A stretch of DNA of 64,000 nt from Candidatus Versatilivorator sp. Its GTDB lineage: Bacteria > Acidobacteriota > Terriglobia > Versatilivoradales > Versatilivoraceae. Position numbers and translations under genes: made by a program. A model generated the notes under the pieces. That model was not told the origin of the DNA and searched no databases. It saw nothing but the letters and a program-made list of their open reading frames with translations. The DNA is taken from assembly GCA_965207735.1 (NCBI GenBank), contig OZ242296.1, positions 5,152,001-5,216,000 of the forward strand, written 5' to 3'. Within the stretch, counting starts at the first letter, position 1. Each line of letters begins with the position of its first letter. Positions 1 through 64,000 of this stretch are shown here, piece after piece.

Positions 1-614
1 CCCCCCCTTCGGAAAGGTGTCGGCCCATCTGACGACACCGCCTTGACCCCCAGAGACGGAAATCGTCGATCATGTCGCGGCCGTTGGAGGCCGGGTCTTC
101 CTGCTCCCATTGGTCGATCTTCTCCATGACGACACCGAGGCCGCCATGGCGTTCGACGGTGTCCTGACCCCTGAATCCGCGAGCTTTGCGGGGGGCTGGC
201 TGGACTTTCTCACTCCCTGGCATAGCAGGACACCCCGGAACGCCTCCTGGACCGATTTCCGTCTCAGGGACCGCAGGGACCGCCGCCTGTGGGGAAACCG
301 GAATGGCCGGCTCGCTCAGCGGTCCCGGGGTCGCCATGCGGAGAGAGCGACCTCCGCGCGGGGGCAAAGGGTGTCCGGACCCCTGGCCACCTTTGCCCTC
401 CTCCGTGGCGCGCCAGTGCCGAAAAAGGGGGGGCTCTCACCACCAGCACCCGTCTCGTGTGGCGCGCCGACGCGCCCGGCGAGGCGGGGACAGCGAGGCC
501 GGCGCCGCACCGCGTAGTGCCGGGGAGCCAGCCTACCCAATGTAGTACATTGGGGCTGGCGAGGGGCTCCGCCCCTTCGAACCCCCGACCGGGGGGAACT
601 CCCCCTTGCCCCCA

Positions 615-1199
615 TCATCCCCGCCGCTCCCTTCTCCCTCTGCCGGGAACTTGGAGCCTGGCTCTCACCCTGGCTTGCCCCGGGCAACCGATCCCCTGGG
701 CCAGGTAACGCGCCCAGTCGTCCATCAGGACACGCCGGCGCTCGAACAGGTCCGAGCGGGCATAGGCCGCCTCGATCCGGTTCCGGACCACATGCGCCAG
801 GGCCGCCTCGACCACCTCCCGGGGATGATCCGTCTCTTCGACCGCCCAGTCCCGGAAGCTGGATCTGAACCCGTGCGGCACGGCCGCAATCCCCTGCTCG
901 CGGACCAGCCACCGCAGCTCCTTGTCATTGAGCGGCTTCCCTTGCCCACGGGTGAACACCAGAGGACCGGCTTCTTTGCCCAGTTTCCGTGCCGCTTCGA
1001 GAATCTCCAACGCTCGGCCGCGGACGACCAGGCGTTGAATCCAACTGCGGGTTCCGCTGGGCTGGACGAAGAGGTACAATCCGTTTCCATCGGCGTATCT
1101 TCCGGGCGGAGCGGAGCGCTGGAAGGCAGCCGAGAGGACGTTGCTGGGGTGACGGCCGGTGAGTTTGGTCTTAGGTCGGGCAGGAGCGAAGTCCGTTAC
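615..1199 (-). pseudogene. P4-family tyrosine integrase remnant with a large in-frame internal deletion
   Basis: The frame extends upstream of the called TTG: ...RHPSNVLSAAFQRSAPPGRYADGNGLYLFVQPSGTRSWIQR (arm-binding domain). It is joined almost directly to the C-terminal HGFRSSFRDWA...EAALAH...AAYARSDLFERRRVLMDDWA. No in-frame ATG before the upstream stop at 1218-1220. Confidence 0.85.
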
Positions 1200-1776
1200 A
1201 GTATTTATCCCCCCATATTATGGGGGATGGCAATGGATTTCAGGGGACGTTGGTAGCAAGTCAACCCACAGCATAACTGGTCTAAGACACTCATAACTAA
1301 GACAGTTATAGACTCTACTGGACGCCCCTAGACATCACTGGATTTTATAGGGACGTTGCGGCGGCGGCAGCAAACGCCGGTGTGCCCACGTGAAGCACAA
1401 GCCGACGCAATGATGAGCCTTTTGCAAATAAATATCGCAATCGGGAATGACCTTGAGGCGGCAAGGATGATGTGCTGCAGGCTCCAGCATTCACCACGAT
1501 AAGCATAAGAGACAACAGAAACCACAAAAAGCACAAAAGGCACAAAACGAGTTTCTTGATTTCGAGACTTGCCCATCCGATCATCAAGCGGATCTGCTTC
1601 CTGTGGCGCAGCCTCTCGTCCTGTTAATCCAGTCCATCCTGTGCATCCATGTTCAATCCCGCGGACATGAAGCTCCGGCGTCGGTCGCCATCCCCCCCCC
1701 CGACTCATGTTCATTGCAGAAAGGAGCACTTGTCATAGAATGGTGTCCCCTTCTTGAAACACTCAAAGGAGCCGTC

Positions 1777-3987
1777 ATGAGGAAACCGTCGGGGATTCGT
1801 CTGCTGTGCCTTGGAACGTTGCTGGCGGCGCTGCCGGCTTGTTCGATCATGGAGAGCCGGCCGCGGGTGGCCATTGTGGTGGGCGGCGAGGCAAGCGAGC
1901 TGGAGAGACTGGCTGCCTCGGAACTGGCCACCATGCTGGAGAGGCTGTTCGAGGTGTCGGCTGCCGTGGGCCAGGCGGCCGGCGAAGAGGCCGGGGCGTT
2001 GATTCTGGTCGGTCGCCCCCAAAGCAATCCGATGTTGGCCAAGGCCACCGGCAATAGTTGGCCCGATTTGAGTGACCAGGGGCTGCTTCTCAGGAGTGTG
2101 AGCGGCTCGATTCCGACCTTGCTGGTGGGTGGTGGCAGCCCGGTAGCGGTGCTGTGGGCCGCCTACGACCTGGGCGAACGGCTGGGAGTGAGGTATCTGC
2201 TGGACCGGGACGTCTATCCCGACCGGCGCCGCTGGTCGGGCTTGCCCGATCTGGATCTGGTTCTGGAGCCCAACCTGCGGGTCCGCTGCTGGCGGCTGGT
2301 GAACGATTTGCCTCACGGGCCGGTTTCCTGGAGCCTGGAGGAGAACCGGCGCTTTTTGCGGCAGATCGCCAAGATGAAGTACAACCGCATCCACTGTTCG
2401 CTCTGGCCGGCCCAGCCCTTTGTGCACTACAGCTTCCGCGGGATGGAAAAGCCTCCCGGCGTCCTCTACTTCGGCCACCGCCATCCCATCGGCCCGGAGA
2501 CCATCGGCCGGGAGCGGTTCGGCCCCATGGAGGTCTTCACCAATCCCGAGTTGGTGGGCGCCCAATCCGGAGAAGAAATGCGGCGGCGGGCCATCGGCCT
2601 GGTTCGCGGCATCCTGCAGGAAGCGGGCAGGCTGGGGATGGAGACCGGGCTGTCCATTCAACCCTTCCAGTGGCCCAAGGAATTCATGAAGGTCCTGCCG
2701 GGCTCGGAAATGGAACGGCAGCTGGGAGACCTGACGGCAGGTCCCGGACGCGGCCAGTCCATGCAGGACCGGGGGCTGCGGGAGATGGTCGCCACCATCT
2801 TTCGCGCCTATGTCGAAACCTATCCCGACATCGACTACATCCACGTGGGCATGCCGGAGCACCGGAGCTGGGTCGGACAGGCGGCCAGGGCCTACCGGCG
2901 TTTGACGGCCCGCTACCCGGGGCCTGACCTGGACAGCTATGATCGCCTGAGGAAGCTGGCGCGCGGCCGGACCTCGTTCCCCGGAGGCGGCGAGCGGGTG
3001 GAGACCATGCTGCGGGGAGACCTGTCCAGCCTCTGGTTCTTCGATTCGCTGCTGCGGGAGAAGCAGCTTCTGAAACGGCCCGGAGGGGGAGACGACATCC
3101 GTATTGTCTACAACGGCGTGGTGGCGGAGCTCTTCCCGCTGGTGGCGCGCATGCTGCCGCCGGGCGGCGAGATGCTGAACTTCATCGACTACACGGCCAG
3201 CCGGCAGCTTCGCCAACCGGAGCTGCTGAGGCAGGTCCCGCCCGGTGGGGTTCCGTCAACGCTCATCTATACCCTGGCCGACGACAACGTGGGAGTGTTG
3301 CCGCAGCTGGCGACCGGCTCTCTGCACCAGTTGACGCAACTGCTCCGCCAGAACGGCTGGGCGGGTTTCTACACCCGCTACTGGACCGTCGGCGATCTCG
3401 ACCCGACCGTGCACTATCTGAGTCGGGCCAGTTGGGATGCCGCCATGACGCCGAAGAAGGCCTATGCCGACCAGGTCCGGCACGTGTGTGGGCCGGAGGC
3501 GGTGGAGCCGGCGCTCAAGGCCTTCGCCCTCATCGAGAAAATCACCCTGGGTCTGGATCAGCATGGCCTGGGGTTCGGGTTTCCCGTGCCGGGGATGATG
3601 ACCAAGCACTATGAGAGTGGAGGTTTGTCGGAGGCCCTCAGACAGGACCGCACGCTCTACGCCGAGGCACTCCGGCAGATGGAAGAGGCTCACCGGCGCA
3701 GCCGGCCTCAGGGACAGGAGTACACCCGATACTTGGTGGAGCGGCTCCGTTTTGCGGTCCTTTACCTGGAGGCCGCCGATGCCTTCGGGGCCACCGGCCT
3801 GGCGCTGCGGGAGAAGCGGAAAGAAGAGGCGGGACGGCAGATCGAGCAGGCTTACCGGGCCATCCGGGAGGCCCTCCAGGCTTACGCCGGCGTGGCCAAG
3901 GATCATGGAGACCTGGGCGCGGTGGCGCTGATGAACGAATACTGCTTCCGGCCCATTCGCGAGAAACGCCGGGAACTTCAATATTGA
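1777..3987 (+). CDS. Secreted lipoprotein, putative glycoside hydrolase (GH67/GH20-like N-terminal domain plus TIM barrel)
   Basis: AAGGAG RBS before ATG 1777; lipobox LPAC; ELERLAASEL...ILVG...LLVGG..VLWAAYDL pattern of hexosaminidase/glucuronidase N-terminal domains. Confidence 0.6.
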   Translation: MRKPSGIRLLCLGTLLAALPACSIMESRPRVAIVVGGEASELERLAASELATMLERLFEVSAAVGQAAGEEAGALILVGRPQSNPMLAKATGNSWPDLSDQGLLLRSVSGSIPTLLVGGGSPVAVLWAAYDLGERLGVRYLLDRDVYPDRRRWSGLPDLDLVLEPNLRVRCWRLVNDLPHGPVSWSLEENRRFLRQIAKMKYNRIHCSLWPAQPFVHYSFRGMEKPPGVLYFGHRHPIGPETIGRERFGPMEVFTNPELVGAQSGEEMRRRAIGLVRGILQEAGRLGMETGLSIQPFQWPKEFMKVLPGSEMERQLGDLTAGPGRGQSMQDRGLREMVATIFRAYVETYPDIDYIHVGMPEHRSWVGQAARAYRRLTARYPGPDLDSYDRLRKLARGRTSFPGGGERVETMLRGDLSSLWFFDSLLREKQLLKRPGGGDDIRIVYNGVVAELFPLVARMLPPGGEMLNFIDYTASRQLRQPELLRQVPPGGVPSTLIYTLADDNVGVLPQLATGSLHQLTQLLRQNGWAGFYTRYWTVGDLDPTVHYLSRASWDAAMTPKKAYADQVRHVCGPEAVEPALKAFALIEKITLGLDQHGLGFGFPVPGMMTKHYESGGLSEALRQDRTLYAEALRQMEEAHRRSRPQGQEYTRYLVERLRFAVLYLEAADAFGATGLALREKRKEEAGRQIEQAYRAIREALQAYAGVAKDHGDLGAVALMNEYCFRPIREKRRELQY

Positions 3988-4003
3988 GCAAGGGAGGTGG
4001 ACA

Positions 4004-4795
4004 ATGGACTATGGATTGAAGGGCAAGGTCGCCCTGGTCTGCGGCGCCAGCCAGGGATTGGGACAAGCCTGTGCGCTGGGGCTGGCCAGGGAGCAGGCCA
4101 GCCTGGTCATCTGCGCCCGCAACAAGGAGCCGCTCTTGGTCACGGCTCGAACGATTGCCGATGAAACCGGCGCCCGCGTGCTGCCGGCGGTGTGCGATCT
4201 GACCAGCGGGGAAGATGTGGAACGCCTGGTGGACCAGGCCCTGGAACGGTTCGGAACCATCGACATCCTGGTCACCAACGTGGGCCACCCCCCCATGGGT
4301 GACTTCTTCTCGCACGACGAGGCCTCCTGGCGGGACGGGTTCGAGGGGGTGCTGCTACCGGTGGTGCGGCTGTGCCGGCGGGTGATTCCGCACATGGTTC
4401 AGCGCAAGTGGGGCCGGATTGTCCACATCACCAGCGTGGCCGTGAAGGATCCCCATCCTCCCTACTACCTCTCCTCGGTCTACCGGGCAGGGGTGGCGGC
4501 GTTGAGCAAGCTGTTGTCCCAGGAATTCGGCCGGGATGGCCTGCGGGTCAATACCGTGTGTCCGGGAGTCTTCAAGACCCCCCTGGTGGGTGACCTGTTG
4601 GCCCGGGAGGCTGAAAAGCAGGGAGAAACCGTCGCCCGCATCGAATCCCAATGGGCGGAACAAACGGCCGTGGGTCGATTGGGTGAAGCTTCCGAGCTGG
4701 CCTCGCTGGTGGTGTTCCTGTGCAGCCAGGCGGCCGACGACATCACCGGCCAGGTGCTGGTAGCCGACGGCGGCGCCACCGGGGGCCTGTATTAG
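4004..4795 (+). CDS. SDR family oxidoreductase
   Basis: GASQGLG Rossmann motif, DILVTN, YLSSVYR variant of YxxxK, VNTVCPG, ITGQVLVADGG; GGAGG RBS. Confidence 0.92.
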   Translation: MDYGLKGKVALVCGASQGLGQACALGLAREQASLVICARNKEPLLVTARTIADETGARVLPAVCDLTSGEDVERLVDQALERFGTIDILVTNVGHPPMGDFFSHDEASWRDGFEGVLLPVVRLCRRVIPHMVQRKWGRIVHITSVAVKDPHPPYYLSSVYRAGVAALSKLLSQEFGRDGLRVNTVCPGVFKTPLVGDLLAREAEKQGETVARIESQWAEQTAVGRLGEASELASLVVFLCSQAADDITGQVLVADGGATGGLY

Positions 4796-4849
4796 GCAGT
4801 GGAAAAAGACAGTGGTTGGGGGGCCCGTCACGGTCTGCCTGGCCGGCGT

Positions 4850-5012
4850 CCGCCCCCCACCGCATCAGCCTTCGCCATTCGGCTCGGCTTCTGCGACTCC
4901 CCCTCAAGGGGGGAGTAATAGGAGCGTCGTATGCTGGCCTCGAGTATCACTCCCCCCTTGAGGGGGAGTCGGAGAGACAAGGGCGAAGCCCGCAGTCGAT
5001 CCGGAGGGGGGC
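4850..5012. repeat. REP-like inverted pair between convergent genes
   Basis: CGACTCCCCCTCAAGGGGGGAGTAATA (4894-4920) and its reverse complement (4945-4971), 26/27 match; each arm is itself a hairpin; looser outer arms. Confidence 0.85.
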
Positions 5013-5060
5013 CAACGCGGCGCTCCGTACGTGCGGGTCTATCGACTAATCACTGACCAC

Positions 5061-6617
5061 TCAGTACCTCACCTCCAGCTCCAGTCCCGTCACTCTGGAG
5101 GACAACCGCCCCGTCGAGTCGGGTCCCGGCAGGACCACAATGGAGTTGAGACCCCGTTTGAGCGGTTCCTCCTGCAGCCGGGCTGCAAAGGAGGTCTCGC
5201 CGGTGCGCTCCAGGCTGGCGGAGGGAATCCGGGCGCCATTGATCTCGACGGCGATGCCTTCTCCGGAGGGCACATCCTCAACGCTGATGTTCAGGAGCAG
5301 GCGTCTGGCCGACCCGCCCGCTTCCCCGACATCATCGCCCACCACCATCTCGATCGGTCTGGCTTGCACCAGCCTCACCGGAAACTGCCCCGGTGGGTTG
5401 GTGAAGCCGGCATAGAAGATGGAAGCTCCGTTGTCGGCCGGGAACCGTTTCTCCAATCCCTGGAGCGTTGCCGGATCGCCCATCTGGCTCAATACCTTGC
5501 GGCGTTCGGCGCTGTCACTCACTTGAGGAACCATGCGCCCCCCTTCCATGCCTGAACCGACTCCGAAGTAGTTGAACAGGTAGACTCCGTCGGCTCCCAG
5601 GGTCCAGAAGTTGGAGGCCAGGCTGCGCATGGCCACCGGTTCCCGGAAGTGGTTGATGCAGGGATAGGCCGGAATCCCGTAGCGATGGGCCAGGTCGATG
5701 AATGTCTGCAACCGGCCGGCATAGGGCATGTAGCCGCCTCCCACGATCAGCAAGTCCAGCAGTCCTTCCTCCATCCACTGCTCCACGTCCAGGCCGGTCC
5801 TGAGCGCCATTGCCGGTGTGTCGGGGACGCGCACGGCCAGCAGATAGGGCCTGCCTCGTTCCTGGCCGATCTCGCGCAGGATGCCGTGGACCCTTCGCAC
5901 GAAGGCGGTCATGGTCTCCAGATTCTGCTGCGCTTCGCCCAACTTGAAGAACAGGGGGTGGCGAAAGTAATCCAGCTCAAGCCCGTCATAGTCGTATTGG
6001 CGGCAATAGGTGCGAATGAAATCCAGGAAGTGGCGGCGGACCTCTTCCTTGGCATAGTCGAATCCCGACCAGAAGGCGCGCATGATGGCGTCGGGGGCGT
6101 GATCCCTTGTGTTGCCCAACAGCAGATCGGGCCGAGCCATTTTCAAGGGATAAGTGAGCCGGGGCGCCCAGGCGTCGTGAATGTCATTCATCCGGATGGA
6201 GGCGAAGATCTCCATGCCGGCTTCCTTGGCGGCTACCAGGTAGGCTCGGGTCATCCGGTCTATTTCCGGCGGCGCCTTCATGGCCGGATACCACCGGTTC
6301 TGGGTGTCCTGAAGCCGGGGTTTCTTTCCGGTGGCGGGTCCGCGGTCGGTGCTGCCCACGCAGATGAAGTAGGCGTCGACCTGGGAATCCACCGCATCCT
6401 GAAAGCGCTGGGCCAGGTAGGCTTCCAGGGGCCGGCCCTTTGCGATGGGCTCCGCTTCTCCGTCGTCGTTGACGATGATGCGGCGCTGGCGGTCCGGCGA
6501 ACCGGTGTTGGGATCCGTGGGTGTTCCCGGGTCCGGTTGCTGCGCTCCCCCGCAGCCCGCCAGGCAGGCCAGGGCCGCCGGCAGCAGCCAGCGACAGATA
6601 TTCTTTGGGCTGTTCAT
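5061..6617 (-). CDS. Lipoprotein, GHL10/DUF187-like TIM-barrel hydrolase
   Basis: Lipobox LAGC; IIVNDDG, SIRMNDIHD, DGLELDYFRH, GADGVYLFN motifs; C-terminal beta domain. Confidence 0.7.
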   Translation of the reverse strand: MNSPKNICRWLLPAALACLAGCGGAQQPDPGTPTDPNTGSPDRQRRIIVNDDGEAEPIAKGRPLEAYLAQRFQDAVDSQVDAYFICVGSTDRGPATGKKPRLQDTQNRWYPAMKAPPEIDRMTRAYLVAAKEAGMEIFASIRMNDIHDAWAPRLTYPLKMARPDLLLGNTRDHAPDAIMRAFWSGFDYAKEEVRRHFLDFIRTYCRQYDYDGLELDYFRHPLFFKLGEAQQNLETMTAFVRRVHGILREIGQERGRPYLLAVRVPDTPAMALRTGLDVEQWMEEGLLDLLIVGGGYMPYAGRLQTFIDLAHRYGIPAYPCINHFREPVAMRSLASNFWTLGADGVYLFNYFGVGSGMEGGRMVPQVSDSAERRKVLSQMGDPATLQGLEKRFPADNGASIFYAGFTNPPGQFPVRLVQARPIEMVVGDDVGEAGGSARRLLLNISVEDVPSGEGIAVEINGARIPSASLERTGETSFAARLQEEPLKRGLNSIVVLPGPDSTGRLSSRVTGLELEVRY

Positions 6618-6880
6618 GGGCTTATCCCCCTCCTCTGCCTAAATCCGTAACCGAATGATTGAGAATTGTATAAGATAGGGGTGTTAAACAATGCAGCTGT
6701 TTTCGAGAGAAGGGGGACCGCCCGGGTCTGTAGGCGCAAGCGTTCGGGGGGCAGTGAGGACGTGCTGCCGCTTCCGCCCTTTTGAACGGGGCCAGGGACC
6801 AGGCAGCTTCCCAACCCTGCGCGTGCAGGCCGGATCCGTCGGCTCGAGGCAGCGGCCCACGGGAATCCTCGGAGGAAACC

Positions 6881-8467
6881 ATGAGCGTTACACGTCGCAA
6901 ATTCATGCAGGCCCTCACCGTTGCCGGGGGAGCGGGAGTGGCCGGCTCCTCTTCCGGCCTCCTGGCGGAGCCGCGTTCTGACAAGCACACTGGGCGCAAG
7001 AAAAGGACCCTCTATTTCAATGACGCCCGGCATTACTACCTCTACGTGTTCGAGCCTCCCATGACCATGGAGGACGCTTGGGTGCCCATTGACGAGGTGG
7101 CCGGAACGGCCGTGGACACCTTTGTCTACGGGGTGGAGAGAGGGGACGGCCTTTTCTATCCCTCCCGGGCAGGCCAGCGTTTCGGGGCCGACATGCGTCC
7201 CTTCGAGCTCACCGCCTACTGGCGCACCTGGGAGAACATGCAGAGCCTGATCGACCGGGGTCTGGATCCGCTGACCGTGCTGATCGACCGCGCCCATCAG
7301 AAAGGGATGGATTTCTTCGCCAGTGTGCGCATGGCCTCCTACGGGGGGCTGGAAAGCAAGTACAAGGTGCCCGAGGGCGGCCGGGGTCTGGCCCATGAGT
7401 TCGTGCGGGACCATCAGTACGCGGTGCTGAAGGAACTGGCCACCGAATACGCCACCGAGGGAGTGGAGCTGGACTTCGCAGCGGCGCCGGGGGGAATGCC
7501 TCTTTATGTGAGGCCGGAGGATTTGTCGGCCACGACCCCGGTGCTGACCGAGTGGGTAGCCAAGATCTCCGATGCCGTCCGCAATCGGCCCGGCAAGCCG
7601 GGCCTGGTTGGGGCGCGGGTCTATCCGACCGAAGAGATGTGCCTCAAGCAGGGCCTCGACGTACGGACCTGGATTCAGGAGGGACTGGTGGACTACCTGG
7701 CCCCCATCCTCTATATCGATTTCACCCTGGATGTGGACATGCCCATCGATTGGGTCATCGAAGCGGCCCACGCCAAGGATATCCCCGTCTACGGCACCCT
7801 TCAGCCCTATATCAGAGACGAAGCCACCGGGTCGGCGGCGGCGGCTCCCAAGAGGATCTACCCCACTCCCGAAAACGTGCGGGCGGCGGCCGCCAATTAT
7901 TTGAGACGCGGCGCCGACGGCCTCTATGCCTGGTTCATGCAGTGGCCTTTGGGTGACACGGAGCGGCGCATCCTGACCGAGCTGGGAGACCCGGAGCTGA
8001 TTCGGGAAGCCGACAAGCACTACGTGCTTCACGCGCGCTCCGAGCGGGGCGTTGAAATGGGCTACCAGTCCAGTCTGCCGCTGAAGATTCCCGGACCCGA
8101 ACCCGGCAAGCGCTACCCCATTCCCTTCTCGATTTCAGACGATATCGAGGGCAAGGCGGACAGGATCCGCCAGGTCATTCTGAAACTGCATATCGACAAT
8201 CTGCTGACCTCCGACCGGCTGACGGTTCTGCTGAACGGCCAGTCGCTGGCAGACGAGATCTGCCTGCGCGACTACGCCGACAATATCGTTCCCTACCAGG
8301 GGCAGTGGCTGGAGTTTCACCTGCGGAAGGTGCGTCCCCGCAAGGGTGAGAACCTGCTGGAAATATCCCTGGATGAGCGCCCGCCTCACATGGGAGTGGG
8401 TATCTCGGTGAAGTGGGTGGAAGTCCGGGTCGACTACGGTTTCTACCCGACCACGCCGAAAGCCTAA
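6881..8467 (+). CDS. Tat-exported GHL10-like protein (tandem copy 1)
   Basis: GGAGG RBS before ATG 6881; TRRKFM twin-arginine signal; YFNDA, SVRM, EGVELDF, GADGLY motifs. Confidence 0.7.
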   Translation: MSVTRRKFMQALTVAGGAGVAGSSSGLLAEPRSDKHTGRKKRTLYFNDARHYYLYVFEPPMTMEDAWVPIDEVAGTAVDTFVYGVERGDGLFYPSRAGQRFGADMRPFELTAYWRTWENMQSLIDRGLDPLTVLIDRAHQKGMDFFASVRMASYGGLESKYKVPEGGRGLAHEFVRDHQYAVLKELATEYATEGVELDFAAAPGGMPLYVRPEDLSATTPVLTEWVAKISDAVRNRPGKPGLVGARVYPTEEMCLKQGLDVRTWIQEGLVDYLAPILYIDFTLDVDMPIDWVIEAAHAKDIPVYGTLQPYIRDEATGSAAAAPKRIYPTPENVRAAAANYLRRGADGLYAWFMQWPLGDTERRILTELGDPELIREADKHYVLHARSERGVEMGYQSSLPLKIPGPEPGKRYPIPFSISDDIEGKADRIRQVILKLHIDNLLTSDRLTVLLNGQSLADEICLRDYADNIVPYQGQWLEFHLRKVRPRKGENLLEISLDERPPHMGVGISVKWVEVRVDYGFYPTTPKA

Positions 8468-8504
8468 CACGTTGGCATCTGGCTAGCCCCTCCCGGAGAT
8501 CATC

Positions 8505-10091
8505 ATGAGTGTGACCCGTCGTAATTTCATGCAGGCCCTCACCGTTGCCGCCGGAGCGGGAGCAACCGGCTCCTCCGCCGGCCTCCTGGCGGAGCCGCGT
8601 CCTGAAAAGCACACTGGGCGCAGGAAACGGACCCTCTATTTCAATGACGCCCGGCACTACTACCTCTACGTGTTCGAGCCCCCCATGACCATGGAAGACG
8701 CCTGGGTGCCCATTGACGAGGTGGCCGGAACGGCCGTGGACACCTTTGTCTACGGGGTGGAGCGGGGGGACGGTCTCTTCTATCCCTCCCGGGTGGGCCA
8801 GCGTTTCGGCGCCGACATGCGTCCCTTCCCGATCACCGCCTACTGGCGCACCTGGGAGAACATGCAGAGTCTGATCGACCGGGGCCTGGACCCGCTGACC
8901 GTGCTGATCGACCGCGCCCATGAGAAAGGGATGGATTTCTTCGCCAGTGTGCGCATGGCCTCCTACGGGGGGCTGGAAGGCAAGTACAAGGTACCCGAGG
9001 GCGGACGGGGCCTGGCCCACGAGTTCGTGCGGGACCATCAGTATGCGGTGCTGAAAGAGTTGGCCACCGAATACGCCACCGAGGGAGTGGAGCTGGACTT
9101 CGCGGCGGCGCCGGGCGGGATGCCGCTGTTCCTGAGACCGGAAGATGTTCCCGCCATGACCCCGGTGCTGACCGAATGGGTGGCCAAGATCTCCGAAGCG
9201 GTCCGCAATCGGCCCGGCAAGCCGGGCCAAGTCGGAGTCCGGATCTATCCCACCGAGGAGATGTGTCTCAAACAGGGCCTGGACGTGCGGGCCTGGATCC
9301 GGGAAGGTCTGGTCGACTACCTGGCGCCCATGCTCTATATCGATTTCACCTTGGACGTGGACATGCCGGTCGACTGGGTGGTGGAAGCGGCCCACGCCAA
9401 GGATGTTGCCGTCTACGGCGTCTTGGCGCCCTACCTCGGAGACGAAGCCAGCGGAACCGACCCGGCGGCGCTCAAGATCCTCTTTCCCACGCCTGAAAAT
9501 TTTCGCGCCGCCGCCGCCAATTACTGGAGGCGCGGCGTCGACGGGCTGTACGCCTGGTTTTTCCGATGGCCGCTGCAGGACGGGGAGCGGCGGGTGCTGA
9601 CCGAGTTGGGGGACCCGGAGCTGCTCCGGGAAGCCGACAAGCACTACGTGCTACACCGCCGCTCCAAGGGGGCGGTTGAAATGGGCTACCAGGCCGGTTT
9701 GCCCCTGAGGATGCCTGCCGGCGATGCCGGCAAGCGCTATTCCATTCCCTTTTCCATATCAGACGATATCGAAGGCGGGGCGGAACGGATCCGGCAGGTT
9801 GTTCTCAAGCTCTACGTCGACAACCTGGTGACGGGCGATCGCCTTACCCTGCTGTTGAACGGTCAATCCCTGGCGCAGGAGATCTGCCGGCGCGACCATG
9901 CCAATCGCATCGATCCCTGGCTGGGGCAGTGGCTGGAGTTTCATTTGCGGAAAGTGAGGCCGCGTCAGGGGGAGAACCTGCTGGAAATTTCCCTGGATGG
10001 GCGGCCGGCGGGAATGGAAGGGAGGATTTCGGTAGAGTCCGTCGAAGTCCGGGTCGAATACGGATCCTATCCGACCAGCCCGAGAGTATAG
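8505..10091 (+). CDS. Tat-exported GHL10-like protein (tandem copy 2)
   Basis: TRRNFM signal; N-terminal half near-identical to 6881-8467. Confidence 0.7.
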   Translation: MSVTRRNFMQALTVAAGAGATGSSAGLLAEPRPEKHTGRRKRTLYFNDARHYYLYVFEPPMTMEDAWVPIDEVAGTAVDTFVYGVERGDGLFYPSRVGQRFGADMRPFPITAYWRTWENMQSLIDRGLDPLTVLIDRAHEKGMDFFASVRMASYGGLEGKYKVPEGGRGLAHEFVRDHQYAVLKELATEYATEGVELDFAAAPGGMPLFLRPEDVPAMTPVLTEWVAKISEAVRNRPGKPGQVGVRIYPTEEMCLKQGLDVRAWIREGLVDYLAPMLYIDFTLDVDMPVDWVVEAAHAKDVAVYGVLAPYLGDEASGTDPAALKILFPTPENFRAAAANYWRRGVDGLYAWFFRWPLQDGERRVLTELGDPELLREADKHYVLHRRSKGAVEMGYQAGLPLRMPAGDAGKRYSIPFSISDDIEGGAERIRQVVLKLYVDNLVTGDRLTLLLNGQSLAQEICRRDHANRIDPWLGQWLEFHLRKVRPRQGENLLEISLDGRPAGMEGRISVESVEVRVEYGSYPTSPRV

Positions 10092-10100
10092 ATCCCAACC

Positions 10101-11723
10101 TCAGCGGACTTCGAACCTGGCCACCCGGCTGACAGATCGATTGGCCAGGTTGTCGGTGACGTTCACCATCAGCTGGTAGCGGCCGGGGTCAAGCGCGCCC
10201 AAAGCCAGATGCTGTTCCAGGGTCATCTGCTGGGCTGCCCCCGCCAGCTCCTCCTGGGTCTTGGTCAGCCGGGTGATTTCCTTGTCGCCCTTTTTCAGGA
10301 CAAATTGAACCGAGGCCGACGGCTTGTGGGTCTTGTCGTCCACGGTCAGGTTGTAGACCTGGAAGTAGATCCCCATGGTCTCTTTGCGGTCGAAGCGGTC
10401 TGCCACGTTGGGGTGGACCTTGTTGGTCCCAATGACGAACATGCCGCCCCCCACCTGTTTCGGGGGGAGGGGTTGGATGGTGTCCGCCAGGATGATGGAG
10501 CTGCTGGCCAGATTGTCGTCGGGGAAGTGGGGGATCACCATTCCATAGTACTGAGTCCCGATGTTGCCGCTGTGAATGTCCTTCAGCACCAACTCCAGCT
10601 TGTACCTTCCGGAGCGCAGATTCAGGGTTTTCTGATAGAGCGAGTCGCGTTCCAGGGCCTGCTTCATGAGGGACACGGGGACGTCCTGGGAGATGACGTC
10701 CTCAAAAACTTCCACCACCCTTCCGGTAATGGTCGAGATCCGCCCGAAGATGTTCACCCGGGCGCGCTGGACGCCGTCCTGGTTCTGGAAGGTCAGGTCC
10801 TGGTGGCGGAGGCGGATGGTGATGGGTGTCAGCACCATGTCCTCGGTGATCTTGAAGAAGTCGGTGGAGAAGTGAAAGGGAAGCAGGTTGTAGGAGAGCT
10901 TGGTGTTGATGACCGTTTCCAGGTCCTTGAAGCGCACCTTGGGGGCCCGGGTCAGGGCCGCATACTGCCTCAGCCGGTCGAATTGCCGGTAGGGACGCAG
11001 GTTTCCCCCCATGCCAAATCCCGTGCCTCCAACAATGTCGCGATCTTCCTTGTAGGCCATGCCCGCCATCTCGGCCGTGGTCAAGCCGATCTGGGGGGTG
11101 TAGTAAATGGCATCCTTGTCCTTGGACCTCAAGGCCAGGCGGTACTCCCCGCTGAAGCTGGGGTCCACGAATTCGATCCGGACCTCCTCTCCCAGGGCCC
11201 TGCCTTCGATATAGCGGTACCGCCACACTTCAAAGGGAAAGGTCACCGTCTGTCCGCCTCCCTCCTCGGGTGGGCGGTCGTAGGTGCCGCCGGCGGAATG
11301 CCTCTCGATCTCGTCCGGAGGGCCGAAGGTGATGTAGACCCGCCCCCGGTCCGTCTCCCACCCCGGCCGCCCCGAGGCGAAGCGTTCGTTGGCGAAGGCG
11401 ATGCGGCGGTAGTGCTCCTGCTTGGCCTCGTTGTCCGCGGTGTCCGGATTGGGGTCCCGCCGGAGCCAGAACTGCTCGATGAACTGATAGCGCTCGTCGT
11501 CGGTGGTCAGACGCTTGAAGGCTTCCTTCTCTTCCCCGCTGATGATGTAGTCGACGTCCTGCTTCATCCACTTCTTCAGGTATCGGTCCGAGGTCTCCGT
11601 GCGCAGCGACTTCTCGCGCTTCCGGTCTTTCTTCCGGTCGGCAAACAACAGCGATCCGGAGAGAACGAAAAGAAAGGCCAAACCGCAGGCCAGAAAGCGG
11701 TTCCATTTGCGTGGGATTCTCAT
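10101..11723 (-). CDS. GWxTD domain-containing protein
   Basis: GWETDRGRVYITFGPPDE, FIEQFWLRRDP, EHYRRIAFANERF; signal peptide after MRIPRKW. Confidence 0.9.
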   Translation of the reverse strand: MRIPRKWNRFLACGLAFLFVLSGSLLFADRKKDRKREKSLRTETSDRYLKKWMKQDVDYIISGEEKEAFKRLTTDDERYQFIEQFWLRRDPNPDTADNEAKQEHYRRIAFANERFASGRPGWETDRGRVYITFGPPDEIERHSAGGTYDRPPEEGGGQTVTFPFEVWRYRYIEGRALGEEVRIEFVDPSFSGEYRLALRSKDKDAIYYTPQIGLTTAEMAGMAYKEDRDIVGGTGFGMGGNLRPYRQFDRLRQYAALTRAPKVRFKDLETVINTKLSYNLLPFHFSTDFFKITEDMVLTPITIRLRHQDLTFQNQDGVQRARVNIFGRISTITGRVVEVFEDVISQDVPVSLMKQALERDSLYQKTLNLRSGRYKLELVLKDIHSGNIGTQYYGMVIPHFPDDNLASSSIILADTIQPLPPKQVGGGMFVIGTNKVHPNVADRFDRKETMGIYFQVYNLTVDDKTHKPSASVQFVLKKGDKEITRLTKTQEELAGAAQQMTLEQHLALGALDPGRYQLMVNVTDNLANRSVSRVARFEVR

Positions 11724-11789
11724 GAGGCACCCTTGCTTGATCTCAGCCATCGGTACACAGACGTTTCTTGTTTGCTTGGGAATCATTCC

Positions 11790-11817
11790 ATTATAGACCA
11801 GGTGCGAGCAGCGTCAA
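11790..11817 (-). promoter_or_regulatory. Sigma70-like promoter of the GWxTD gene
   Basis: TTGACG-N16-TATAAT on the minus strand. Confidence 0.6.
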
Positions 11818-11868
11818 CCCCGGGCGGAGCCCGCGAACGCCAGCGAGCCACCCGGTGAAAATTGCAGG

Positions 11869-13323
11869 CTACGCCACGATCTCCTTGATCAGGCGGCCGC
11901 CCAGGTCGGTCAGGCGCTTGAAGCGCCCGGCGTGATAGTAGGTGAGCCGCATGTCGTTCAGGCCCAGGCTGTGCAGCATGGTGCCGTGGAGATCGTGGAG
12001 GTGATAGACGTTCTCGGCCGCCTTGATGCCCAGCTCGTCGGTGTTGCCCACCACCGTTCCGCCCTTGATGCCGCCGCCGGCCATCCAGGCCACCATGGCC
12101 TCCTTGTTGTGGTCGCGGCCGGGATGGGACCGGAAGAAGTCCATGGAGTTATCGGCGGTGCGTCCGAATTCCCCGGCCCAGACCACCAGGGTCTCATCCA
12201 GCAGTCCCCGCTGCTTCAGGTCCTTGAGCAGCGCCGTGACCGGCTGGTCGGTCTCGTAGCCCCGCTTGCGGTGCTCCTCGGCGATATTTTCGTGGGAGTC
12301 CCAGCCGCCGCAATAGACCTGGACGTAGCGGACACCCCGCTCCACCAGGCGGCGGGCCATCAGGCACCGTCGAGCCATGGGCTCCTTGATCTTGTCGTTG
12401 AGGCCGTACATTTCCTTGATCTTGTCGGGCTCGCTGTCGATGTCCACCGCCTCGGGCACGGCGAACTGCATGCGGAAGGCCAGCTCGTAATTCTTCATGC
12501 GGGCCAGCAGGTTCTCGTTGCCGGGGTCGGACTTCAGGTAGGGTCGGTTCAGCCGATTGAGCAGCGCGATGTCGGCCTGCTGCTGCTCCCGGGTGACTCC
12601 CTGCGGAGGCTGGAGATCGAAGATAGGCGCCCCCACCGAGTTCAACAGGGTGCCGTGGGTGGCGGCCGGCAGATATCCGTTGGAGTAGTTGACCGCCCCG
12701 CCGGAGATTCGTCCCCGCTGGTCGGGCAGGACCACGAAGGCCGGCAGGTTCTGGCTCTCGCTGCCGAGCCCGTAAATGACCCAGGAACCGACCGAGGGAC
12801 TGCCGGGAATGGGGACGCCCGTGTTCATCATGAAGCAGGCCCCGGGATGGGCCTCCGAGTCGGTGTGGAGCGATCGGACCACGGCGATGTCGTCCACGCA
12901 GGTGGCCAGGTGGGGAAAGATCTCCGAAACTTCCATGCCGCACTGCCCGTGCCTTGCGAACTTGAAGGGGCTGCCCACGTAAATCCGCTTTTCCAGGCTG
13001 CCGTAGACGCGGGTGACCGGGGTCCCGTGATACTTGGCCAGCGCCGGTTTGGGGTCGAAGGTGTCCATCTGGCCGGGAGCCCCCTCCATGAAGAGAAAGA
13101 TGCAGGCCTTGGCCTTGGCGGCGAAGTGGGGTTGCTTGGGAGCCAGCGGGTCCGGAGCAGTATCGGCCGCCTGAAGCCAGCCGTCCCGGCAGAGCAGCGA
13201 CGAGAGCGCCAGGCTTCCCACGCCTCTGCCGAATCCGTACAGGAAGTCCCTGCGCCCCATCTCTCCCAGGCGCGGGTCCGGTCGTTCCACCCGTGAACAA
13301 ACCTCGAACTCACTCTTGGCCAT
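11869..13323 (-). CDS. DUF1501 family protein (Tat signal)
   Basis: GRRDFL; KAKACIFLFMEG.P.QMDTFDPKP; ARRLVERGVRYVQ; GWDSH; GEFGRT; GRDH. Confidence 0.92.
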   Translation of the reverse strand: MAKSEFEVCSRVERPDPRLGEMGRRDFLYGFGRGVGSLALSSLLCRDGWLQAADTAPDPLAPKQPHFAAKAKACIFLFMEGAPGQMDTFDPKPALAKYHGTPVTRVYGSLEKRIYVGSPFKFARHGQCGMEVSEIFPHLATCVDDIAVVRSLHTDSEAHPGACFMMNTGVPIPGSPSVGSWVIYGLGSESQNLPAFVVLPDQRGRISGGAVNYSNGYLPAATHGTLLNSVGAPIFDLQPPQGVTREQQQADIALLNRLNRPYLKSDPGNENLLARMKNYELAFRMQFAVPEAVDIDSEPDKIKEMYGLNDKIKEPMARRCLMARRLVERGVRYVQVYCGGWDSHENIAEEHRKRGYETDQPVTALLKDLKQRGLLDETLVVWAGEFGRTADNSMDFFRSHPGRDHNKEAMVAWMAGGGIKGGTVVGNTDELGIKAAENVYHLHDLHGTMLHSLGLNDMRLTYYHAGRFKRLTDLGGRLIKEIVA

Positions 13324-13374
13324 GATTGCTCCTCTTGCTTACCGTCATTACCGGACGCCCTGTTCAGGCAGAAC

Positions 13375-15933
13375 TCATTCCAGGAAGATGAACTCGTTCA
13401 TATTGACGAGAACCAGGCAGAGACGCGCCAGCAGATCGCCGCGGGGCTCTTTCCGCCTGTCCAGTGACTCGCCCAGATCGTTTCCGAAACGGATGGCCCG
13501 CAGCGTCACCTTGGGGGGAGACTCCGGATCGAGCCGATCTTGCCTCAGAAAGGCCAGGCACTCGTTGCGCTCCAGAGCCGAAGGAGGACGTTGAAAGGCC
13601 AGTTGGAAGGCATGCTCCACCTGGCGTTCGGAATCGTCTCCCGCCTCCCGCCGGATGCGGTCCGCCATGAAGCGGGCCTGCTGGTGGGAGAATCTGCTGT
13701 TGAGCAGGGTGAAGACCTGGGGGGTCACGGTGGTGACGTCCCTGACGGGGCAGCTCTCGTTGATATTGGGACCGTCGAACACCGCCACCATGGGGAGCTG
13801 CAAGGAGCGGCACTGCAGCACGTAGAGGCTGCGGCGGCTTCGTTCCGGGCGCGGCGACGGCTCCCACCACACCCCGGCGCGCTGCTGCACCGCGTCGTCG
13901 ATATCGGGGAAGAAGGGCGGACCTCCCACGGAGGGATTGAGTTGTCCGCTGACTGCCAACACGCTGTCCCGCGTGACCTCGGCTTCCAATCGGATGGGGT
14001 TTCGCCGCCACAGGTAGCGGTTGTCGCTGTCCAATCTCCGGTAGGCCTCCAGGTGGGGCGTTCGCAGGGATTGCCGGTAGACACTGGACTGCAGGATGAT
14101 CCGCTGCATCTCCTTGATGCTCCAACCGCTCTGGATGAACTGCCAGGCCAGCCAGTCGAGCAGCTCCCGGTGGACAGTGCCCCCGCCGTTCTTGCCCAGG
14201 TCGCTGGGCGTGGACACCAGGCCGCGGCCGAAATGGTACTGCCAGATCCGGTTCACCATCACCCGGGCCGTCAAGGGGTTGTCGGGGCTGGCGATCCATT
14301 CGGCCAGCAGCTTGCGGGAGCTTCCCCTCGAAGAGCGAATGTCCAGACCCTTGTAGTCCACCGGCCGGGAATGGCCGGTGACGGCGCTCAGGACTCCCGG
14401 TTCCACGGCCTCGCCCAGAAGCTTGTAGTTGCCCCCTTTCAGCACATAGGTGGTGGGGGGACCGGCGGTGTGGGCGCGGAAGCCCTGCGAGGCCACAAAG
14501 GCCATGGCCTTGTAGTAGTCGGGGCTGTTGGGGTTGGCGAAACGCTGGCCTTGTCGTGAAATCAGTCGCAGCCGTTCCACTTCCTCCTTGGCATAAAGGG
14601 ATCTCTTGGGGAAGGGGGTGCGTTTCAGATCGGAGACCACCCAGTCCTTGAGATCCTGGGGAGCCATGAGCTGGTAATGGGGAGCCACCCGGGCCGCCAG
14701 CCCGGCCTTGAACTTGGCGGCCTCCTCCTTGCGCTGTTCCAGCAGGTTCTTCCAGTCCTCGGCCTTCTTCTTCCATAGGCCGGGATCCAGTTCCGGAAGC
14801 TCGTAGGGGGTGAAGGGCACGGGTTCAGGGCCGACCGTCAGCGGAGCAAAGAAGGCTTCCATTCGGTAGTAGTCCCGCGTGGGAATGGGATCGTACTTGT
14901 GGTCGTGGCAGCGGGCACAGCCCAGGGTCATTCCCAGGAACACCGAACCCGTGGTTCCGACCACGTCATTGAGGAAGTCCCGTCGGGTTTGGGGCGAATC
15001 CACTCGCTGCACGAACACCCACTGGTGCAGGAACCCGGTGGCGATCTTGCCCTCCGCCCCATATTTTCTGTAGGCGTCTCCGGCGAGCTGCTGCCGGATG
15101 AAGCGGTCGTAAGGCATGTCCCGGTTGAAGGCTCGGACCACGTAGTCCCGGTAACGCCACATGTGGGGTCGGGGATAGTCGACGGCCTCGCCCACCGTGT
15201 CCGAGTAGCGCACCAGGTCCAGCCAATGCCTTCCCCAACGCTCGCCGTAGGCCGGATTGTCCAGCAGCCCCTCGACAGCGTCGCGGTAGGCGTCCTCCGA
15301 GGGGTCCTGGAGAAAGGCGGCCATGGCCTCGGGAGAGGGCGGCAGACCGGTCAGTCCGAAGTGGATCCGTCTCAACAAGGCGCGCCGGGAGGCCGGTGGG
15401 GCCGGCTCCATACCCTTTTTCTCCAGGGTAGCCAGGATGAAGGCGTCAATCGGATTGCGGACCCACTGATGCTGCTCTACCGTTGGGACCTCGGGCAGGG
15501 CCAACCGGGTCCAGGGCCAGCTCTTGGAGCCGCCCGAGGCGCGGTCCGCCGCCACATCGGCCGGCTTCAACCCGTCGATCCAGGCGGCGATGAGGCTGAT
15601 CTCCCCGTCCGTCAGCCGCGAGCCGTCCATCGGCATTGCGGGCTCGGTGTCGCCCTTGACTCTTGAGACCAAGGGGCTGGCGGCGCTGTTGCCGGCAATC
15701 ACCGCCGGTCCATCCAGCGCGCCGCCTTCCAGCAGAGCATCCAGCGTGTCGACCACCAGGCCGCTCTGGTGCATCTCGGCCCCGTGGCAACTCTGGCAGT
15801 GCTGGTCCAGAATGGGCCGGATGTCCCGCTCGAAGCTGATCTCGTCACTCTGGCCACGAGCGATGGGGACCAGGGATTGGGCTGACAGGACGAGAAGCGC
15901 GGCGAGGCAGAGGTGGCTGAACAAGTGGTTCAT
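13375..15933 (-). CDS. PSD1/planctomycete cytochrome c protein (DUF1549+DUF1553)
   Basis: CQSCH heme motif, NPIDAFI, YGERWGRHWLDLVRY, CARCHDHKYDPI, NPLTARVMVNRIWQ.HFGRG, C-terminal NEFIFLE. Confidence 0.92.
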   Translation of the reverse strand: MNHLFSHLCLAALLVLSAQSLVPIARGQSDEISFERDIRPILDQHCQSCHGAEMHQSGLVVDTLDALLEGGALDGPAVIAGNSAASPLVSRVKGDTEPAMPMDGSRLTDGEISLIAAWIDGLKPADVAADRASGGSKSWPWTRLALPEVPTVEQHQWVRNPIDAFILATLEKKGMEPAPPASRRALLRRIHFGLTGLPPSPEAMAAFLQDPSEDAYRDAVEGLLDNPAYGERWGRHWLDLVRYSDTVGEAVDYPRPHMWRYRDYVVRAFNRDMPYDRFIRQQLAGDAYRKYGAEGKIATGFLHQWVFVQRVDSPQTRRDFLNDVVGTTGSVFLGMTLGCARCHDHKYDPIPTRDYYRMEAFFAPLTVGPEPVPFTPYELPELDPGLWKKKAEDWKNLLEQRKEEAAKFKAGLAARVAPHYQLMAPQDLKDWVVSDLKRTPFPKRSLYAKEEVERLRLISRQGQRFANPNSPDYYKAMAFVASQGFRAHTAGPPTTYVLKGGNYKLLGEAVEPGVLSAVTGHSRPVDYKGLDIRSSRGSSRKLLAEWIASPDNPLTARVMVNRIWQYHFGRGLVSTPSDLGKNGGGTVHRELLDWLAWQFIQSGWSIKEMQRIILQSSVYRQSLRTPHLEAYRRLDSDNRYLWRRNPIRLEAEVTRDSVLAVSGQLNPSVGGPPFFPDIDDAVQQRAGVWWEPSPRPERSRRSLYVLQCRSLQLPMVAVFDGPNINESCPVRDVTTVTPQVFTLLNSRFSHQQARFMADRIRREAGDDSERQVEHAFQLAFQRPPSALERNECLAFLRQDRLDPESPPKVTLRAIRFGNDLGESLDRRKEPRGDLLARLCLVLVNMNEFIFLE

Positions 15934-16198
15934 GGCATCCCCTCGGGGGCCAGCTGCCCGCAAATGACAAATGGTTGGAAGTCTTCCTGAGGTTATTGCT
16001 TACAATGTAGCTATCAAAATATATAACAGGGGTCCTGACGGGTCAATTCCAAACGGGCGCAGGGCGTGGGTTGCCGAAGAATGGCGGTGTCGTTGCCGCA
16101 CGAGCCCATCGTTCCCCTTTTCGGGGACGGAGATTGGGGAAGGAGGGGAAGAACCACCAATGGACACGAAGAGACTGTACGGAGGCAGGGAGGGTTCC

Positions 16199-18373
16199 AT
16201 GGCAATGTGGGGTCGCAGGTCCTTCCTGGCGGCAGCCGCGGCGCTGCCGGCGCTGGCAGCCGCATGCCATCCCGACATCGAGGAGGAAAGCGGTTCCAGG
16301 CCTTGGACCGAGCCGCAACGCTACGGGACAGCCGCCGGCCGAGGTTCCTTCAGAAATATCTGGACCGACTCGGAGATCCACCGCTTTTGGCACCGGGACT
16401 TCCCGAACTTTCATCGCCTCCGGACCGATCTGGACAGCCGCTATTCGCGTTGTCGGCAGTCCATTCCCAGGCTTCCGGCAGGGCCGCTCTACCTGCGCCT
16501 GAAACTGCTCTGCACCGGGGAAGCCGGCCGCACGCTGTTTACCCTGGGGTTGAAGAGCCGTGCCCTGGGGAACTGGGCCTTCAGCCTGGGGGCCTGCCCG
16601 ACCCATGGGATCTCGTTCGGAACCGAGGGGTGGCAGATCCTGGTGAACGCAGCCGACCCGTGGCAAGAGAGAACCGCGGTGCACGGACTGGACCACCGGG
16701 ACTGGCACACCTGGGTAATGGTCGTTCCCGATGCTGCCGGTCCGGCTCGGGTCTATTGCGACGGGCGTTACCTGATGGACTTGACCCGGCCCATCACCGG
16801 TGCCCAGAGGGACAAGGTCGCCCAGGAACAGAATGGGCGCCACGGGTCCATACAGCAGTTGGTCCCCGAAACTCCCGGGCAGGCGGACTATGTCTTCCTG
16901 GAGAGCCGCCATCCCGGCCAGGAGCTGGACATCGATCGGTTCGAGGTGTCGACCCGGGCGCCGGCTACCGGTCGCACCTCGCTCCCGGTGGTGCTGGACC
17001 TCGACTGGGAGCTTCAGGGAACCCGCATGGTGGAAAACACCCTTACCCGCTATGCGGGCAATCCAATTCTGGACAAGGCCGACATCCCCGATCCCTCGGG
17101 TCGGGGCTCCGGAGGGTTTAATGCCGAGGTGATCCGGGACGGCGACGGATTTCACATGTACTTCAACGGTGTGAACCGTATGAGCCGGGCCATCGGCCGT
17201 GTCACTTTCGGTCTTTACCACGCCTTTTCAAGGAACGGCACCGACTGGAAAGTGACGCCGGCCAAGCCGGTGCTGAGTCCGGGAGTTCCCGGCTCCTGGG
17301 ACGCCGGCAGCCTGGGCCAGGCCGGTGTGCTCAAGGACGGCAATCGGTTCAGGATGTGGTACGGAGGATACGTGGACCGGTTGCAGCAGGGCAGAGCCGG
17401 CTATGCCGAGTCTGCCGACGGGGTCTTTTGGACCAAGCCGGAATTGGGTCTGGTGCGGTTCGGTGGTCGACAGACCAATATCTGCTTTTCGCTCCAACCC
17501 GGCCACAATTCCAACGAGTACGAGTTGCCGGTGGAGGTGATCCGGGACGAAGCAGCGCCGCCGGAGCGACGTTACCTGATGTTCCTGCATACTCAGGGGC
17601 CGCACGGTTTCATTGTAGACGTGGCCGTTTCGCCCGATGGCCGCAGGTTCGTGCGTGCGCCCCACAATGCCCGCCACTACGCCTTCGATGCGGTTCCTCG
17701 CAACAGCACCCTCCACGGCGCGGCCGTGGTCCTGAAAGAGAACAGTAACTGGTGGGCCTTCGTGGGACACCACGAGGCCGATGGAGGAGGCTATCGCATG
17801 CGGTTCACCGGGTGGGCAACCGAGCCCGAGGAGACGGAGAATATCGGATTCGGATTGTGGACTTCCCGGCGAATCCAGCTCGAACCGAACGGTCAGGCCT
17901 GGGAGCAGGGGGAACCCCGCGTATCGAGTGTTCTGGAAGTAGGAAACGAGTGGTGGGTCTATTACAGTGCAGGAGGCAGCATCGGGTTGGCCCGGGTGGG
18001 GCGCCACCGTCTCTACGGTCTGGAGCTGGAAACCGATCGGCAGGTGGGGGAGATTACTTCGGTGGTGTTGAAGCCGCCGCGGCGGGGATGGCGCCGCCAG
18101 CGTCTCACCGTGAATGTCAGCGGGCTCTCTGGGGGCGGGCGCCTGGAAGCCGAGCTGCTGGATGGGGTGCGCCGGTCCCCCCTGGAAGGCTTTGGCCTGA
18201 AGCAGTCGGTAGCCATTGAGCGGGACGGTTACGAGGTCCCCTTGCGCTGGGAACCCGTGGGTGCGCAACTTCCCGACATACCTAAGCCGCTGCGGGTGCG
18301 GTTGAGAATGACCCGGGGCCGGGGAAATCCTCAACTCCACGCTCTCCATGTGCGGGCCGGCGACGGCCGCTGA
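16199..18373 (+). CDS. Tat lipoprotein with five-bladed beta-propeller (GH43/GH130-like) domain
   Basis: GRRSFL...LAAAC; YAGNPIL, S.NGTDW, ESADGVFWTKPELG, SPDG repeats. Start could be 16160 instead. Confidence 0.6.
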   Translation: MAMWGRRSFLAAAAALPALAAACHPDIEEESGSRPWTEPQRYGTAAGRGSFRNIWTDSEIHRFWHRDFPNFHRLRTDLDSRYSRCRQSIPRLPAGPLYLRLKLLCTGEAGRTLFTLGLKSRALGNWAFSLGACPTHGISFGTEGWQILVNAADPWQERTAVHGLDHRDWHTWVMVVPDAAGPARVYCDGRYLMDLTRPITGAQRDKVAQEQNGRHGSIQQLVPETPGQADYVFLESRHPGQELDIDRFEVSTRAPATGRTSLPVVLDLDWELQGTRMVENTLTRYAGNPILDKADIPDPSGRGSGGFNAEVIRDGDGFHMYFNGVNRMSRAIGRVTFGLYHAFSRNGTDWKVTPAKPVLSPGVPGSWDAGSLGQAGVLKDGNRFRMWYGGYVDRLQQGRAGYAESADGVFWTKPELGLVRFGGRQTNICFSLQPGHNSNEYELPVEVIRDEAAPPERRYLMFLHTQGPHGFIVDVAVSPDGRRFVRAPHNARHYAFDAVPRNSTLHGAAVVLKENSNWWAFVGHHEADGGGYRMRFTGWATEPEETENIGFGLWTSRRIQLEPNGQAWEQGEPRVSSVLEVGNEWWVYYSAGGSIGLARVGRHRLYGLELETDRQVGEITSVVLKPPRRGWRRQRLTVNVSGLSGGGRLEAELLDGVRRSPLEGFGLKQSVAIERDGYEVPLRWEPVGAQLPDIPKPLRVRLRMTRGRGNPQLHALHVRAGDGR

Positions 18374-18487
18374 TCCAGTTGGCGACCATGCCGCGGGATT
18401 GTGATAGCATCACGGCCCAATGTCCCTGAAATTGTCCTGCGCCTGACCGCCGGCGGTCAGACGTTCCCGATCTGAGAGGAGTCGCCC

Positions 18488-19864
18488 ATGTCACCCTTGT
18501 TTCGGCGTGAATTCCTGGCCTCGGGCGCCTTGGGTTTGGCCGGACTGGCCGTGCCCGGGTGGCTGCGGGCCGCCCTCTCCGGTAATGCCCGCGAGGAACT
18601 GAAGATCACCGAAATCGAAGCGCACGAGGTGTGCCCTCCCTATCACGACTACAATTCGCGCTGGCTTTTCCGCTATCACGGATTGGGAATCAAGCTGCGT
18701 ACCATCTACGTTGCGAAGACGCAAAGCGGCCTGGAAGGCATCGGAGAGAGCTGGGGTCCGCTTCCCGAAAACGATCCCTCATCCCGCTACGTCGGCTCCA
18801 GCGCCTTCGACTGGATCGGCGACACCAGGAACCTGGCCATCAACATGGCCGTCTACGACCTGATGGGCAAGTACCTGGGCCTGCCCTGCTGGAAGCTGAT
18901 CGGGCCGCGGGTCCGTTCCTGGGTTCCGGTGGCGGCCTGGACGGCCTCTCAACCCCCCGAGGGCATGGCCGAAGAGGCGGTCAACGTGGCCGGGCGGGGA
19001 TTTCACTGGCTCAAATACCACGTGGACGTCATTCAAAACGTGGTGGATCAGACCGAAGCCATCCAGAAGGTGGCGCCTCCCGGCTTCAAGGTCCACTACG
19101 ACTTCAATGCGGACTCCAATGTGGAGGCGGTGGAGTCGGTCCTCAAGGAGCTGGAGAAATTCAGCGTGGCCGGCCGCATCGAGGACCCCCTCCGGGCTGT
19201 TGACCACGAAGGCTACCGGATTCTCCGGGAAAGGTGTTCCATTCCCATTCTCATCCACCACGGCCCTGCTGACTATTTCATGCGGCACGGCCTGTGCGAC
19301 GGCTTCATGGCCGGCCACGCTCCGGTGGGACTCGCCGCCAAGCTGGCCGGCATGGCCGAGTCCGCCAATACCCCCTTCATGCTGCAGCAGTGCGGGGGAA
19401 CCATCAACCAGGCCTTCCTGGCGCACGAGGCGGCCGTGTTCAAGATGGCCATTCTGGATCACGTGAGCCTCTGTCATCTCTGGAAGGAAGACGTGACGGT
19501 GGAAACCATGCCCGTGGTGAACGGCAGCGTGCAGGTTCTTGGGAAACCGGGACTGGGCGTGACCCTCGACCGTGACAAGCTGCGCCGGCTCAGTCAGGCG
19601 CCCCGGCCCCGCCAGGACCGCTTCCTGGTGCGGATGCGTTACCGGAACGGCTTCAGGGTCTATTTCCGCTTCGATCCCGACGCCCCCGGGTCGAACCTTC
19701 GCTTTCTGAACCCTCCGGACATCCCGGGCCCGCGGCTGCAGCGGGGAACCTCCGGTTACGCAAACCCGCTGGTAACCGATTTCTGGGATGAGGACGGATC
19801 GCAGGCCTTTGAGCGTCTCTGGGCGGAGACCGAATCGGGGCCGGTCTGGGGGAGTGGAGAGTGA
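18488..19864 (+). CDS. Mandelate racemase/muconate lactonizing (enolase superfamily) enzyme with Tat signal
   Basis: FRREFL; LKITEIE, GIGES, MAVYDLMGK.LGLP..KLIG, D.N, IEDP, KPGLGVTLD. Confidence 0.85.
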   Translation: MSPLFRREFLASGALGLAGLAVPGWLRAALSGNAREELKITEIEAHEVCPPYHDYNSRWLFRYHGLGIKLRTIYVAKTQSGLEGIGESWGPLPENDPSSRYVGSSAFDWIGDTRNLAINMAVYDLMGKYLGLPCWKLIGPRVRSWVPVAAWTASQPPEGMAEEAVNVAGRGFHWLKYHVDVIQNVVDQTEAIQKVAPPGFKVHYDFNADSNVEAVESVLKELEKFSVAGRIEDPLRAVDHEGYRILRERCSIPILIHHGPADYFMRHGLCDGFMAGHAPVGLAAKLAGMAESANTPFMLQQCGGTINQAFLAHEAAVFKMAILDHVSLCHLWKEDVTVETMPVVNGSVQVLGKPGLGVTLDRDKLRRLSQAPRPRQDRFLVRMRYRNGFRVYFRFDPDAPGSNLRFLNPPDIPGPRLQRGTSGYANPLVTDFWDEDGSQAFERLWAETESGPVWGSGE

Positions 19865-19883
19865 AGAGTGGAGAGTGGAGAGT
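19852..19883 (+). repeat. Heptamer tandem repeat (GAGTGRA)x4.5
   Basis: GAGTGGA GAGTGAA GAGTGGA GAGTGGA GAGT, overlapping the stop codon at 19862-19864. Confidence 0.85.
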
Positions 19884-19925
19884 TTCGGGCACAGGCAAGC
19901 CGAAATCCAATCAAAGGAGTGACTG

Positions 19926-21002
19926 ATGACCGATCGCCGTTCGTTCTTGACCTCGATGGCGGCCGGGGCCTGGCTGCCGGCGGTGTCCCAGGCCCCGGCG
20001 GACGCCGCCGGGCCGACGCCTCGAAAGATTCGGGTGGGGGCGCTCAACGTGGGGGAGTACACCTTCTGGGGGATCTGGGCCGATATTCTGGCTGCCCAGG
20101 GGTTGTTCGGCGGCGGTCTGCTGAACATGGAGATTACCCACTGCTGGGATGTGAACCCCAAGCTGGCCCGCGAGTTTGCGGCCAAGTACGGCTGCGTGGT
20201 GGTGGACCGTTACGACGGGATGCTGGGCAAGGTGGATGCCATCGGCTTCGGAGGGCTCTACGAGGTTCCCTGGCAGCACCGCCTGGCCTGGCCCTATGTC
20301 GAGGCGGGGGTGCCCACTTACCTGAGCCGTCCCTTCAGCTACCGCTTGCGGGATATCGACTCGATCCTGAACCTGGCTGCCAAACACGACACGCCACTGA
20401 TGGCCACCAGCGTTCAGGAACACTATTACCAGGCTTCCTATCTCAAGGAACGGTTGGGCAACGTGGGGGTTATCAAGGGAGTGCACGGTCTCTGCAACAC
20501 CAACGAATATCCGGCCCATTTCCACGTTCAGTGGTTCATCCTGCGGGCGCTGGGTTACGAGGTGGAGAAGGTCTCCCTGTTTACCGACGACGAGCGCAAG
20601 GCTACCTACCTGCAGGACACCATGCTGTTCAAGGGCAGGGAAGGACAACCACCCTTCCTGGCCGCGCTGCATGGGGTCCCTGACATCCACCACCTCTATC
20701 TGAAGGTCACCGGGGACAAGGGGAGCGAAACCGTCACCGTGGACCGCAGCCCGGACCGGAGGGAGACCCTCTACTACTACTTTGCCCCCCAGCTCATGGA
20801 CATGCAGCGGACCTTCCAAGGGGACAGCTACCAGCCTTTCGACGTCATTCGCAAGAAGACGCAGGTGTTTCTGGCCGGCTACTACTCCTATCTGGAGCGA
20901 GAAGGGAGTCTCTTTCCGGTGGACCAGGTGCCGGTGGACTGGTCCCCCCGCCACTTCAGGCCCGGCTGGATCGACGAGTCGATCTTTCCCGGCAGGTCCT
21001 AG
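19926..21002 (+). CDS. Gfo/Idh/MocA-like oxidoreductase, Tat signal
   Basis: DRRSFL; KIRVGAL, ITHCWD, VDAI, H..LA.PYVEAGVPTYLSRPF (EKP replaced by SRP). Confidence 0.7.
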   Translation: MTDRRSFLTSMAAGAWLPAVSQAPADAAGPTPRKIRVGALNVGEYTFWGIWADILAAQGLFGGGLLNMEITHCWDVNPKLAREFAAKYGCVVVDRYDGMLGKVDAIGFGGLYEVPWQHRLAWPYVEAGVPTYLSRPFSYRLRDIDSILNLAAKHDTPLMATSVQEHYYQASYLKERLGNVGVIKGVHGLCNTNEYPAHFHVQWFILRALGYEVEKVSLFTDDERKATYLQDTMLFKGREGQPPFLAALHGVPDIHHLYLKVTGDKGSETVTVDRSPDRRETLYYYFAPQLMDMQRTFQGDSYQPFDVIRKKTQVFLAGYYSYLEREGSLFPVDQVPVDWSPRHFRPGWIDESIFPGRS

Positions 21003-22741
21003 CTGGCCCCGTAGCCGACCGAGAGCTCGATTCGACTCACCCGCACCGGTCGATCTGCACCCGAGGGGCGCCGCTTGAGCCGCATCGAGAGCTGATTGTG
21101 GCCGCGGGTCAACCGCGCCACCGGGACCGGTAGCCGCAATCCTCTGAAGTCCATGTCCAGGCGCCGCCGAGGCGGGAAGCCCAGAATCCCCTGACCGGGG
21201 GGGATGTCCAGGCGGCAGGCTACCGGAGCCAGGTCTTTCACCGCGTCCATTTCTCCCGGCTCCAGCGGGTGGCCATTGAGCGAAAACTCCAGAATGTCGC
21301 CGGATAATCCGTCCAGGCCGACCAGCAGCTCGGCCCTGCCGGGCCGGCTGGAGGTCGATGAGATCTCGTCGGCGATGGGCAGGGTCAGCGTTTGACTGGC
21401 TCCCGCGCTGCCCAGGGTGAAGGGAAGCGGGGCTGCCTTGATCATGGTGTTGAAGCGGACTGAATCGGAGCGGGGGGAGCGTCCGGTCCGGTGGGCCTCG
21501 AATCGCTGCACCAGGGTGTAGCGCTTGTCCTTGTCCTGAAGCAGAGCCGGATCGGCAATCTCCCGAAGCAAGCGGCTGCGCCAGCTCCCGTAGAAGAACC
21601 AGTTGAAGGTGTAGAGCCCGTCGGCCCCGTCCCGCCAGAGGTTGGCGGCGCTGCCTCGAATTACCTCGTCGGGATAGATGGGATAGCCGTTGCCAAAGGG
21701 GTATAGGCTGGGATAGATGGGTAGCCGGCGGCTGCCCATGAGCTCTCTGAACCCGGACAGGCCCCGACACTCGGTCAATCCCTGCCCCAGAATCAGGGAA
21801 TCCACCAGCCCCTCCCGGATCCAGGCGGGAACTTCGAATCCTCCTTCCAGGCACCATTCCACCCGCTCGGGGACACGCACTGCAATCTCGATGGGACGCC
21901 CCCTTCTGGCCGCCCTCCGCCGCAGACTCCGCCTCACTGTTCGCATGAACTCGGTCAGAACCTTGCCTTTTTCCCGCTCCAGGCCCCGCGGGAAATAGAA
22001 AGTGTGCCGGAGCCAGTCGAGCTCGATGCCGTCGAAATCCCAGCGATCGAAGAATTCCTCGATGACCCGCAGCTTCAGTTCTCGGACCGGGGTCACCTCG
22101 AAATTCAGGGCGCTCCACCAATCCAGGTCGGGAACCAGCCAATCGGGGTTGATTCTCTTGAAGGTGGGCAGCTCCGGGTTGGGCAGGGTGCCCCGGGGGT
22201 GCTGCCCATCGTGAATATCGTTCATCCGGAGGGACACAAAGGCCCTCATCCCTCTGCGGCGGCATTCATCCACGATGATCCGGGGCGGGTTGTGGCCGGA
22301 GTCGGCCAAGCTCTTGGGGTTCAGGTACTGGTCCTTGGGATCGACCTCGATGCCTCCGTGCCAGGTCCTGCTTTCAGGGAACTGGAACAGGTCGGCTTGG
22401 CCGGGCCATTCCAGGACGTCGCTCTGATACTCGGCCACGTTGCCGCTGCCAAAGCTGAACAGCAGCGTGTCGACGCCGCTGTTCTCGATGGGCGTGAAGA
22501 CCAGGTCGGTAAATTCCTGCCGGCTCAAGGGGCCGCTGTTTTGGGGCAAGGCGGCGCGCCCCCAGCAGTGGATCATGGACCCATCGCAGTTGAACAGCAG
22601 CCGGCCCGGCCTGGAGTCGCGGGCGTCCGACCTGCCGGGATTGGCCAGGCAGGCCAGCCCTCCGGCCCCTGCCAGGAGAAAGCGGCGCCGGCTGAGCGGA
22701 AAGTCGTTGGGGAGGGACGAGGCCTTACCGGAACCAGTCAT
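20999..22741 (-). CDS. Tat-exported GHL10-like protein
   Basis: SRRRFLL; LFNCDG, SLRMNDIHD, DGIELDWLRH, GADGLYTFN. Confidence 0.72.
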   Translation of the reverse strand: MTGSGKASSLPNDFPLSRRRFLLAGAGGLACLANPGRSDARDSRPGRLLFNCDGSMIHCWGRAALPQNSGPLSRQEFTDLVFTPIENSGVDTLLFSFGSGNVAEYQSDVLEWPGQADLFQFPESRTWHGGIEVDPKDQYLNPKSLADSGHNPPRIIVDECRRRGMRAFVSLRMNDIHDGQHPRGTLPNPELPTFKRINPDWLVPDLDWWSALNFEVTPVRELKLRVIEEFFDRWDFDGIELDWLRHTFYFPRGLEREKGKVLTEFMRTVRRSLRRRAARRGRPIEIAVRVPERVEWCLEGGFEVPAWIREGLVDSLILGQGLTECRGLSGFRELMGSRRLPIYPSLYPFGNGYPIYPDEVIRGSAANLWRDGADGLYTFNWFFYGSWRSRLLREIADPALLQDKDKRYTLVQRFEAHRTGRSPRSDSVRFNTMIKAAPLPFTLGSAGASQTLTLPIADEISSTSSRPGRAELLVGLDGLSGDILEFSLNGHPLEPGEMDAVKDLAPVACRLDIPPGQGILGFPPRRRLDMDFRGLRLPVPVARLTRGHNQLSMRLKRRPSGADRPVRVSRIELSVGYGAS

Positions 22742-23924
22742 AGTTGAGCCCCAGGGAACGGTCGGCCAGTGGAAGGTCGATTCGAGCGCCCCCGTTCTTG
22801 GAAGACAGCTTGAGGGCTATCTCCACTTCCAGAGCGACGGCTACCCGGCGTCCCGAGTTCTTGGGCTCGTCCAGCCGGCCTTCCATGCAGTCCAACACGT
22901 CGGCCAGGCTGTAGACGGCGCCATAGGGCGGGACGAACTGGGGGTCGGGCCAGGGCATGGAGACCCGCCGGGTTCCCGCCGGCGTCTCGGCCGTCTGCCG
23001 GAGCTGCCAGCCGGTGACGAACGAAAAGCTCATCTCCCCTTTGCTGCCGCAGAGGCGGACCCCGGGAGCACCCCCGCGGAAGTGGACCACCCGCCCGTCG
23101 CGGGTGACCATCATTCCCTGGCCCCTGAACTCGTCGCTTCCGGATTCTCTTCGGGGCTGGTCCCCGGTCCCGCACACCCAGGCCGGCGGGCTGTCCAGAA
23201 AGTAGGACCAGTTCTGATGTTGAGCCGTGGGACTCGAGGCCTCGATGGAGAGCAGTTCGCCGATCGCCCCCTGCTGCACCAAGGCCCTGGCCCTGGCAAA
23301 GGAGGGGTGGGTGGTGGTGATGGCGCCGCAGTTGAGAGCAATGCCGCGATCGGCGCAGGCCTGGACCATGCGGTCGGCTTGCTCCAGGGTGTGGCACATG
23401 GGTTTCTCGGTGAAGATGCCCTTGGCTCCCAATTCCGCCGACTTGACGGTGAGAAAGGCCCGGCCCTTGGTGTTGGTCGCCACGGCAACGATATCGAGCT
23501 TTTCCCTTTCCATCATCTCGAGGGCGTCGGTGTAGAGGGCCTGGATGCCGTAGCGTTCTCCAAAAGCCTCGAGCCGTTTCCGGTCGCGGTCGGCGCCGGC
23601 CACCAGGCGCACTTCCGGACGATCCCACAGCGCTTCGGCGTAGGAGGTGGGGAGCCCTTCATTTCCAGGGTGGTCGTGGTGGTGGAATCGCCGGTGGATG
23701 TCCAACTTGGGCGTGGGCCGATCCGCGTCGTCCACATCGAAGCGATCGGGGATGCGCTCCGCAAGGTCGTAGAGCAAACCCATCCAGCCCAGGCCGATCA
23801 CCCCTGCCCGATACCGGGCCTTGCCGGGGTCTGCCCCCCCAGGTCCCGGAGTTCCGCCGGCGGAGGGCGCTCCGGACGCAAGCCCCGAGGCCAGAACCGT
23901 ATGAAGAAAGTGTCGTCTTTGCAT
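22725..23924 (-). CDS. Gfo/Idh/MocA oxidoreductase, Tat signal
   Basis: MQRRHFL; GVIGLGWMG; LDIVAVAT; IFTEKPM; GAIGEL. Confidence 0.88.
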   Translation of the reverse strand: MQRRHFLHTVLASGLASGAPSAGGTPGPGGADPGKARYRAGVIGLGWMGLLYDLAERIPDRFDVDDADRPTPKLDIHRRFHHHDHPGNEGLPTSYAEALWDRPEVRLVAGADRDRKRLEAFGERYGIQALYTDALEMMEREKLDIVAVATNTKGRAFLTVKSAELGAKGIFTEKPMCHTLEQADRMVQACADRGIALNCGAITTTHPSFARARALVQQGAIGELLSIEASSPTAQHQNWSYFLDSPPAWVCGTGDQPRRESGSDEFRGQGMMVTRDGRVVHFRGGAPGVRLCGSKGEMSFSFVTGWQLRQTAETPAGTRRVSMPWPDPQFVPPYGAVYSLADVLDCMEGRLDEPKNSGRRVAVALEVEIALKLSSKNGGARIDLPLADRSLGLNYDWFR

Positions 23925-24139
23925 GGCTTCCTCCCATCCACTTGGCGGGCTGCGGATGCCCGAACCGGATCCTGGCCGGCATCCCCTGGAATAGGACGCC
24001 AGGGCATCCGGAGCGGGGCAGGGCAAGGGTGCTGGTCAAGATCCCAGGATCCAATGCCGTCATTCTATGAAGGTTGGCTTGTTCTGTCGATAGCTATGGC
24101 ATTAAACTATCCCCAGCAAATTTCCAATGGGGTGAGAGC

Positions 24140-26677
24140 GTGTTGAGACCGATCTCGATCGGGGTGGCTCTTTTCACCGGTTTGGCGGCTTTCGCAGGCG
24201 CGGCTGAGGATACCTCGGTCCGGTTCCGGACGCAGATCAAACCCATCCTGGAGACCCACTGCCTTTCCTGCCACGACACCCGGACCCACAACAGCGGCCT
24301 GGTGCTGGAAACGCCGGAGGCCATTCTCCGGGGAGGCGCCCTCAACGGCCCCGCCGCCCAGCCCGGCAATGCCGCATCCAGTCCCCTGATCCAGTACCTT
24401 CGGGGTGAGAAGCAGCCGGCCATGCCCCTGGGAGAACCACCCCTGCCTGAGGAGGAGATCGGTCTGATCGCCGCATGGATCGACCAATTGCCGCCCCCGG
24501 CCGATGCTTCACAGGGAAAGGGAGCGGCCTGGCCCTTCACCCGCCTGAAGCCGCCGGGCATCCCGGCAGTTCGAAACCGGCACTGGGTGAGAAACCCCAT
24601 CGACGCCCTGGTCCTGGCCAAGTTGGAGAAACAGGGGATGCAACCGGCGCCGCCGGCTTCCCGGCGGTCCCTGCTGCGCCGGGTCTATTTCGATCTGACC
24701 GGCATGCCACCCACTCCGGAAGCCATGGCACGGTTTCTCGGTAACCCGGGCCAGGATGCCTATGAGCAGGAAGTCGAGAAACTGCTGCGCAATCCCCACT
24801 ACGGGGAGCGTTGGGGCAGGCACTGGCTCGATCTGGTTCGCTACGCCGATACCGAAGGGGGTGGCCCCGACTACCCTCGCCCCCACATCTGGCGCTACCG
24901 GGACTACGTCATTCGCGCTTTCAATCAGGACCGCGCTTACGACCGTTTTATCAAGGAGCAGCTGGCCGGCGATCTGAATGCGGTTTACGGCGCGGAGGGC
25001 AAACTCGGACTCGGGTTCCTCAATCTGGGGGTCGTCGGAGAGGACTCCGGGCGGCAGAATCTGCTGGTCGATTTGGTCGCCACCACCGGATCGGTCTTTC
25101 TGGGGCTCACCCTGGAGTGCGCTCGCTGTCACGACCACAAGTACGACCCCATTCCCACTCGCGACTACTACCGGACCGAGGCCTTCTTTTCCTCCCTCAG
25201 CCTGGGTGAAGCCGACCTTCCCTTTACTCAGTACGAGGGTCCCAGTCTCGATCCTGAAGCCTGGAAAGAGCGTGCCGAAGCCTGGCAGCGGGAGTTGGAC
25301 CAGCGCAAGGAGTTGAAGGAGAAGACCACGGCGGAATTTCTGAAGCGCCTGGAAAAGCCATTCCACCTGGTCGGAGGGCAGGACCTGAAGGACGGTGTGG
25401 TGCCGCTGGGCGATGCCGGCGAACTGAAGACGGCTCTCAATCGTGGAGTTCTGTTCACGCGGGAGGAGAGGGAACTCTATCGCCTGATCGAGAGACAGAA
25501 CACCGCCTACGGCAACGTGAGCCATCGGGATTACTTCAAGCCCAGGGTGCACGCCGCCCAAGAAATTCAGAGCCGGTATGGGGGACGTCGTCCCCACCCC
25601 GCCATGCCCACCACCTACATCCTGATGGGCGGCAATCCGGAATCCAGAGGGGAGGCGGTGCAGCCGGGTTTTCTGAACGTGCTTGAGGAGCAGTTTCCGT
25701 TCGAGAGCGAGAATCCCAGACAGAACCCCCGGCAGACGCTGGCCGAGTGGATCGCCCATCCCGACAATCCCTTGACGGCCCGAGTCATGGTGAACCGAAT
25801 CTGGCAGCACCATTTCGGCGAGGGGCTGGTGCGGACTGCCAGCGACTTCGGGCGGAACGGATCCGGAACCCTACACCCCGAGTTGATCGATTTTCTGGCC
25901 TCCTATTTTGTGCGGAACCGTTGGAGCATCAAGGCCGTGCATCGATTGATCCTGCAATCCAATGTCTACCGGCAGTCGATTCGGAACCCCCGCGCCGAGG
26001 AGTACCGCTCCCGGGACCCCGACAACCGCTACTTCTGGCGGAGCAATCCGCTACGATTGGAGGCCGAGGCGATCCGGGACAGCATTTTGGCCGTGAGTGG
26101 AGAGTTGAATCCCAGGATCGGAGGACCGGGATTCTTTCCCAAGGTCGAGGAAGACCTGTTGTGGGAGGGGGGAACCTGGTGGAAACCCTCCAGTCGGGAG
26201 GAAAGGAATCGGCGCACCGTCTACATGTGGCAGGGGCGGTCTTTTCAACTGCCCATGATGAGCGTCTTTGACGGAGCCAATCTGAACGAAAGCTGCTGGA
26301 GGCGGCAAGTGACCACCGTAGCCCCGCAGGTGTTCGCCCTCTTCAACAACCCCTTCGTGCACGAGCAGAGTCGCAGGATGGCGCGGCGGATCGTCCGGGA
26401 GGCAGGACCCGACCCCCAATCCCGACTGAAGCGGGCCTTCCAGTTGGCCCTTCAGCGGGATCCCACGCCCGAGGAATATTCCCGCGGGCTGGACTTTCTG
26501 ACGCGGCCCCTGACGGCCAGCCAGCCTCCCATAGAGTTGGCCAAGGGGCCCGCTACTGAGCCGGGGGTGGGCTCGGAGGCTTCGTTGCGGCTGCCGCCGC
26601 CTGCCGGAGACCAGGACCGGCTGGCCGACCTCTGCCTGGTTCTGTTGAACATGAACGAGTTCATTTTCTTGGAGTGA
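24140..26677 (+). CDS. PSD1/planctomycete cytochrome c protein (DUF1549+DUF1553), second copy
   Basis: CLSCH, YGERWGRHWLD, CARCHDHKYDPI, NPLTARVMVNR, NEFIFLE; GTG/TTG start approximate. Confidence 0.9.
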   Translation: MLRPISIGVALFTGLAAFAGAAEDTSVRFRTQIKPILETHCLSCHDTRTHNSGLVLETPEAILRGGALNGPAAQPGNAASSPLIQYLRGEKQPAMPLGEPPLPEEEIGLIAAWIDQLPPPADASQGKGAAWPFTRLKPPGIPAVRNRHWVRNPIDALVLAKLEKQGMQPAPPASRRSLLRRVYFDLTGMPPTPEAMARFLGNPGQDAYEQEVEKLLRNPHYGERWGRHWLDLVRYADTEGGGPDYPRPHIWRYRDYVIRAFNQDRAYDRFIKEQLAGDLNAVYGAEGKLGLGFLNLGVVGEDSGRQNLLVDLVATTGSVFLGLTLECARCHDHKYDPIPTRDYYRTEAFFSSLSLGEADLPFTQYEGPSLDPEAWKERAEAWQRELDQRKELKEKTTAEFLKRLEKPFHLVGGQDLKDGVVPLGDAGELKTALNRGVLFTREERELYRLIERQNTAYGNVSHRDYFKPRVHAAQEIQSRYGGRRPHPAMPTTYILMGGNPESRGEAVQPGFLNVLEEQFPFESENPRQNPRQTLAEWIAHPDNPLTARVMVNRIWQHHFGEGLVRTASDFGRNGSGTLHPELIDFLASYFVRNRWSIKAVHRLILQSNVYRQSIRNPRAEEYRSRDPDNRYFWRSNPLRLEAEAIRDSILAVSGELNPRIGGPGFFPKVEEDLLWEGGTWWKPSSREERNRRTVYMWQGRSFQLPMMSVFDGANLNESCWRRQVTTVAPQVFALFNNPFVHEQSRRMARRIVREAGPDPQSRLKRAFQLALQRDPTPEEYSRGLDFLTRPLTASQPPIELAKGPATEPGVGSEASLRLPPPAGDQDRLADLCLVLLNMNEFIFLE

Positions 26678-26737
26678 AGCTTCGCCGAAGTCCCAGGTTT
26701 TTTTCGGCTCCGCCAGGAGAACCTTGCAAGAAAAACC

Positions 26738-28192
26738 ATGAAGCCTCCCAATCACGAATATTGCGGTCGATTCGAAGCCCCCGCTGCTTCCATGGGTGAG
26801 CTGGGGCGCCGGGATTTCCTGTTTCGCCTGGGACGCGGCGTTGGCGGCGTGGCCCTTTCCTCGATGCTTTTTCGGGAGGGCCTGCTGGGCGCCGGGGCAA
26901 CCGACAATTCGCTGGCGGCCAGGAAGGGCCATCGGCCGGCCCGGGCCAAGTCATGCATTTTCCTGTTCATGGCGGGCGGTCCCAGCCAGATGGACACTTT
27001 CGATCCCAAGCCGTTGTTGAACAAGTACCACGGCACCCCGGCCTTCGACGGCGCTCAGTTGCGCACCTCCGGAAGGAAGCTGCTCTACGTGGGAAGCCCC
27101 TTCCGCTTCAACAAGTTCGGCCGGAGCGGCACCGAAGTTTCGGACATGTTTCCCCATCTGGCCACCTGCGTGGACGACATGGCGGTGGTGCGGTCGATTC
27201 ACACCGACTCCGACGCCCACTCCCTGGCCACCTTCCTGATGAATACAGGGGCAGCGCTGCCCGGCAGTCCTTCGCTGGGTTCCTGGACGGTCTACGGGTT
27301 GGGAACCGAGAACGAGAATCTGCCGGCCTTCGTGGTGTTTCCCATCAGCGGCACCGGGGGCTTTGGCGGGCCCCAGAACTGGTCCAACGGATACCTGCCG
27401 GCCATCTACCAGGGAACCCCCCTCAAGTCGGAAGGTGTTCCCATCGTGGATCTGCAGCCCCCTGCGGGCACCACCGCCGGACGTCAGGAATCCAATATTC
27501 AGTTACTGAACCACTTCAACCGGCCCTACCTGGAAGGCCACCCGCTGAAGAGCGACCTTTGGGCCCGGATGAAGAACTACGAACTGGCCTTCCGCATGCA
27601 GATGACGGTGCCGGAAGCGTTGGACGTGGACAAGGAGCCGCCGGCCATTCGGGAGCTGTATGGACTCGACAACAAGATTACCGAGCCCATGGGCAGACGG
27701 TGCCTCATGGCCCGGCGACTGGTGGAGCGGGGCGTGCGCTTCGTGCAAATCTACTCCCGGGGCTGGGACTCCCACCAGGATATCGCCGGCCAGCACCGCC
27801 TGCGAGGCCTGGAAACCGACCGGCCCATGGCGGCCCTGTTGAAGGACCTCAAGCAGCGGGGCCTGCTGGATCAGACCCTGGTGGCCTGGGGAGGAGAATT
27901 CGGCCGCACTCCCCAGAGCCTGCCCCACAACTGGAAGGCCCCCGGGCGCGAACACAACAAGACGGCCATGCCCATGTGGTTCGCCGGTGGCGGCGTGAAG
28001 GGAGGCACGGTTGTGGGAGCCACCGATGAGCTGGGCGAGAAGGCGGTCGAGAACCCCTACCATCTCCACGATCTGCACGCCACCTTCCTTCACCTGATGG
28101 GGTTGGACGACATGCGCCTTTCCTACTACCACGCCGGCAGGTTCAAGCGCCTCACAGACCTGGGTGGCAACATCATCAAGGAGATGGTTTAG
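26738..28192 (+). CDS. DUF1501 family protein, second copy
   Basis: GRRDFL; RAKSCIFLFMAGGPSQMDTFDPKP; GWDSH; GEFGRTP. Confidence 0.92.
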   Translation: MKPPNHEYCGRFEAPAASMGELGRRDFLFRLGRGVGGVALSSMLFREGLLGAGATDNSLAARKGHRPARAKSCIFLFMAGGPSQMDTFDPKPLLNKYHGTPAFDGAQLRTSGRKLLYVGSPFRFNKFGRSGTEVSDMFPHLATCVDDMAVVRSIHTDSDAHSLATFLMNTGAALPGSPSLGSWTVYGLGTENENLPAFVVFPISGTGGFGGPQNWSNGYLPAIYQGTPLKSEGVPIVDLQPPAGTTAGRQESNIQLLNHFNRPYLEGHPLKSDLWARMKNYELAFRMQMTVPEALDVDKEPPAIRELYGLDNKITEPMGRRCLMARRLVERGVRFVQIYSRGWDSHQDIAGQHRLRGLETDRPMAALLKDLKQRGLLDQTLVAWGGEFGRTPQSLPHNWKAPGREHNKTAMPMWFAGGGVKGGTVVGATDELGEKAVENPYHLHDLHATFLHLMGLDDMRLSYYHAGRFKRLTDLGGNIIKEMV

Positions 28193-28194
28193 CC

Positions 28195-29886
28195 ATGAAC
28201 AGCCAACTTTCGCGCAGAGGATTTCTCGAAGCCGCGGTCGCCACTGCCGCCTGGTCTCGCCAAGGGTTTTCCGCATCCGACCCCGGGAGTGTAACTCCGG
28301 TCAAACTGGGCAGTCTTTCTCCCCGGGGCTCGCGGCGCATCCTCTACGTGAGCGACCCCTCCAGCATCGCCCGGCGCTATCTCCCCGATCCCGTTTCCGA
28401 GCGGGACCTCAGGAAATGGGTTGACACGCTGGCCGCGGCCCGTGTGGATCTGTTCATTCAGGAGGCCTACACCCAGGGGTGGACCACCTACTGGCGAAGC
28501 CCCCGGTACGACTATGACGCCAGACCCCAGCACCGTCGTTTCCTGCCCCTGCTGGATCAAGGCAAGCAGCCCCTGGGAATTCTGCTGGATCAATGCCGCC
28601 GGCGGGGCATGACTTTTATGGCCGGTCTCCGCGTGAACGACAATCACGGACACGTCTCCATCCGCCAGGGTGTGGGAGCGGGCGCTGCCTTCCTGGTGAA
28701 CAATCCCCAGTGGCAGATCCGCGAAACACCGCCGGGTCCCTACTATGCCTTGAGCACCCCCTTCGATTTCACTTTCGACCCGGTGCGGGAGTATTTCTTT
28801 TCGGTGAATGTCGAACTGGTCAATCGTTTCGACGTGGACGGCCTGGAGTTGTGCTTCCGGGATCACTTCTACTTCCCTCCGGGCAAGGGGCCGGAGCGAA
28901 AGGGCCTGATGACCGGGCTGATGAAACGCATCCGCCGCATGCTGGATGAAAAAGGACGGGAGAGGAACAGGAAGCTGCTGCTGGGGGCGCGGGTCTTCCA
29001 GACGCTGGAGGAGTGCGACACCATGGGGCTGGACGTACCTGCCTGGATAGCAGAGGGGCTCATCGACTACGTCTCTCCCGCCGACACCATGTACTGCGAG
29101 CCCAATCTTCCCCTGGAAGCCTTTTCCCGCCTGACACGCTCCGGTCCATGCTTGCTCTACCCGGGGCTGCTTCCCTGGAGCAGCATCCGCATGAGGCGCC
29201 GCCTGGGGGGACAGCCCATCACCCTGGACCAGCAGAGAGCCCTGGCCATGAACATGTACGGCGCCGGCGCCGACGGCATCTTCTACTACAACCACTTCGT
29301 GCCTCTCTCCTGGGAGCCCTTCTACCCTCATATGCTTCGGGGCCTGGCTGAGACCCGGGAGCCTCGGGACCTGGCCCGAGGCAACCGCCACTATGTCTTC
29401 GAGCCGCTTTGGGCCGGATGCCTGGGGTTCGGCGAAGACCGGCCCTCCACCGGAGCGGTCAAGGCGGACCGGATGGTGCTCGAGCGGGGCGCTCGGGGGG
29501 GTGAGGGGAAATATCGATTCCGGGTTTGTGAGCACATCGGAGGTTCCCGCGGAGCCTCGCTGCTGTTTCGGGCCTATCACGCCGTCGACGGCGATCGCTT
29601 CCAGGTCCGGGTCAACGGAACGCCGGTTCCCGATTCACGGCTGCGGAGACGCAGCGATGAACGACGTTCGGACCTGAAGGCCATCGTGGACCCCAACTCC
29701 ACCAGCAGTTCCGGCCTGCCTCCGGTACCCGAGCTTCCCGGTCCCTTCTCCACCTTCTGGTTCGATCTGACCGAGCCCCCGGCGCAGCTTGGAGACAACT
29801 GGCTGGAAGTGCGGCTGACCCACGGCGATCCGGACCAGACCCGGGATATTCTGATCGATGAAGTGGAAGTCTTCGTCACCGCCTGA
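28195..29886 (+). CDS. Tat-exported GHL10-like protein
   Basis: SRRGFL; GLRVNDNH; DVDGLELCFRD; GADGIFYYN. Confidence 0.68.
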   Translation: MNSQLSRRGFLEAAVATAAWSRQGFSASDPGSVTPVKLGSLSPRGSRRILYVSDPSSIARRYLPDPVSERDLRKWVDTLAAARVDLFIQEAYTQGWTTYWRSPRYDYDARPQHRRFLPLLDQGKQPLGILLDQCRRRGMTFMAGLRVNDNHGHVSIRQGVGAGAAFLVNNPQWQIRETPPGPYYALSTPFDFTFDPVREYFFSVNVELVNRFDVDGLELCFRDHFYFPPGKGPERKGLMTGLMKRIRRMLDEKGRERNRKLLLGARVFQTLEECDTMGLDVPAWIAEGLIDYVSPADTMYCEPNLPLEAFSRLTRSGPCLLYPGLLPWSSIRMRRRLGGQPITLDQQRALAMNMYGAGADGIFYYNHFVPLSWEPFYPHMLRGLAETREPRDLARGNRHYVFEPLWAGCLGFGEDRPSTGAVKADRMVLERGARGGEGKYRFRVCEHIGGSRGASLLFRAYHAVDGDRFQVRVNGTPVPDSRLRRRSDERRSDLKAIVDPNSTSSSGLPPVPELPGPFSTFWFDLTEPPAQLGDNWLEVRLTHGDPDQTRDILIDEVEVFVTA

Positions 29887-29992
29887 GGGGAAAAGAGTTA
29901 TCCTCTGCCGCAGCATCTCGTCCTGACTTTCCAGTGTATCCATGTTCAATCTGTAGAAAACCGAATTAACGTGACATGGTCCTTGTTGCCGA

Positions 29993-31744
29993 TTGGCCAT
30001 GAAGTTTTGTTGTTTTACTCTCGTACGATCGGCCCGGCACGGTGAGGCCGCAGACTGGATAGGGCGCCGGCTGAAAAGGGGACATCGTTTTTGGTCTATG
30101 TGTATGGATCGAGACAATCCAGGGGAAAACAGTTCTCCGGAACGGTTCCGATTCGCCGGCCGGGAGTCATCTTCCCAAGGCAGGCGAGGTGAGGACGTCG
30201 CCGGGCGGGGCCTGTCCTCCAAAGGGGCAGTCCGGCTGAGCCGGGGCGGGCACGATCTGTTTCCCGGTCCTTCGGCACGGCTGGCGGTGGGCCTCGTGCT
30301 TTGTCTGCTGCTTGCGGTTGGATTCACCAGCCTCGACCCGACCGATGCCGCGCCCGATGAGTTGCTGATTTTCCATCAGCAACGAAGGATTCGCCTGCCA
30401 CTGGTCTCCGTCGACGGTCAGAGCTACGTCCCCATCCTGGATGTCCTTCACCTTCTCGACCTGGCTTATTCCGAGAGCGGCTCGGCGGGGTACCTGCGGA
30501 TATTTGCCGGCAGGGAGGTGGTGGAGTTGAATCGCAACCGGGTTCGGGTGCGATTGAATCGGAGCTCGATCGGCCTTGCGGCGCCGGTCCTGTTCCATGG
30601 GGGGCGCTGGCTGACACCGCGTGGATTTGTTCCCGACGTGCTGAACCGGGTGCTCAAACCCGCCATCAGGGTATCTCCCTCCGGGAACCGGTGGTTGACC
30701 GGAGGCCGGGATTTCGTCCGAATCAATCTCACCGCCCGCACCACCGATGAGGCCAGCCGTTTGGTTGTCTCCATGGCGAACGCCGGCGAGGTGCAGGTTC
30801 GTGGCGAGGCACGCCGCATTCTGTTTCTGCTGGGCGCTCTTCCGGTCGATCCTCCCGGAGCCGAGGTCACCTCCTATCGGGATGAGCGGATCGGGGGTGT
30901 TTCGTTTGAGGAAACCGCCGAATCGAGCCGTTTGGTGGTCTCGCTGACTGGCGAGTTCGTCCAGGCCCGCCTGACCCGGCTGCCGGGCCAAAATGCCTAC
31001 CTGGTAGACGCCCACCGGCTCACCGAGGAAGCCCCGTCGGCCCCTCAGGAACCGAAGCGGTCATTGCGCTGGACAAGCCGGCCCCGGGCATCCGGTTGGA
31101 GGCGAATCACCATCGATCCCGGGCACGGGGGCGCCGACAGGGGGGTGGAGGTCGGGGAGGGTGTCTACGAGAAGGACGTCACCCTATCCATCGCTCGCAA
31201 GGTGCGTTGGGTGCTGGAAAGCAAGCTGGGGGTGGAGACGATATTGTCTCGCGGCCAGGACCGGACGCTGTCGTTGGAAGATCGCGCCCGGGAGGCCAAT
31301 CGCAGCCGCTCCGATCTCTTTCTCAGCATACACCTGGGAAATGGCGCCTCGCCGATCCCTTCCCGGAGCTACGTCTATCTGGCGAAATTGCCCCCCGGGG
31401 AGGCTCTTGCGCAGGACCGGGTCGAGGAAGCCGCGTTCGAACTGGTGCTCTGGGATCGCGCCCAGGCGGGTGTGCTTCATCGAAGTTTCCGCCTGGCTGA
31501 AATCTTGCAAGCGGTGACCAACGAGCGCTTCAATGGTGGCGAACCGCTGACTTTTCGGCATGCCCCGCTGAGGCTCCTGTCCCCACTGGCGATGCCGGCC
31601 GTGCTGCTGGAGCTTGGAAGCGTGAAGCAGGACAATTTCAGGGAGAGGGTGCTCACCGAGCCCTTTCAGAACGGCGTGGCCATAGCCGTGCTGTCGGCCC
31701 TGCAACAGTTTCGCCCCCTCGATGAAGCGGCCATGGCTCGCTAG
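29993..31744 (+). CDS. N-acetylmuramoyl-L-alanine amidase (Amidase_3)
   Basis: ITIDPGHGG, EKDVTLSIA, FLSIH, MPAVLLELG zinc-binding motifs. True start is probably downstream of 29993. Confidence 0.82.
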   Translation: MAMKFCCFTLVRSARHGEAADWIGRRLKRGHRFWSMCMDRDNPGENSSPERFRFAGRESSSQGRRGEDVAGRGLSSKGAVRLSRGGHDLFPGPSARLAVGLVLCLLLAVGFTSLDPTDAAPDELLIFHQQRRIRLPLVSVDGQSYVPILDVLHLLDLAYSESGSAGYLRIFAGREVVELNRNRVRVRLNRSSIGLAAPVLFHGGRWLTPRGFVPDVLNRVLKPAIRVSPSGNRWLTGGRDFVRINLTARTTDEASRLVVSMANAGEVQVRGEARRILFLLGALPVDPPGAEVTSYRDERIGGVSFEETAESSRLVVSLTGEFVQARLTRLPGQNAYLVDAHRLTEEAPSAPQEPKRSLRWTSRPRASGWRRITIDPGHGGADRGVEVGEGVYEKDVTLSIARKVRWVLESKLGVETILSRGQDRTLSLEDRAREANRSRSDLFLSIHLGNGASPIPSRSYVYLAKLPPGEALAQDRVEEAAFELVLWDRAQAGVLHRSFRLAEILQAVTNERFNGGEPLTFRHAPLRLLSPLAMPAVLLELGSVKQDNFRERVLTEPFQNGVAIAVLSALQQFRPLDEAAMAR

Positions 31745-31761
31745 GAGACAGAAGGCTGGCT

Positions 31762-32394
31762 ATGCCTCGCCATATCAGGTTGGGTATGATGGTTCTGGCG
31801 CTGTTGCTGGTCGGAGGCGCCGTTTACTTCATGAGTCTGCAGCGTCAGGTTCAGCGACTGGCCGACCTGCCTCCGGAAGCGCGAGCGCCCGCCTTGATGG
31901 AAGAACCGGCGTTTGAAGCCACCGCGCCCCGGAAGAAAGTCGTCCTCTTTTTTGCCTCGGCCGAGGTGGACGGCCAACTGGAGGCGGAGGAACGCGAAAT
32001 CTACGCTTCCGAGGAGGTCACCCTGGAAGCGAAGCAGATCCTGGTGGCTCTGATCAAGGGTTCACTCTCCGGTCACATGCCGGCACTGCCTCCGGAAACC
32101 CGTCTGCGGGAGGTCTATCGGGCTGAAGCGGGCTTGCTGGTGGTCGATGTCACCGGTGAAGCGAGTGTCCGGCATCCGGGAGGGATTACGGGTGAAGTCT
32201 CCTCCGTTTACTCGGTGGTGAATTCGCTGACCTATAATTTGCCGGAAGCGAGTGAGGTTCAGATCCTGATCGATGGAGCCGAGGCCGATACCCTGGCAGG
32301 GCACATAGACCTGCGGAGACCGCTGCTTCAGGACCTGAGCATGACGGCACTGCAAAACGAGGACGAGGTGACGGGGATCAGTGGACAGGAGTAA
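31762..32394 (+). CDS. GerMN domain protein
   Basis: N-terminal TM; [31 protein letters not shown]...TLAGHIDL. Confidence 0.85.
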
Positions 32395-32407
32395 TGAAAG
32401 GAATGCT

Positions 32408-33124
32408 ATGCGTACCGATGGGCGAGCGAGCAGGGAACTTCGACCGGTAACCATCCAGCCCCACTTCATTGCCGGCGCCGAGGGCTCGGTTTTGATAGCG
32501 GTCGGGAAGACCCGGGTCATCTGCACGGCCAGCATCGAAGATTCCGTGCCGCCCTTCCTGCGGGGAAAGAACCGGGGGTGGGTCACCAGCGAATACGCCA
32601 TGCTTCCCCGGGCCACCGAGACCCGGACCCCTCGGGAATCCAGTCGTGGCAGGGTTTCGGGTCGGACTCACGAGATTCAGCGCTTGATCGGCCGCTCGCT
32701 TCGAAGCGTCACGCGCCTGCGGGATCTGGGAGAACGGACCGTCTGGGTGGATTGCGACGTGATCCAGGCGGACGGCGGGACCCGCACGGCTTCCATCACC
32801 GGCGCCTTCGTGGCCTTGGCGCTGGCTCTGCGAGGACTGGTGGACCGGGGGATCCTGCCGGGTGTGCCGATCAAGGACTACGTGGCAGCCACCAGCGTGG
32901 GTGTCGTGGACAGAACGCCGCTGCTGGACCTGAACTACGAGGAAGACTCACAGGCCCAGGTCGACATGAACGTGGTTCAGACGGGCGCCGGCTCGCTGGT
33001 AGAGGTGCAGGGGACGGCTGAAGGAGATCCCTTTTCACGCCAAACCCTGAGCGCCCTCATGGATCTGGCTGCCGAAGGCATTGCCCGCCTGATCGAGATC
33101 CAGAAGAACCTGATCCGGGTCTAA
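32408..33124 (+). CDS. rph: Ribonuclease PH
   Basis: MRTDGR...[52 protein letters not shown]. Confidence 0.97.
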
Positions 33125-33369
33125 GCCCGCATTTCTCACCAGGCCGCTGGTGCCATGACGAGAAGTAGTTTATCTTCAGTACTTTGATTGGCTCTCTGGT
33201 AAGGGCTTGCGGGTAACAGACGGCGCTGGGCATGCCCTGGCTTGTCTTTTTCCCTTCAGCGCGCACATGCTCCCTCGCGCGTAGTGACCGCTACGCTCTT
33301 CGATCGCGAGCACGCCCTGAAGGGAAAAATCCTGCGCCATGATCATGCCCCCTGGTGAGAAATGCGGGC
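33125..33369. mobile_element. 245-bp MITE (intron-free copy)
   Basis: Perfect 19-bp TIRs GCCCGCATTTCTCACCAGG...CCTGGTGAGAAATGCGGGC; no transposase; second copy at 61339-62452. Confidence 0.9.
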
Positions 33370-33419
33370 TAGCCGGGCAGCGCACCAATTTCGGACCGCA
33401 TGGCTGGAGCGTCCAGAGC

Positions 33420-34058
33420 GTGTCCCTCAAGCCCAAACCAACCTTTCGCTCATTGAAGTCTTCCCTGGGCCCCCGCCTACTGGTGGCCACCTTCAACCCG
33501 GGAAAGCTCACGGAAATGAAGGCCTCACTGGTGATGGCGCCGGTGGAGTTGGTGTCTCTCGAGGCGATCCCCGGTGTGGCCCCGGCCCCGGAAGAGGGGA
33601 CCACGTTCGAGGCCAACGCCCGCCAGAAGGCTGTCCACTACAGCCAACTCACTTCGTTCCCCACCATTGCCGACGACTCGGGCCTGCTGGTGGATGCGCT
33701 GGGCGGTCGGCCGGGGGTCTATTCCGCCCGTTACCTCGGCGAGCAGGCCAGCGATGAGGAACGCTGCCGGAAAATCCTGGAGGAATTGGCCCAGCTGGAG
33801 GATGCCCGGCGGACGGCCAGATTCGAGTGCTGGATCGCGCTGGCTCGCGAGGGAGTAGTGTTGGAGGTCTTCCGAGGGACCCTGGAGGGCGTGATCGGAC
33901 GAGATCTGCGAGGGGACAACGGATTTGGCTACGACCCCATCTTCCAGGTTCCCGAGCGGGGCTGCTCGCTGGCCGAATTGAGTCCCGAGGAAAAGCTGCG
34001 CATCAGCCACAGGGGCCGGGCCCTGCGAAAGTTTCAGCAGGCGCTGTTCGGGGTCTGA
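33420..34058 (+). CDS. rdgB: Non-canonical purine NTP pyrophosphatase (RdgB/HAM1)
   Basis: [59 protein letters not shown]; follows rph. Start approximate. Confidence 0.93.
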
Positions 34059-34077
34059 CCTGCACAATCGCCGTGTC

Positions 34078-34106
34078 TTGACAGTGGCGCGCCCATCCGC
34101 TAGCTT
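34078..34106 (+). promoter_or_regulatory. Sigma70 promoter of tRNA-Pro
   Basis: TTGACA-N17-TAGCTT. Confidence 0.75.
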
Positions 34107-34126
34107 GAGAGGCTCGGCAAACCGGA

Positions 34127-34203
<77 letters not shown>

Positions 34204-34226
34204 GTTCTTCCGGCGAGCCTGTCAGG

Positions 34227-35870
34227 TCAGTAGAGGGCGATGGTCCGGGAGGGCTTGGGCTGCATGGCCATGATGGTATCGCCTCTCCATTCCACCTCGA
34301 AGGGATCGGGGAATCCGGGCGCCCGCTCTCGGGTGCGGCGCCCGGGCTGATCGAAGGTGACCGTGACCTTGGCCCCCTTGGCCAAGGGACCCAGGTCCAG
34401 GGTGTTTCCGCCAGGGCGGGTGTCGGTGGGACTACCGGCTCGGACGACCTGGACCGTTTCCGGCGGAATCCAATCCGGAAGTCGAACCTTCACCCGCTCC
34501 TCCTGCAGTGCCTCCAGGTGAAGGCGGCCGGACCGAGGCACCTCCGAACGCACCCGGAGCCAGGGTGTGTCGGTGCTGAACAGCAGGTTTACCCACACTC
34601 CCGATTCCTCCTTCACCACGCTGGCCTGGTAAGCTTCGGCCAGTGACTGCAGCGCGCCCCCCATCAGATCGGTGTTGTAGGAGTGGTAGGCATTGGGCAG
34701 CGTAAAGGCGAAGGCACCCCTGGCCCGGTCCCGAATTCGTGCGTAGGCGTAGTCTTTGGTGTCGGCCAGGGCGGATTGCGGGATCCAGTCGGTGGTCACC
34801 ACCTGGGCAGCCAGCAAGCCGTTGCGAATCATCCGCTCGGCCTCCTGGAAATATTCCGGGCACCCGCTCCGGCCGAGGAGCAGGGCGGCTTCCACGAAAT
34901 CGCCCGTATTATTGGCCTCCCCGCGGCCCGACTGATCGGTGCGGCTCTCCTTGGCCCAACCCCAGGAAGTCCGCCAACGCCGCAGCCCGACGTCGTAAAG
35001 CAGGCGTCCCATCTTCAGGTACCGCTGCTCGCCGGTGAGCAGTCCCAGATCGATCAGGGAGGTCATGGTTCCCTCCGAAGAGTGCATGTGCTCGCCGGCG
35101 TCCGGCGTCAGCTCACCTTCCGAGGTAAAGCAGGCCTCGATGTTGGCCTTGGCGAAACGGACGGCCAGGTCAACCGCCAGGGGATCGCGGGTGGCTCGAA
35201 AATACTTCACCAGGGCCCCGATCAACCGTCCCGAGGTCTGATTGAGTTTACGGGTCGGCGAGGGGATCCAACCCTCCTGCGAGTACTTGTCCGAAGGAAA
35301 GGAGCCGGTGGCGCGCGTCACGCCCTCCAGCCTTCGCACGAAATTCCGGGCCAGCCGGATGGAGGGTTCGGAACCCTGCCACTTCCGGAGTCCCAGCAAG
35401 CCCAGCAAGACTTCTCTGGAGTGGTGCAGCGCGGCCGTTCGCTTGCCATCCGGGCCGGGGAGGGTGTCAAAGGCCAACCCGGAGGGATTGGCGATCGACT
35501 CGTGCAGCAGCCGCTGCAATCCCTCCACGGCCTCGCGGTCGGCCGGTAGATTCAGGATCGGAGAGCAGACAGCCAGCGCATCCAGGAAGCGTCCCACCAT
35601 GTGGGGCGATCCCCAGTACTCGTGTCGGGCCCAGGTGGGGTCCTCGGTGAGGTTGAAGCGGACGTAGGGAAGACATCCGCGACTTCGGTTGATGGCGCTC
35701 CCGTAGATGTGCCGCACCCCCAGCAGCATGTAGGAGCGCAGGTCGGCGTCCTGCAGGCGCCAGGGGTTGAGCCTGGCTCGACTCTCACCGCCGCTTACCG
35801 GCGGTGTCCCGGCCAGCCGGGCGGCCATCAGGGTCAAGCCGGTCTGGGTGAGCCATTCTCGACGTTCCAT
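34227..35870 (-). CDS. Tat-type secreted (alpha/alpha)6 hydrolase, GH127-like
   Basis: MERREWL signal; HMVGRFLDAL, HMHS, EANNTGD, AERMIRNGLLAAQ, VWVNLLF, VKVRLPDW. Confidence 0.6.
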   Translation of the reverse strand: MERREWLTQTGLTLMAARLAGTPPVSGGESRARLNPWRLQDADLRSYMLLGVRHIYGSAINRSRGCLPYVRFNLTEDPTWARHEYWGSPHMVGRFLDALAVCSPILNLPADREAVEGLQRLLHESIANPSGLAFDTLPGPDGKRTAALHHSREVLLGLLGLRKWQGSEPSIRLARNFVRRLEGVTRATGSFPSDKYSQEGWIPSPTRKLNQTSGRLIGALVKYFRATRDPLAVDLAVRFAKANIEACFTSEGELTPDAGEHMHSSEGTMTSLIDLGLLTGEQRYLKMGRLLYDVGLRRWRTSWGWAKESRTDQSGRGEANNTGDFVEAALLLGRSGCPEYFQEAERMIRNGLLAAQVVTTDWIPQSALADTKDYAYARIRDRARGAFAFTLPNAYHSYNTDLMGGALQSLAEAYQASVVKEESGVWVNLLFSTDTPWLRVRSEVPRSGRLHLEALQEERVKVRLPDWIPPETVQVVRAGSPTDTRPGGNTLDLGPLAKGAKVTVTFDQPGRRTRERAPGFPDPFEVEWRGDTIMAMQPKPSRTIALY

Positions 35871-36277
35871 CGAATCATTCCCGGTTGCCTGCCCGAGCGA
35901 TCTCTCGCCCCGGCACAGGGGCAGCCCCGGGGGAGTCCCGCGGACTTCAGGTCCTGGCTGGAAAGTCTCGTTGTGAGGAGAGAGCCGGGTGGCCTGCCGG
36001 CTAATTATTGTGGCAAATGCCGAGTTTTTCAAGCGGGGCATCCAGCCGCTTGTCGGTGCGCTTCTCCGGGAGGTCGCCGGTGTTGTCGGACCAGCCCCAT
36101 GTTGATAGAATGCCGGACGAGTTTCCGGCGACGGAGGATGGCTACTCCAGTCCGCTCAGAGCGGCCGGTCGGCGAGGAGTAGAACCGGAGGGATCAGCCG
36201 CCTCAGCATGCTCCGAAAATCGGGGGCTTACTTTAACGGTGGTACCTTTTCCCAGGGTCGAATCGGGAGGGTCGGGT

Positions 36278-37354
36278 ATGAACAGAAGAGAATTTCTGGT
36301 CGGCGCGGCTGGCAGTTTGTCCGCTTCTGTGCTTCTGCAGGGCGGGACAGCGGTGGCGGCTCGCCGACTTGCCGATCGAGGCGATCATCGCTTCAAGCTG
36401 GGAATCTGGCTAAGCGAACTGAAGTTGCCCTTTGCACAAGAGCTGGACGCTGCCAGGGAACTGGGTGCGGAATACGTGTGGTTTGAAGGCGCCAGGCCGG
36501 GTGGAGTGCCGGACATACCCGGGGGCGAGCCCTGCATCGCCACCATGAGTGACGCCGAGGCCGATGCCATGGGCGAAAGTGTTGCCCGCCGCGGTCTCAA
36601 GCTCTACCAGATTTGCTCCTACCGGCCCTTCCACAACACCCGACTGGTGGGCCTGACCCCGGACAAACTGCTCGAAGATGCTGATTTTCGCAGTGAGTTC
36701 GATGGGCTGGTCCGATCCATGCAGATTGCCGCCCGGCTGGAGGTGGGGGCCGTGCATTGCTACGGTTTCTGCTGGCCGGGGGAATGGTCTGCAGGTCAGG
36801 GGAGCTGGACGAAGGCGCCGACCTGGCCCATGAAGTGGCTGACCCGCGGCGGGGTCATCGCCGAGGTCGACCTGCGCAAGCTGGTAGCCGCCTTCACCCT
36901 GATTCTGGAGCAGGCCGACAAGTATGGCGTGGATGTCGTGTTGGGGATGCGGCCTTTCCACTATGTGAGTTCGACCGGCAACTTCCGGCGTCTTGCGGAG
37001 AGCCTCGGTTCCGACCGGTTGAAGGTCCAGTGGTCTCCGGCGGACAATGTGCTGATCGGTGAGTGGGATGCCGCCACGGCCGGTTTTAACAATCTGCGGC
37101 CCTATCTGCACGGGCTGCATTTGAAGGACGTTCACGTTTTTGACGGGGTCGGGGGAGAATTCGAGTGGCGACCTCTTGGGGAGGGATCGGTGGGCTATGC
37201 GGCTGTGCTCAGGAATCTGCGCCACCACCGGAGTCAGGCTGTCTTGATGGTCGCCAGCCATTTCCGTCCTCCCGGAGGGACCAACCTGGATGCGATGAGG
37301 ATCAATTTCGGCAAGATTCAATCTCTCATCCGTCAGATCGAAGAGAGGAGTTGA
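36278..37354 (+). CDS. Sugar phosphate isomerase/epimerase (xylose-isomerase-like TIM barrel), Tat signal
   Basis: GGGAGG RBS; NRREFL; LHLKDV; PLGEGSVGY. Confidence 0.75.
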   Translation: MNRREFLVGAAGSLSASVLLQGGTAVAARRLADRGDHRFKLGIWLSELKLPFAQELDAARELGAEYVWFEGARPGGVPDIPGGEPCIATMSDAEADAMGESVARRGLKLYQICSYRPFHNTRLVGLTPDKLLEDADFRSEFDGLVRSMQIAARLEVGAVHCYGFCWPGEWSAGQGSWTKAPTWPMKWLTRGGVIAEVDLRKLVAAFTLILEQADKYGVDVVLGMRPFHYVSSTGNFRRLAESLGSDRLKVQWSPADNVLIGEWDAATAGFNNLRPYLHGLHLKDVHVFDGVGGEFEWRPLGEGSVGYAAVLRNLRHHRSQAVLMVASHFRPPGGTNLDAMRINFGKIQSLIRQIEERS

Positions 37355-37360
37355 CCGTTC

Positions 37361-37714
37361 ATGTCCGACTGGAATTCCCAAAGTTGCCAATCCGTCGGTG
37401 AGGTGTCGGCGATGCCGTCCGCGGCAGTCGACTCGGCTCTGGCTCAACTGCCGGGTTGGAAAATCAGCTCGGATGGCAAACGCATCGTGCGCTGCTGGAA
37501 GGTGAAGCATTTCGTGGCCGGCATCGAGTTCTTCGGACGTGTGGCCGAACTGGCCGAAGCCGAGGACCACCATCCGGATTTGCATCTTGAGGGCTACCGG
37601 CAAGTGAGGATCGAGTCCTGGACCCATTCGGTGGACGGCATTTCGGTCAAGGACCTGATTCTGGCCGCCAAGATCCACGACCTTCCGGTGGAGTTGTTCG
37701 AAGCCGAGCCTTGA
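37361..37714 (+). CDS. phhB: Pterin-4-alpha-carbinolamine dehydratase
   Basis: LPGW, AEAEDHHPDL, WTHSVDGISVKDLILAAKI. Confidence 0.92.
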   Translation: MSDWNSQSCQSVGEVSAMPSAAVDSALAQLPGWKISSDGKRIVRCWKVKHFVAGIEFFGRVAELAEAEDHHPDLHLEGYRQVRIESWTHSVDGISVKDLILAAKIHDLPVELFEAEP

Positions 37715-37798
37715 GCCGCATGGGTCTCCCGGGGCTTCACCCCAAGAGGCGGGAGCAATGGTGGTTTGCCGCCCCCCGGGTCCGGTCTGTTTTCTGCC

Positions 37799-38575
37799 AT
37801 GAAAGTCGCTACCTGGAACATCAACGGGCTGCGTGCCCGATTCGAGTTTGTCCTGCACTGGCTGGAGGCGCGCCAGCCCGACCTGGTGGGCCTGCAGGAG
37901 CTGAAGATGGCCGAGGAGCATTTCCCCTTCGAGGCATTGAAGGCTCGGGGGTACCATGCCCTGGTCCATGGTCAGAAGGCCTGGAACGGGGTAGCCATCT
38001 TGAGCCGCCACCCTCCCCGGCTCCTGGCGAGGGGGTTGCCGGGCGAGGAGGCAATGGGTGCGCGCCTGATCTCGGCCGAAGTGGGTGGGCTGAGTTTCAC
38101 CACCCTCTATTGTCCCAACGGCAAGAGCGTGGGTCATGCCGATTTCCCTCGCAAGCTCAAATGGCTGGATTCTCTGGCCCAACATCTGGAGGAGCAAGGG
38201 GATCGGTCGGAGCCCGCCGTTCTGTGCGGGGATTTCAATATCTGTCCCACTGACCTGGATACCTGGAACGAAGAGGATTTCAGCGGAGAAATTTTTCATA
38301 CCTGGGAAGAAAGGTCCCGGTTTCAGCGGCTGCTGGAGTGGGGCTGGCTGGACACCTACCGTGAGTTGTTCCCCCGGGAGCAAGCCTTCTCCTGGTGGGA
38401 TTATCGGGCCGGGGCTTTCTACAAGAATCATGGACTGCGAATCGACTTCCTGCTGGTAACTCCCGTATTGAGGGAGGGGCTCCGCTCGGCAGGAATAGAC
38501 CGGGAATATCGCAAGAAAAAGGAGGGGCTGACCGCCTCGGACCATGCTCCGGTCCTGGTTGAGCTCGGCGCCTGA
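37799..38575 (+). CDS. xth: Exodeoxyribonuclease III
   Basis: MKVATWNING, LQELK, YCPNG, GDFN, FSWWDYR, GLRIDF, SDHAPV. Confidence 0.95.
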   Translation: MKVATWNINGLRARFEFVLHWLEARQPDLVGLQELKMAEEHFPFEALKARGYHALVHGQKAWNGVAILSRHPPRLLARGLPGEEAMGARLISAEVGGLSFTTLYCPNGKSVGHADFPRKLKWLDSLAQHLEEQGDRSEPAVLCGDFNICPTDLDTWNEEDFSGEIFHTWEERSRFQRLLEWGWLDTYRELFPREQAFSWWDYRAGAFYKNHGLRIDFLLVTPVLREGLRSAGIDREYRKKKEGLTASDHAPVLVELGA

Positions 38576-38594
38576 GAAAGAAACGATCACGCCT

Positions 38595-40457
38595 ATGGAC
38601 AACCACCAACTTCACAACCGCTTGAAGGAAATAGCCACCCGCCTGCGAATCCATTCCCTGCGGGCCACGGCGGAAGCCGGCTCGGGGCACCCCACTTCCT
38701 GTCTGTCGGCTGCCGACCTGGCAGCGGTCCTCTTCTTTCACGTCATGCGGATCGACTTCGAGAATCCGCTCAGCCTGGACAGCGACCGTTTCATTCTCTC
38801 CAAGGGGCACGCGGCGCCTCTTCTTTACGCCGCCTGGGCGGAATCGGGCTTGATCGATGCCGAGCGGATGTTGACTCTGCGCCGCTTCGGGAGTGACTTG
38901 GAAGGCCACCCCACACCCCGGTCGAAGTGGGTCGACGTGGCCACCGGCTCCCTGGGGCAGGGTCTTTCGGCCGGGGTAGGGATGGCCTTGAGCGCCAAGT
39001 ACCTGGATCGAACCGGGAGCCGGACCTTCGTGCTGATGGGAGATGGCGAAAGCGCCGAAGGGTCGGTCTGGGAAGCCGCGGCCATGGCCAGCCACTACCG
39101 GCTGGAAAACCTGGTGACGGTCGTCGATATCAACCGGCTGGGGCAAAGCCAGGAGACCATGCACGGTTGGGACGTGGAGGCCCATGCACGGAAGTTCGCC
39201 GGGTTCGGATGGCATGCCATCTCCATCGACGGACACGACTACGGCCAGATCATTGCGGCCTTGGAGGAAGCGGAAGGCGTGGAAGACCGGCCCACCGCCC
39301 TGCTGGCCCGGACCGAAAAGGGGCACGGAGTATCGCTGCTGGCAAACCGGGATGGATGGCACGGCAAGGCCCTGAAGAAGGGAGATCAGCTCGATGGGGT
39401 CCTGCAGGAGCTTCCGGTCGATTCAGAGTCCAAGTCTTTTCGCGAGTCGGTGGAGGTCAGGGTCTCCAGGCTTCCCCAAGCCCGCATGAGGGAACCCGAA
39501 TACGAGAAGGATGATCTTGTAGCCACTCGGGAAGCTTACGGGAGCGCGCTGGTCAAGCTTGGAGAATGCGACGGCAGCGTGGTGGCTCTGGACGGCGATA
39601 CCAAGAACTCGACCTTCTCGGAGAAGTTCATGAAGGCCTTCCCCGATCGCTTTTTCGAGTGTTTTATTGCCGAGCAGAACATGGTCGGCGCAGCCATCGG
39701 CCTTTCCAAGAAGAACAAGATCCCCTTTGCTTCCACTTTTTCCGCGTTTTTCGGACGCGGTATGGATCACTTGCGAATGGGGGTTATTTCCCAGGCCAAC
39801 ATCAAGTGCGTGGGGTCTCACTGCGGTGTCTCCATCGGTGAGGACGGGCCGTCTCAGATGGGTCTGGAGGACTTGGCCATGTTTCGCTCGCTGCCGGGTT
39901 CGGTGGTCTTCTATCCATGCGACGCGGTTTCGGCCGAGCGGGTGGTGGCCCTGGCCGCCGAGCACCGCGGCCTGGTCTATATCCGCACCAGCCGGCCCAA
40001 GACGGCTGTCATCTACGACAACCGGGAAGTCTTTCGCCTGGGCGGAAGCAAGCTGTTGCGTTCCTCTGAAGGGGATCGGTTGCTGCTGGTGGCTGCCGGG
40101 GTGACATTGCACGAAGCGCTGAAAGCCCACGAGCTGCTCCTGTCCGAGGGGATTCCGGTTGGGGTGATGGATGCCTATTGTGTCAAGCCGCTGGACGAGG
40201 CAGGCCTGGTCGAGGCGGCCGCCACCCGGGAAAGCACCGTCGTTGTGGTGGAAGAGCACTACAGCGAAGGCGGGTTGGGGGATGCCGTGCTGAACGCGGT
40301 GGCCAACCACAACATCGGCGTGCACAAGATGGCTGTTCGGGAGGTCCCCCGTTCCGGCAAGCCGGATGAGTTGCTGGAATACTACGGTCTCAGCGCCAAT
40401 CGTATTGCGGCCAAGGTGAGAGAACTTCTGCAGGCGGGCTTGCGTGGAACCAAGTGA
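38595..40457 (+). CDS. tkt: Transketolase (short, mammalian-like type)
   Basis: SGHPTSCLS, LSKGHAAP, EGHPTP, GSLGQG, GDGESAEGSVWEA, IAEQNM, GEDGPSQM. Confidence 0.95.
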   Translation: MDNHQLHNRLKEIATRLRIHSLRATAEAGSGHPTSCLSAADLAAVLFFHVMRIDFENPLSLDSDRFILSKGHAAPLLYAAWAESGLIDAERMLTLRRFGSDLEGHPTPRSKWVDVATGSLGQGLSAGVGMALSAKYLDRTGSRTFVLMGDGESAEGSVWEAAAMASHYRLENLVTVVDINRLGQSQETMHGWDVEAHARKFAGFGWHAISIDGHDYGQIIAALEEAEGVEDRPTALLARTEKGHGVSLLANRDGWHGKALKKGDQLDGVLQELPVDSESKSFRESVEVRVSRLPQARMREPEYEKDDLVATREAYGSALVKLGECDGSVVALDGDTKNSTFSEKFMKAFPDRFFECFIAEQNMVGAAIGLSKKNKIPFASTFSAFFGRGMDHLRMGVISQANIKCVGSHCGVSIGEDGPSQMGLEDLAMFRSLPGSVVFYPCDAVSAERVVALAAEHRGLVYIRTSRPKTAVIYDNREVFRLGGSKLLRSSEGDRLLLVAAGVTLHEALKAHELLLSEGIPVGVMDAYCVKPLDEAGLVEAAATRESTVVVVEEHYSEGGLGDAVLNAVANHNIGVHKMAVREVPRSGKPDELLEYYGLSANRIAAKVRELLQAGLRGTK

Positions 40458-40797
40458 GAGGTTATCCACGAAGGCCCGAAAAGAAATCCACGAAGGGACA
40501 CCAAGGATCACGAAGAATATCGAGGATCAATTAAATTTGGTCTAATACAAATTATTTTGTTCTTTTATTGACGCCCGGTTCTTCTTCTTGTATTCTTCAA
40601 ATTCCAAGCGAGCCTGCCAAGTGTGAGGCACTTGACAGGCCCTTAGCATGACCCATCCTATGCCGGAGGACGAGCCCGCCTGATCAGCATTATACTGCAT
40701 CAACAGTTGGTTCCAGCCCGGCATAGGACTCCTTCCCTATTTCGCTGTTCCTCATGTAGGGATTCATGTTCGTGGTCGTTAGGGAATACGGGAGCAG

Positions 40798-42363
40798 ATG
40801 AACTGGAAAGCACTTCTTGTCGGCCTCCTCTTGTTGCTTGTATGTAAGGCTGCCAGCTTGGCGCAACACGACGGTCCGGCACTTCCAGACGAAAATCTGA
40901 GTCAGGATCAGCTGATCCAGCGCTTGTCCCATGGCGGTCTCACTATCAGGGATTTGCGAAGGAAGGGGCTGGAGATCTTTACCACTCCGTTCAACACCCA
41001 TGACGGTTTTGGGGATGGCTCTTTCAACAGCGAGTTCCCGACGTCCCCGCTCAGCAACCGGCCCACGTTGCAAGGCAACGGCCTCTCACTACGTGTAAAC
41101 GGGCTGGATGCGCAGTCTTGCAACGAGTGTCACTCGATCGTCAAGCAATCCACACGCCCCCCGACTCTTGGCATCGGCGGTGTGGGGGGGCTCGTTCAGA
41201 ATGCGATCATCATGCCCAGCCTCATCGATGTCGCGGATTCCTTCGATGATCGGGTGAACTACTCGTCCGGCCATGCCCCGGACCTTCCCCTGGCGTTCGA
41301 CGGCAAAGTGGACTTCAATGGACGATTTGCCAATCCACCCTTTCTGTTTGGTGGAGGCGGGTTGGAATTACTGGCCAAGGAAATGACCGCCGACCTCCAA
41401 TATCTTCTTTCCATCGCCAGGAACTTACCGGAAGGAAGCCTCACCCACCTGAATACTCATGGGGTCAACTTCGGGTTCCTCGAAACACTGGCGGATGGAG
41501 AGATAGGACTGCACGTCAAGGGAATCGGTTTCAAGGATAACTCCGGCCGATCGCCCGAAGAGGTTCTAGTGGTCAGACCCTTCGGCCGAAAGGGCGAGAG
41601 TTTTTCCATGCGCGATTTCTCTCGCGTCGCAATGCAGTTTCACTTCGGTCTGCAACCCGTCGAGGTGGTGGGCGAGTTCTTTGACGCTGATAGCGATGGC
41701 GTGGTGAACGAAGTGACGGTTTCCGAAATGAGTGCCCTTCACATCTTCAACGTGACCAATCCCGTTTCCTTCATGGAGAAGCCTGACCTCTCGGCCCAGC
41801 GCGGTTTTTCGACCTTCCAGGCAATCGGATGCGCCGTATGTCACATTCCCATGATGAAAACCCGCTCCCGAAATCTACCGTTGAGCTTTCCCGAAGTGCC
41901 TTGGGACCCCGGGCAAAATGTCTATCTGGAAATTGACTTGGCCGAGGCTGGCTTTGAGCCGGTCCCCGGAGAAGATGGAGTATTGGTACCGCTGTTCGCC
42001 GATCTGAAACGGCACGATATGGGCGACGGTTTGAAGGAAGACTTCCAGTTGGCCAAGTTCTCCAATCGAGAGTTCACGACCGCTCGTTTGTGGGGCGTAG
42101 CCGACACGGCTCCCTATCTGCACGACGGGCGCGCCACCACCCTGTTTCAAGCAATCGAAGCCCATGGAGGCGAGGCCCTAACCTCCAGAGATGCATTCTT
42201 GGAACTGTCCGCTGAAGAAAGACAACAACTGATTTCATTCCTGGGACGACTCCGAACCCCCAACCGTCCCAACCAGGAACTGCTTCCTCTGGTGTCTCCA
42301 CCCATCTTTGAGAATCAAGAATCTCCCGTATGTTTGTTTCTGGAGTGTTTGAGGGTACGCTAA
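40798..42363 (+). CDS. Di-heme oxidoreductase (DHOR/DUF1111-like)
   Basis: Signal peptide; CNECH and CAVCH heme motifs; DLKRHDMG, TARLWGVADTAPYLHDGRA..L..AIEAHGGEA. Confidence 0.85.
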   Translation: MNWKALLVGLLLLLVCKAASLAQHDGPALPDENLSQDQLIQRLSHGGLTIRDLRRKGLEIFTTPFNTHDGFGDGSFNSEFPTSPLSNRPTLQGNGLSLRVNGLDAQSCNECHSIVKQSTRPPTLGIGGVGGLVQNAIIMPSLIDVADSFDDRVNYSSGHAPDLPLAFDGKVDFNGRFANPPFLFGGGGLELLAKEMTADLQYLLSIARNLPEGSLTHLNTHGVNFGFLETLADGEIGLHVKGIGFKDNSGRSPEEVLVVRPFGRKGESFSMRDFSRVAMQFHFGLQPVEVVGEFFDADSDGVVNEVTVSEMSALHIFNVTNPVSFMEKPDLSAQRGFSTFQAIGCAVCHIPMMKTRSRNLPLSFPEVPWDPGQNVYLEIDLAEAGFEPVPGEDGVLVPLFADLKRHDMGDGLKEDFQLAKFSNREFTTARLWGVADTAPYLHDGRATTLFQAIEAHGGEALTSRDAFLELSAEERQQLISFLGRLRTPNRPNQELLPLVSPPIFENQESPVCLFLECLRVR

Positions 42364-42587
42364 GAAGTGGTCCCTCAAGCCCTCTCTCAGCTTCAAGATT
42401 ATCCAACCGGTTGGCAGAAGAACTTAATTTCCAAACTCAACCCTAGCGTGCGCTTAGGCGTTTTTACTCCCTTCCTCTCCGCAAAACGGAGCGGGCCTGA
42501 TCAAGAGAAACTGCTTTCCCTTTTCCCATGACATCAATACAAGAATATGGTATTTATGTTTTTTCAGTGACAATCTGTGAACAAACT

Positions 42588-43529
42588 ATGTCTCCGCTAC
42601 CGCCGCTCGAGTGTCTGCGCTTTTTCGATGCCGCCGCCCGGCACCAGAGCTTTGCCCGGGCTGCGGAAGAACTGCAGGTCACTCCCGCCGCCGTCGCCCA
42701 CCGCATCAAGACGCTTGAAAAACACCTCGGCCTCAGCCTGTTCGACCGCAATCGCCGTAGGGTCAGGCTGAACTCGCGGGGCAAGGCTTGTCTGGGGGAA
42801 GTGCAAGGCATACTCGCCGAGATCCGGGAGGTCATCGACCGCTACCGAAGCGGGTCACACATGCGGCGCCTGAGCGTCGTTGTGGTCGAGTCCGTCGCCG
42901 AGCGGTGGCTCATGCCGAAGATTGCAGACTTCAACGCTGCCCAGCCCGACATCGCCATCGAGCTGGAGACTGACCATCTCGGTGTTGACCCCAACCGGAA
43001 CGACTTCGACGTCTGGATCACCTACGACGGCGGGACCAAGGTGCCGAGCACGGAGGTGGCCCTCCAGGAGACGCTGTTCGAGGATTCGTTGGTTGCACTC
43101 TGCAGCCCGGTTCTTTTCGAGACCTACGGGCGCCCCCGCAACTTGGCGGATTTGTATGCGTGGCCCATGCTCTACCACCTGGGCTGGCCTTCGGACTGGG
43201 CGCAATGGTTCGCGGCCCAAGGTAGCCCCCCACCGGATCTGTCGCATGCATCGGGCTTCCGCCTGTGCAGTATGTTGATGCATGCGACTCTGAAGGGCAT
43301 GGGGGCGGCTGTTGGACGCCGGGCGACGGTTGTTCCCGAATTGGAACAGGGGACTCTGGTGCCGTTGTTCGACCAATACAACGAAGTGCCCACGCGGTGC
43401 CGTCTGATGACAACCGCCGCCGCGCGGCGCAAGCCGGAGGTCCAGGTATTTCGGGAATGGATCCTTGAAAGCGTCCCCGATCCTGTCACCAAGGTAACGC
43501 TTGCGGGAGCACCTCACCATGGGCACTGA
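42588..43529 (+). CDS. LysR-type regulator (GcvA-like)
   Basis: LPPLECLRFFDAAARHQSFARAAEELQVTPAAVAHRIKTLE HTH; WLMPK. Confidence 0.93.
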   Translation: MSPLPPLECLRFFDAAARHQSFARAAEELQVTPAAVAHRIKTLEKHLGLSLFDRNRRRVRLNSRGKACLGEVQGILAEIREVIDRYRSGSHMRRLSVVVVESVAERWLMPKIADFNAAQPDIAIELETDHLGVDPNRNDFDVWITYDGGTKVPSTEVALQETLFEDSLVALCSPVLFETYGRPRNLADLYAWPMLYHLGWPSDWAQWFAAQGSPPPDLSHASGFRLCSMLMHATLKGMGAAVGRRATVVPELEQGTLVPLFDQYNEVPTRCRLMTTAAARRKPEVQVFREWILESVPDPVTKVTLAGAPHHGH

Positions 43530-43788
43530 GCATCGGTCCCGGTGGATGATGCGAAAGTCTGCCTCGGTCCTCCGGTTCTGTCTACATCAGCGACTGCAAT
43601 CGATTTCGCCCCATTCTGCTTGCCCCGAGCCCGTTGCCCACGCCGCTGACCAATAAATGCTCTTCCTCAATCGGAAGTCGGAGCGTGGGGTAGGTTACTC
43701 CGAGCCTCGTTACTACTCCCTGACGCCAGTTGCAGTTTCCTCTGCTCCAAGCAAATAGGCCAGCATCCTCACACTTGCGTGCTCACCG

Positions 43789-43935
43789 ATCCTCAAGCAG
43801 ATCGACTGGGAAACACCCCAGGAGGTGGATCTACACCTGACTATCGACAACTACGGCACGCACAAGCACGAGAAGGTGCAAGAGTGGTTGCGGTGGCGTC
43901 CCCGGTTCCACCTCCACTTCAGGCCGACCGGTTAA
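43789..43935 (+). pseudogene. IS630-family transposase fragment
   Basis: Hand translation ILKQIDWETPQEVDLHLTIDNYGTHKHEKVQEWLRWRPRFHLHFRPTG* matches the IS630 DDE segment (DNYxTHK...RFHLHFTPT). Confidence 0.85.
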
Positions 43936-44024
43936 ACGGAACGAGTTCCAACTCGCGAAAGGCCATGAATCTTGGTTGTTTCACTCTGGAATGATTCGCC
44001 TGGCAGGCTGGTGGTCCGGCGCGA

Positions 44025-44969
44025 TCATTCCTCGGAGTCTCCGGTGAAGCTCCTGAAAAATCCGCGCCGGGAAAGCCTGGGGTTGGTCGGGCGGAAGGCC
44101 AATTTGTCCAGGCTGAATCCGTAGTTGAGCTTCTCCAGGTCGCTCAACAGTTCGTAGGCGGACGGGTATCGATCAGCCGGGTCGTTTTGCAGGAGGGCCC
44201 GCAACAGGCGGCTCCACCCCGGGGAGGCTTGGGGGCGTACGGCAGTCAGCCTGGGTAGCTCACGGTCCAGAATCTGCCGGTCCAGCGCGGCGGAATCCCC
44301 ACCTGCAAAGAGAAACTCCCCCAGAGAAAGTTCGTAGAGCACAGCACCCAGGGAAAAGAGGTCGCTCCTGGAATCGCCAGGTTTCCCCCGCACTTGCTCC
44401 GGCGCCCGGTAGCTGCGGTGTAGCAGCGGCGGCTGACCCGCCGGGAGGTCTTGTTTCCGCGACGCGGGTTCCCGCGGATCGTGCAGGACCAGGTTGGGTG
44501 GCAGGTAGGGCAGGACAGCGTCCAACAGCTTTACCTGATTGCCTTCCTGCAGGAGCAGGCTACGTGAAGTGAGGCGTCCGTGGACGAGGCCGTTCTCGTG
44601 CACTTCCAGCAATGCGCGGGCGGTTTGAATGGCTGTCTGAAGGGCCAGGTCGAAGTCGCAAGGCCCTGCGCTGATCATCTCGGCCAGCGTCTTCCCATGC
44701 ATAAACTCCATGGGAAGAATGTGATGACCTTCATGGGTCTCGATGGGAAACAGCCGCGCCAGGTTGGAGTGGTCCAAGGCGGCGTAGAGGGCCAGCTTCT
44801 GCAGGAATTGCGATTCGGCAGGGTCTTCCTGCCGGGGCAGCCGCTTCAGGAACAGCAGGGCGGCGGTTTCCCGCCGCTCGATGTGGGTTGCCTTGTAAAA
44901 GTAGCGCGTGTCCGCCAGCCGGTCTCTGGAGAGTATTCGGTAAGGGCCGATCTGCTTGCCGATGAGCAC
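44025..44969 (-). CDS. Hanks-type Ser/Thr kinase-like protein, probably a pseudokinase
   Basis: LIGKQIGPYRI, MEF..GKTL, YRAPEQ, SDLFSLG.VLYE, DPADRY; catalytic motifs degenerate. Confidence 0.8.
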   Translation of the reverse strand: MLIGKQIGPYRILSRDRLADTRYFYKATHIERRETAALLFLKRLPRQEDPAESQFLQKLALYAALDHSNLARLFPIETHEGHHILPMEFMHGKTLAEMISAGPCDFDLALQTAIQTARALLEVHENGLVHGRLTSRSLLLQEGNQVKLLDAVLPYLPPNLVLHDPREPASRKQDLPAGQPPLLHRSYRAPEQVRGKPGDSRSDLFSLGAVLYELSLGEFLFAGGDSAALDRQILDRELPRLTAVRPQASPGWSRLLRALLQNDPADRYPSAYELLSDLEKLNYGFSLDKLAFRPTNPRLSRRGFFRSFTGDSEE

Positions 44970-44998
44970 GGGAACGTTCTCAGCGGGCTGGCTGCCAG

Positions 44999-45433
44999 CT
45001 AGAATGGGATATCGTCATCGCTTGTCCCGGAGTCGGCTGCGGGGGCGGGTTGGGCTGCGGGGGCAGGTTGGGCTGGCGGCGCCGCTTGTCCTTCCTCGGA
45101 GCGGCCGCCCAGCATGACCATGTTGTCGGCTCGGATTTCTGTGGTGTAGCGTTTGTTTCCCTCCCGGTCCTCCCAACTACGGGTCTGCAGGCGCCCCTCG
45201 ATGTAGACCAGCCTTCCCTTGCTGAGATACTGGCCGCAGATGTCCGCCAGCTTGCTCCAGGCGACGACCCTGTGCCACTCGGTTCGTTGCTGCCTTTCGC
45301 CGCTCTGGTCCTTCCAGGTCTCGTCGGTTGCGATGCGAAGGTTAGCAACCGCCGTGCCTCCCTGGGTGAATCTGACTTCGGGGTCCTGTCCCAGCCTGCC
45401 CACCAGAATCACCTTGTTGACTGAACCTGCCAT
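44999..45433 (-). CDS. ssb: Single-stranded DNA-binding protein
   Basis: [24 protein letters not shown]-terminal DDDIPF. Confidence 0.97.
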
Positions 45434-45484
45434 TCCATGCCTCCTTGTAAATTACGATGGGAGAATTGATTCGGGAGAATTTCT

Positions 45485-46321
45485 TTAACGGCGCGACGTC
45501 CTCCGCCGAGAGGCGCGGGTCGATACGCCCAGAGTCTTCAACCGATTCCTGGCGATCTCCGCCTCTCTGGAGGAAGGGTGCTTCTGAATGACCCAGCGGA
45601 GCTCCTTGACCCCGGCTTGCTGGTTTTCGAGCTCCAGGTAGCTGAACCCCTTTTTCAAGATCGCCGCCGGAACCTTGTCGCCTTTGGGATAGACCTGTAT
45701 CACCCGGTCGAAAGCATCCACGGCCTCGGCGAAATTCCGGACCCCGTAGTAGGTCTCGCCGATCCAGTAGAGCGCGTTGTCCGAGAGCTCGGTTTCCGGG
45801 TAGTTGTTGATGTATTCCTGAAAGCCCTCCCGGGCCAGGTCGTAGTTGCCCTTGAGGTAGTCGCCATGGGCGGAATTGTAGAGTGCCTCCGGGTCCAGGG
45901 AACCGCCCGCCCGCCGCGGGTTGTCCAGGGACTCGACCTGGGTCTTGGTTTCCGCCAACTGCATGGAGAGCTTGTTGATTCGGTCCATCACCATGTCGAT
46001 TCCGGTGTTGACCACCGAGAACTGGTTCTCCAGCGAATCGATCTTGGACCCGACGGCCGTCTCCGTCTGCTGGTTGGATGACTTCATGCTTTCAAGGACG
46101 ATCTGCATCCTGGCCGACTGGTCGAAGAGCTTCTCGACCAGGTCTTTCAAGACGGCGATGTCGGAGTCGAAACCCTTCTGCAACTCCCGCAGTTGCTGCT
46201 GCAGGATGGAAACGTCGGCTTGCAGCCGGATGATCTCCCTTTTTTGAGCCGAGGCCGGAAGCGTCACCATCAATAGAATCCCTAGGCTGGGCAACAGGGC
46301 GTGTCTAAGCAATTTGGTCAC
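45485..46321 (-). CDS. cpoB: Tol-Pal system protein YbgF/CpoB
   Basis: Signal peptide, coiled coil, TPRs (NALYWIGE, YPKGDKVPAAILK); downstream of pal. Confidence 0.88.
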   Translation of the reverse strand: MTKLLRHALLPSLGILLMVTLPASAQKREIIRLQADVSILQQQLRELQKGFDSDIAVLKDLVEKLFDQSARMQIVLESMKSSNQQTETAVGSKIDSLENQFSVVNTGIDMVMDRINKLSMQLAETKTQVESLDNPRRAGGSLDPEALYNSAHGDYLKGNYDLAREGFQEYINNYPETELSDNALYWIGETYYGVRNFAEAVDAFDRVIQVYPKGDKVPAAILKKGFSYLELENQQAGVKELRWVIQKHPSSREAEIARNRLKTLGVSTRASRRRTSRR

Positions 46322-46463
46322 CTCGATATCTGGGGGTCCAAAGTGGTCGTTGCGTGAATCATAACAGCGGCCAATCGGCAGGGCAAGCTCGGGTTGAGCC
46401 GCGGAAGAGTCGGGAAACCATCCGGAAAAAGGGATGTTCTGCCTATTTCAATATCGGGTGCGG

Positions 46464-46482
46464 CCTGGTGAGAAATACGGGC
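46464..46482. mobile_element. Solo MITE terminal repeat
   Basis: CCTGGTGAGAAATACGGGC, 18/19 match to the MITE TIR; no partner seen nearby. Confidence 0.65.
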
Positions 46483-46591
46483 CCATGCCTTTTTTGGCAC
46501 GACAGCAATGCTTCGGATCTTGGGAGTACTTGAGGAGAGAACCACCCGGCAAAAGGCGGGAGTCAACCACTGGGGGGAGAATGAAATGGAT

Positions 46592-46632
46592 GCGACGGGC
46601 CGCCCCTTGGGAGATCCAGGGGCGGCCTCGCC
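46592..46632 (-). terminator. Hairpin downstream of pal
   Basis: GGCCGCCCCTTGG-GAGAT-CCAGGGGCGGCC stem; no clear U-tract. Confidence 0.45.
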
Positions 46633-46648
46633 GCGGGTACTACCGGCG

Positions 46649-47404
46649 TCAGCGACTCAGCACGAAATGGGCCCGGCGGTTCTTCTGCCAGCAGGCCTCG
46701 TCGGACTCCGTGCACTGGGGCCTCTCCTTGCCGTAGCTGATCGTCTTGACTCGAGAGCTGGAGATTCCCATGGAGGTGAGATGGCTGAGGGCGGAGTTGG
46801 CTCTGCGGTCGCCCAGACCCAGGTTGTACTCCTCGCTGCCCCGCTCGTCGCAATGGCCTTCAATGGTGAAGCGGACTTGCGGGTATTTCTTGAGGAATTC
46901 GGAGGCCGCCGCCAGGGTCGCGCGGGCGTCGCCCCTGATCTCCGACTTGTCGTAGTCGAAATAGATGTCCTTGACCTTCTTGGTGAACATCTCCTCAACC
47001 GTCGGTTGCCTCTTCTTGGGAGGCGGAGGCGGTGCAGGCGGCGCGGTGACCGTCACCCGGGCGCTTGCGGTAACGCTTCCCCCCTCTCCCTTGGCGGTCA
47101 GCGTATAGGTCGTGGATGAACTGGGAGAAACCGAGCGCGACCCGCTGGTGCTGACGTCACCGATCCCCTGGTTGATGGAGACGTTGGTGGCATTGGTGGT
47201 GCTCCAGGTCAGGGTAGACGACTTTCCCTTCTGGATGGTCGTCGGGTTGGCCGTCAGGGTTGCCGTCGGCTTGGGCGGCGGGGGAGGCGGCGGAGGCTCT
47301 TCCGGAGGCGCGACCGGCACCTGCTTTTTACAGCCGCCCGAGATTGCGATGAGGAGCGCGAACAGGCATAGGGCAGCCACGTTCAAGAACTTCCTGTTTT
47401 TCAT
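46649..47404 (-). CDS. pal: Peptidoglycan-associated lipoprotein with an extra Ig/PKD-like domain
   Basis: Lipobox GGC; Thr-rich Ig-like insert; IYFDYDKS, IEGHCDERGSEEYNLGLGDRRA, ISYGKERP, NRRAHF. Confidence 0.93.
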   Translation of the reverse strand: MKNRKFLNVAALCLFALLIAISGGCKKQVPVAPPEEPPPPPPPPKPTATLTANPTTIQKGKSSTLTWSTTNATNVSINQGIGDVSTSGSRSVSPSSSTTYTLTAKGEGGSVTASARVTVTAPPAPPPPPKKRQPTVEEMFTKKVKDIYFDYDKSEIRGDARATLAAASEFLKKYPQVRFTIEGHCDERGSEEYNLGLGDRRANSALSHLTSMGISSSRVKTISYGKERPQCTESDEACWQKNRRAHFVLSR

Positions 47405-47473
47405 AGTGTCCTTCCTCCGTTCGAAGATGGGTGTGAAGCGTATTTGTGTCCCGAACCTTTGATAGCGAGCCCT

Positions 47474-47501
47474 AGTCTATAAAAAATAAATCCAGTGTAA
47501 A
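47474..47501 (-). promoter_or_regulatory. Candidate internal pal promoter
   Basis: TTTACA-N16-TAGACT in an AT-rich stretch. Confidence 0.45.
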
Positions 47502-47510
47502 ACAAAAAAA

Positions 47511-48848
47511 TCACTGCCGAAAGTAATTGGACCAGGCGGGAGAGGTGTTTTGGCCTCGACGGGTGAGTTGCTCCTTCTGGGTGCCGTCGGCCAGCATAAT
47601 GAAAATCTGCCGGCTCCCGAAACGGTTGGACTCGTAGGCAATGTGGCGGCTGTCGGGCGACCAGACCGGATGCTCGTTGTTGGCGCCGTCTCGAGTGAGC
47701 TGGCTAAACCGGCCGCTGACCACGTCCAGCAGGTAGATGTCGAATCGTCCCGTCCGCCGCCTCCTCCAGGAGAAAGCGATGTGCACGCCGTCCGGACTCC
47801 AGGAGGGACTCACGGCTTCGCCGCCTTCGTTGATCAGCCGGCGCAGGTTGGAGCCGTCCTCATCCATGATCCAGATCTGTGGGGAACCGCTGCGGCCGGA
47901 GACGAAGGCGATCTGCCTGCCCGACTTGGGATTCCATACGGGCGAGATGTCCACGCCGCGGGCACGTGTCAGCCGCCTGAGGCGGCGGCCACGGAGATCG
48001 GAAACGTATATTTCGGGGTCGCGGGTCTTGCTGGAGCTGAAAGCGATCCGTTCCCCGTCGGGGGCAAAGGCCGGAGTGGTGGTGAGCCCGCCGCGAAGGG
48101 AAAAGGGAATTAGCCTTTGATCGAAGACGGTTCGAAAGTACAGATCGGGGTTGCCTCGGTGGTAGGAGGTGTAGGCAATGCGTGAGTTGTCCATGGACCA
48201 GCGGGGGGTCAGGCTGATGGAACGGTGATTGGTGAGCGCCTTCTGCCCATAGCCGTCGTAGTCCATGGTGTAGATTTCCTTGTTGCCGTTGCGGTTCGAG
48301 ACAAAGGCAATCCGGGTGGAAGCGATCCCTCGAATCCCTCCTCCGATGCGGAGCACGATTTCGTCGGCCAAGCGGTGGGCCAGGGATCGGACGCCCTCTT
48401 CATCCGGATCCACCCGGTAGCGGTTTCCGATGATGGACTCCTGGGTGTTCACGTCGATCAAGCGTGCCTCGACCACGAACTGGCCCCGCTGCATATAGGA
48501 ATTGCCATAGACCAGGTTCTGGGCCTGAACGTCTTCGGCGGTCCATTCCTCGTAATTGACCTCGTAGGGCTGCGAAGGAAGTTTCAGGGGGTAAAAGCTC
48601 TTGGGCACCAGCTCGAACACGCCCGCCCGCCGCAGGTCGTTCCACAGCACGTCGTCGAACAGGCGGGTGTGCCCATCCAGCTCCGACTCGGAGCCGCGTC
48701 GCTGCATGTCGGCCACGGCCACGCGGGCCCTGACGCCCTCGGTCACCACCACACGGACCTGGCTGTCGGTCTCCTGGGCGGCGGCCGGCAATGGACCACT
48801 GAGGAATGTCATCGACAGCAGGCAGACAGGTGTGAGGAGTTTGGTCAT
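47511..48848 (-). CDS. tolB: TolB
   Basis: LWNDL..AG.F, AHRLADEIV, TRIAFVS, MDYDG, PD40 repeats (PSWSPDG). Confidence 0.94.
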   Translation of the reverse strand: MTKLLTPVCLLSMTFLSGPLPAAAQETDSQVRVVVTEGVRARVAVADMQRRGSESELDGHTRLFDDVLWNDLRRAGVFELVPKSFYPLKLPSQPYEVNYEEWTAEDVQAQNLVYGNSYMQRGQFVVEARLIDVNTQESIIGNRYRVDPDEEGVRSLAHRLADEIVLRIGGGIRGIASTRIAFVSNRNGNKEIYTMDYDGYGQKALTNHRSISLTPRWSMDNSRIAYTSYHRGNPDLYFRTVFDQRLIPFSLRGGLTTTPAFAPDGERIAFSSSKTRDPEIYVSDLRGRRLRRLTRARGVDISPVWNPKSGRQIAFVSGRSGSPQIWIMDEDGSNLRRLINEGGEAVSPSWSPDGVHIAFSWRRRRTGRFDIYLLDVVSGRFSQLTRDGANNEHPVWSPDSRHIAYESNRFGSRQIFIMLADGTQKEQLTRRGQNTSPAWSNYFRQ

Positions 48849-48867
48849 GGGTTTTCGTTTTCTTCGG

Positions 48868-49671
48868 TTATCGGGAATGCTCGAACCAGAATTCAGCCAC
48901 CAACCGGGTCTCTCCCCCGGGAAGGGGAGGGAATCGGGAGGCCTTGATGGCTCTCAGTCCGGAACGGTCCAACGACGGGACCCCGCTGGATTGCTTGATG
49001 GTTTCCCCGGCAATGGAACCGTTCCGGCGGATGGTGAATTGAACCACCACCCGCTTGGCCGTGCGCACGTTGGGACTGACCAGGTTTTTCTGCCAGTTGC
49101 TACTGACGATGTCGCGAATCTGCCTCACGTACCAGCCATACTTCTTGCCGAAAAACCCGTCGCCCAACCCGATGCCACCGGACCCCATGCCGGTTTGAAA
49201 CTGGGAATAGGAGAGGTCGGGAGCGCCGCCCTCGCCAAAGGGAACTCTGTCGGAAGGAGGGATCTGGGCGACCTGTTTGGGAGCCCGCCGCCGGGGGCGC
49301 GGCCGCTTCCTGGCCCTGCGCTTCTTCTTGACCTCGAAGGCCTTGGGGTCGGGGACCTCCGGCTCGGCTTCAGCCGCCTTGGTCTCTTCGGTCTGACCGA
49401 GACCCTTGGATTCGGTGGCGATGTTGCTGGCGGTGGTCTGCTTGGGACGCGGCAGGTTCAGTCCACGAACGGTCGCCCCCTGCACCAGGCCGACCGAAAT
49501 GGATCCGCCACCGCCCTGACTGTCGCCCCAGGGGTCGGCGCTTGGGTTGAGGTAGGAGGGCAGGAGGAAAAAACTCACCCCCACCAGCAGATGGCTGACC
49601 ACTGACAGGTAGAGATATCCTCCCAGTCTTTCCTTCTGAATTTCAAAAATGGAGTGTCGTTGGACCGGCAT
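48868..49671 (-). CDS. TolA/TonB C-terminal domain protein
   Basis: TM with S...H motif, Gly/Lys-rich linker, FTIRRNGSI, SSGVPSLDRS..RAI, FPPLP. Confidence 0.85.
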   Translation of the reverse strand: MPVQRHSIFEIQKERLGGYLYLSVVSHLLVGVSFFLLPSYLNPSADPWGDSQGGGGSISVGLVQGATVRGLNLPRPKQTTASNIATESKGLGQTEETKAAEAEPEVPDPKAFEVKKKRRARKRPRPRRRAPKQVAQIPPSDRVPFGEGGAPDLSYSQFQTGMGSGGIGLGDGFFGKKYGWYVRQIRDIVSSNWQKNLVSPNVRTAKRVVVQFTIRRNGSIAGETIKQSSGVPSLDRSGLRAIKASRFPPLPGGETRLVAEFWFEHSR

Positions 49672-49744
49672 CGGAGATTGGCCCCCCCCGTCCCCGGCCA
49701 CGGGACGAATCATACAGGGTGAAACATAGGCGTATCAGACAAGT

Positions 49745-50110
49745 CCGGCCCCCGCCCTGGTGTGCGGATCATACATAGAGTGAAACAATCAGAAATCGAT
49801 CAACCCTTCGCGAACTTGGTACCCCGTCGCGGCAAACCTCAGCGCCTTAGTGCCCCTTCGTCGTTCTTCGTGTCCCTTCGTGGATAAGTCTTTTTCTTTT
49901 GTCTTTTTTCTTTTGTTTCAGGCAAGCCGCGCCCCTGCCCTGCCGTGCAGATCATACGAGAGTGAAACAATCAGAAATCGACCAATCCCTTCGCGACCTT
50001 GGTATCCCGTTACGGTTCACCTCAACGCCTTAGTGTCCCTTCGTCGTCCTTCGTGGCCCTTCGTGGATCACTCTTTTCCGTTTGTCTTTTTTCGGTTGTT
50101 TCAGACAAGA
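49745..50110 (+). repeat. Two tandem ~183-bp units of a dispersed repeat
   Basis: GATCATAC..AGAGTGAAACAATCAGAAATCGA...CCCTTCGTGGAT...TTGTTTCAG starts at 49767 and 49950; truncated unit at ~49681-49745; inverted copy at 60908-61091. Confidence 0.9.
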
Positions 50111-50147
50111 CAAGTCACGCCGGCCGGCGTGGGCAAAAGGGTCGTGG

Positions 50148-50558
50148 CTACTGTTCCGGCTGGGTGACCACGTTGATATTCTTCACGCCGGCAAGTCTGG
50201 CTCGGTCCATGACCCGGGCGATGGTCCCGAACGGCACTTCCTCGTCGGCGCGCAAATAGATCATGGCGGTTTCCGGGTCCTTGATCCGGGCCTGCAGGCG
50301 AACTCCCAAATCGTTGATGTTGATGGGATCGGAGCCCACGAAGAGCCGCTGTTCCCGGTTGATGCTGACCACCAGCAGTTCCTTGGTCAATTCGCTGACC
50401 GTCTTGGTCTTGGGGACGCTGACCTCGATTCCGGACTGAATGATGGGCGCGGTCAGCATGAAGATGATGAGCAGGACCAGGACCACGTCCACCAGGGGAA
50501 CCACGTTGATCTCGGAAAGCGACGTCTGGGTTCTCCCTTGCGGGTTGGTGAATGCCAT
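50148..50558 (-). CDS. tolR: TolR/ExbD
   Basis: SEINVVPLVDVVLVLLIIFMLTAP; LRADEEVPFG. Confidence 0.93.
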   Translation of the reverse strand: MAFTNPQGRTQTSLSEINVVPLVDVVLVLLIIFMLTAPIIQSGIEVSVPKTKTVSELTKELLVVSINREQRLFVGSDPININDLGVRLQARIKDPETAMIYLRADEEVPFGTIARVMDRARLAGVKNINVVTQPEQ

Positions 50559-50628
50559 TGTTTCACCTTTCTGCCGCGCCTGGACGACGGACCTCGGGAG
50601 CGGGTAGCGGATCGTCCCGGCTGCCGGG

Positions 50629-51354
50629 TTACAGGAAGGTCCGCTCCATCAGATTCAGGAACTCCAGAGAGAAGTCGTCCATGGCGGAGCCGAACTCCTT
50701 GAGGTGGTGGACGAAATAGTTGTAGGCGATCACCGCCGGAATGGCTGCAAAAAGACCGGCCGCGGTCGCGATGAGAGCCTCCGAGATGCCGGGGGCTACG
50801 GCGCGGATGGTGGCCGCCCCCTCCATGCCCAGGCCGGCAAAGGCGTCGATGACGCCCAGCACCGTTCCGAACAGCCCGATAAAGGGGGCCACCGAGGCCG
50901 TGGTGGCCAACCAGCTCATATTGCGCTCCAGCTTGGTCAGTTGCACCGAGGAGGCTCGGGACAGCGCCCTTTGAATGACGTTGATGGTCTTGAGCGTTGG
51001 AGACGGGGCGGGGCGGCCACCGTCGGGTTGGCTCATCAACTGGGCTTCCAGTTCCTCGTAGCCGGCCAGAAAGACCTCGACCAGGGGAGTGTTCCTCAGG
51101 GATTCGCAAGCCGCGCTGATTTCGGAAAAGCGCTTACTCTTCCGAAAGATACGCAGAAAGGCTTCCGAGTCGGTGCGCAGCTTCCTTAAATAGAAGTATT
51201 TCTTGAAGGTGATCGCCCAGGAAAATATCGAGAAGAATACCAGGACCAGCAGGACGCCCTTGGCCAGGGGACCAGACTGAAGGATCAACTTCAACAAGTC
51301 CATCTCGGCTCCCTGCGCAAGCACAGGGAGCAGACCGCCCGGATCTATCGTCAA
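50629..51354 (-). CDS. tolQ: TolQ/ExbB
   Basis: LATTASVAPFIGLFGTVLG; VAPGISEALIATAAGLFAAIPAVIAYN. Confidence 0.94.
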   Translation of the reverse strand: MTIDPGGLLPVLAQGAEMDLLKLILQSGPLAKGVLLVLVFFSIFSWAITFKKYFYLRKLRTDSEAFLRIFRKSKRFSEISAACESLRNTPLVEVFLAGYEELEAQLMSQPDGGRPAPSPTLKTINVIQRALSRASSVQLTKLERNMSWLATTASVAPFIGLFGTVLGVIDAFAGLGMEGAATIRAVAPGISEALIATAAGLFAAIPAVIAYNYFVHHLKEFGSAMDDFSLEFLNLMERTFL

Positions 51355-51601
51355 ACAAGTCCCCCAGCGTTTTCCTGGACAGCCGGAATGAACTTCGTCC
51401 CAACCGTGTTGTGGCGGAAGTTACCATAGACCTCTCAGGGTCGTCAACCGTGCTCCGGACCCAAATCGAGGACCGCCAGGACGGTGATTTCATGGGTTTG
51501 ATGACGGGGCCGCCGGATCGGTCTCCGCCTTGTGAGTTCTATGGTACACTCAGCCCTCCTCAAGCCGATTCCACGATTTCAGACCGGCTCCCGTCCGCCT
51601 T

Positions 51602-53302
51602 ATGCTGAAGTTCCTCGAAATACGCGATTTCGCCTTGGTCGACCATCTCTCCCTGCAGTTCCGGGAGGGATTGAACCTGTTGACGGGGGAGACAGGTTCG
51701 GGCAAGTCGATCATCGTCGATGCCCTGGGTTTGCTGGCGGGAGCCAAGGCGCGGGTCGAAATGGTTCGTACCGGGTCCGGCAGAGCCTCGGTCTCGGGCT
51801 GCTTCGAGGGCGTGGAGGGGTTGCGCGGCCTGCTGGAGGCGAGCGGGCTCGAGTTCGATCCGGAGGAGGTGATCGTCAGGAGAGAGGTCGTTCCGGATGG
51901 CAGGGGACGAGCTTTCGTCAACAACCGGATGGTCCCGGTTGCCTTCCTGAGGAAGCTGGGGCCCCATTGTGTCGACATTCACGGGCAGAGCGACCAACAG
52001 TCCCTGTTCGGTCGCGATTCCCAGTTGCAGTGGCTCGATCTCTTCGGCGGCCATCGGGTCCCCCTGGCTGAAGTCGGAGGCCTCTTCGCCAGGCTGCAGC
52101 AGCGCCGGGAGCAGCTCCGGAGATTGAAATTGAGCGAGCAGGAGAGGTTGCGAGCTATCGATCTGATGTCGTTTCAGGTCGATGAAATCCGCAAGGCGGA
52201 ATTGTCCTCCCCCGATGAAGAATCTCAGCTTCTGGAGGAGCGACGGCTGCTCTCCAACGCGGACCGTCTGTTCCAGGCCTCTCATCAGGCCCATGCCCAC
52301 CTCTACGAATCGGAGGACTCGATAGGCGCCCGGCTCAGGCAGACCGGCCGGCTGCTGGAGGAGTTGGGCTCTTTGGACGCCCGCTGCCAGGGCCTTCAGG
52401 AGCAGTTTCAATCGGCTTGCATCAGCATAGAGGATGTCTCGCTGGCGTTGCGGGAGTATGCCTCCAGGATCGAGGTGGACCCCGCCCGGTTGGATCGGAT
52501 CGAGGGGCGTCTGGTTGAAATCGACCGTCTCAAGCGAAAGTACGGGGAATCGCTTGAGGCGGTCATGGCCTATGGCCAACGGATCGAAGCAGAACTGCAG
52601 GAACTGCAGGAAGCCGACCGCAGGGTCGAGGCTATCGAGAAGGAGCTGCAGGATCTGGAGAGCGACTATCTGAGTCGGGCCGGGTCACTCAGCCTCCGGC
52701 GAAAAAAGGCCGCCGGGAGACTCGAGCGCTCCATGGGCAACGAGTTGGGACAACTGGCCATGGAAAAAACCCGGTTCAGGGTGGCCTTCTCTTCCGTTTC
52801 CGGCCGTGGTGGGGACGGCTCAACCGGAGCGAGGATCCCGGGGACGGCGCGTGGGACCGACCTCATCGATTTCCTGATCAGCCCCAATCCGGGTGAAGAT
52901 CTGAAGGTCCTGGCCAAGATCGCCTCCGGCGGAGAGGTCTCGAGGATCATGTTGGCCTTGAAGACCATTCGTTCCATCGATGATCGGGGGAAAACGCTGG
53001 TCTTTGACGAGGTCGACAGCGGCATCGGTGGTCGGGCTGCCGACGTGGTGGGGCGGAAGCTCAAGGTCCTTTCCAAGGCCAACCAGGTATTGTGCGTGAC
53101 GCACCTCCCGCAGATTGCCTCCTATGCCGACAACCACTTTCACATAGAGAAGAGGGTGGAGAAAGACCGGACTGTGACCCGGGTCGTCCACCTCGACCGG
53201 GAGAGCCGCATTCGAGAAATTGCCCGCATGATCAGCGGGGAACGGGTGACCGACAGTGTCCTGACCCATGCCGCCGAGCTCCTGAAGAGCGCTTCCAACT
53301 GA
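51602..53302 (+). CDS. recN: DNA repair protein RecN
   Basis: LTGETGSGKSI, DIHGQ, ASGGEVSRIML, LVFDEVDSGIGG, VTHLPQIA. Confidence 0.97.
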   Translation: MLKFLEIRDFALVDHLSLQFREGLNLLTGETGSGKSIIVDALGLLAGAKARVEMVRTGSGRASVSGCFEGVEGLRGLLEASGLEFDPEEVIVRREVVPDGRGRAFVNNRMVPVAFLRKLGPHCVDIHGQSDQQSLFGRDSQLQWLDLFGGHRVPLAEVGGLFARLQQRREQLRRLKLSEQERLRAIDLMSFQVDEIRKAELSSPDEESQLLEERRLLSNADRLFQASHQAHAHLYESEDSIGARLRQTGRLLEELGSLDARCQGLQEQFQSACISIEDVSLALREYASRIEVDPARLDRIEGRLVEIDRLKRKYGESLEAVMAYGQRIEAELQELQEADRRVEAIEKELQDLESDYLSRAGSLSLRRKKAAGRLERSMGNELGQLAMEKTRFRVAFSSVSGRGGDGSTGARIPGTARGTDLIDFLISPNPGEDLKVLAKIASGGEVSRIMLALKTIRSIDDRGKTLVFDEVDSGIGGRAADVVGRKLKVLSKANQVLCVTHLPQIASYADNHFHIEKRVEKDRTVTRVVHLDRESRIREIARMISGERVTDSVLTHAAELLKSASN

Positions 53303-53504
53303 GAAGAGACACGGGTATGCCTTTGGTGGATTACTCGTTTTGAGAATCCACGTTTTCTGCCTAGGGTTAAGGCTCGACTTTGCCGGCGGCTTCCTGCATT
53401 CTTTAGTGACGGTTCACGCAAGTTTCCGGCGCGAGCCGACGGATTCCGGTTCCATCGGCTTTCCTGATCCGGCCGGCATGAACGGCCTTCATTCACCGTC
53501 GACC

Positions 53505-54830
53505 ATGGTCCAAGGCAAGAAGTTCTTCATCGAGACATTCGGTTGTCAGATGAATCATCACGACTCCGAGAAGGTCTCCGGCACCCTCGTGAAGATGGGA
53601 TACGTCCCCACCTCCAACGCAGCCGAGGCCGATCTGCTGCTGCTCAACACCTGCAATATCCGGGAGAAAGCCAACCAGAAGGTGTTCTCCCGCCTGGGAG
53701 CCGTCCGTCAAACCTATGGAGCTAAGCCTACCGCCAAGATCGGCCTGCTGGGTTGCATGGCGCAGATGGAGGGGAACTCGATCTTCAAGAAGGCGCCCAA
53801 GGTAGACCTGGTGGTCGGGTCCAGCAGTTACTCCTTTCTACCGGACCTGGTTACCAGGCTGGAGCAGGGAGAGCGGAAGGTGATCGACGTTTCCCAGGAC
53901 AGCGACCGATTGTTCGAAACCGAGGCCGGAACCCGGGAGAGTCCCTACAAGGCCTTCGTCACCATTATGGAGGGGTGCAACCGCTTTTGCTCCTTCTGCG
54001 TCGTTCCCTACACCCGGGGACCCGAGCGCAGCCGGCCCGGACGACACGTTCTGGCCGAAGTGGAGCGCTTGTCCTCCCAGGGGTTCAGGGAAATCACCCT
54101 GCTCGGTCAGACGGTCAACTCCTGGCGGGACCCTCTGGGAGAGATTGCCTCCTTCACCGACCTGCTGCGTCGAGTGGCGCAAATCGGGGGAATCCGGCGT
54201 GTGCGCTTCACCTCTCCCCATCCGAGCGACTTTCAGCCCGACATCGTCGAGGTGATCGAGTCGGTCCCCGAAGTCTGCAACCAGATTCATCTGCCCTTGC
54301 AGTCGGGCTCCACACCCGTTCTGCAGCGAATGAAGCGAGACTACACTCGCGAGCAATACCTGGAAAAGGTGGCCTTCCTGCAGCGCTCCAAGAGGGAGAT
54401 CGCCCTCTCCACCGACATCATCGTGGGGTTCCCTGGAGAGACCCAGCAGCAGTTCGAGGAGACGCTCTCGATGGTGGAGATGGTCGGATACGACTCCATG
54501 TATTCCTTCAAGTTCTCTCCCCGTCCGGGGACCGAGGCCTTCGCATTCCAGGATGGGATTCCTGAGGCGGAGAAGAGCCGCCGGCTGCAGGTCCTCCAGC
54601 AATTTCAACGCAAGATACAACTCGAGAAACATGCCCGTCTGGTGGGAAGACAATTCGAAGTCCTGGTCGACGGAAGCAGCCGGAGGGACAGCCAGGTGCT
54701 GGCGGGGCGAACGACTCAGAACAAGGTCGTCAACTTCAGCGGCCCTCCCGAATTGCTTGGCCGAATCGTGCCGGTGAGAGTGACTGGCTACGCCCCCAAC
54801 AGTTTGCAGGGAGAATTGGTTCGGTGCTAG
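53505..54830 (+). CDS. miaB: tRNA methylthiotransferase MiaB
   Basis: TFGCQMN..DSE, NTCNIREKA, CNRFCSFC radical-SAM motif, VPYTRG, TRAM domain. Confidence 0.95.
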   Translation: MVQGKKFFIETFGCQMNHHDSEKVSGTLVKMGYVPTSNAAEADLLLLNTCNIREKANQKVFSRLGAVRQTYGAKPTAKIGLLGCMAQMEGNSIFKKAPKVDLVVGSSSYSFLPDLVTRLEQGERKVIDVSQDSDRLFETEAGTRESPYKAFVTIMEGCNRFCSFCVVPYTRGPERSRPGRHVLAEVERLSSQGFREITLLGQTVNSWRDPLGEIASFTDLLRRVAQIGGIRRVRFTSPHPSDFQPDIVEVIESVPEVCNQIHLPLQSGSTPVLQRMKRDYTREQYLEKVAFLQRSKREIALSTDIIVGFPGETQQQFEETLSMVEMVGYDSMYSFKFSPRPGTEAFAFQDGIPEAEKSRRLQVLQQFQRKIQLEKHARLVGRQFEVLVDGSSRRDSQVLAGRTTQNKVVNFSGPPELLGRIVPVRVTGYAPNSLQGELVRC

Positions 54831-54879
54831 ACTGCATTCGGTGGGTGCAGCAGGGCCCTGGAGACCGAGGAGCTCGAGA

Positions 54880-55365
54880 ATGCAGATTGAAATGAAGATT
54901 CGAGGCTTGATGATGGATCCGGTCACCAATGTGCCCATCGTGATCCTGAAGGGGGCTGAGGGCAACGCCCTGTTGCCCATTTGGGTTGGCGTTTACGAGG
55001 CCAATGCCATTGCCCTGGAGATCGAAAAAATCTCCAGCCCGAGACCCATGACCCACGATCTGCTGAGAAACGTCCTGAACGGTTTGAGCTGTTCGGTGAT
55101 GAAGGTGGTGGTGAACCAGCTCAAGGACGATACCTTCTATGCCATCATCTGGCTGGAACGGGAAGGCCGCCTGATCTCGATCGACTCTCGCCCCAGCGAC
55201 GCCCTGGCTCTGGCGCTGCGCACGGATTCTCCGATTTTCGTTGAGGAAGAGGTCATCAAGACCTCCAAGGCAGCCTCGGCCGACAAGGAGAAGTCGGGCG
55301 ACGAGGAACTGAAGCGTTGGCTGGAGAATCTGAATGACGAGGACCTGGGCAAATACAAGATGTAG
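54880..55365 (+). CDS. Bifunctional nuclease (DUF151)
   Basis: LPIWVG..EA.AI, PRPMTHDL, IDSRPSDALALALR. Confidence 0.93.
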   Translation: MQIEMKIRGLMMDPVTNVPIVILKGAEGNALLPIWVGVYEANAIALEIEKISSPRPMTHDLLRNVLNGLSCSVMKVVVNQLKDDTFYAIIWLEREGRLISIDSRPSDALALALRTDSPIFVEEEVIKTSKAASADKEKSGDEELKRWLENLNDEDLGKYKM

Positions 55366-55474
55366 CCCGATTATCTTGCGCTGGTTGGCGTCAGGACTAT
55401 AATGGAGGACGTTTCCCAGAAGAATCCTGACCGATTCGGCGCAAACTCGCGCCGGGGTTTTTGAGGAGGAAGCC

Positions 55475-56104
55475 ATGAGACGATTACTCTCGGGCCTCTG
55501 TCGGTTCTGCGGCCGGATGGTTTTGGCGGCGGGCCTGTGCGTGCTGGTGGCCGGCTTGGTGGATGGACCTCACTCACCGCTTTCCGCCAACCAAAAGAAG
55601 TCAGCGGGCAAGTCCAAGAAGAAGGGCAAGAAAAACCGGCAGCCGGTGGAAGAGGCTGCGCCGGAGCCGGCGGTGGAGCAGGCCGATGTGCCCAAGCCGC
55701 CCCAGAATGACTTTACCGTTCAGGTTTACGACAAGATGGACGAAGCCGATCTGCAGACGGAGACGTTCACGGACCAGTATGAAATCGACCAGGTCAGCCA
55801 GGATGTGGAGGTGGTGATCACCTATTACAACTGGTCCCTTGGCAAGAAGGACTACTGGAATCGGCAGATCAGCGTCGACACCAAGTCGCCTTCGGGAGTC
55901 ATCGTCGAACACATCACCAAGAGCGGTTTTGGGGATTTGGGCTATGTGCCGGAAGGCAAAACCGTCACTACGGACGTCTATCGCAAGGAACAGGTGGTCG
56001 TCCGGGGGGACGTCGCCACCGCCCGGATGGTCGACAAGGAGATCGGAACCGAGGAGCAGGAACGATTCAAGTACCTGATGACCAAGTTCGTTCTGGACAA
56101 GTGA
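55475..56104 (+). CDS. Hypothetical secreted/membrane-anchored protein
   Basis: GAGGAGG RBS; hydrophobic N-terminus, Lys-rich patch; TATAAT at 55398-55403. Confidence 0.7.
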   Translation: MRRLLSGLCRFCGRMVLAAGLCVLVAGLVDGPHSPLSANQKKSAGKSKKKGKKNRQPVEEAAPEPAVEQADVPKPPQNDFTVQVYDKMDEADLQTETFTDQYEIDQVSQDVEVVITYYNWSLGKKDYWNRQISVDTKSPSGVIVEHITKSGFGDLGYVPEGKTVTTDVYRKEQVVVRGDVATARMVDKEIGTEEQERFKYLMTKFVLDK

Positions 56105-56149
56105 TCCCAACCTGAGAACCTCCGTCTGCCGTTGCTCTCCGATGTACCC

Positions 56150-57313
56150 ATGAAATATTCCTCCGCAAGGAGGATGCTTCTGCTTGTCCCGTTGCTGGTC
56201 CTGGCCATGCCGGTCCAGCTTCAGGCCAAGAAGCTCTTCCAAAAAGCGGCCAAGAGGCAGTTGAAGCTCTACCTGGTGGAGATCTGCGATTGGATCGAGA
56301 CCCAGGGCGCCGAGGAGTCCGAGTCCGCCGCCGGGACTTCGGCCGCTTCCATTCGGGCCCTGCTGGCCGGCTACGATCTGGCCGGAAGGCAAAAACGCTA
56401 CCTGAATGCAGCCTTGGAGTGGAGCGATCGGCTGATTGCGCAGCAGCAGCCGGTGCAGACAGCATCCGGCAAGCCGGGGGCATTGTGGGTCGGCCGGAAT
56501 GACGGCCTGCCCTTGAACTCGGCGGATTCCTGCCTGGCGGCGACTGCCCTGGCCCGGACCCATGTCTACGCGGACAAGTCCCGGAAGCGAACCTATCGCG
56601 AGGCTCTGGAACGGTACGCCCGGGTCCTGGTCGACGGTTACCGAGGGGTTGAGGCCAGGAAGGGTTGGGAGGGATCGAGTGGCTGGGTCATCGCCGGAGG
56701 CGAGGACGCGGGCGCCATCGCCATGGGAACTCTGGACGGCCGGCTCTCAGACCGACCTTCCACGGCTTCCACGGCGGCCGGCGGCCTGTTTTTTTCTCAG
56801 CTCTACGAGATCACCGAGAATCCGGAATACCGGCGCCTGGCGGCCGAGGCGGTGCGTTGGCTGATCCGCAGCCGGAGGCCCAATGGGCAGATCCCCTCCA
56901 TCCTGGACGGAACCGTCTCTTTGAAGGGCTCCCTGGGGGTCATCCCCTATTGGGCCGAGGCGGTTCAAGCCGCATTCTACCTGTTGGACGATCGGGATCT
57001 GACCGGTTGGATGCTGGTGGAGTTGGATCTCACCGTCCGCTGGCTGCTGAGGATCCGAAGCGAGCAGGGACTGTGGGGCGAAGGAGCCGAGCAAAGGGTC
57101 ACCACCAGTGTCGCCACCCTGCTGGCCTGGTTCTACCTGAACGCCGATTCGGACGAATCCATCCCGCCCACCCTCAATCCGCCCTGGAAGCTCTGGCTGA
57201 ATCCGGTTCACGCGCAGTCGTTCGGCGTGATGGTAGATGAGCCCGTCTCGGGCCTGGTGGGGATGACCGCGGCCGAGATGATCAAGCCGGGAATCACCTT
57301 CAGAAAAAAATAA
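56150..57313 (+). CDS. Secreted alpha/alpha-toroid (six-hairpin glycosidase-like) protein
   Basis: Signal peptide; repeated 'YE.T.NPEYR..A..AV.WL' type helices. Confidence 0.55.
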   Translation: MKYSSARRMLLLVPLLVLAMPVQLQAKKLFQKAAKRQLKLYLVEICDWIETQGAEESESAAGTSAASIRALLAGYDLAGRQKRYLNAALEWSDRLIAQQQPVQTASGKPGALWVGRNDGLPLNSADSCLAATALARTHVYADKSRKRTYREALERYARVLVDGYRGVEARKGWEGSSGWVIAGGEDAGAIAMGTLDGRLSDRPSTASTAAGGLFFSQLYEITENPEYRRLAAEAVRWLIRSRRPNGQIPSILDGTVSLKGSLGVIPYWAEAVQAAFYLLDDRDLTGWMLVELDLTVRWLLRIRSEQGLWGEGAEQRVTTSVATLLAWFYLNADSDESIPPTLNPPWKLWLNPVHAQSFGVMVDEPVSGLVGMTAAEMIKPGITFRKK

Positions 57314-57322
57314 GGCAAGCGG

Positions 57323-58588
57323 CTATCGCTCCGGTAGCTCCACCGCTCTGAGGTTTCGAAAGTCCAGGTTGGTTGTGGGGTCGTGGGCTTGCAGGCTAAA
57401 AGTGCCTCCCTCCAGTCGGGCTTCCTTCCTGGCGTTCTTTCCTTCGGCGCGACCGTCCACGAAGTCGCTGACCGGATAGCCGTTCACCCATACCGCGATG
57501 TGGCGGCCCTTGGCCGTGATCGTCTTGGTGAAGAACTCACCGTCATTTGGAATGACTCGCCGGGCGGGATGGTAGAAATAGAGGCCGCCCGTGCCGAAAT
57601 CCACCGGCTTGGTGCGATCGCCGCTTTCGAACTGGTTTCGAATCTGGGACTCGTAGCCTGTCCAGAATCCCCCCGAGTCACCGCGAAAAAAGACGCCGCT
57701 ATTGGGATGGGTGTCGGCGTCCGGCGCATTGGTCCGGATGTCGAGCTGGAATACGAAGTCCTTGAAGGTCTTTTCCGTTTCAAGTTGCCCCGCTCCCTTT
57801 TCCACGTGCATCAGTCCCTCTTTGACCGACCAATGGTGCGGCATCGGCTTGTTTGGCCGGTCCACCTTGCGCCAGCCCTTCAGGCTCTCGCCGTCGAACA
57901 GCGGACCCAGGCCCAGGGGTTTCAGCTTGAGGTTGCGGAATTCTATTTTCTTGCCCTGGTTGTACTGGAGGCCGATGTGCCCCGTCCGGTGGGCCTCGGT
58001 TCGGGCATCCAGGATCTGCTCGCCATTGAGCCGCACCAGGAAATGGTCGCCTTGAACCGTGATCTCATAGCTTTGCCAGAGGTCCGGGTCGGTGGCCACC
58101 GGTTTGGCCTGGATGTGGTTGACCAGGCTGCCGGTGGTATAGCTGGCGTGTGAATCGCAAATCTGGAGCTCGTATCCGGTTTGGTGAGGTTCCCCCTCCT
58201 TGAGGGACCGCAGAAAGACTCCGCTGTTGCCGTCGGCGGCAGTGCGATATTCCAGTTTCAGCAGATAGTCGGCGAATTGCGCATTGGTGGCCAACCACCC
58301 GGAGTCGCCGGAGGCAGCCGAGAGGACCCCGTCCTCGATCTGCCATGCAGCGCCTCCCATTGCCTTCCAGCCGAAAGTGGTCTCGCCGTCCCAAAGAAGG
58401 ATCCAGCCCTGGCTGACCTCCTCGGGAGTGAGGGTATTGGGCAGGGACCCGGTTTTCGGTGGGGACTCGGTCTGGGGAGGCGAAGTCTGCAGGGCCTCGC
58501 AAGCGAGCAGGAACAGCGTGCAGAAGCTCAATCCAATGGCGCCCATCCGGGAGCCTGTCCGTCGACTGCTTGCAAGCGGGTGGTTCAA
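57323..58588 (-). CDS. Tandem DUF1080 (3-keto-disaccharide hydrolase-like) lipoprotein
   Basis: AGGAGG RBS before TTG; lipobox LLAC; two domains with LWDG/LFDG, NSGVF.R, GYE.QI, G...LQ, FRNL. Confidence 0.88.
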   Translation of the reverse strand: MNHPLASSRRTGSRMGAIGLSFCTLFLLACEALQTSPPQTESPPKTGSLPNTLTPEEVSQGWILLWDGETTFGWKAMGGAAWQIEDGVLSAASGDSGWLATNAQFADYLLKLEYRTAADGNSGVFLRSLKEGEPHQTGYELQICDSHASYTTGSLVNHIQAKPVATDPDLWQSYEITVQGDHFLVRLNGEQILDARTEAHRTGHIGLQYNQGKKIEFRNLKLKPLGLGPLFDGESLKGWRKVDRPNKPMPHHWSVKEGLMHVEKGAGQLETEKTFKDFVFQLDIRTNAPDADTHPNSGVFFRGDSGGFWTGYESQIRNQFESGDRTKPVDFGTGGLYFYHPARRVIPNDGEFFTKTITAKGRHIAVWVNGYPVSDFVDGRAEGKNARKEARLEGGTFSLQAHDPTTNLDFRNLRAVELPER

Positions 58589-58601
58589 GTTTGACCTCCT
58601 G

Positions 58602-58643
58602 GAGTGAGGAATGATGAATGATGAGTGAGGAATGATGAATGAG
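58602..58643 (+). repeat. Heptamer tandem repeat (GARTGAK)x6
   Basis: GAGTGAG GAATGAT GAATGAT GAGTGAG GAATGAT GAATGAG. Confidence 0.85.
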
Positions 58644-58927
58644 GCCGTTCCCCTTGGGAGCGCGGGCCTCCGGCCCTACTGCTCCTGAAAGCACAGCTCC
58701 ACCGCCGGTCTCCCGGCGTGCCCGCCAACCCTGCCTTCTTGGACTCCTGACCGTAATCCATGCTTGAATGGCGCACTGAGAATTGTGGTTGGCTGCCGCG
58801 GCGCCGAGTCGAACGGGAGGGCGCATGATACCATAGTCACCGGTTATCCTTTCCGCTTGGTGCCCCGATGAGAATTGGGGGCCGGGGTCACGCTAAAAGG
58901 CGGTTCCTTCCGCGAACGATTCGGTCC

Positions 58928-60982
58928 ATGAGTGCTGTCGATCCAATTCCGGCAGGGTTCCAGGGGCAACGGGTAGTTGCCTTCGAAAGCCGTTTGGCCG
59001 AGGAAATGGCCTCATTGATCTCCAGACACCAGGGTGTGCCCCAACTGGCGCCGGCCATGTCGGAGGTCCCGCTGGAAGAGAACGTCGGCGCCATCCGATT
59101 TGGGGAAAGGCTGCTCCGGGGAGAGGTTGCGGTGGTGGTCTTCATGACAGGCGTGGGAACCCGGACCCTGATGGAGGTGCTGCACAGGCGCTACCGGCAA
59201 CGGGACCTGCTTCGGGCCCTGGCCGGAGCTACCCTGATCGCGCGCGGCCCCAAGCCCATTGCAGCCTTGCGGGCCCTGGGGCTGTCCACGGTCATTCCCG
59301 TTCCCGAACCCAATACCTGGCGAGAAGTTCTGGAAGTGATGGATACCAGCGAGGGTTGCCCCAACCTCTCCGGATTGACGGTGGCCGTTCAGGAGTATGG
59401 GACCCCCAATCGACCCTTTCTGGAAGAACTCGGGAAAAGGGGAGCCGAGGTGCTCCAGGTCCCGGTCTATCGGTGGACGCTGCCCTCCGACACCCGTCCC
59501 CTTTGTCGTGCCATCGATGCCCTGATCGCCGGAACCTGCCAGGTTGCCCTGTTTACCAATTCCGTGCAGGTGTCGCACCTCTTCCAGTTGGCAAGCCAGC
59601 AGCGGAAGGCCGCTGCGTTGCGCCACGCGTTGAACGGTACGGTAACCGCTTCAATCGGGCCCAATTGCAGCCAGGCGCTGCGCCGCGAGCTGGTGCGAGT
59701 GGACCTGGAAGCCGGCCAGCCCAACATGGCCTGCCTGGTGGAGGAGGCCTCCAGGAGAGGCGCCGGCATGACGCGGAGCAAAGAAGCCTCCCCTTCTTCC
59801 AGAGTGGTCGTTCCGGTGGAGGTGGACTCGGGAACTAAGGACCCGTCGACCTGCAACCCGTTGGACAGCAGCGTCTTCATGAGAGCCTGCCGCCGCCGGT
59901 CCACCGAATACACGCCGGTCTGGCTCATGCGCCAGGCCGGGCGCTACATGGCGGAGTACCGGGCTATTCGCTCCAGGACCTCATTTCTCGGCTTGTGCAA
60001 GAACTCCGACCTGGCAGCCGAAGTCACCGTGACCGCGGCCCATCGTCTCGGAGTGGATGCCGCCATCATCTTTGCCGATATCCTTCTGATCGTGGAGCCC
60101 ATGGGCTTGGGTCTCACCTTCGAGGACGGGGAGGGGCCCAGCATCCAGGGGGTGATCCGTTCACAGGCGGAGGTGGATCGTCTGTCGGAAGTCAACCCGG
60201 AGGAATCCCTGTCCTTCGTGTTCGACGCCGTTCGCAAGGCTCGGGCAGGCCTGCGGTCCGACCTGCCGCTGATTGGGTTTGCCGGCGCCCCCTTTACGCT
60301 GGCCTCCTACATCACCGAGGGGGGAGGGTCCAAGAATTACATCCACACCAAGGAGCTGATGTACCGCCATCCCGGAGCCTGGGACAGCATGATGCAGTTG
60401 ATTTCCCGGAGCGTGACCCGGTACCTCAACGGGCAGATTCGCGCCGGGGCGCAGGCCGTTCAGCTCTTCGACAGCTGGGCCGGCTGCCTCAGCCCCGAGG
60501 ACTACCGGCGCTCGGTGCTGCCCTACACCGTCCAGGTGATCGAAAACATCAGGCCCCGAGTACCGGTCATCTACTTCTCGACGGGTACCGGCGGATACCT
60601 GGAGTTGGTTGCGTCGACCGGGGCCGACGTGATCGGGGTGGACTGGCGCATCGACTTGGCTCGGGCCTGGGCCAAGATCGGCGAGGGGCAGGCGGTGCAG
60701 GGCAACCTGGATCCCCTGGCGCTGCTGGGGGATCCCGGGAGCATCGCGGACAAAGCCGGGGAAATCCTGGATCGGGTTGGAGGGCGGCCGGGCCACATTT
60801 TCAATCTGGGCCACGGCGTTCTGCCCCAGACCCCGGTGGATCACGTGGTGAGACTGGTGGACGCCGTTCACGAGCGAAGCCGGAAGGCAGGGTCATCCGA
60901 AGGAGGGGCTTGTCTGAAACAACCGAAAAAAGACAAAAGACTTATCCACGAAGGGGCACGAAGAACGACGAAGGGACACTAA
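58928..60982 (+). CDS. hemE: Uroporphyrinogen-III synthase / uroporphyrinogen decarboxylase fusion (HemD-HemE)
   Basis: N-terminal AFESR, FMTGVG, ARGPKP, VPVYRW, SIGP (HemD); C-terminal PVWLMRQAGRYMAEY, IGFAGAPFTLASY, QGNLDP, HIFNLGHG (HemE). Confidence 0.93.
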   Translation: MSAVDPIPAGFQGQRVVAFESRLAEEMASLISRHQGVPQLAPAMSEVPLEENVGAIRFGERLLRGEVAVVVFMTGVGTRTLMEVLHRRYRQRDLLRALAGATLIARGPKPIAALRALGLSTVIPVPEPNTWREVLEVMDTSEGCPNLSGLTVAVQEYGTPNRPFLEELGKRGAEVLQVPVYRWTLPSDTRPLCRAIDALIAGTCQVALFTNSVQVSHLFQLASQQRKAAALRHALNGTVTASIGPNCSQALRRELVRVDLEAGQPNMACLVEEASRRGAGMTRSKEASPSSRVVVPVEVDSGTKDPSTCNPLDSSVFMRACRRRSTEYTPVWLMRQAGRYMAEYRAIRSRTSFLGLCKNSDLAAEVTVTAAHRLGVDAAIIFADILLIVEPMGLGLTFEDGEGPSIQGVIRSQAEVDRLSEVNPEESLSFVFDAVRKARAGLRSDLPLIGFAGAPFTLASYITEGGGSKNYIHTKELMYRHPGAWDSMMQLISRSVTRYLNGQIRAGAQAVQLFDSWAGCLSPEDYRRSVLPYTVQVIENIRPRVPVIYFSTGTGGYLELVASTGADVIGVDWRIDLARAWAKIGEGQAVQGNLDPLALLGDPGSIADKAGEILDRVGGRPGHIFNLGHGVLPQTPVDHVVRLVDAVHERSRKAGSSEGGACLKQPKKDKRLIHEGARRTTKGH

Positions 60983-61091
60983 GGCGCTGAGGTTGGCCGC
61001 GACGGGGTACCAAGTTCGCGAAAGGATTGTCGATTTCTGATTGTTTCACTCTCGAATGATCTGCACGGTAGGGCAGGGACGGGGGGCGGCT
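60908..61091 (-). repeat. Inverted copy of the ~183-bp repeat
   Basis: Reverse complement aligns with the 49925-50108 unit over its length. Confidence 0.88.
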
Positions 61092-61131
61092 AACCGGGTT
61101 GAGCGGGAAGATTTCGGCGGCCAGAAACGGA

Positions 61132-61160
61132 TTGACTTTCCAGGAGAAGGCTCTTAAGGT
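61132..61160 (+). promoter_or_regulatory. Sigma70 promoter of tRNA-Gly
   Basis: TTGACT-N17-TAAGGT. Confidence 0.7.
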
Positions 61161-61171
61161 TTGGAGCATTG

Positions 61172-61246
<75 letters not shown>

Positions 61247-61258
61247 GATTCTAAGACA

Positions 61259-61318
61259 GGGCTATCGATCAGGACGCGGCCGCTTTCTACGGTCGAGCTT
61301 GGTCGATAGCCCTTTTTT
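61259..61318 (+). terminator. Intrinsic terminator after tRNA-Gly
   Basis: GGGCTATCGATCA...TGGTCGATAGCCC followed by TTTTTT. Confidence 0.75.
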
Positions 61319-61338
61319 GTGGAGAACGACAGGGGTTA

Positions 61339-62452
61339 GCCCGCATTTCTCAGTGCGCCATGGAAAGGCGCCTTCTTCCAACGGGTGCGAAACCCGTCCA
61401 ACAACTGTCGCTCCGGTTGGTAGCAGCCAGGGCGGATCATGGAGGTAACGATATGGTCTGAAGCCCTCTGGTGTCAAAGGGCCGCTTAAGGCGGTTCAGC
61501 GAGCATGCGGGCCGGAACGCGAGTGAACGTCGAGCAGGCCTCGAAACGGGCAATGCGGGGGCCGACCCACCTGAGAAATGGGGAAGGCCGAAGACGGAGG
61601 GGGAAGCGAGCGACGCGGGCACCCCTTTGGACCCGCCGGGGTAGTGGCGCTGGCACGCATGGAAGGGGAAGAAGGCAGCAACATGGGAAGCCCTGTGGGT
61701 GGTGAGGCACGCACCGAACCGGAAGCTCGCGAGAGTCAGTCTAGGCCGACAGGGTGGCGGAGAGGCCTGTAGTACCGGAGAAGCCGGGTAATACCGGTGG
61801 AGGGAAGGGGCCTCAGGTGAGGAGCGGTGACCGAAGGGGGAAGGGTCCCGGGAGTGGCGAAAGCCTGAAACCCCGACCAAAAAAGGGCCGGAGACTCCGG
61901 AAGCATCACATGCAAAAGTGAAAGGGTCGTCGGAGGAGGACGGCGTCGTCAGGGCATCAACAGGCCTGGCGGCAACCCGGGAGCGGAAGTGGATGGAGTG
62001 GGGGACGGGTGCCAATCCCATAGGAGTCGTCCACGGATGCGAGCGGGGACCTGTGTGCGAGACGCATGATCCCACTGGAGAGCCGAGATGCGGGAAAACC
62101 GCACGTCCGGTTCGGAGAGCGGGGACTGGAAACGTGATAAGGGAGCCGGACTGAGGCCCGAAGCGAAAGCGACGGAATAGCCACCGGACCCTATAGTCAA
62201 CGCGCCAGTCCTCGACTCTACCCAGGTCGCTGGTGCCATGACGACAAGTAGTTTATCTTCAGTACGTTGATTGGCTCTATGGTAAGGGCTTGCGGGTAAC
62301 AGACTGCGCTGGGCATGCCTTGGCTTGTCTTTTTCCCTTCAGCGCGCACATGCTCCCTCGCGCGTAGTGACCGCTACGCTCTTCGGTCGCGAGCACGCGC
62401 TGAAGGGAAAAATCCTGCGCCATGTTCATGCCCCCTGGTGAGAAATGCGGGC
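61339..62452. mobile_element. MITE copy 2, interrupted by a group II intron
   Basis: Removing 61353-62221 restores a 245-bp element colinear with 33125-33369 (nine substitutions by eye, no indels). Confidence 0.92.
61353..62221 (+). ncRNA. ORF-less group II intron (IIB-like ribozyme, 869 nt)
   Basis: 5' GTGCG; D3 GCGGAGAGGCCTGTAGTACCGG..CCGGGTAATACCGGTGGAGGGAAGGGGCCT; D5 GAGCCGAGATGCGGGAAAACCGCACGTCCGGTTC; D6 ending CCAGTCCTCGACTCTAC; no RT ORF. Confidence 0.95.
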
Positions 62453-62721
62453 TAGTCTGAAAACCGCTGGCCGGCTTCCTCAGTTGCCAGCAGGTTGCAG
62501 CCTGCCTGGTTGGCAAACCGCATCCGGCAATGGAACACCCCCTCATTGACCTCTTCCAGGTCGGCCCTGAGGCAGGTGAAGGGCTCCATGTGTGTGGGGG
62601 TGTCGTGCACGCCGTAATCCATGCTCTCCGCCCTCCGCCGCTGCCGGGTCAGCGCGACCACGGCCAAAGCGAGCCCCTTGGCCAACAGTATGATTGACAG
62701 GTAGAGATAGAAGTGGGTCAT
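62452..62721 (-). CDS. Small hypothetical membrane-anchored protein (89 aa)
   Basis: N-terminal hydrophobic helix followed by RQRRR; GC3-rich codons; stop codon abuts the MITE end. Confidence 0.5.
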   Translation of the reverse strand: MTHFYLYLSIILLAKGLALAVVALTRQRRRAESMDYGVHDTPTHMEPFTCLRADLEEVNEGVFHCRMRFANQAGCNLLATEEAGQRFSD

Positions 62722-63144
62722 GACTGTAACCCGCCGAAAGGTTCCAGCTGAACCATGGGCGCATGGGCCGGGGGGTGGGACGCCCGGTGCTTGCCACCAA
62801 GACTCTAGGATTCACTCCCGGGTTTGTCAACCGGAGTGTTGCAGCGGTTCCTTCACAATTAACATGGATGCACAGGATAACCAGGACGGGACGCTGCTGC
62901 AGGAGAAGCCGGCTCCGGCAGGGACAGGATGCGGGCGGAACGCCCGCGCTCCCGGAAGTGCCGATCACTCCCCGCTTGAGAGGGGAAGCGGGCGCGGACA
63001 AGGCTGGAGAGACTACCGATGATCCTGGCATAGCCGGGTGTCCAGTGCGGCCGAAACACGCCGGTTTTGATCTTGACTTGAACTTTCTCAACCGCTTAGA
63101 TTGGGCCGGGGACAATAGCAATTGAATGTGCGGCCAGAGGCGAT

Positions 63145-64000
63145 ATGAGAATCCTGTCGAGCGCGCAGATGAGCTGGGTGGACCGGGAGACGACGGTCCG
63201 GTATGGCCTTCCCAGCCTGCTGCTCATGGAGAACGCCGGCAGCGGCGTCGTGCGGGAAATGGAACGGCACTTTGAGGGTCTCAAGGGCCTGAAGGTGCTG
63301 GTGGTCTGCGGCAAGGGGAACAACGGAGGAGACGGCTTGGTGGTGGCCCGACACCTCCACCTGGAAGGCGTGGCCACGGAAGTGGTCCTGATGGCTCGGC
63401 CCGAGTCCTTGAAGGGTGACGCCAGGACCAATCTGGAAGTGGCCCAAAAGATGGGAGTTCCCATAGAGTGGATCGTCGAGGAAGGCAATTGGTCCGACAG
63501 ACTGCAGTCCCGCCTGGCCCCCGCCCGGACCGACATCCTGGTGGACGCCCTTTTGGGCACGGGAGTCAGACTGCCATTGACAGGATTCATGATGGAGGTC
63601 GTCAGGTGCCTGAGACGCTTTCCCCGCGTGGTGGCCATCGATCTTCCCTCCGGCCTGGACTGCGATTGCCTGGGGACTCCCGAGCACGAAATGGTGGCCC
63701 CGGTGTCGGAACTGACGGTGACCTTCACCGCGCCCAAGCCGGCCCATATTTTTGCGCCGCCGGCTCGATTTTCCGGAAAGTGGGTGGTGGTTCCCATCGG
63801 CAGCCCGCCCGCACTGGTGGGGGAGTCGGGGTCCTGGCTCCATCAGGTCACCCGGGCCGAGGCTGCAGCCACCCTGCAGGACTTTGCCAGAGAGCCCGAG
63901 GCTCACAAGGGACACTTCGGTCACGTCCTGGCAGTTGCCGGTTCGACCGGCAAGACCGGGGCCGCCGCCATGGCGGCGCAAGCGTCTCTGGCCTGTGGCG
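63145..64000 (+). CDS. nnr: Bifunctional NAD(P)H-hydrate epimerase/dehydratase (partial, runs off the window)
   Basis: Hand translation MRILSSAQMSWVDR...LLMENAG...VCGKGNNGGDGLVVAR...VDALLGTG...AIDLPSG...HKGHFGHVLAVAGS. Confidence 0.93.
   Translation, partial: MRILSSAQMSWVDRETTVRYGLPSLLLMENAGSGVVREMERHFEGLKGLKVLVVCGKGNNGGDGLVVARHLHLEGVATEVVLMARPESLKGDARTNLEVAQKMGVPIEWIVEEGNWSDRLQSRLAPARTDILVDALLGTGVRLPLTGFMMEVVRCLRRFPRVVAIDLPSGLDCDCLGTPEHEMVAPVSELTVTFTAPKPAHIFAPPARFSGKWVVVPIGSPPALVGESGSWLHQVTRAEAAATLQDFAREPEAHKGHFGHVLAVAGSTGKTGAAAMAAQASLACG

Follow-up and report, generated by a model that had tools for sequence, protein, structure and literature searches.

How does a group II intron come to sit in some copies of a dispersed repeat end and leave other, perfectly matching copies empty? 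The window analysed here, a stretch of 64,000 nt (C1:5152001-5216000 of genome G000, one single 5.26-Mb contig), poses this question with two similar MITEs, one empty and one split by an intron. The first-pass annotation had read each MITE as a carrier of two homing sites, and had left it between a composite that still transposes, carrying the intron, and one in which the intron acts as a brake on its host. We suggest that the intron, which is ORF-less and occupies one fixed position in 28 IS1380-type ends of this genome, very probably reached them by separate retrohoming events, using the borrowed, endonuclease-less RT of a related intron and entering at the end that faces the lagging-strand template.

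Repeat ends in the window and the element they belong to

The end sequence GCCCGCATTTCTCACCAGG occurs exactly at 33125-33143 (+), 33351-33369 (-) and 62434-62452 (-), and all three sites are without intron, as the first-pass annotation had described; the chance expectation for matches in the window is 0.04 (up to three mismatches). A fourth site, overlooked at that stage, is a solo repeat end with one mismatch at 46464-46482 (-), also empty and on the leading-strand template. The first two sites bound an empty MITE of 243 bp (33126-33368, +) with IS1380-type 17-bp inverted repeats, located between the rph stop codon and the RdgB/HAM1 gene. Its left-end homing site (33126-33139, +) comprises IBS2 and IBS1 at 33126-33138 and the +1 position at 33139, and its right-end site lies at 33355-33368 (-). 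The mechanical RdgB ORF call (33339-34058) begins inside the MITE; as the RdgB family match begins at residue 46, the true start is downstream of this call.

The second MITE is 95% identical to the first, and its left end is split by an 869-nt insert. Here, the filled site (61339-61352) is followed directly by the intron (61353-62221). The outer 13 bp of the left repeat (61340-61352, +) form the 5' exon, with CCCGCAT as IBS2 and TTCTCA as IBS1, while the remaining 230 bp (62222-62451, +) form the 3' exon. The right end of this filled MITE (62438-62451, -) is an empty site on the leading-strand template. A perfect target duplication is absent at both window MITEs (TAAG/CTAG and TTAG/CTAG).

Among the relatives, the MITE of 33126-33368 is found in none of the 12 whose rph locus spans it (the locus is incomplete in a 13th), and at the tRNA-Gly site, where the filled MITE is located, none of 12 loci has the MITE, G005 holding a solo repeat end there. 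The first-pass annotation had also advised looking for occupancy polymorphism in reads. None is visible at the 33126-33368 MITE, as the contigs of X1 and X2, two short-read runs of one sample that is possibly the source, pass unbranched through both its ends, although assembled contigs lose rare variants.

The repeat end is common to a 1698-bp element with a 455-aa transposase of the IS1380 family (NF033539, 410.6 bits; PF13701). Pairing the ends genome-wide gives 65 elements: 21 IS copies, 34 full-length MITEs of 242-254 bp and 10 shorter or mis-paired ones; one MITE (C1:1997530-1997774), mis-paired by the script, is not among the 34. When the element start is taken as CCCGC, a perfect 4-bp target duplication of the CTAG/CTAA/TTAG type flanks 47 of the 65 elements, including 20 of the 21 IS copies. 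The transposase profile, the short inverted repeats and the 4-bp duplication thus all agree with IS1380. With this start, the leading G of GCCCGCATTTCTCACCAGG is the last base of the target duplication, so that only 13 element bp lie outside the intron; the 14 bp given originally include one base of target DNA. In a 17-bp repeat the intron therefore divides the end 13+4. These 17 bp are all that MITE and IS have in common. The MITEs are short, multi-copy, without transposase, equipped with IS-like ends and present or absent among relatives, and, judging from the shared ends and the duplications, they are presumably mobilised by the transposase of the partner IS1380. In one relative, G009, there are 602 empty perfect repeat ends, about five times the number in G000, i.e., a very large IS1380/MITE burst, with 7 ends filled.

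The window contains other repeats as well. Two long inverted paralogous blocks (12158-15520 and 24529-27909) are 70-80% complementary and are probably two related genes on opposite strands. A 300-nt direct repeat (6870-7169 and 8494-8793) is 91% identical over its two copies, 1624 nt apart, and a hairpin repeat at 4890-4975, with 31-nt arms that are 94% complementary, is REPIN-like by shape only.

The ORF-less intron, its guides and its relatives

The insert at 61353-62221 (+) is an ORF-less group II intron of 869 nt, GTGCG...AC, with matches to RF02003 (80.8 bits) and RF00029 (41.2 bits), both above the gathering score. It has the domain I core, the 5' GUGYG and the 3' AY of group II, and comparison of filled with empty sites reveals a precise insertion without duplication. 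In the predicted fold, domain V (62080-62113, +) contains an AGC triad and a 5-nt GAAAA loop, and the long domain VI (62116-62219, +; z -4.6) has a predicted bulged A at 62215, seven bases before the intron end.

G000 contains 28 copies of this intron, 22 of them identical and six with 1-3 differences in 869 nt. All sit behind the repeat 13-mer, which is perfect in 27 cases and has one mismatch in the other. The hosts are 11 MITE left ends, four right ends, four shortened MITEs, six IS copies (both ends being used) and three solo ends. The contig depth in X1, which may be the source sample, is 223 for the intron and 6-11 for unique flanks, which agrees with a true copy number of about 20-35. 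A lone intron copy without cognate RT or transposase, which the first-pass annotation had named as the outcome that would sink its reading, is thus far from what we find, as the 28 copies are accompanied by the IS1380 transposase and by RTs. A single intron copy in sample X3, suggested by one unbranched 683-nt contig, was rejected; unique DNA there is at about 2x, the detection floor. No splice joint skipping exactly the intron is present among the joints listed, which come from assembled contigs. Contigs of the RNA libraries X15 and X17 are deep on related introns but were not counted as support, since the strains are different ones and neither expression nor splicing can be read from contigs; two RNA runs holding related sequence carry the label sponge metagenome.

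A few degraded copies are also present. At L006:340-600 (G000:C1:572744) only the initial 7 bases of the intron stand behind the MITE repeat, after which the MITE sequence continues; this is likely the scar of an intron loss via deletion at a GCC microhomology. L009 (G000:C1:4260992-4261108) is a 117-nt remnant, internally deleted with both ends kept, and at L004 (C1:331225) about 19 nt from the 5' end of the intron are left, following a repeat end with one mismatch. Within domain I of the intact intron, an antisense sigma-70-like site, TTGACA-18-TATCGT (window ~61448-61477, -; L025:1934-1905), scores 10/12, with 0.2 expected in shuffles. It points outward through the repeat, into the IS1182 transposase gene where an IS1182 adjoins, and it is found in the repeat-end type of domain I and altered in the sister introns.

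EBS1 (TGAGAA, 61572-61577, +) is the complement of IBS1, the last six bases 5' of the insertion point, and it covaries with IBS1 across five target types in G000 and its relatives (TTCTCA, AAGACA-like, ATTACA, AATTCA and TTAACA, plus a GACACA variant). The EBS1 stem-loop was not recovered by single-strand folding (z 0.38), so the assignment rests on covariation. The putative EBS2 (ATGCGGG, 61553-61559, +) is complementary to repeat positions -13 to -7; this 7-bp complementarity is limited to the repeat-end type, and both it and the covariation are partial in the sister introns. Taken together, the two complementarities give a predicted guide that spans exactly the 13 element bases outside the intron. 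A candidate EBS3 (G at 61644, +) pairs with the +1 C and is A in two introns having +1 T; it pairs in all listed loci except L044.

Related introns of about 1995 nt that carry an RT are found in 15 copies in G000, and 14 of these have an intact frame of 452-456 codons. The RT (452 aa) has RVT_1 and GIIM domains and no endonuclease match in the one protein scanned, the other 14 aligning over the same length; tblastn found no further RTs in the genome. One RT intron, intact and with the same EBS1 and EBS2, is located in the same repeat end (C1:5004992), 13 near-identical ones are mostly in a second dispersed repeat, and one is in a third repeat. The best plasmid matches of the RT are 45-54% identical and have no class label. 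The 5-nt loop of domain V and the long domain VI (the latter class F) match features given for classes E/F (PMC3753933), and RT size together with RNA features points away from class D.

The second dispersed repeat, the main target of the 13 RT sister introns, is also a hot spot for IS1380 insertion. Its window copies (49777-50109 and 60902-61084, with partial ones at 40479-40515, 43973-44020 and 30007-30041) are empty. The third repeat contains a short palindrome (L003, L005, L009, L018, L040). Three insertions target it in G000, namely an RT intron, an ORF-less intron and a remnant, and so does an intron in G002.

The alignments between the intron types reveal a mosaic. Domain I of the abundant ORF-less intron is 84-98% identical to that of the same-repeat RT intron, while domains IV-VI are only about 55-70% identical to those of any resident RT intron, none of which is therefore a clear parent of the ORF-less 3' half. 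A second ORF-less intron, at C1:1135573, has a domain I that is 98-100% identical to the third-repeat RT intron, including EBS1 and target, joined to a 3' half that is 93-100% identical to the abundant ORF-less intron. In G004 and G008, ORF-less copies have the same 3' half (93-94%) with a third domain I type and target the second repeat. Five relatives contain the ORF-less 3' end with an identity of 96-99%, and in G012 a version that is 90% identical follows an RT frame. From this patchwork of identities we infer that the mosaic may have arisen by recombination or template switching.

Strand bias and the route of spread

The first-pass annotation had proposed counting occupied and empty ends genome-wide and comparing their orientation with replication and transcription. 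In this count, introns occupy 24 of the 66 perfect sites of G000 that lie on the lagging-strand template; for the leading-strand template the figure is 3 of 81 (Fisher p=2.5e-7). The origin is taken as dnaA (3.54 Mb) and the terminus is inferred from the GC-skew peak (0.73 Mb); with the terminus placed at two alternative positions, the values become 23/66 vs 4/81 and 25/66 vs 2/81. A search for a dif-like motif gave no match, and DnaA boxes gave no mark of the origin. The same lagging-template bias is found in 13 of the 15 RT-bearing introns. It is also seen in three relatives that are kin to each other, where, with the terminus set opposite dnaA, the filled ends on the lagging template are 11/13 in G011, 7/7 in G009 and 9/12 in G005 (total 27/32, p=1.1e-4). 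G004 and G008 have no filled end of the IS1380-repeat type. The GC skew runs contrary to the replichore at G000:C1 ~3.95-4.50 Mb and 2.75-3.1 Mb, which suggests recent inversions or assembly joins at repeats.

These numbers change how the window sites should be read. As the two ends of an element face opposite ways, each new IS or MITE copy provides one good and one poor site. The idea of two homing sites per MITE thus holds in that both ends are used, but they are used very unequally. Likewise, all three perfect window sites are empty, yet only 33125 (+) lies on the lagging-strand template, the favoured class, and the other two, including the right end at 33355-33368 on the leading-strand template, belong to the disfavoured class and are poor targets. 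MITEs do supply many landing sites, as had been proposed; however, site number alone brings no more introns, and the ends are far from saturated (602 empty and 7 filled in G009, 48 empty and 13 filled in G011).

On the lagging template, one-mismatch sites are less occupied than perfect ones (1/25 vs 24/66, p=0.001). A change from A to G at -1 is the most frequent of these variants, and 0 of the 8 sites that have it are filled (p=0.048). The lower occupancy of one-mismatch sites may also reflect greater age. Several other patterns were discarded: a G/C preference at position -18 seen in G000 was not repeated in the relatives (11/17 loci, by eye), a shortage of perfect sites on the lagging template (66/147) had p=0.25, and an avoidance of double filling (0 of 65 elements doubly filled, ~2.6 expected at random) was not significant. 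In G011, each end of the MITE at L028 (G011:C1:2784298-2786271) carries an intron, and the two introns show 44 differences over 866 positions.

The strand bias could in principle be due to selection or transcription direction instead of the homing mechanism, since 56% of genes are on the leading strand, and without the IS1182-flanked sites the lagging sites behind a co-oriented gene are fuller (13/35 vs 4/24, p=0.14). However, the bias is independent of upstream-gene direction, with 13/35 and 11/31 filled on the lagging template vs 2/45 and 1/36 on the leading one, so even leading-template sites behind co-oriented genes are almost all empty (gene directions come from a crude codon-odds script). 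Transcription orientation thus does not account for the bias, and we regard this explanation as very unlikely.

Such a bias fits retrohoming at the replication fork. In the mechanism that we propose, the spliced intron RNA would bind an RT from among the 15 related ones that G000 encodes and would reverse-splice into single-stranded DNA at the fork; a nascent primer of the lagging strand would then start the copying, a pathway that RmInt1 and RmInt2 have been shown to use. The composite of intron and MITE would then rarely move as a unit. Further evidence comes from the hosts. The filled MITEs differ from each other by a mean of 8/243 nt (105 pairs), while their introns are near-identical, and the shared intron variants C806A and C433T each occur in unlike hosts. 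Diverged hosts, near-identical introns, recurrent variants and the strand bias together argue for separate insertions.

Not all observations fit equally well. The first-pass annotation had pointed out that monophyly of the intron-bearing MITE haplotypes would speak for hitch-hiking and polyphyly for repeated retrohoming. An AU test on the MITE tree (33 rows, scar copy left out; the tree is weak) speaks against monophyly of the left-end composites, but rejects it only at p-AU 0.044, and a clade of all filled MITEs is not rejected (p-AU 0.076). In addition, the filled MITE of the window is identical to the one at C1:5027596, which counts against separate insertions, and three of the perfect sites that are filled have the leading-template orientation, which counts against the lagging-template model. 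Two of these three wrong-strand copies are located, respectively, near the terminus and in a reversed-skew region.

It is conceivable that, in addition to retrohoming, a part of the MITEs or IS copies with an intron can still move by transposition in one piece, with 13 of 17 repeat bases kept. The identical left-end pair formed by the window composite and C1:5027596 is what this minor second route would produce, and so is another pair of composites, two differences apart, of which one member is on the wrong strand (C1:54570). IS copies filled at the right end show a strand ratio of 2:2, and all other filled perfect sites one of 22:1 (p=0.049, post hoc). Moreover, ISEcp1/ISEc9 of the IS1380 family uses right ends that match at 3-12 of 14 bases (PMC12116815), and such acceptance of poor right ends leaves room for a minor contribution here. 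Against it, the clustering of same-end composites, assessed on the 25 MITEs in which both ends are perfect, is not significant (p=0.19, 0.08 and 0.09 at 0, 2 and 3 differences), the window composite is without a perfect target duplication, and one wrong-strand IS copy is 37 kb from the inferred terminus while the other lies in a reversed-skew region. We consider such a second route rather unlikely. As the main route, transposition of the composite is incompatible with the 24:3 strand ratio. A stable intron-transposon chimera that moves as a unit, similar to an IStron (PMC4227781), would be co-inherited; here the same intron is found in six kinds of ends and in diverged hosts.

Gene conversion or homologous recombination between repeats could also spread the intron, with no RNA intermediate. 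It could account for the identical composite pair and the near-identical copies, and the genome does show rearrangements. However, many filled sites (IS ends and solo ends) have only 13-17 bp of flank in common, no replichore bias is predicted, and EBS1 tracks the target. This makes it extremely improbable.

The proposed retrohoming is compatible with a brake on the host, which is no alternative to it. The intron cuts the outermost 13 bp off from the rest of the repeat and the subterminal sequence, and in this way could immobilise the element and limit the spread of IS1380 and its MITEs. The 13+4 split geometry and a strand bias unrandomised by later jumps would fit this, the same role has been proposed for RmInt1 and RmInt2 (PMC5894124), and filled ends are fewest where empty ends are most numerous, in a comparison of just two genomes (7 vs 602 in G009, 13 vs 48 in G011). 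On the other hand, 14 of the 21 IS copies and 19 of the 34 full MITEs are intron-free so far, so the family has not been stopped, and the scarcity of composite progeny may merely reflect an intron burst that is too recent. For us, the arguments for and against a brake are about evenly balanced.

One association concerns another element. An IS1182-family element (NF033551) has 13 copies, nine of them 99.9-100% identical, e.g., L025:394-1792 (G000:C1:5026013-5027591). Its promoter-side end adjoins a perfect IS1380-type end in 9 of the 13 copies; by comparison, 97 of 1718 CTAG sites are beside a perfect repeat end. The lagging-template ends flanked by IS1182 are filled in 7/7 cases, against 17/59 for other lagging ends (p=4e-4). 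In the relatives, 0 of 17 filled loci (a subset of the 32) have an IS1182 flank, and a consensus scan of the IS1182 end revealed no outward promoter.

It can be speculated, with considerable reserve, that the ORF-less introns form a long-lived, SINE-like non-autonomous lineage that swaps domain I with whatever RT introns are available and in this way passes between repeat families across the genus, that IS1380 ends are a hub for parasites, and that right-end-filled IS copies still jump and carry the intron to the strand that is out of its own reach. If so, IS1380 ends would stack IS, MITE and intron, with IS1182 landing beside the filled ends.

Comparison with known systems

The closest system is RmInt2 of Sinorhizobium meliloti GR4, located in the inverted repeats of ISRm17, where each IS offers two sites on opposite strands and one is assured on the lagging strand (PMC4615759). 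The core idea of two sites per element is thus already published. Both introns target an IS inverted repeat with either end usable, both are served by an endonuclease-less RT, and both are biased to the lagging template. However, RmInt2 has its own RT (class D, 419 aa), 7 copies and a full IS as target, whereas in G000 it is the ORF-less form that is abundant (28 copies), the hosts are mostly MITEs or solo ends that belong to an IS1380-family element, the RT of the related introns has 452 aa and the RNA has class E/F-like features.

RmInt1 inserts inside a transposase gene. Like the intron described here, RmInt1 in ISRm2011-2 shows fork retrohoming, a lagging-template bias and a proposed role as a brake on the IS, a role that a review proposes for introns of this kind; it differs in being autonomous and in sitting inside an IS630-family element and not in an end repeat (PMC5894124).

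In Thermosynechococcus elongatus, ORF-less families of TeI3 are moved in trans by "driver" RTs (PMC2882425). The likeness is considerable, as ORF-less copies outnumber RT-bearing ones (17 vs 8), the families have different EBS, one family is in an IS200 element, and identical inner introns in diverged hosts were taken as independent insertions (PMC2882425). The TeI3 RTs, however, have an endonuclease domain, and the ORF-less forms are deletion derivatives of a resident intron (PMC2882425). In G000, in contrast, no resident RT intron comes closer than about 55-70% to the ORF-less form in domains IV-VI, and the ORF-less lineage is found in six genomes of the genus, joined to three domain I types. 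Bacterial ORF-less introns are described as rare in a review (PMC4424553).

On the side of the host element, ISEcp1/ISEc9 has the same transposase family, a 4-5 bp target duplication and a tolerance of imperfect right ends (PMC12116815), which makes transposition of a composite conceivable in G000; no intron is involved in the parts of that source seen, and the tolerance described is that of ISEcp1. The sections of PMC12584367 and PMC11602168 available to us contain nothing on introns in transposon ends, and our literature search, with most subscription journals lying outside it, found no report of introns in MITE or IS1380 ends. Three features did not appear in our searches and are apparently new: MITEs as intron targets, an ORF-less lineage whose copies in six genomes of the genus have differing targeting domains, and the stacking of IS1182 next to filled ends (7/7 cases).

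The occupation of repeat ends by the intron is real and well supported, and the principle is known. What G000 adds to the earlier systems is a naturally occurring map that covers about 150 matched targets on both strands, some filled and some empty, and that displays the fork-dependent homing rule at genome scale with no experiment needed; the rule is repeated in three relatives. The matched filled and empty elements also make the old proposal of the intron as a brake directly testable. No other intron of G000 is as numerous as the ORF-less lineage, which persists across six genomes of the genus although its targeting domains have been exchanged. In comparison with RmInt1, RmInt2 and TeI3, the contribution thus rests on strand data for a whole genome, on an ORF-less lineage of mosaic structure and on the association with IS1182.

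Follow-up and report, generated by a model that had tools for sequence, protein, structure and literature searches.

An 869-nt group II intron without an open reading frame (ORF) lies in the 64,000-nt stretch of the Candidatus Versatilivorator sp. genome analysed here (the window), and it belongs to a set of 28 copies placed 13 bp inside IS1380-type ends. We consider it very probable that this intron retrohomes into these ends with a reverse transcriptase (RT)/maturase borrowed from related introns resident in the same genome. The element is real and active-looking.

Structure of the window intron

The intron begins with GTGCG, ends with CTCTAC and matches two Rfam models, group-II-D1D4-4 over domain I (80.8 bits) and Intron_gpII over domain V (41.2 bits). 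An ORF scan found no sense-strand frame longer than 78 aa within it, and the RT frame is absent. Boundaries, missing RT frame and the matches to both models, the Infernal-type check that an earlier note on this DNA had recommended, bear out the ORF-less group II intron which that note had proposed. The hallmarks of the group are present (GUGYG...AY ends, the AGC triad of domain V and the bulged A of domain VI) and the ribozyme core is intact. The minimum-energy fold of the whole intron, with a low z of −2.1, was of limited use. The remnant in domain IV may serve as a protein-binding site. We found two features of the IIE/IIF lineage, an alpha′ segment at the tip of a stem-loop and a 5-nt domain V loop (criteria from PMC3753933), and the structure fits IIE/IIF, with E and F taken jointly from structural features. 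The hairpin-seeking class IIC was ruled out by the 7-nt exon-binding site 1 (EBS1) together with the covarying EBS2 described below.

Among 24 listed runs, 20 contain the stretch or part of it, and six are recorded as RNA. Contigs from four RNA runs (three studies) span 26–28 of 30 bins, including the domain IV specific to ORF-less introns, mostly at 90–99% identity, with a depth that cannot rank expression, and we do not count this coverage in favour of the intron being expressed. No exon-ligation, lariat or circle joint is listed in the contigs of the four RNA runs covering related copies, and contigs cannot decide splicing.

Table 1 Features of the intron, its target element and their surroundings (positions in the window)
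Feature	Position	Strand	Basis and remarks
tRNA gene upstream of intron	61172–61243	+	Anticodon GCC read from sequence; Rfam; context only
Hairpin and T-run after tRNA gene	~61258–61319	+	Read from sequence; absent from terminator scan listing
Left target duplication	61336–61339	+	TTAG; right side CTAG at 62452–62455, hence imperfect at the window copy
5′ exon, first 13 bp of IS1380-type terminal inverted repeat	61340–61352	+	IBS1 61346–61352; IBS2 61339–61343, one base into target duplication
ORF-less group II intron, IIE/IIF-like, 869 nt	61353–62221	+	Rfam; 28 genomic copies at ≥99.6% identity
Alpha	61406–61412	+	Alpha′ partner 61609–61615 in terminal loop; 169/175 cells pair; fold
Internal domain I helix, 5′ strand, contains GCGGGC	61504–61515	+	Partner 61650–61661; 271/275 cells pair
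EBS2, corrected position	61547–61553	+	Pairs with −14 to −10; shuffles reaching score: 0/5000 (31 types), 1/5000 (16 target families)
EBS1 (hairpin loop, TGAGAAA)	61572–61578	+	Covaries with exon about −8 to −1, 0/5000 shuffles; 144/175 cells pair
EBS3 (G; pairs with +1 C)	61644	+	Watson–Crick complement of +1 in 29/30 types with a call
Domain IV, frameshifted remnant of RT-ORF start	61841–62077	+	Common to all 8 ORF-less introns with this backbone
Domain V	62079–62114	+	AGC triad 62081–62083; 5-nt loop; Rfam
Domain VI, long, bulged A at 62215 (7 nt before 3′ end)	62115–62219	+	Fold z = −4.9
Remainder of 243-bp IS1380-type MITE	62222–62451	+	Right inverted repeat 62434–62451 empty
Intron-free copy of window MITE	33126–33368	+	Uninterrupted junction

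The target element

The parent of the target is a 1698-bp insertion sequence (IS) with terminal inverted repeats and an IS1380 transposase (NF033539, 410.6 bits; cut-off 180). The genome holds 19 near-identical full-length copies, six of them carrying the intron, and identical 4-bp flanks border 13/14 intron-free and 6/6 intron-bearing IS copies. The 243-bp MITE is non-coding, resembles IS1380 only in its 17–20 bp ends and is multicopy: 15 full-length copies lack the intron and 15 carry it, with identical flanks in 8/15 and 13/15, respectively. These features place the parent element in the IS1380 family and its 243-bp derivative among the MITEs.

The target duplication is 4 bp long (YTAR) and lies just outside the inverted repeat, so the element proper in the window extends from 61340 to 62451. 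A 19-bp inverted repeat starting with G, as the earlier note had it, includes one base too many on each side: G61339 and C62452 are part of the target duplication, and the G is replaced by A at 5/29 occupied sites. The empty allele named in that note (33125–33369) held up: its match to the 3′ part extends over 239 nt at 95% identity, and no base is gained or lost at the junction. This MITE is intron-free, and in the occupied MITE of the window the right end is empty.

Elsewhere in the window, a 704-aa ORF spans 58868–60982 and presumably resembles a uroporphyrinogen-III synthase and decarboxylase fusion. Long, diverged inverted and direct duplications (12158–15520 and 24529–27909; 6870–9334) are 70–91% alike and are probably paralogous genes.

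Insertion sites across the genome

BLAST recovered 29 full-length ORF-less copies from the genome, 28 at an identity of at least 99.6% and one at 90.5%; 22 of the 28 are identical to the window intron. All 28 sit at the same distance inside an IS1380-type end-repeat, with a 5′ exon that is exact in 27 and has a single change in one, and with a 3′ exon beginning CC. Tabulating the 5′ flanks of all copies thus returned one common site 28 times and not scattered, unrelated sites. The occupied elements comprise 15 MITEs of 243 bp, six full IS, four shorter derivatives and three solo ends. The MITE had been taken for the homing target; with only 15/28 copies in the 243-bp MITE, the target is more broadly the end-repeat of the autonomous IS1380 and its derivatives. 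Both ends are used (MITE, 11 left and 4 right; IS, 4 left and 2 right), none of the 25 elements with two ends has both occupied, and about 120 exact target sites in the genome remain empty.

Among the 15 occupied MITEs we distinguished 14 haplotypes (median of 8 differences), which carry nearly invariant introns, and we favour independent insertion at the different haplotypes. The window copy and G000:5027609 share one MITE haplotype, and this pair may therefore not be independent. The common site of 28/28 copies, the use of both ends and the 14 haplotypes among 15 strongly support the specific homing postulated from the window alone. Misassembly is unlikely, since the junction recurs 28 times in the genome and G005, G009 and G011 have the same ORF-less intron at this very position.

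An IS1182-family element with a CTAG duplication, found at 13 places in G000 (e.g. C1:675623-677210, L167), adjoins an IS1380-type end in 10/13 copies. Exact repeats adjoining it contain the intron in 7/10 cases, compared with 20/137 elsewhere (Fisher p = 2.8 × 10−4), and all seven of these introns adjoin that end of the IS1182 element which lies upstream of the transposase gene. At G000:C1:572756 and 331226, repeat ends run on into no more than the first 7 or ~20 intron bases, likely deletion scars or aborted insertions.

Exon-binding sites covary with their targets

We compiled 105 insertions (some places counted twice), which reduced to 38 intron types; seven with an unlocated motif were dropped, leaving 31 types in 16 target families. 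Covariation scores were compared with those from 5000 shuffles. As the relatives are kin, shuffle counts overstate significance, and the contrast between EBS2 candidates is still clear.

The TGAGAAA motif proposed as EBS1 proved sound: it occupies a hairpin loop, complements exon positions −7 to −1, a match found for such a 7-mer in 1.1% of shuffled domain I sequences, and covaries with its targets (Table 1). The hexamer GCGGGC (61507–61512), proposed as EBS2, does complement −14 to −9, yet 40% of shuffles contain a 6-mer of this kind and the intron itself has two. It is nearly invariant, lacks covariation with the target (1776/5000 and 1511/5000 shuffles as good) and folds into an internal helix, so that folding of the presumed EBS loops upheld TGAGAAA and displaced GCGGGC. 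Pairing of this helix was tabulated in 25 introns, after removal of one mis-cut row of 26, and G–C is replaced by A–U in 9/25. Covariation with exon region −18 to −9 instead falls on 61547–53, whose register shifts by ~1 base between families (70/100 cells pair in the best fixed register). All three motifs, EBS1, this EBS2 and EBS3, fit the site and show covariation with the targets in relatives.

Orientation bias and candidate helper proteins

We observed that occupied sites run along the local leading strand in 24/29 cases (binomial p = 5.5 × 10−4), five running against this orientation, and empty sites in 41/120, a set that includes partner ends and is not independent. In two-ended elements, the end oriented along the leading strand is the occupied one in 21/25. 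Origin and terminus as placed by GC skew, at 4.51 Mb and 0.73 Mb of 5.26 Mb, divide the genome unevenly, which renders the leading-strand calls approximate. A leading-strand bias is predicted by endonuclease-free retrohoming into the lagging-strand template, as described for RmInt1 and RmInt2 (PMC4615759).

Searching for an RT-encoding sister intron and for an IS with the same inverted repeats, both anticipated in the earlier note, yielded the 19 IS1380 copies and 15 RT introns in the genome, 13 of family B, one of family C and one of family A. The family A intron has the same EBS1 as the window intron and occupies the same position in a diverged IS1380 copy. Family B (one of 13 frameshifted) is located in a repeat unrelated to IS1380, and the single family C RT intron in a palindromic repeat. 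The sister protein is a 452-aa RT/maturase (TIGR04416, 332.9 bits; cut-off 300) composed of RVT_1 and GIIM only, with the endonuclease domain absent; compared with plasmid proteins, its best matches are 45–54% identical and carry no class label. Close intact RT sisters occur in 4/5 relative genomes tested, and G048 has only a distant RT (26% identity) alongside two ORF-less copies. In G009, the sole intact close sister seen targets another IS and the A-type sister is interrupted, suggesting that a helper need not share the target. Absence of the RT ORF, co-residence of related RT introns and many copies at matched sites mark the element as an ORF-less and putatively trans-mobilised intron.

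The family B target is a repeat of CACGAAG-like units (window 60935–61084, 49777–50109 and 40479–40515; 476 loose matches genome-wide), and its copy at ~60944–60960 in the window is empty. Family C introns (G000:C1:4589468, 1135573, 4261108) lie in the arm of a perfect palindrome contained in an 18-copy repeat; one encodes an RT, one is an ORF-less chimera and one is a 117-nt internal-deletion form.

In the proposed route of spread, the sister RT/maturase would bind the domain IV remnant of the ORF-less intron, the intron RNA would reverse-splice into the lagging-strand template at the replication fork, and the nascent strand would prime cDNA synthesis. Because the two sites of an IS or MITE face in opposite directions, one would always be favourable. 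The intron-split end is likely unusable by the transposase: splicing cannot repair a DNA end, and occupation would thus inactivate it. Should split ends indeed be dead, the intron would hold a very active IS family in check.

Exchange of domain I

We compared trees for two parts of the intron. For domains V–VI, eight ORF-less introns form one clade (100/99 support), whereas for domain I they scatter among RT introns by target family. AU tests rejected a single ORF-less clade for domain I (p = 1.2 × 10−4) and target-family clades for the tail (p ≤ 8 × 10−6), p values that are not blind tests, as the idea of exchange was formed after viewing the alignment. All eight share the domain IV remnant and a distinct V–VI tail. 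B-type ORF-less copies occupy three different sites in G004 and one in G008, and domain I of B- and C-type ORF-less introns matches RT introns at 97.9–98.8%, a similarity that extends for hundreds of bases beyond the EBS loops. The single ORF-less C-type copy is 96–100% identical to the RT-encoding C intron in columns 1–400 and 50–60% identical after column 450, turning from RT-C-like to ORF-less-A-like in between. One ORF-less 3′ backbone thus bears the domain I of three RT-intron target families.

This conflict between trees suggests retargeting by recombination, in which the ORF-less 3′ backbone would change target by homologous recombination, taking domain I from RT-encoding introns. The simplest reading would be that the ORF was lost once, long ago, and that domain I was then acquired three or more times, with the direction of these acquisitions and the single-copy assemblies provisional. 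As the closest RT-intron relatives of the tail lie in another phylum and not among the co-resident sisters, activity in trans would need a relaxed protein. An evenly poised proposition goes further: the backbone would be a long-lived chassis, derived from an RT lineage unlike the present helpers, that repeatedly captures a whole domain I from an active RT intron in a one-step target switch, and the wider lineage would have been re-aimed repeatedly at IS1380, IS1634 and presumed ISAs1-like ends, a parasite that may curb IS spread. Domain I exchange, if a true retargeting route, is the natural counterpart of targetron re-aiming.

Alternative explanations

The copies could also descend from one or a few insertions that multiplied passively, through transposition of intron-bearing MITE or IS units or gene conversion between repeats. 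The window copy and its partner with the identical haplotype would fit such a history, and the IS copies are too similar to separate events. Yet the nearly invariant intron occupies left and right ends, four element kinds and 14 distinct haplotypes among 15 MITEs, its occupied end follows replication direction in 21/25, and transposase would be expected to act poorly on a split end; passive multiplication is largely refuted, and we hold it to be quite improbable. Scarcely credible is integration by the ribozyme without a protein, or by host enzymes only: cDNA synthesis requires a reverse transcriptase, the domain IV remnant is conserved, and close intact RT sisters are found in all relative genomes tested except G048. 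That genome, with its distant RT beside two ORF-less copies, speaks for the protein-free route, as does a publication on a ribozyme that integrates itself without protein (PMC11754743).

Homing could be real while the ORF-less target families arose through separate ORF losses or point mutation of the EBS motifs rather than exchange of domain I. Mutation of EBS is a published route in Thermosynechococcus (PMC2882425), and the C-type chimera is a single copy that could be an assembly join. The domain IV remnant and distinct tail common to 8/8 ORF-less introns of this backbone, the similarity of domain I to RT introns far outside the EBS loops and the B-type copies at four sites in two genomes argue against this explanation, which we regard as unlikely.

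Relation to known introns

The probable retrohoming of an ORF-less intron into IS1380-type ends with a borrowed protein is a variation on known intron behaviour and not a new system. Homing to a transposon end is already published for RmInt2 of Sinorhizobium meliloti GR4, which homes into ISRm17 inverted repeats (PMC4615759; PMC5894124). In both cases, all copies lie in IS inverted repeats, the endonuclease domain is absent, each element offers two opposite-strand sites and there is a lagging-template bias; partial interchangeability of related intron proteins, reported for RmInt2, is a further likeness. RmInt2 encodes its own RT, belongs to class D and has 7 copies, whereas the spreading form here is ORF-less and IIE/IIF-like, with 28 copies in IS1380 ends, MITEs and solo ends.

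The ORF-less TeI3 introns of Thermosynechococcus elongatus spread in trans with diverged EBS families (PMC2882425). They resemble the present case in one ORF deletion followed by trans spread through ‘driver’ proteins, in families with differing EBS, in insertion into IS and in ORF remnants in domain IV. TeI3 differs in being CL/IIB1 with an endonuclease domain. Its ORF-less and ORF-bearing members belong to distinct EBS families, and their change of target is put down to divergence of EBS; in the present case, EBS families are common to ORF-less and RT introns, and domain I was apparently exchanged. The main text of that paper never uses the term ‘inverted repeat’.

With bacterial class E/F introns (PMC3753933), the window intron shares alpha′ in a terminal loop, the 5-nt domain V loop, EBS1/2/3, the lack of an endonuclease domain and a long domain VI, the last an F tendency. 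That work judged EBS2 dispensable for splicing and guessed at a role in homing, with which the EBS2 covariation seen here fits; the 31-type natural series maps EBS1/2/3 of an E/F-like intron and makes the role of EBS2 testable in homing. ORF-less introns have been noted to expand in some genomes and to show a lagging-strand bias (PMC8919778), and a 2015 review regarded ORF-less bacterial introns as rare (PMC4424553). In a literature search that covered few subscription journals, neither group II introns in the end-repeats of IS1380, IS1634 or MITEs nor an exchange of domain I among ORF-less introns of bacteria came up as the subject of a paper. Two known strategies, homing to IS end-repeats and trans spread of ORF-less introns, are combined here at an unusual scale, with 29 ORF-less and 15 RT-encoding introns in one genome.

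The wider lineage

Of 267 stretches the best 80 were kept; among these, MAGs under the labels Ca. Versatilivorator and Terriglobia are the closest records with a name, and the nearest RT-intron relatives of the tail are records labelled Gemmatimonadota, two of them in IS1380 ends of the same kind. Across the phylum, the 3′ backbone was matched in 1/300 other genomes at E ≤ 1 × 10−25. In another family (G313, L166), an ORF-less copy with 71% identity is likewise placed 13 bp inside an IS1380 end.

At 54 loci with both boundaries, an inverted partner covers the site in 18, is absent in 30 and is an edge or short match in six. The IS families hit are IS1380 (L145), IS1634 (L099, L101, L105, L107, L143) and an IS1380-like element below cut-off (L117), besides MITEs; the target at L116 is a 1.7-kb element that matches DDE_Tnp_1 and DDE_Tnp_1_assoc weakly and that we take to be ‘ISAs1-like’. 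We rejected a lineage aimed solely at IS ends, given the 30/54 loci lacking an inverted partner and the use of other repeats by families B and C in the genome; end-targeting is thus frequent, not universal.

A second, independent ORF-less lineage of 721–723 nt (L022, L024, L076; G047, G055) has its own target, again preceded by YTAR and CCC. RT introns at seven loci (L100, L125, L133, L134, L136, L138, L147) form head-to-tail tandem arrays with up to 5 starts per locus, EBS3 being C in one group and U in others. IS elements have inserted into ORF-less introns at L055 (G009) and L164 (G313), so that parasitism goes both ways.
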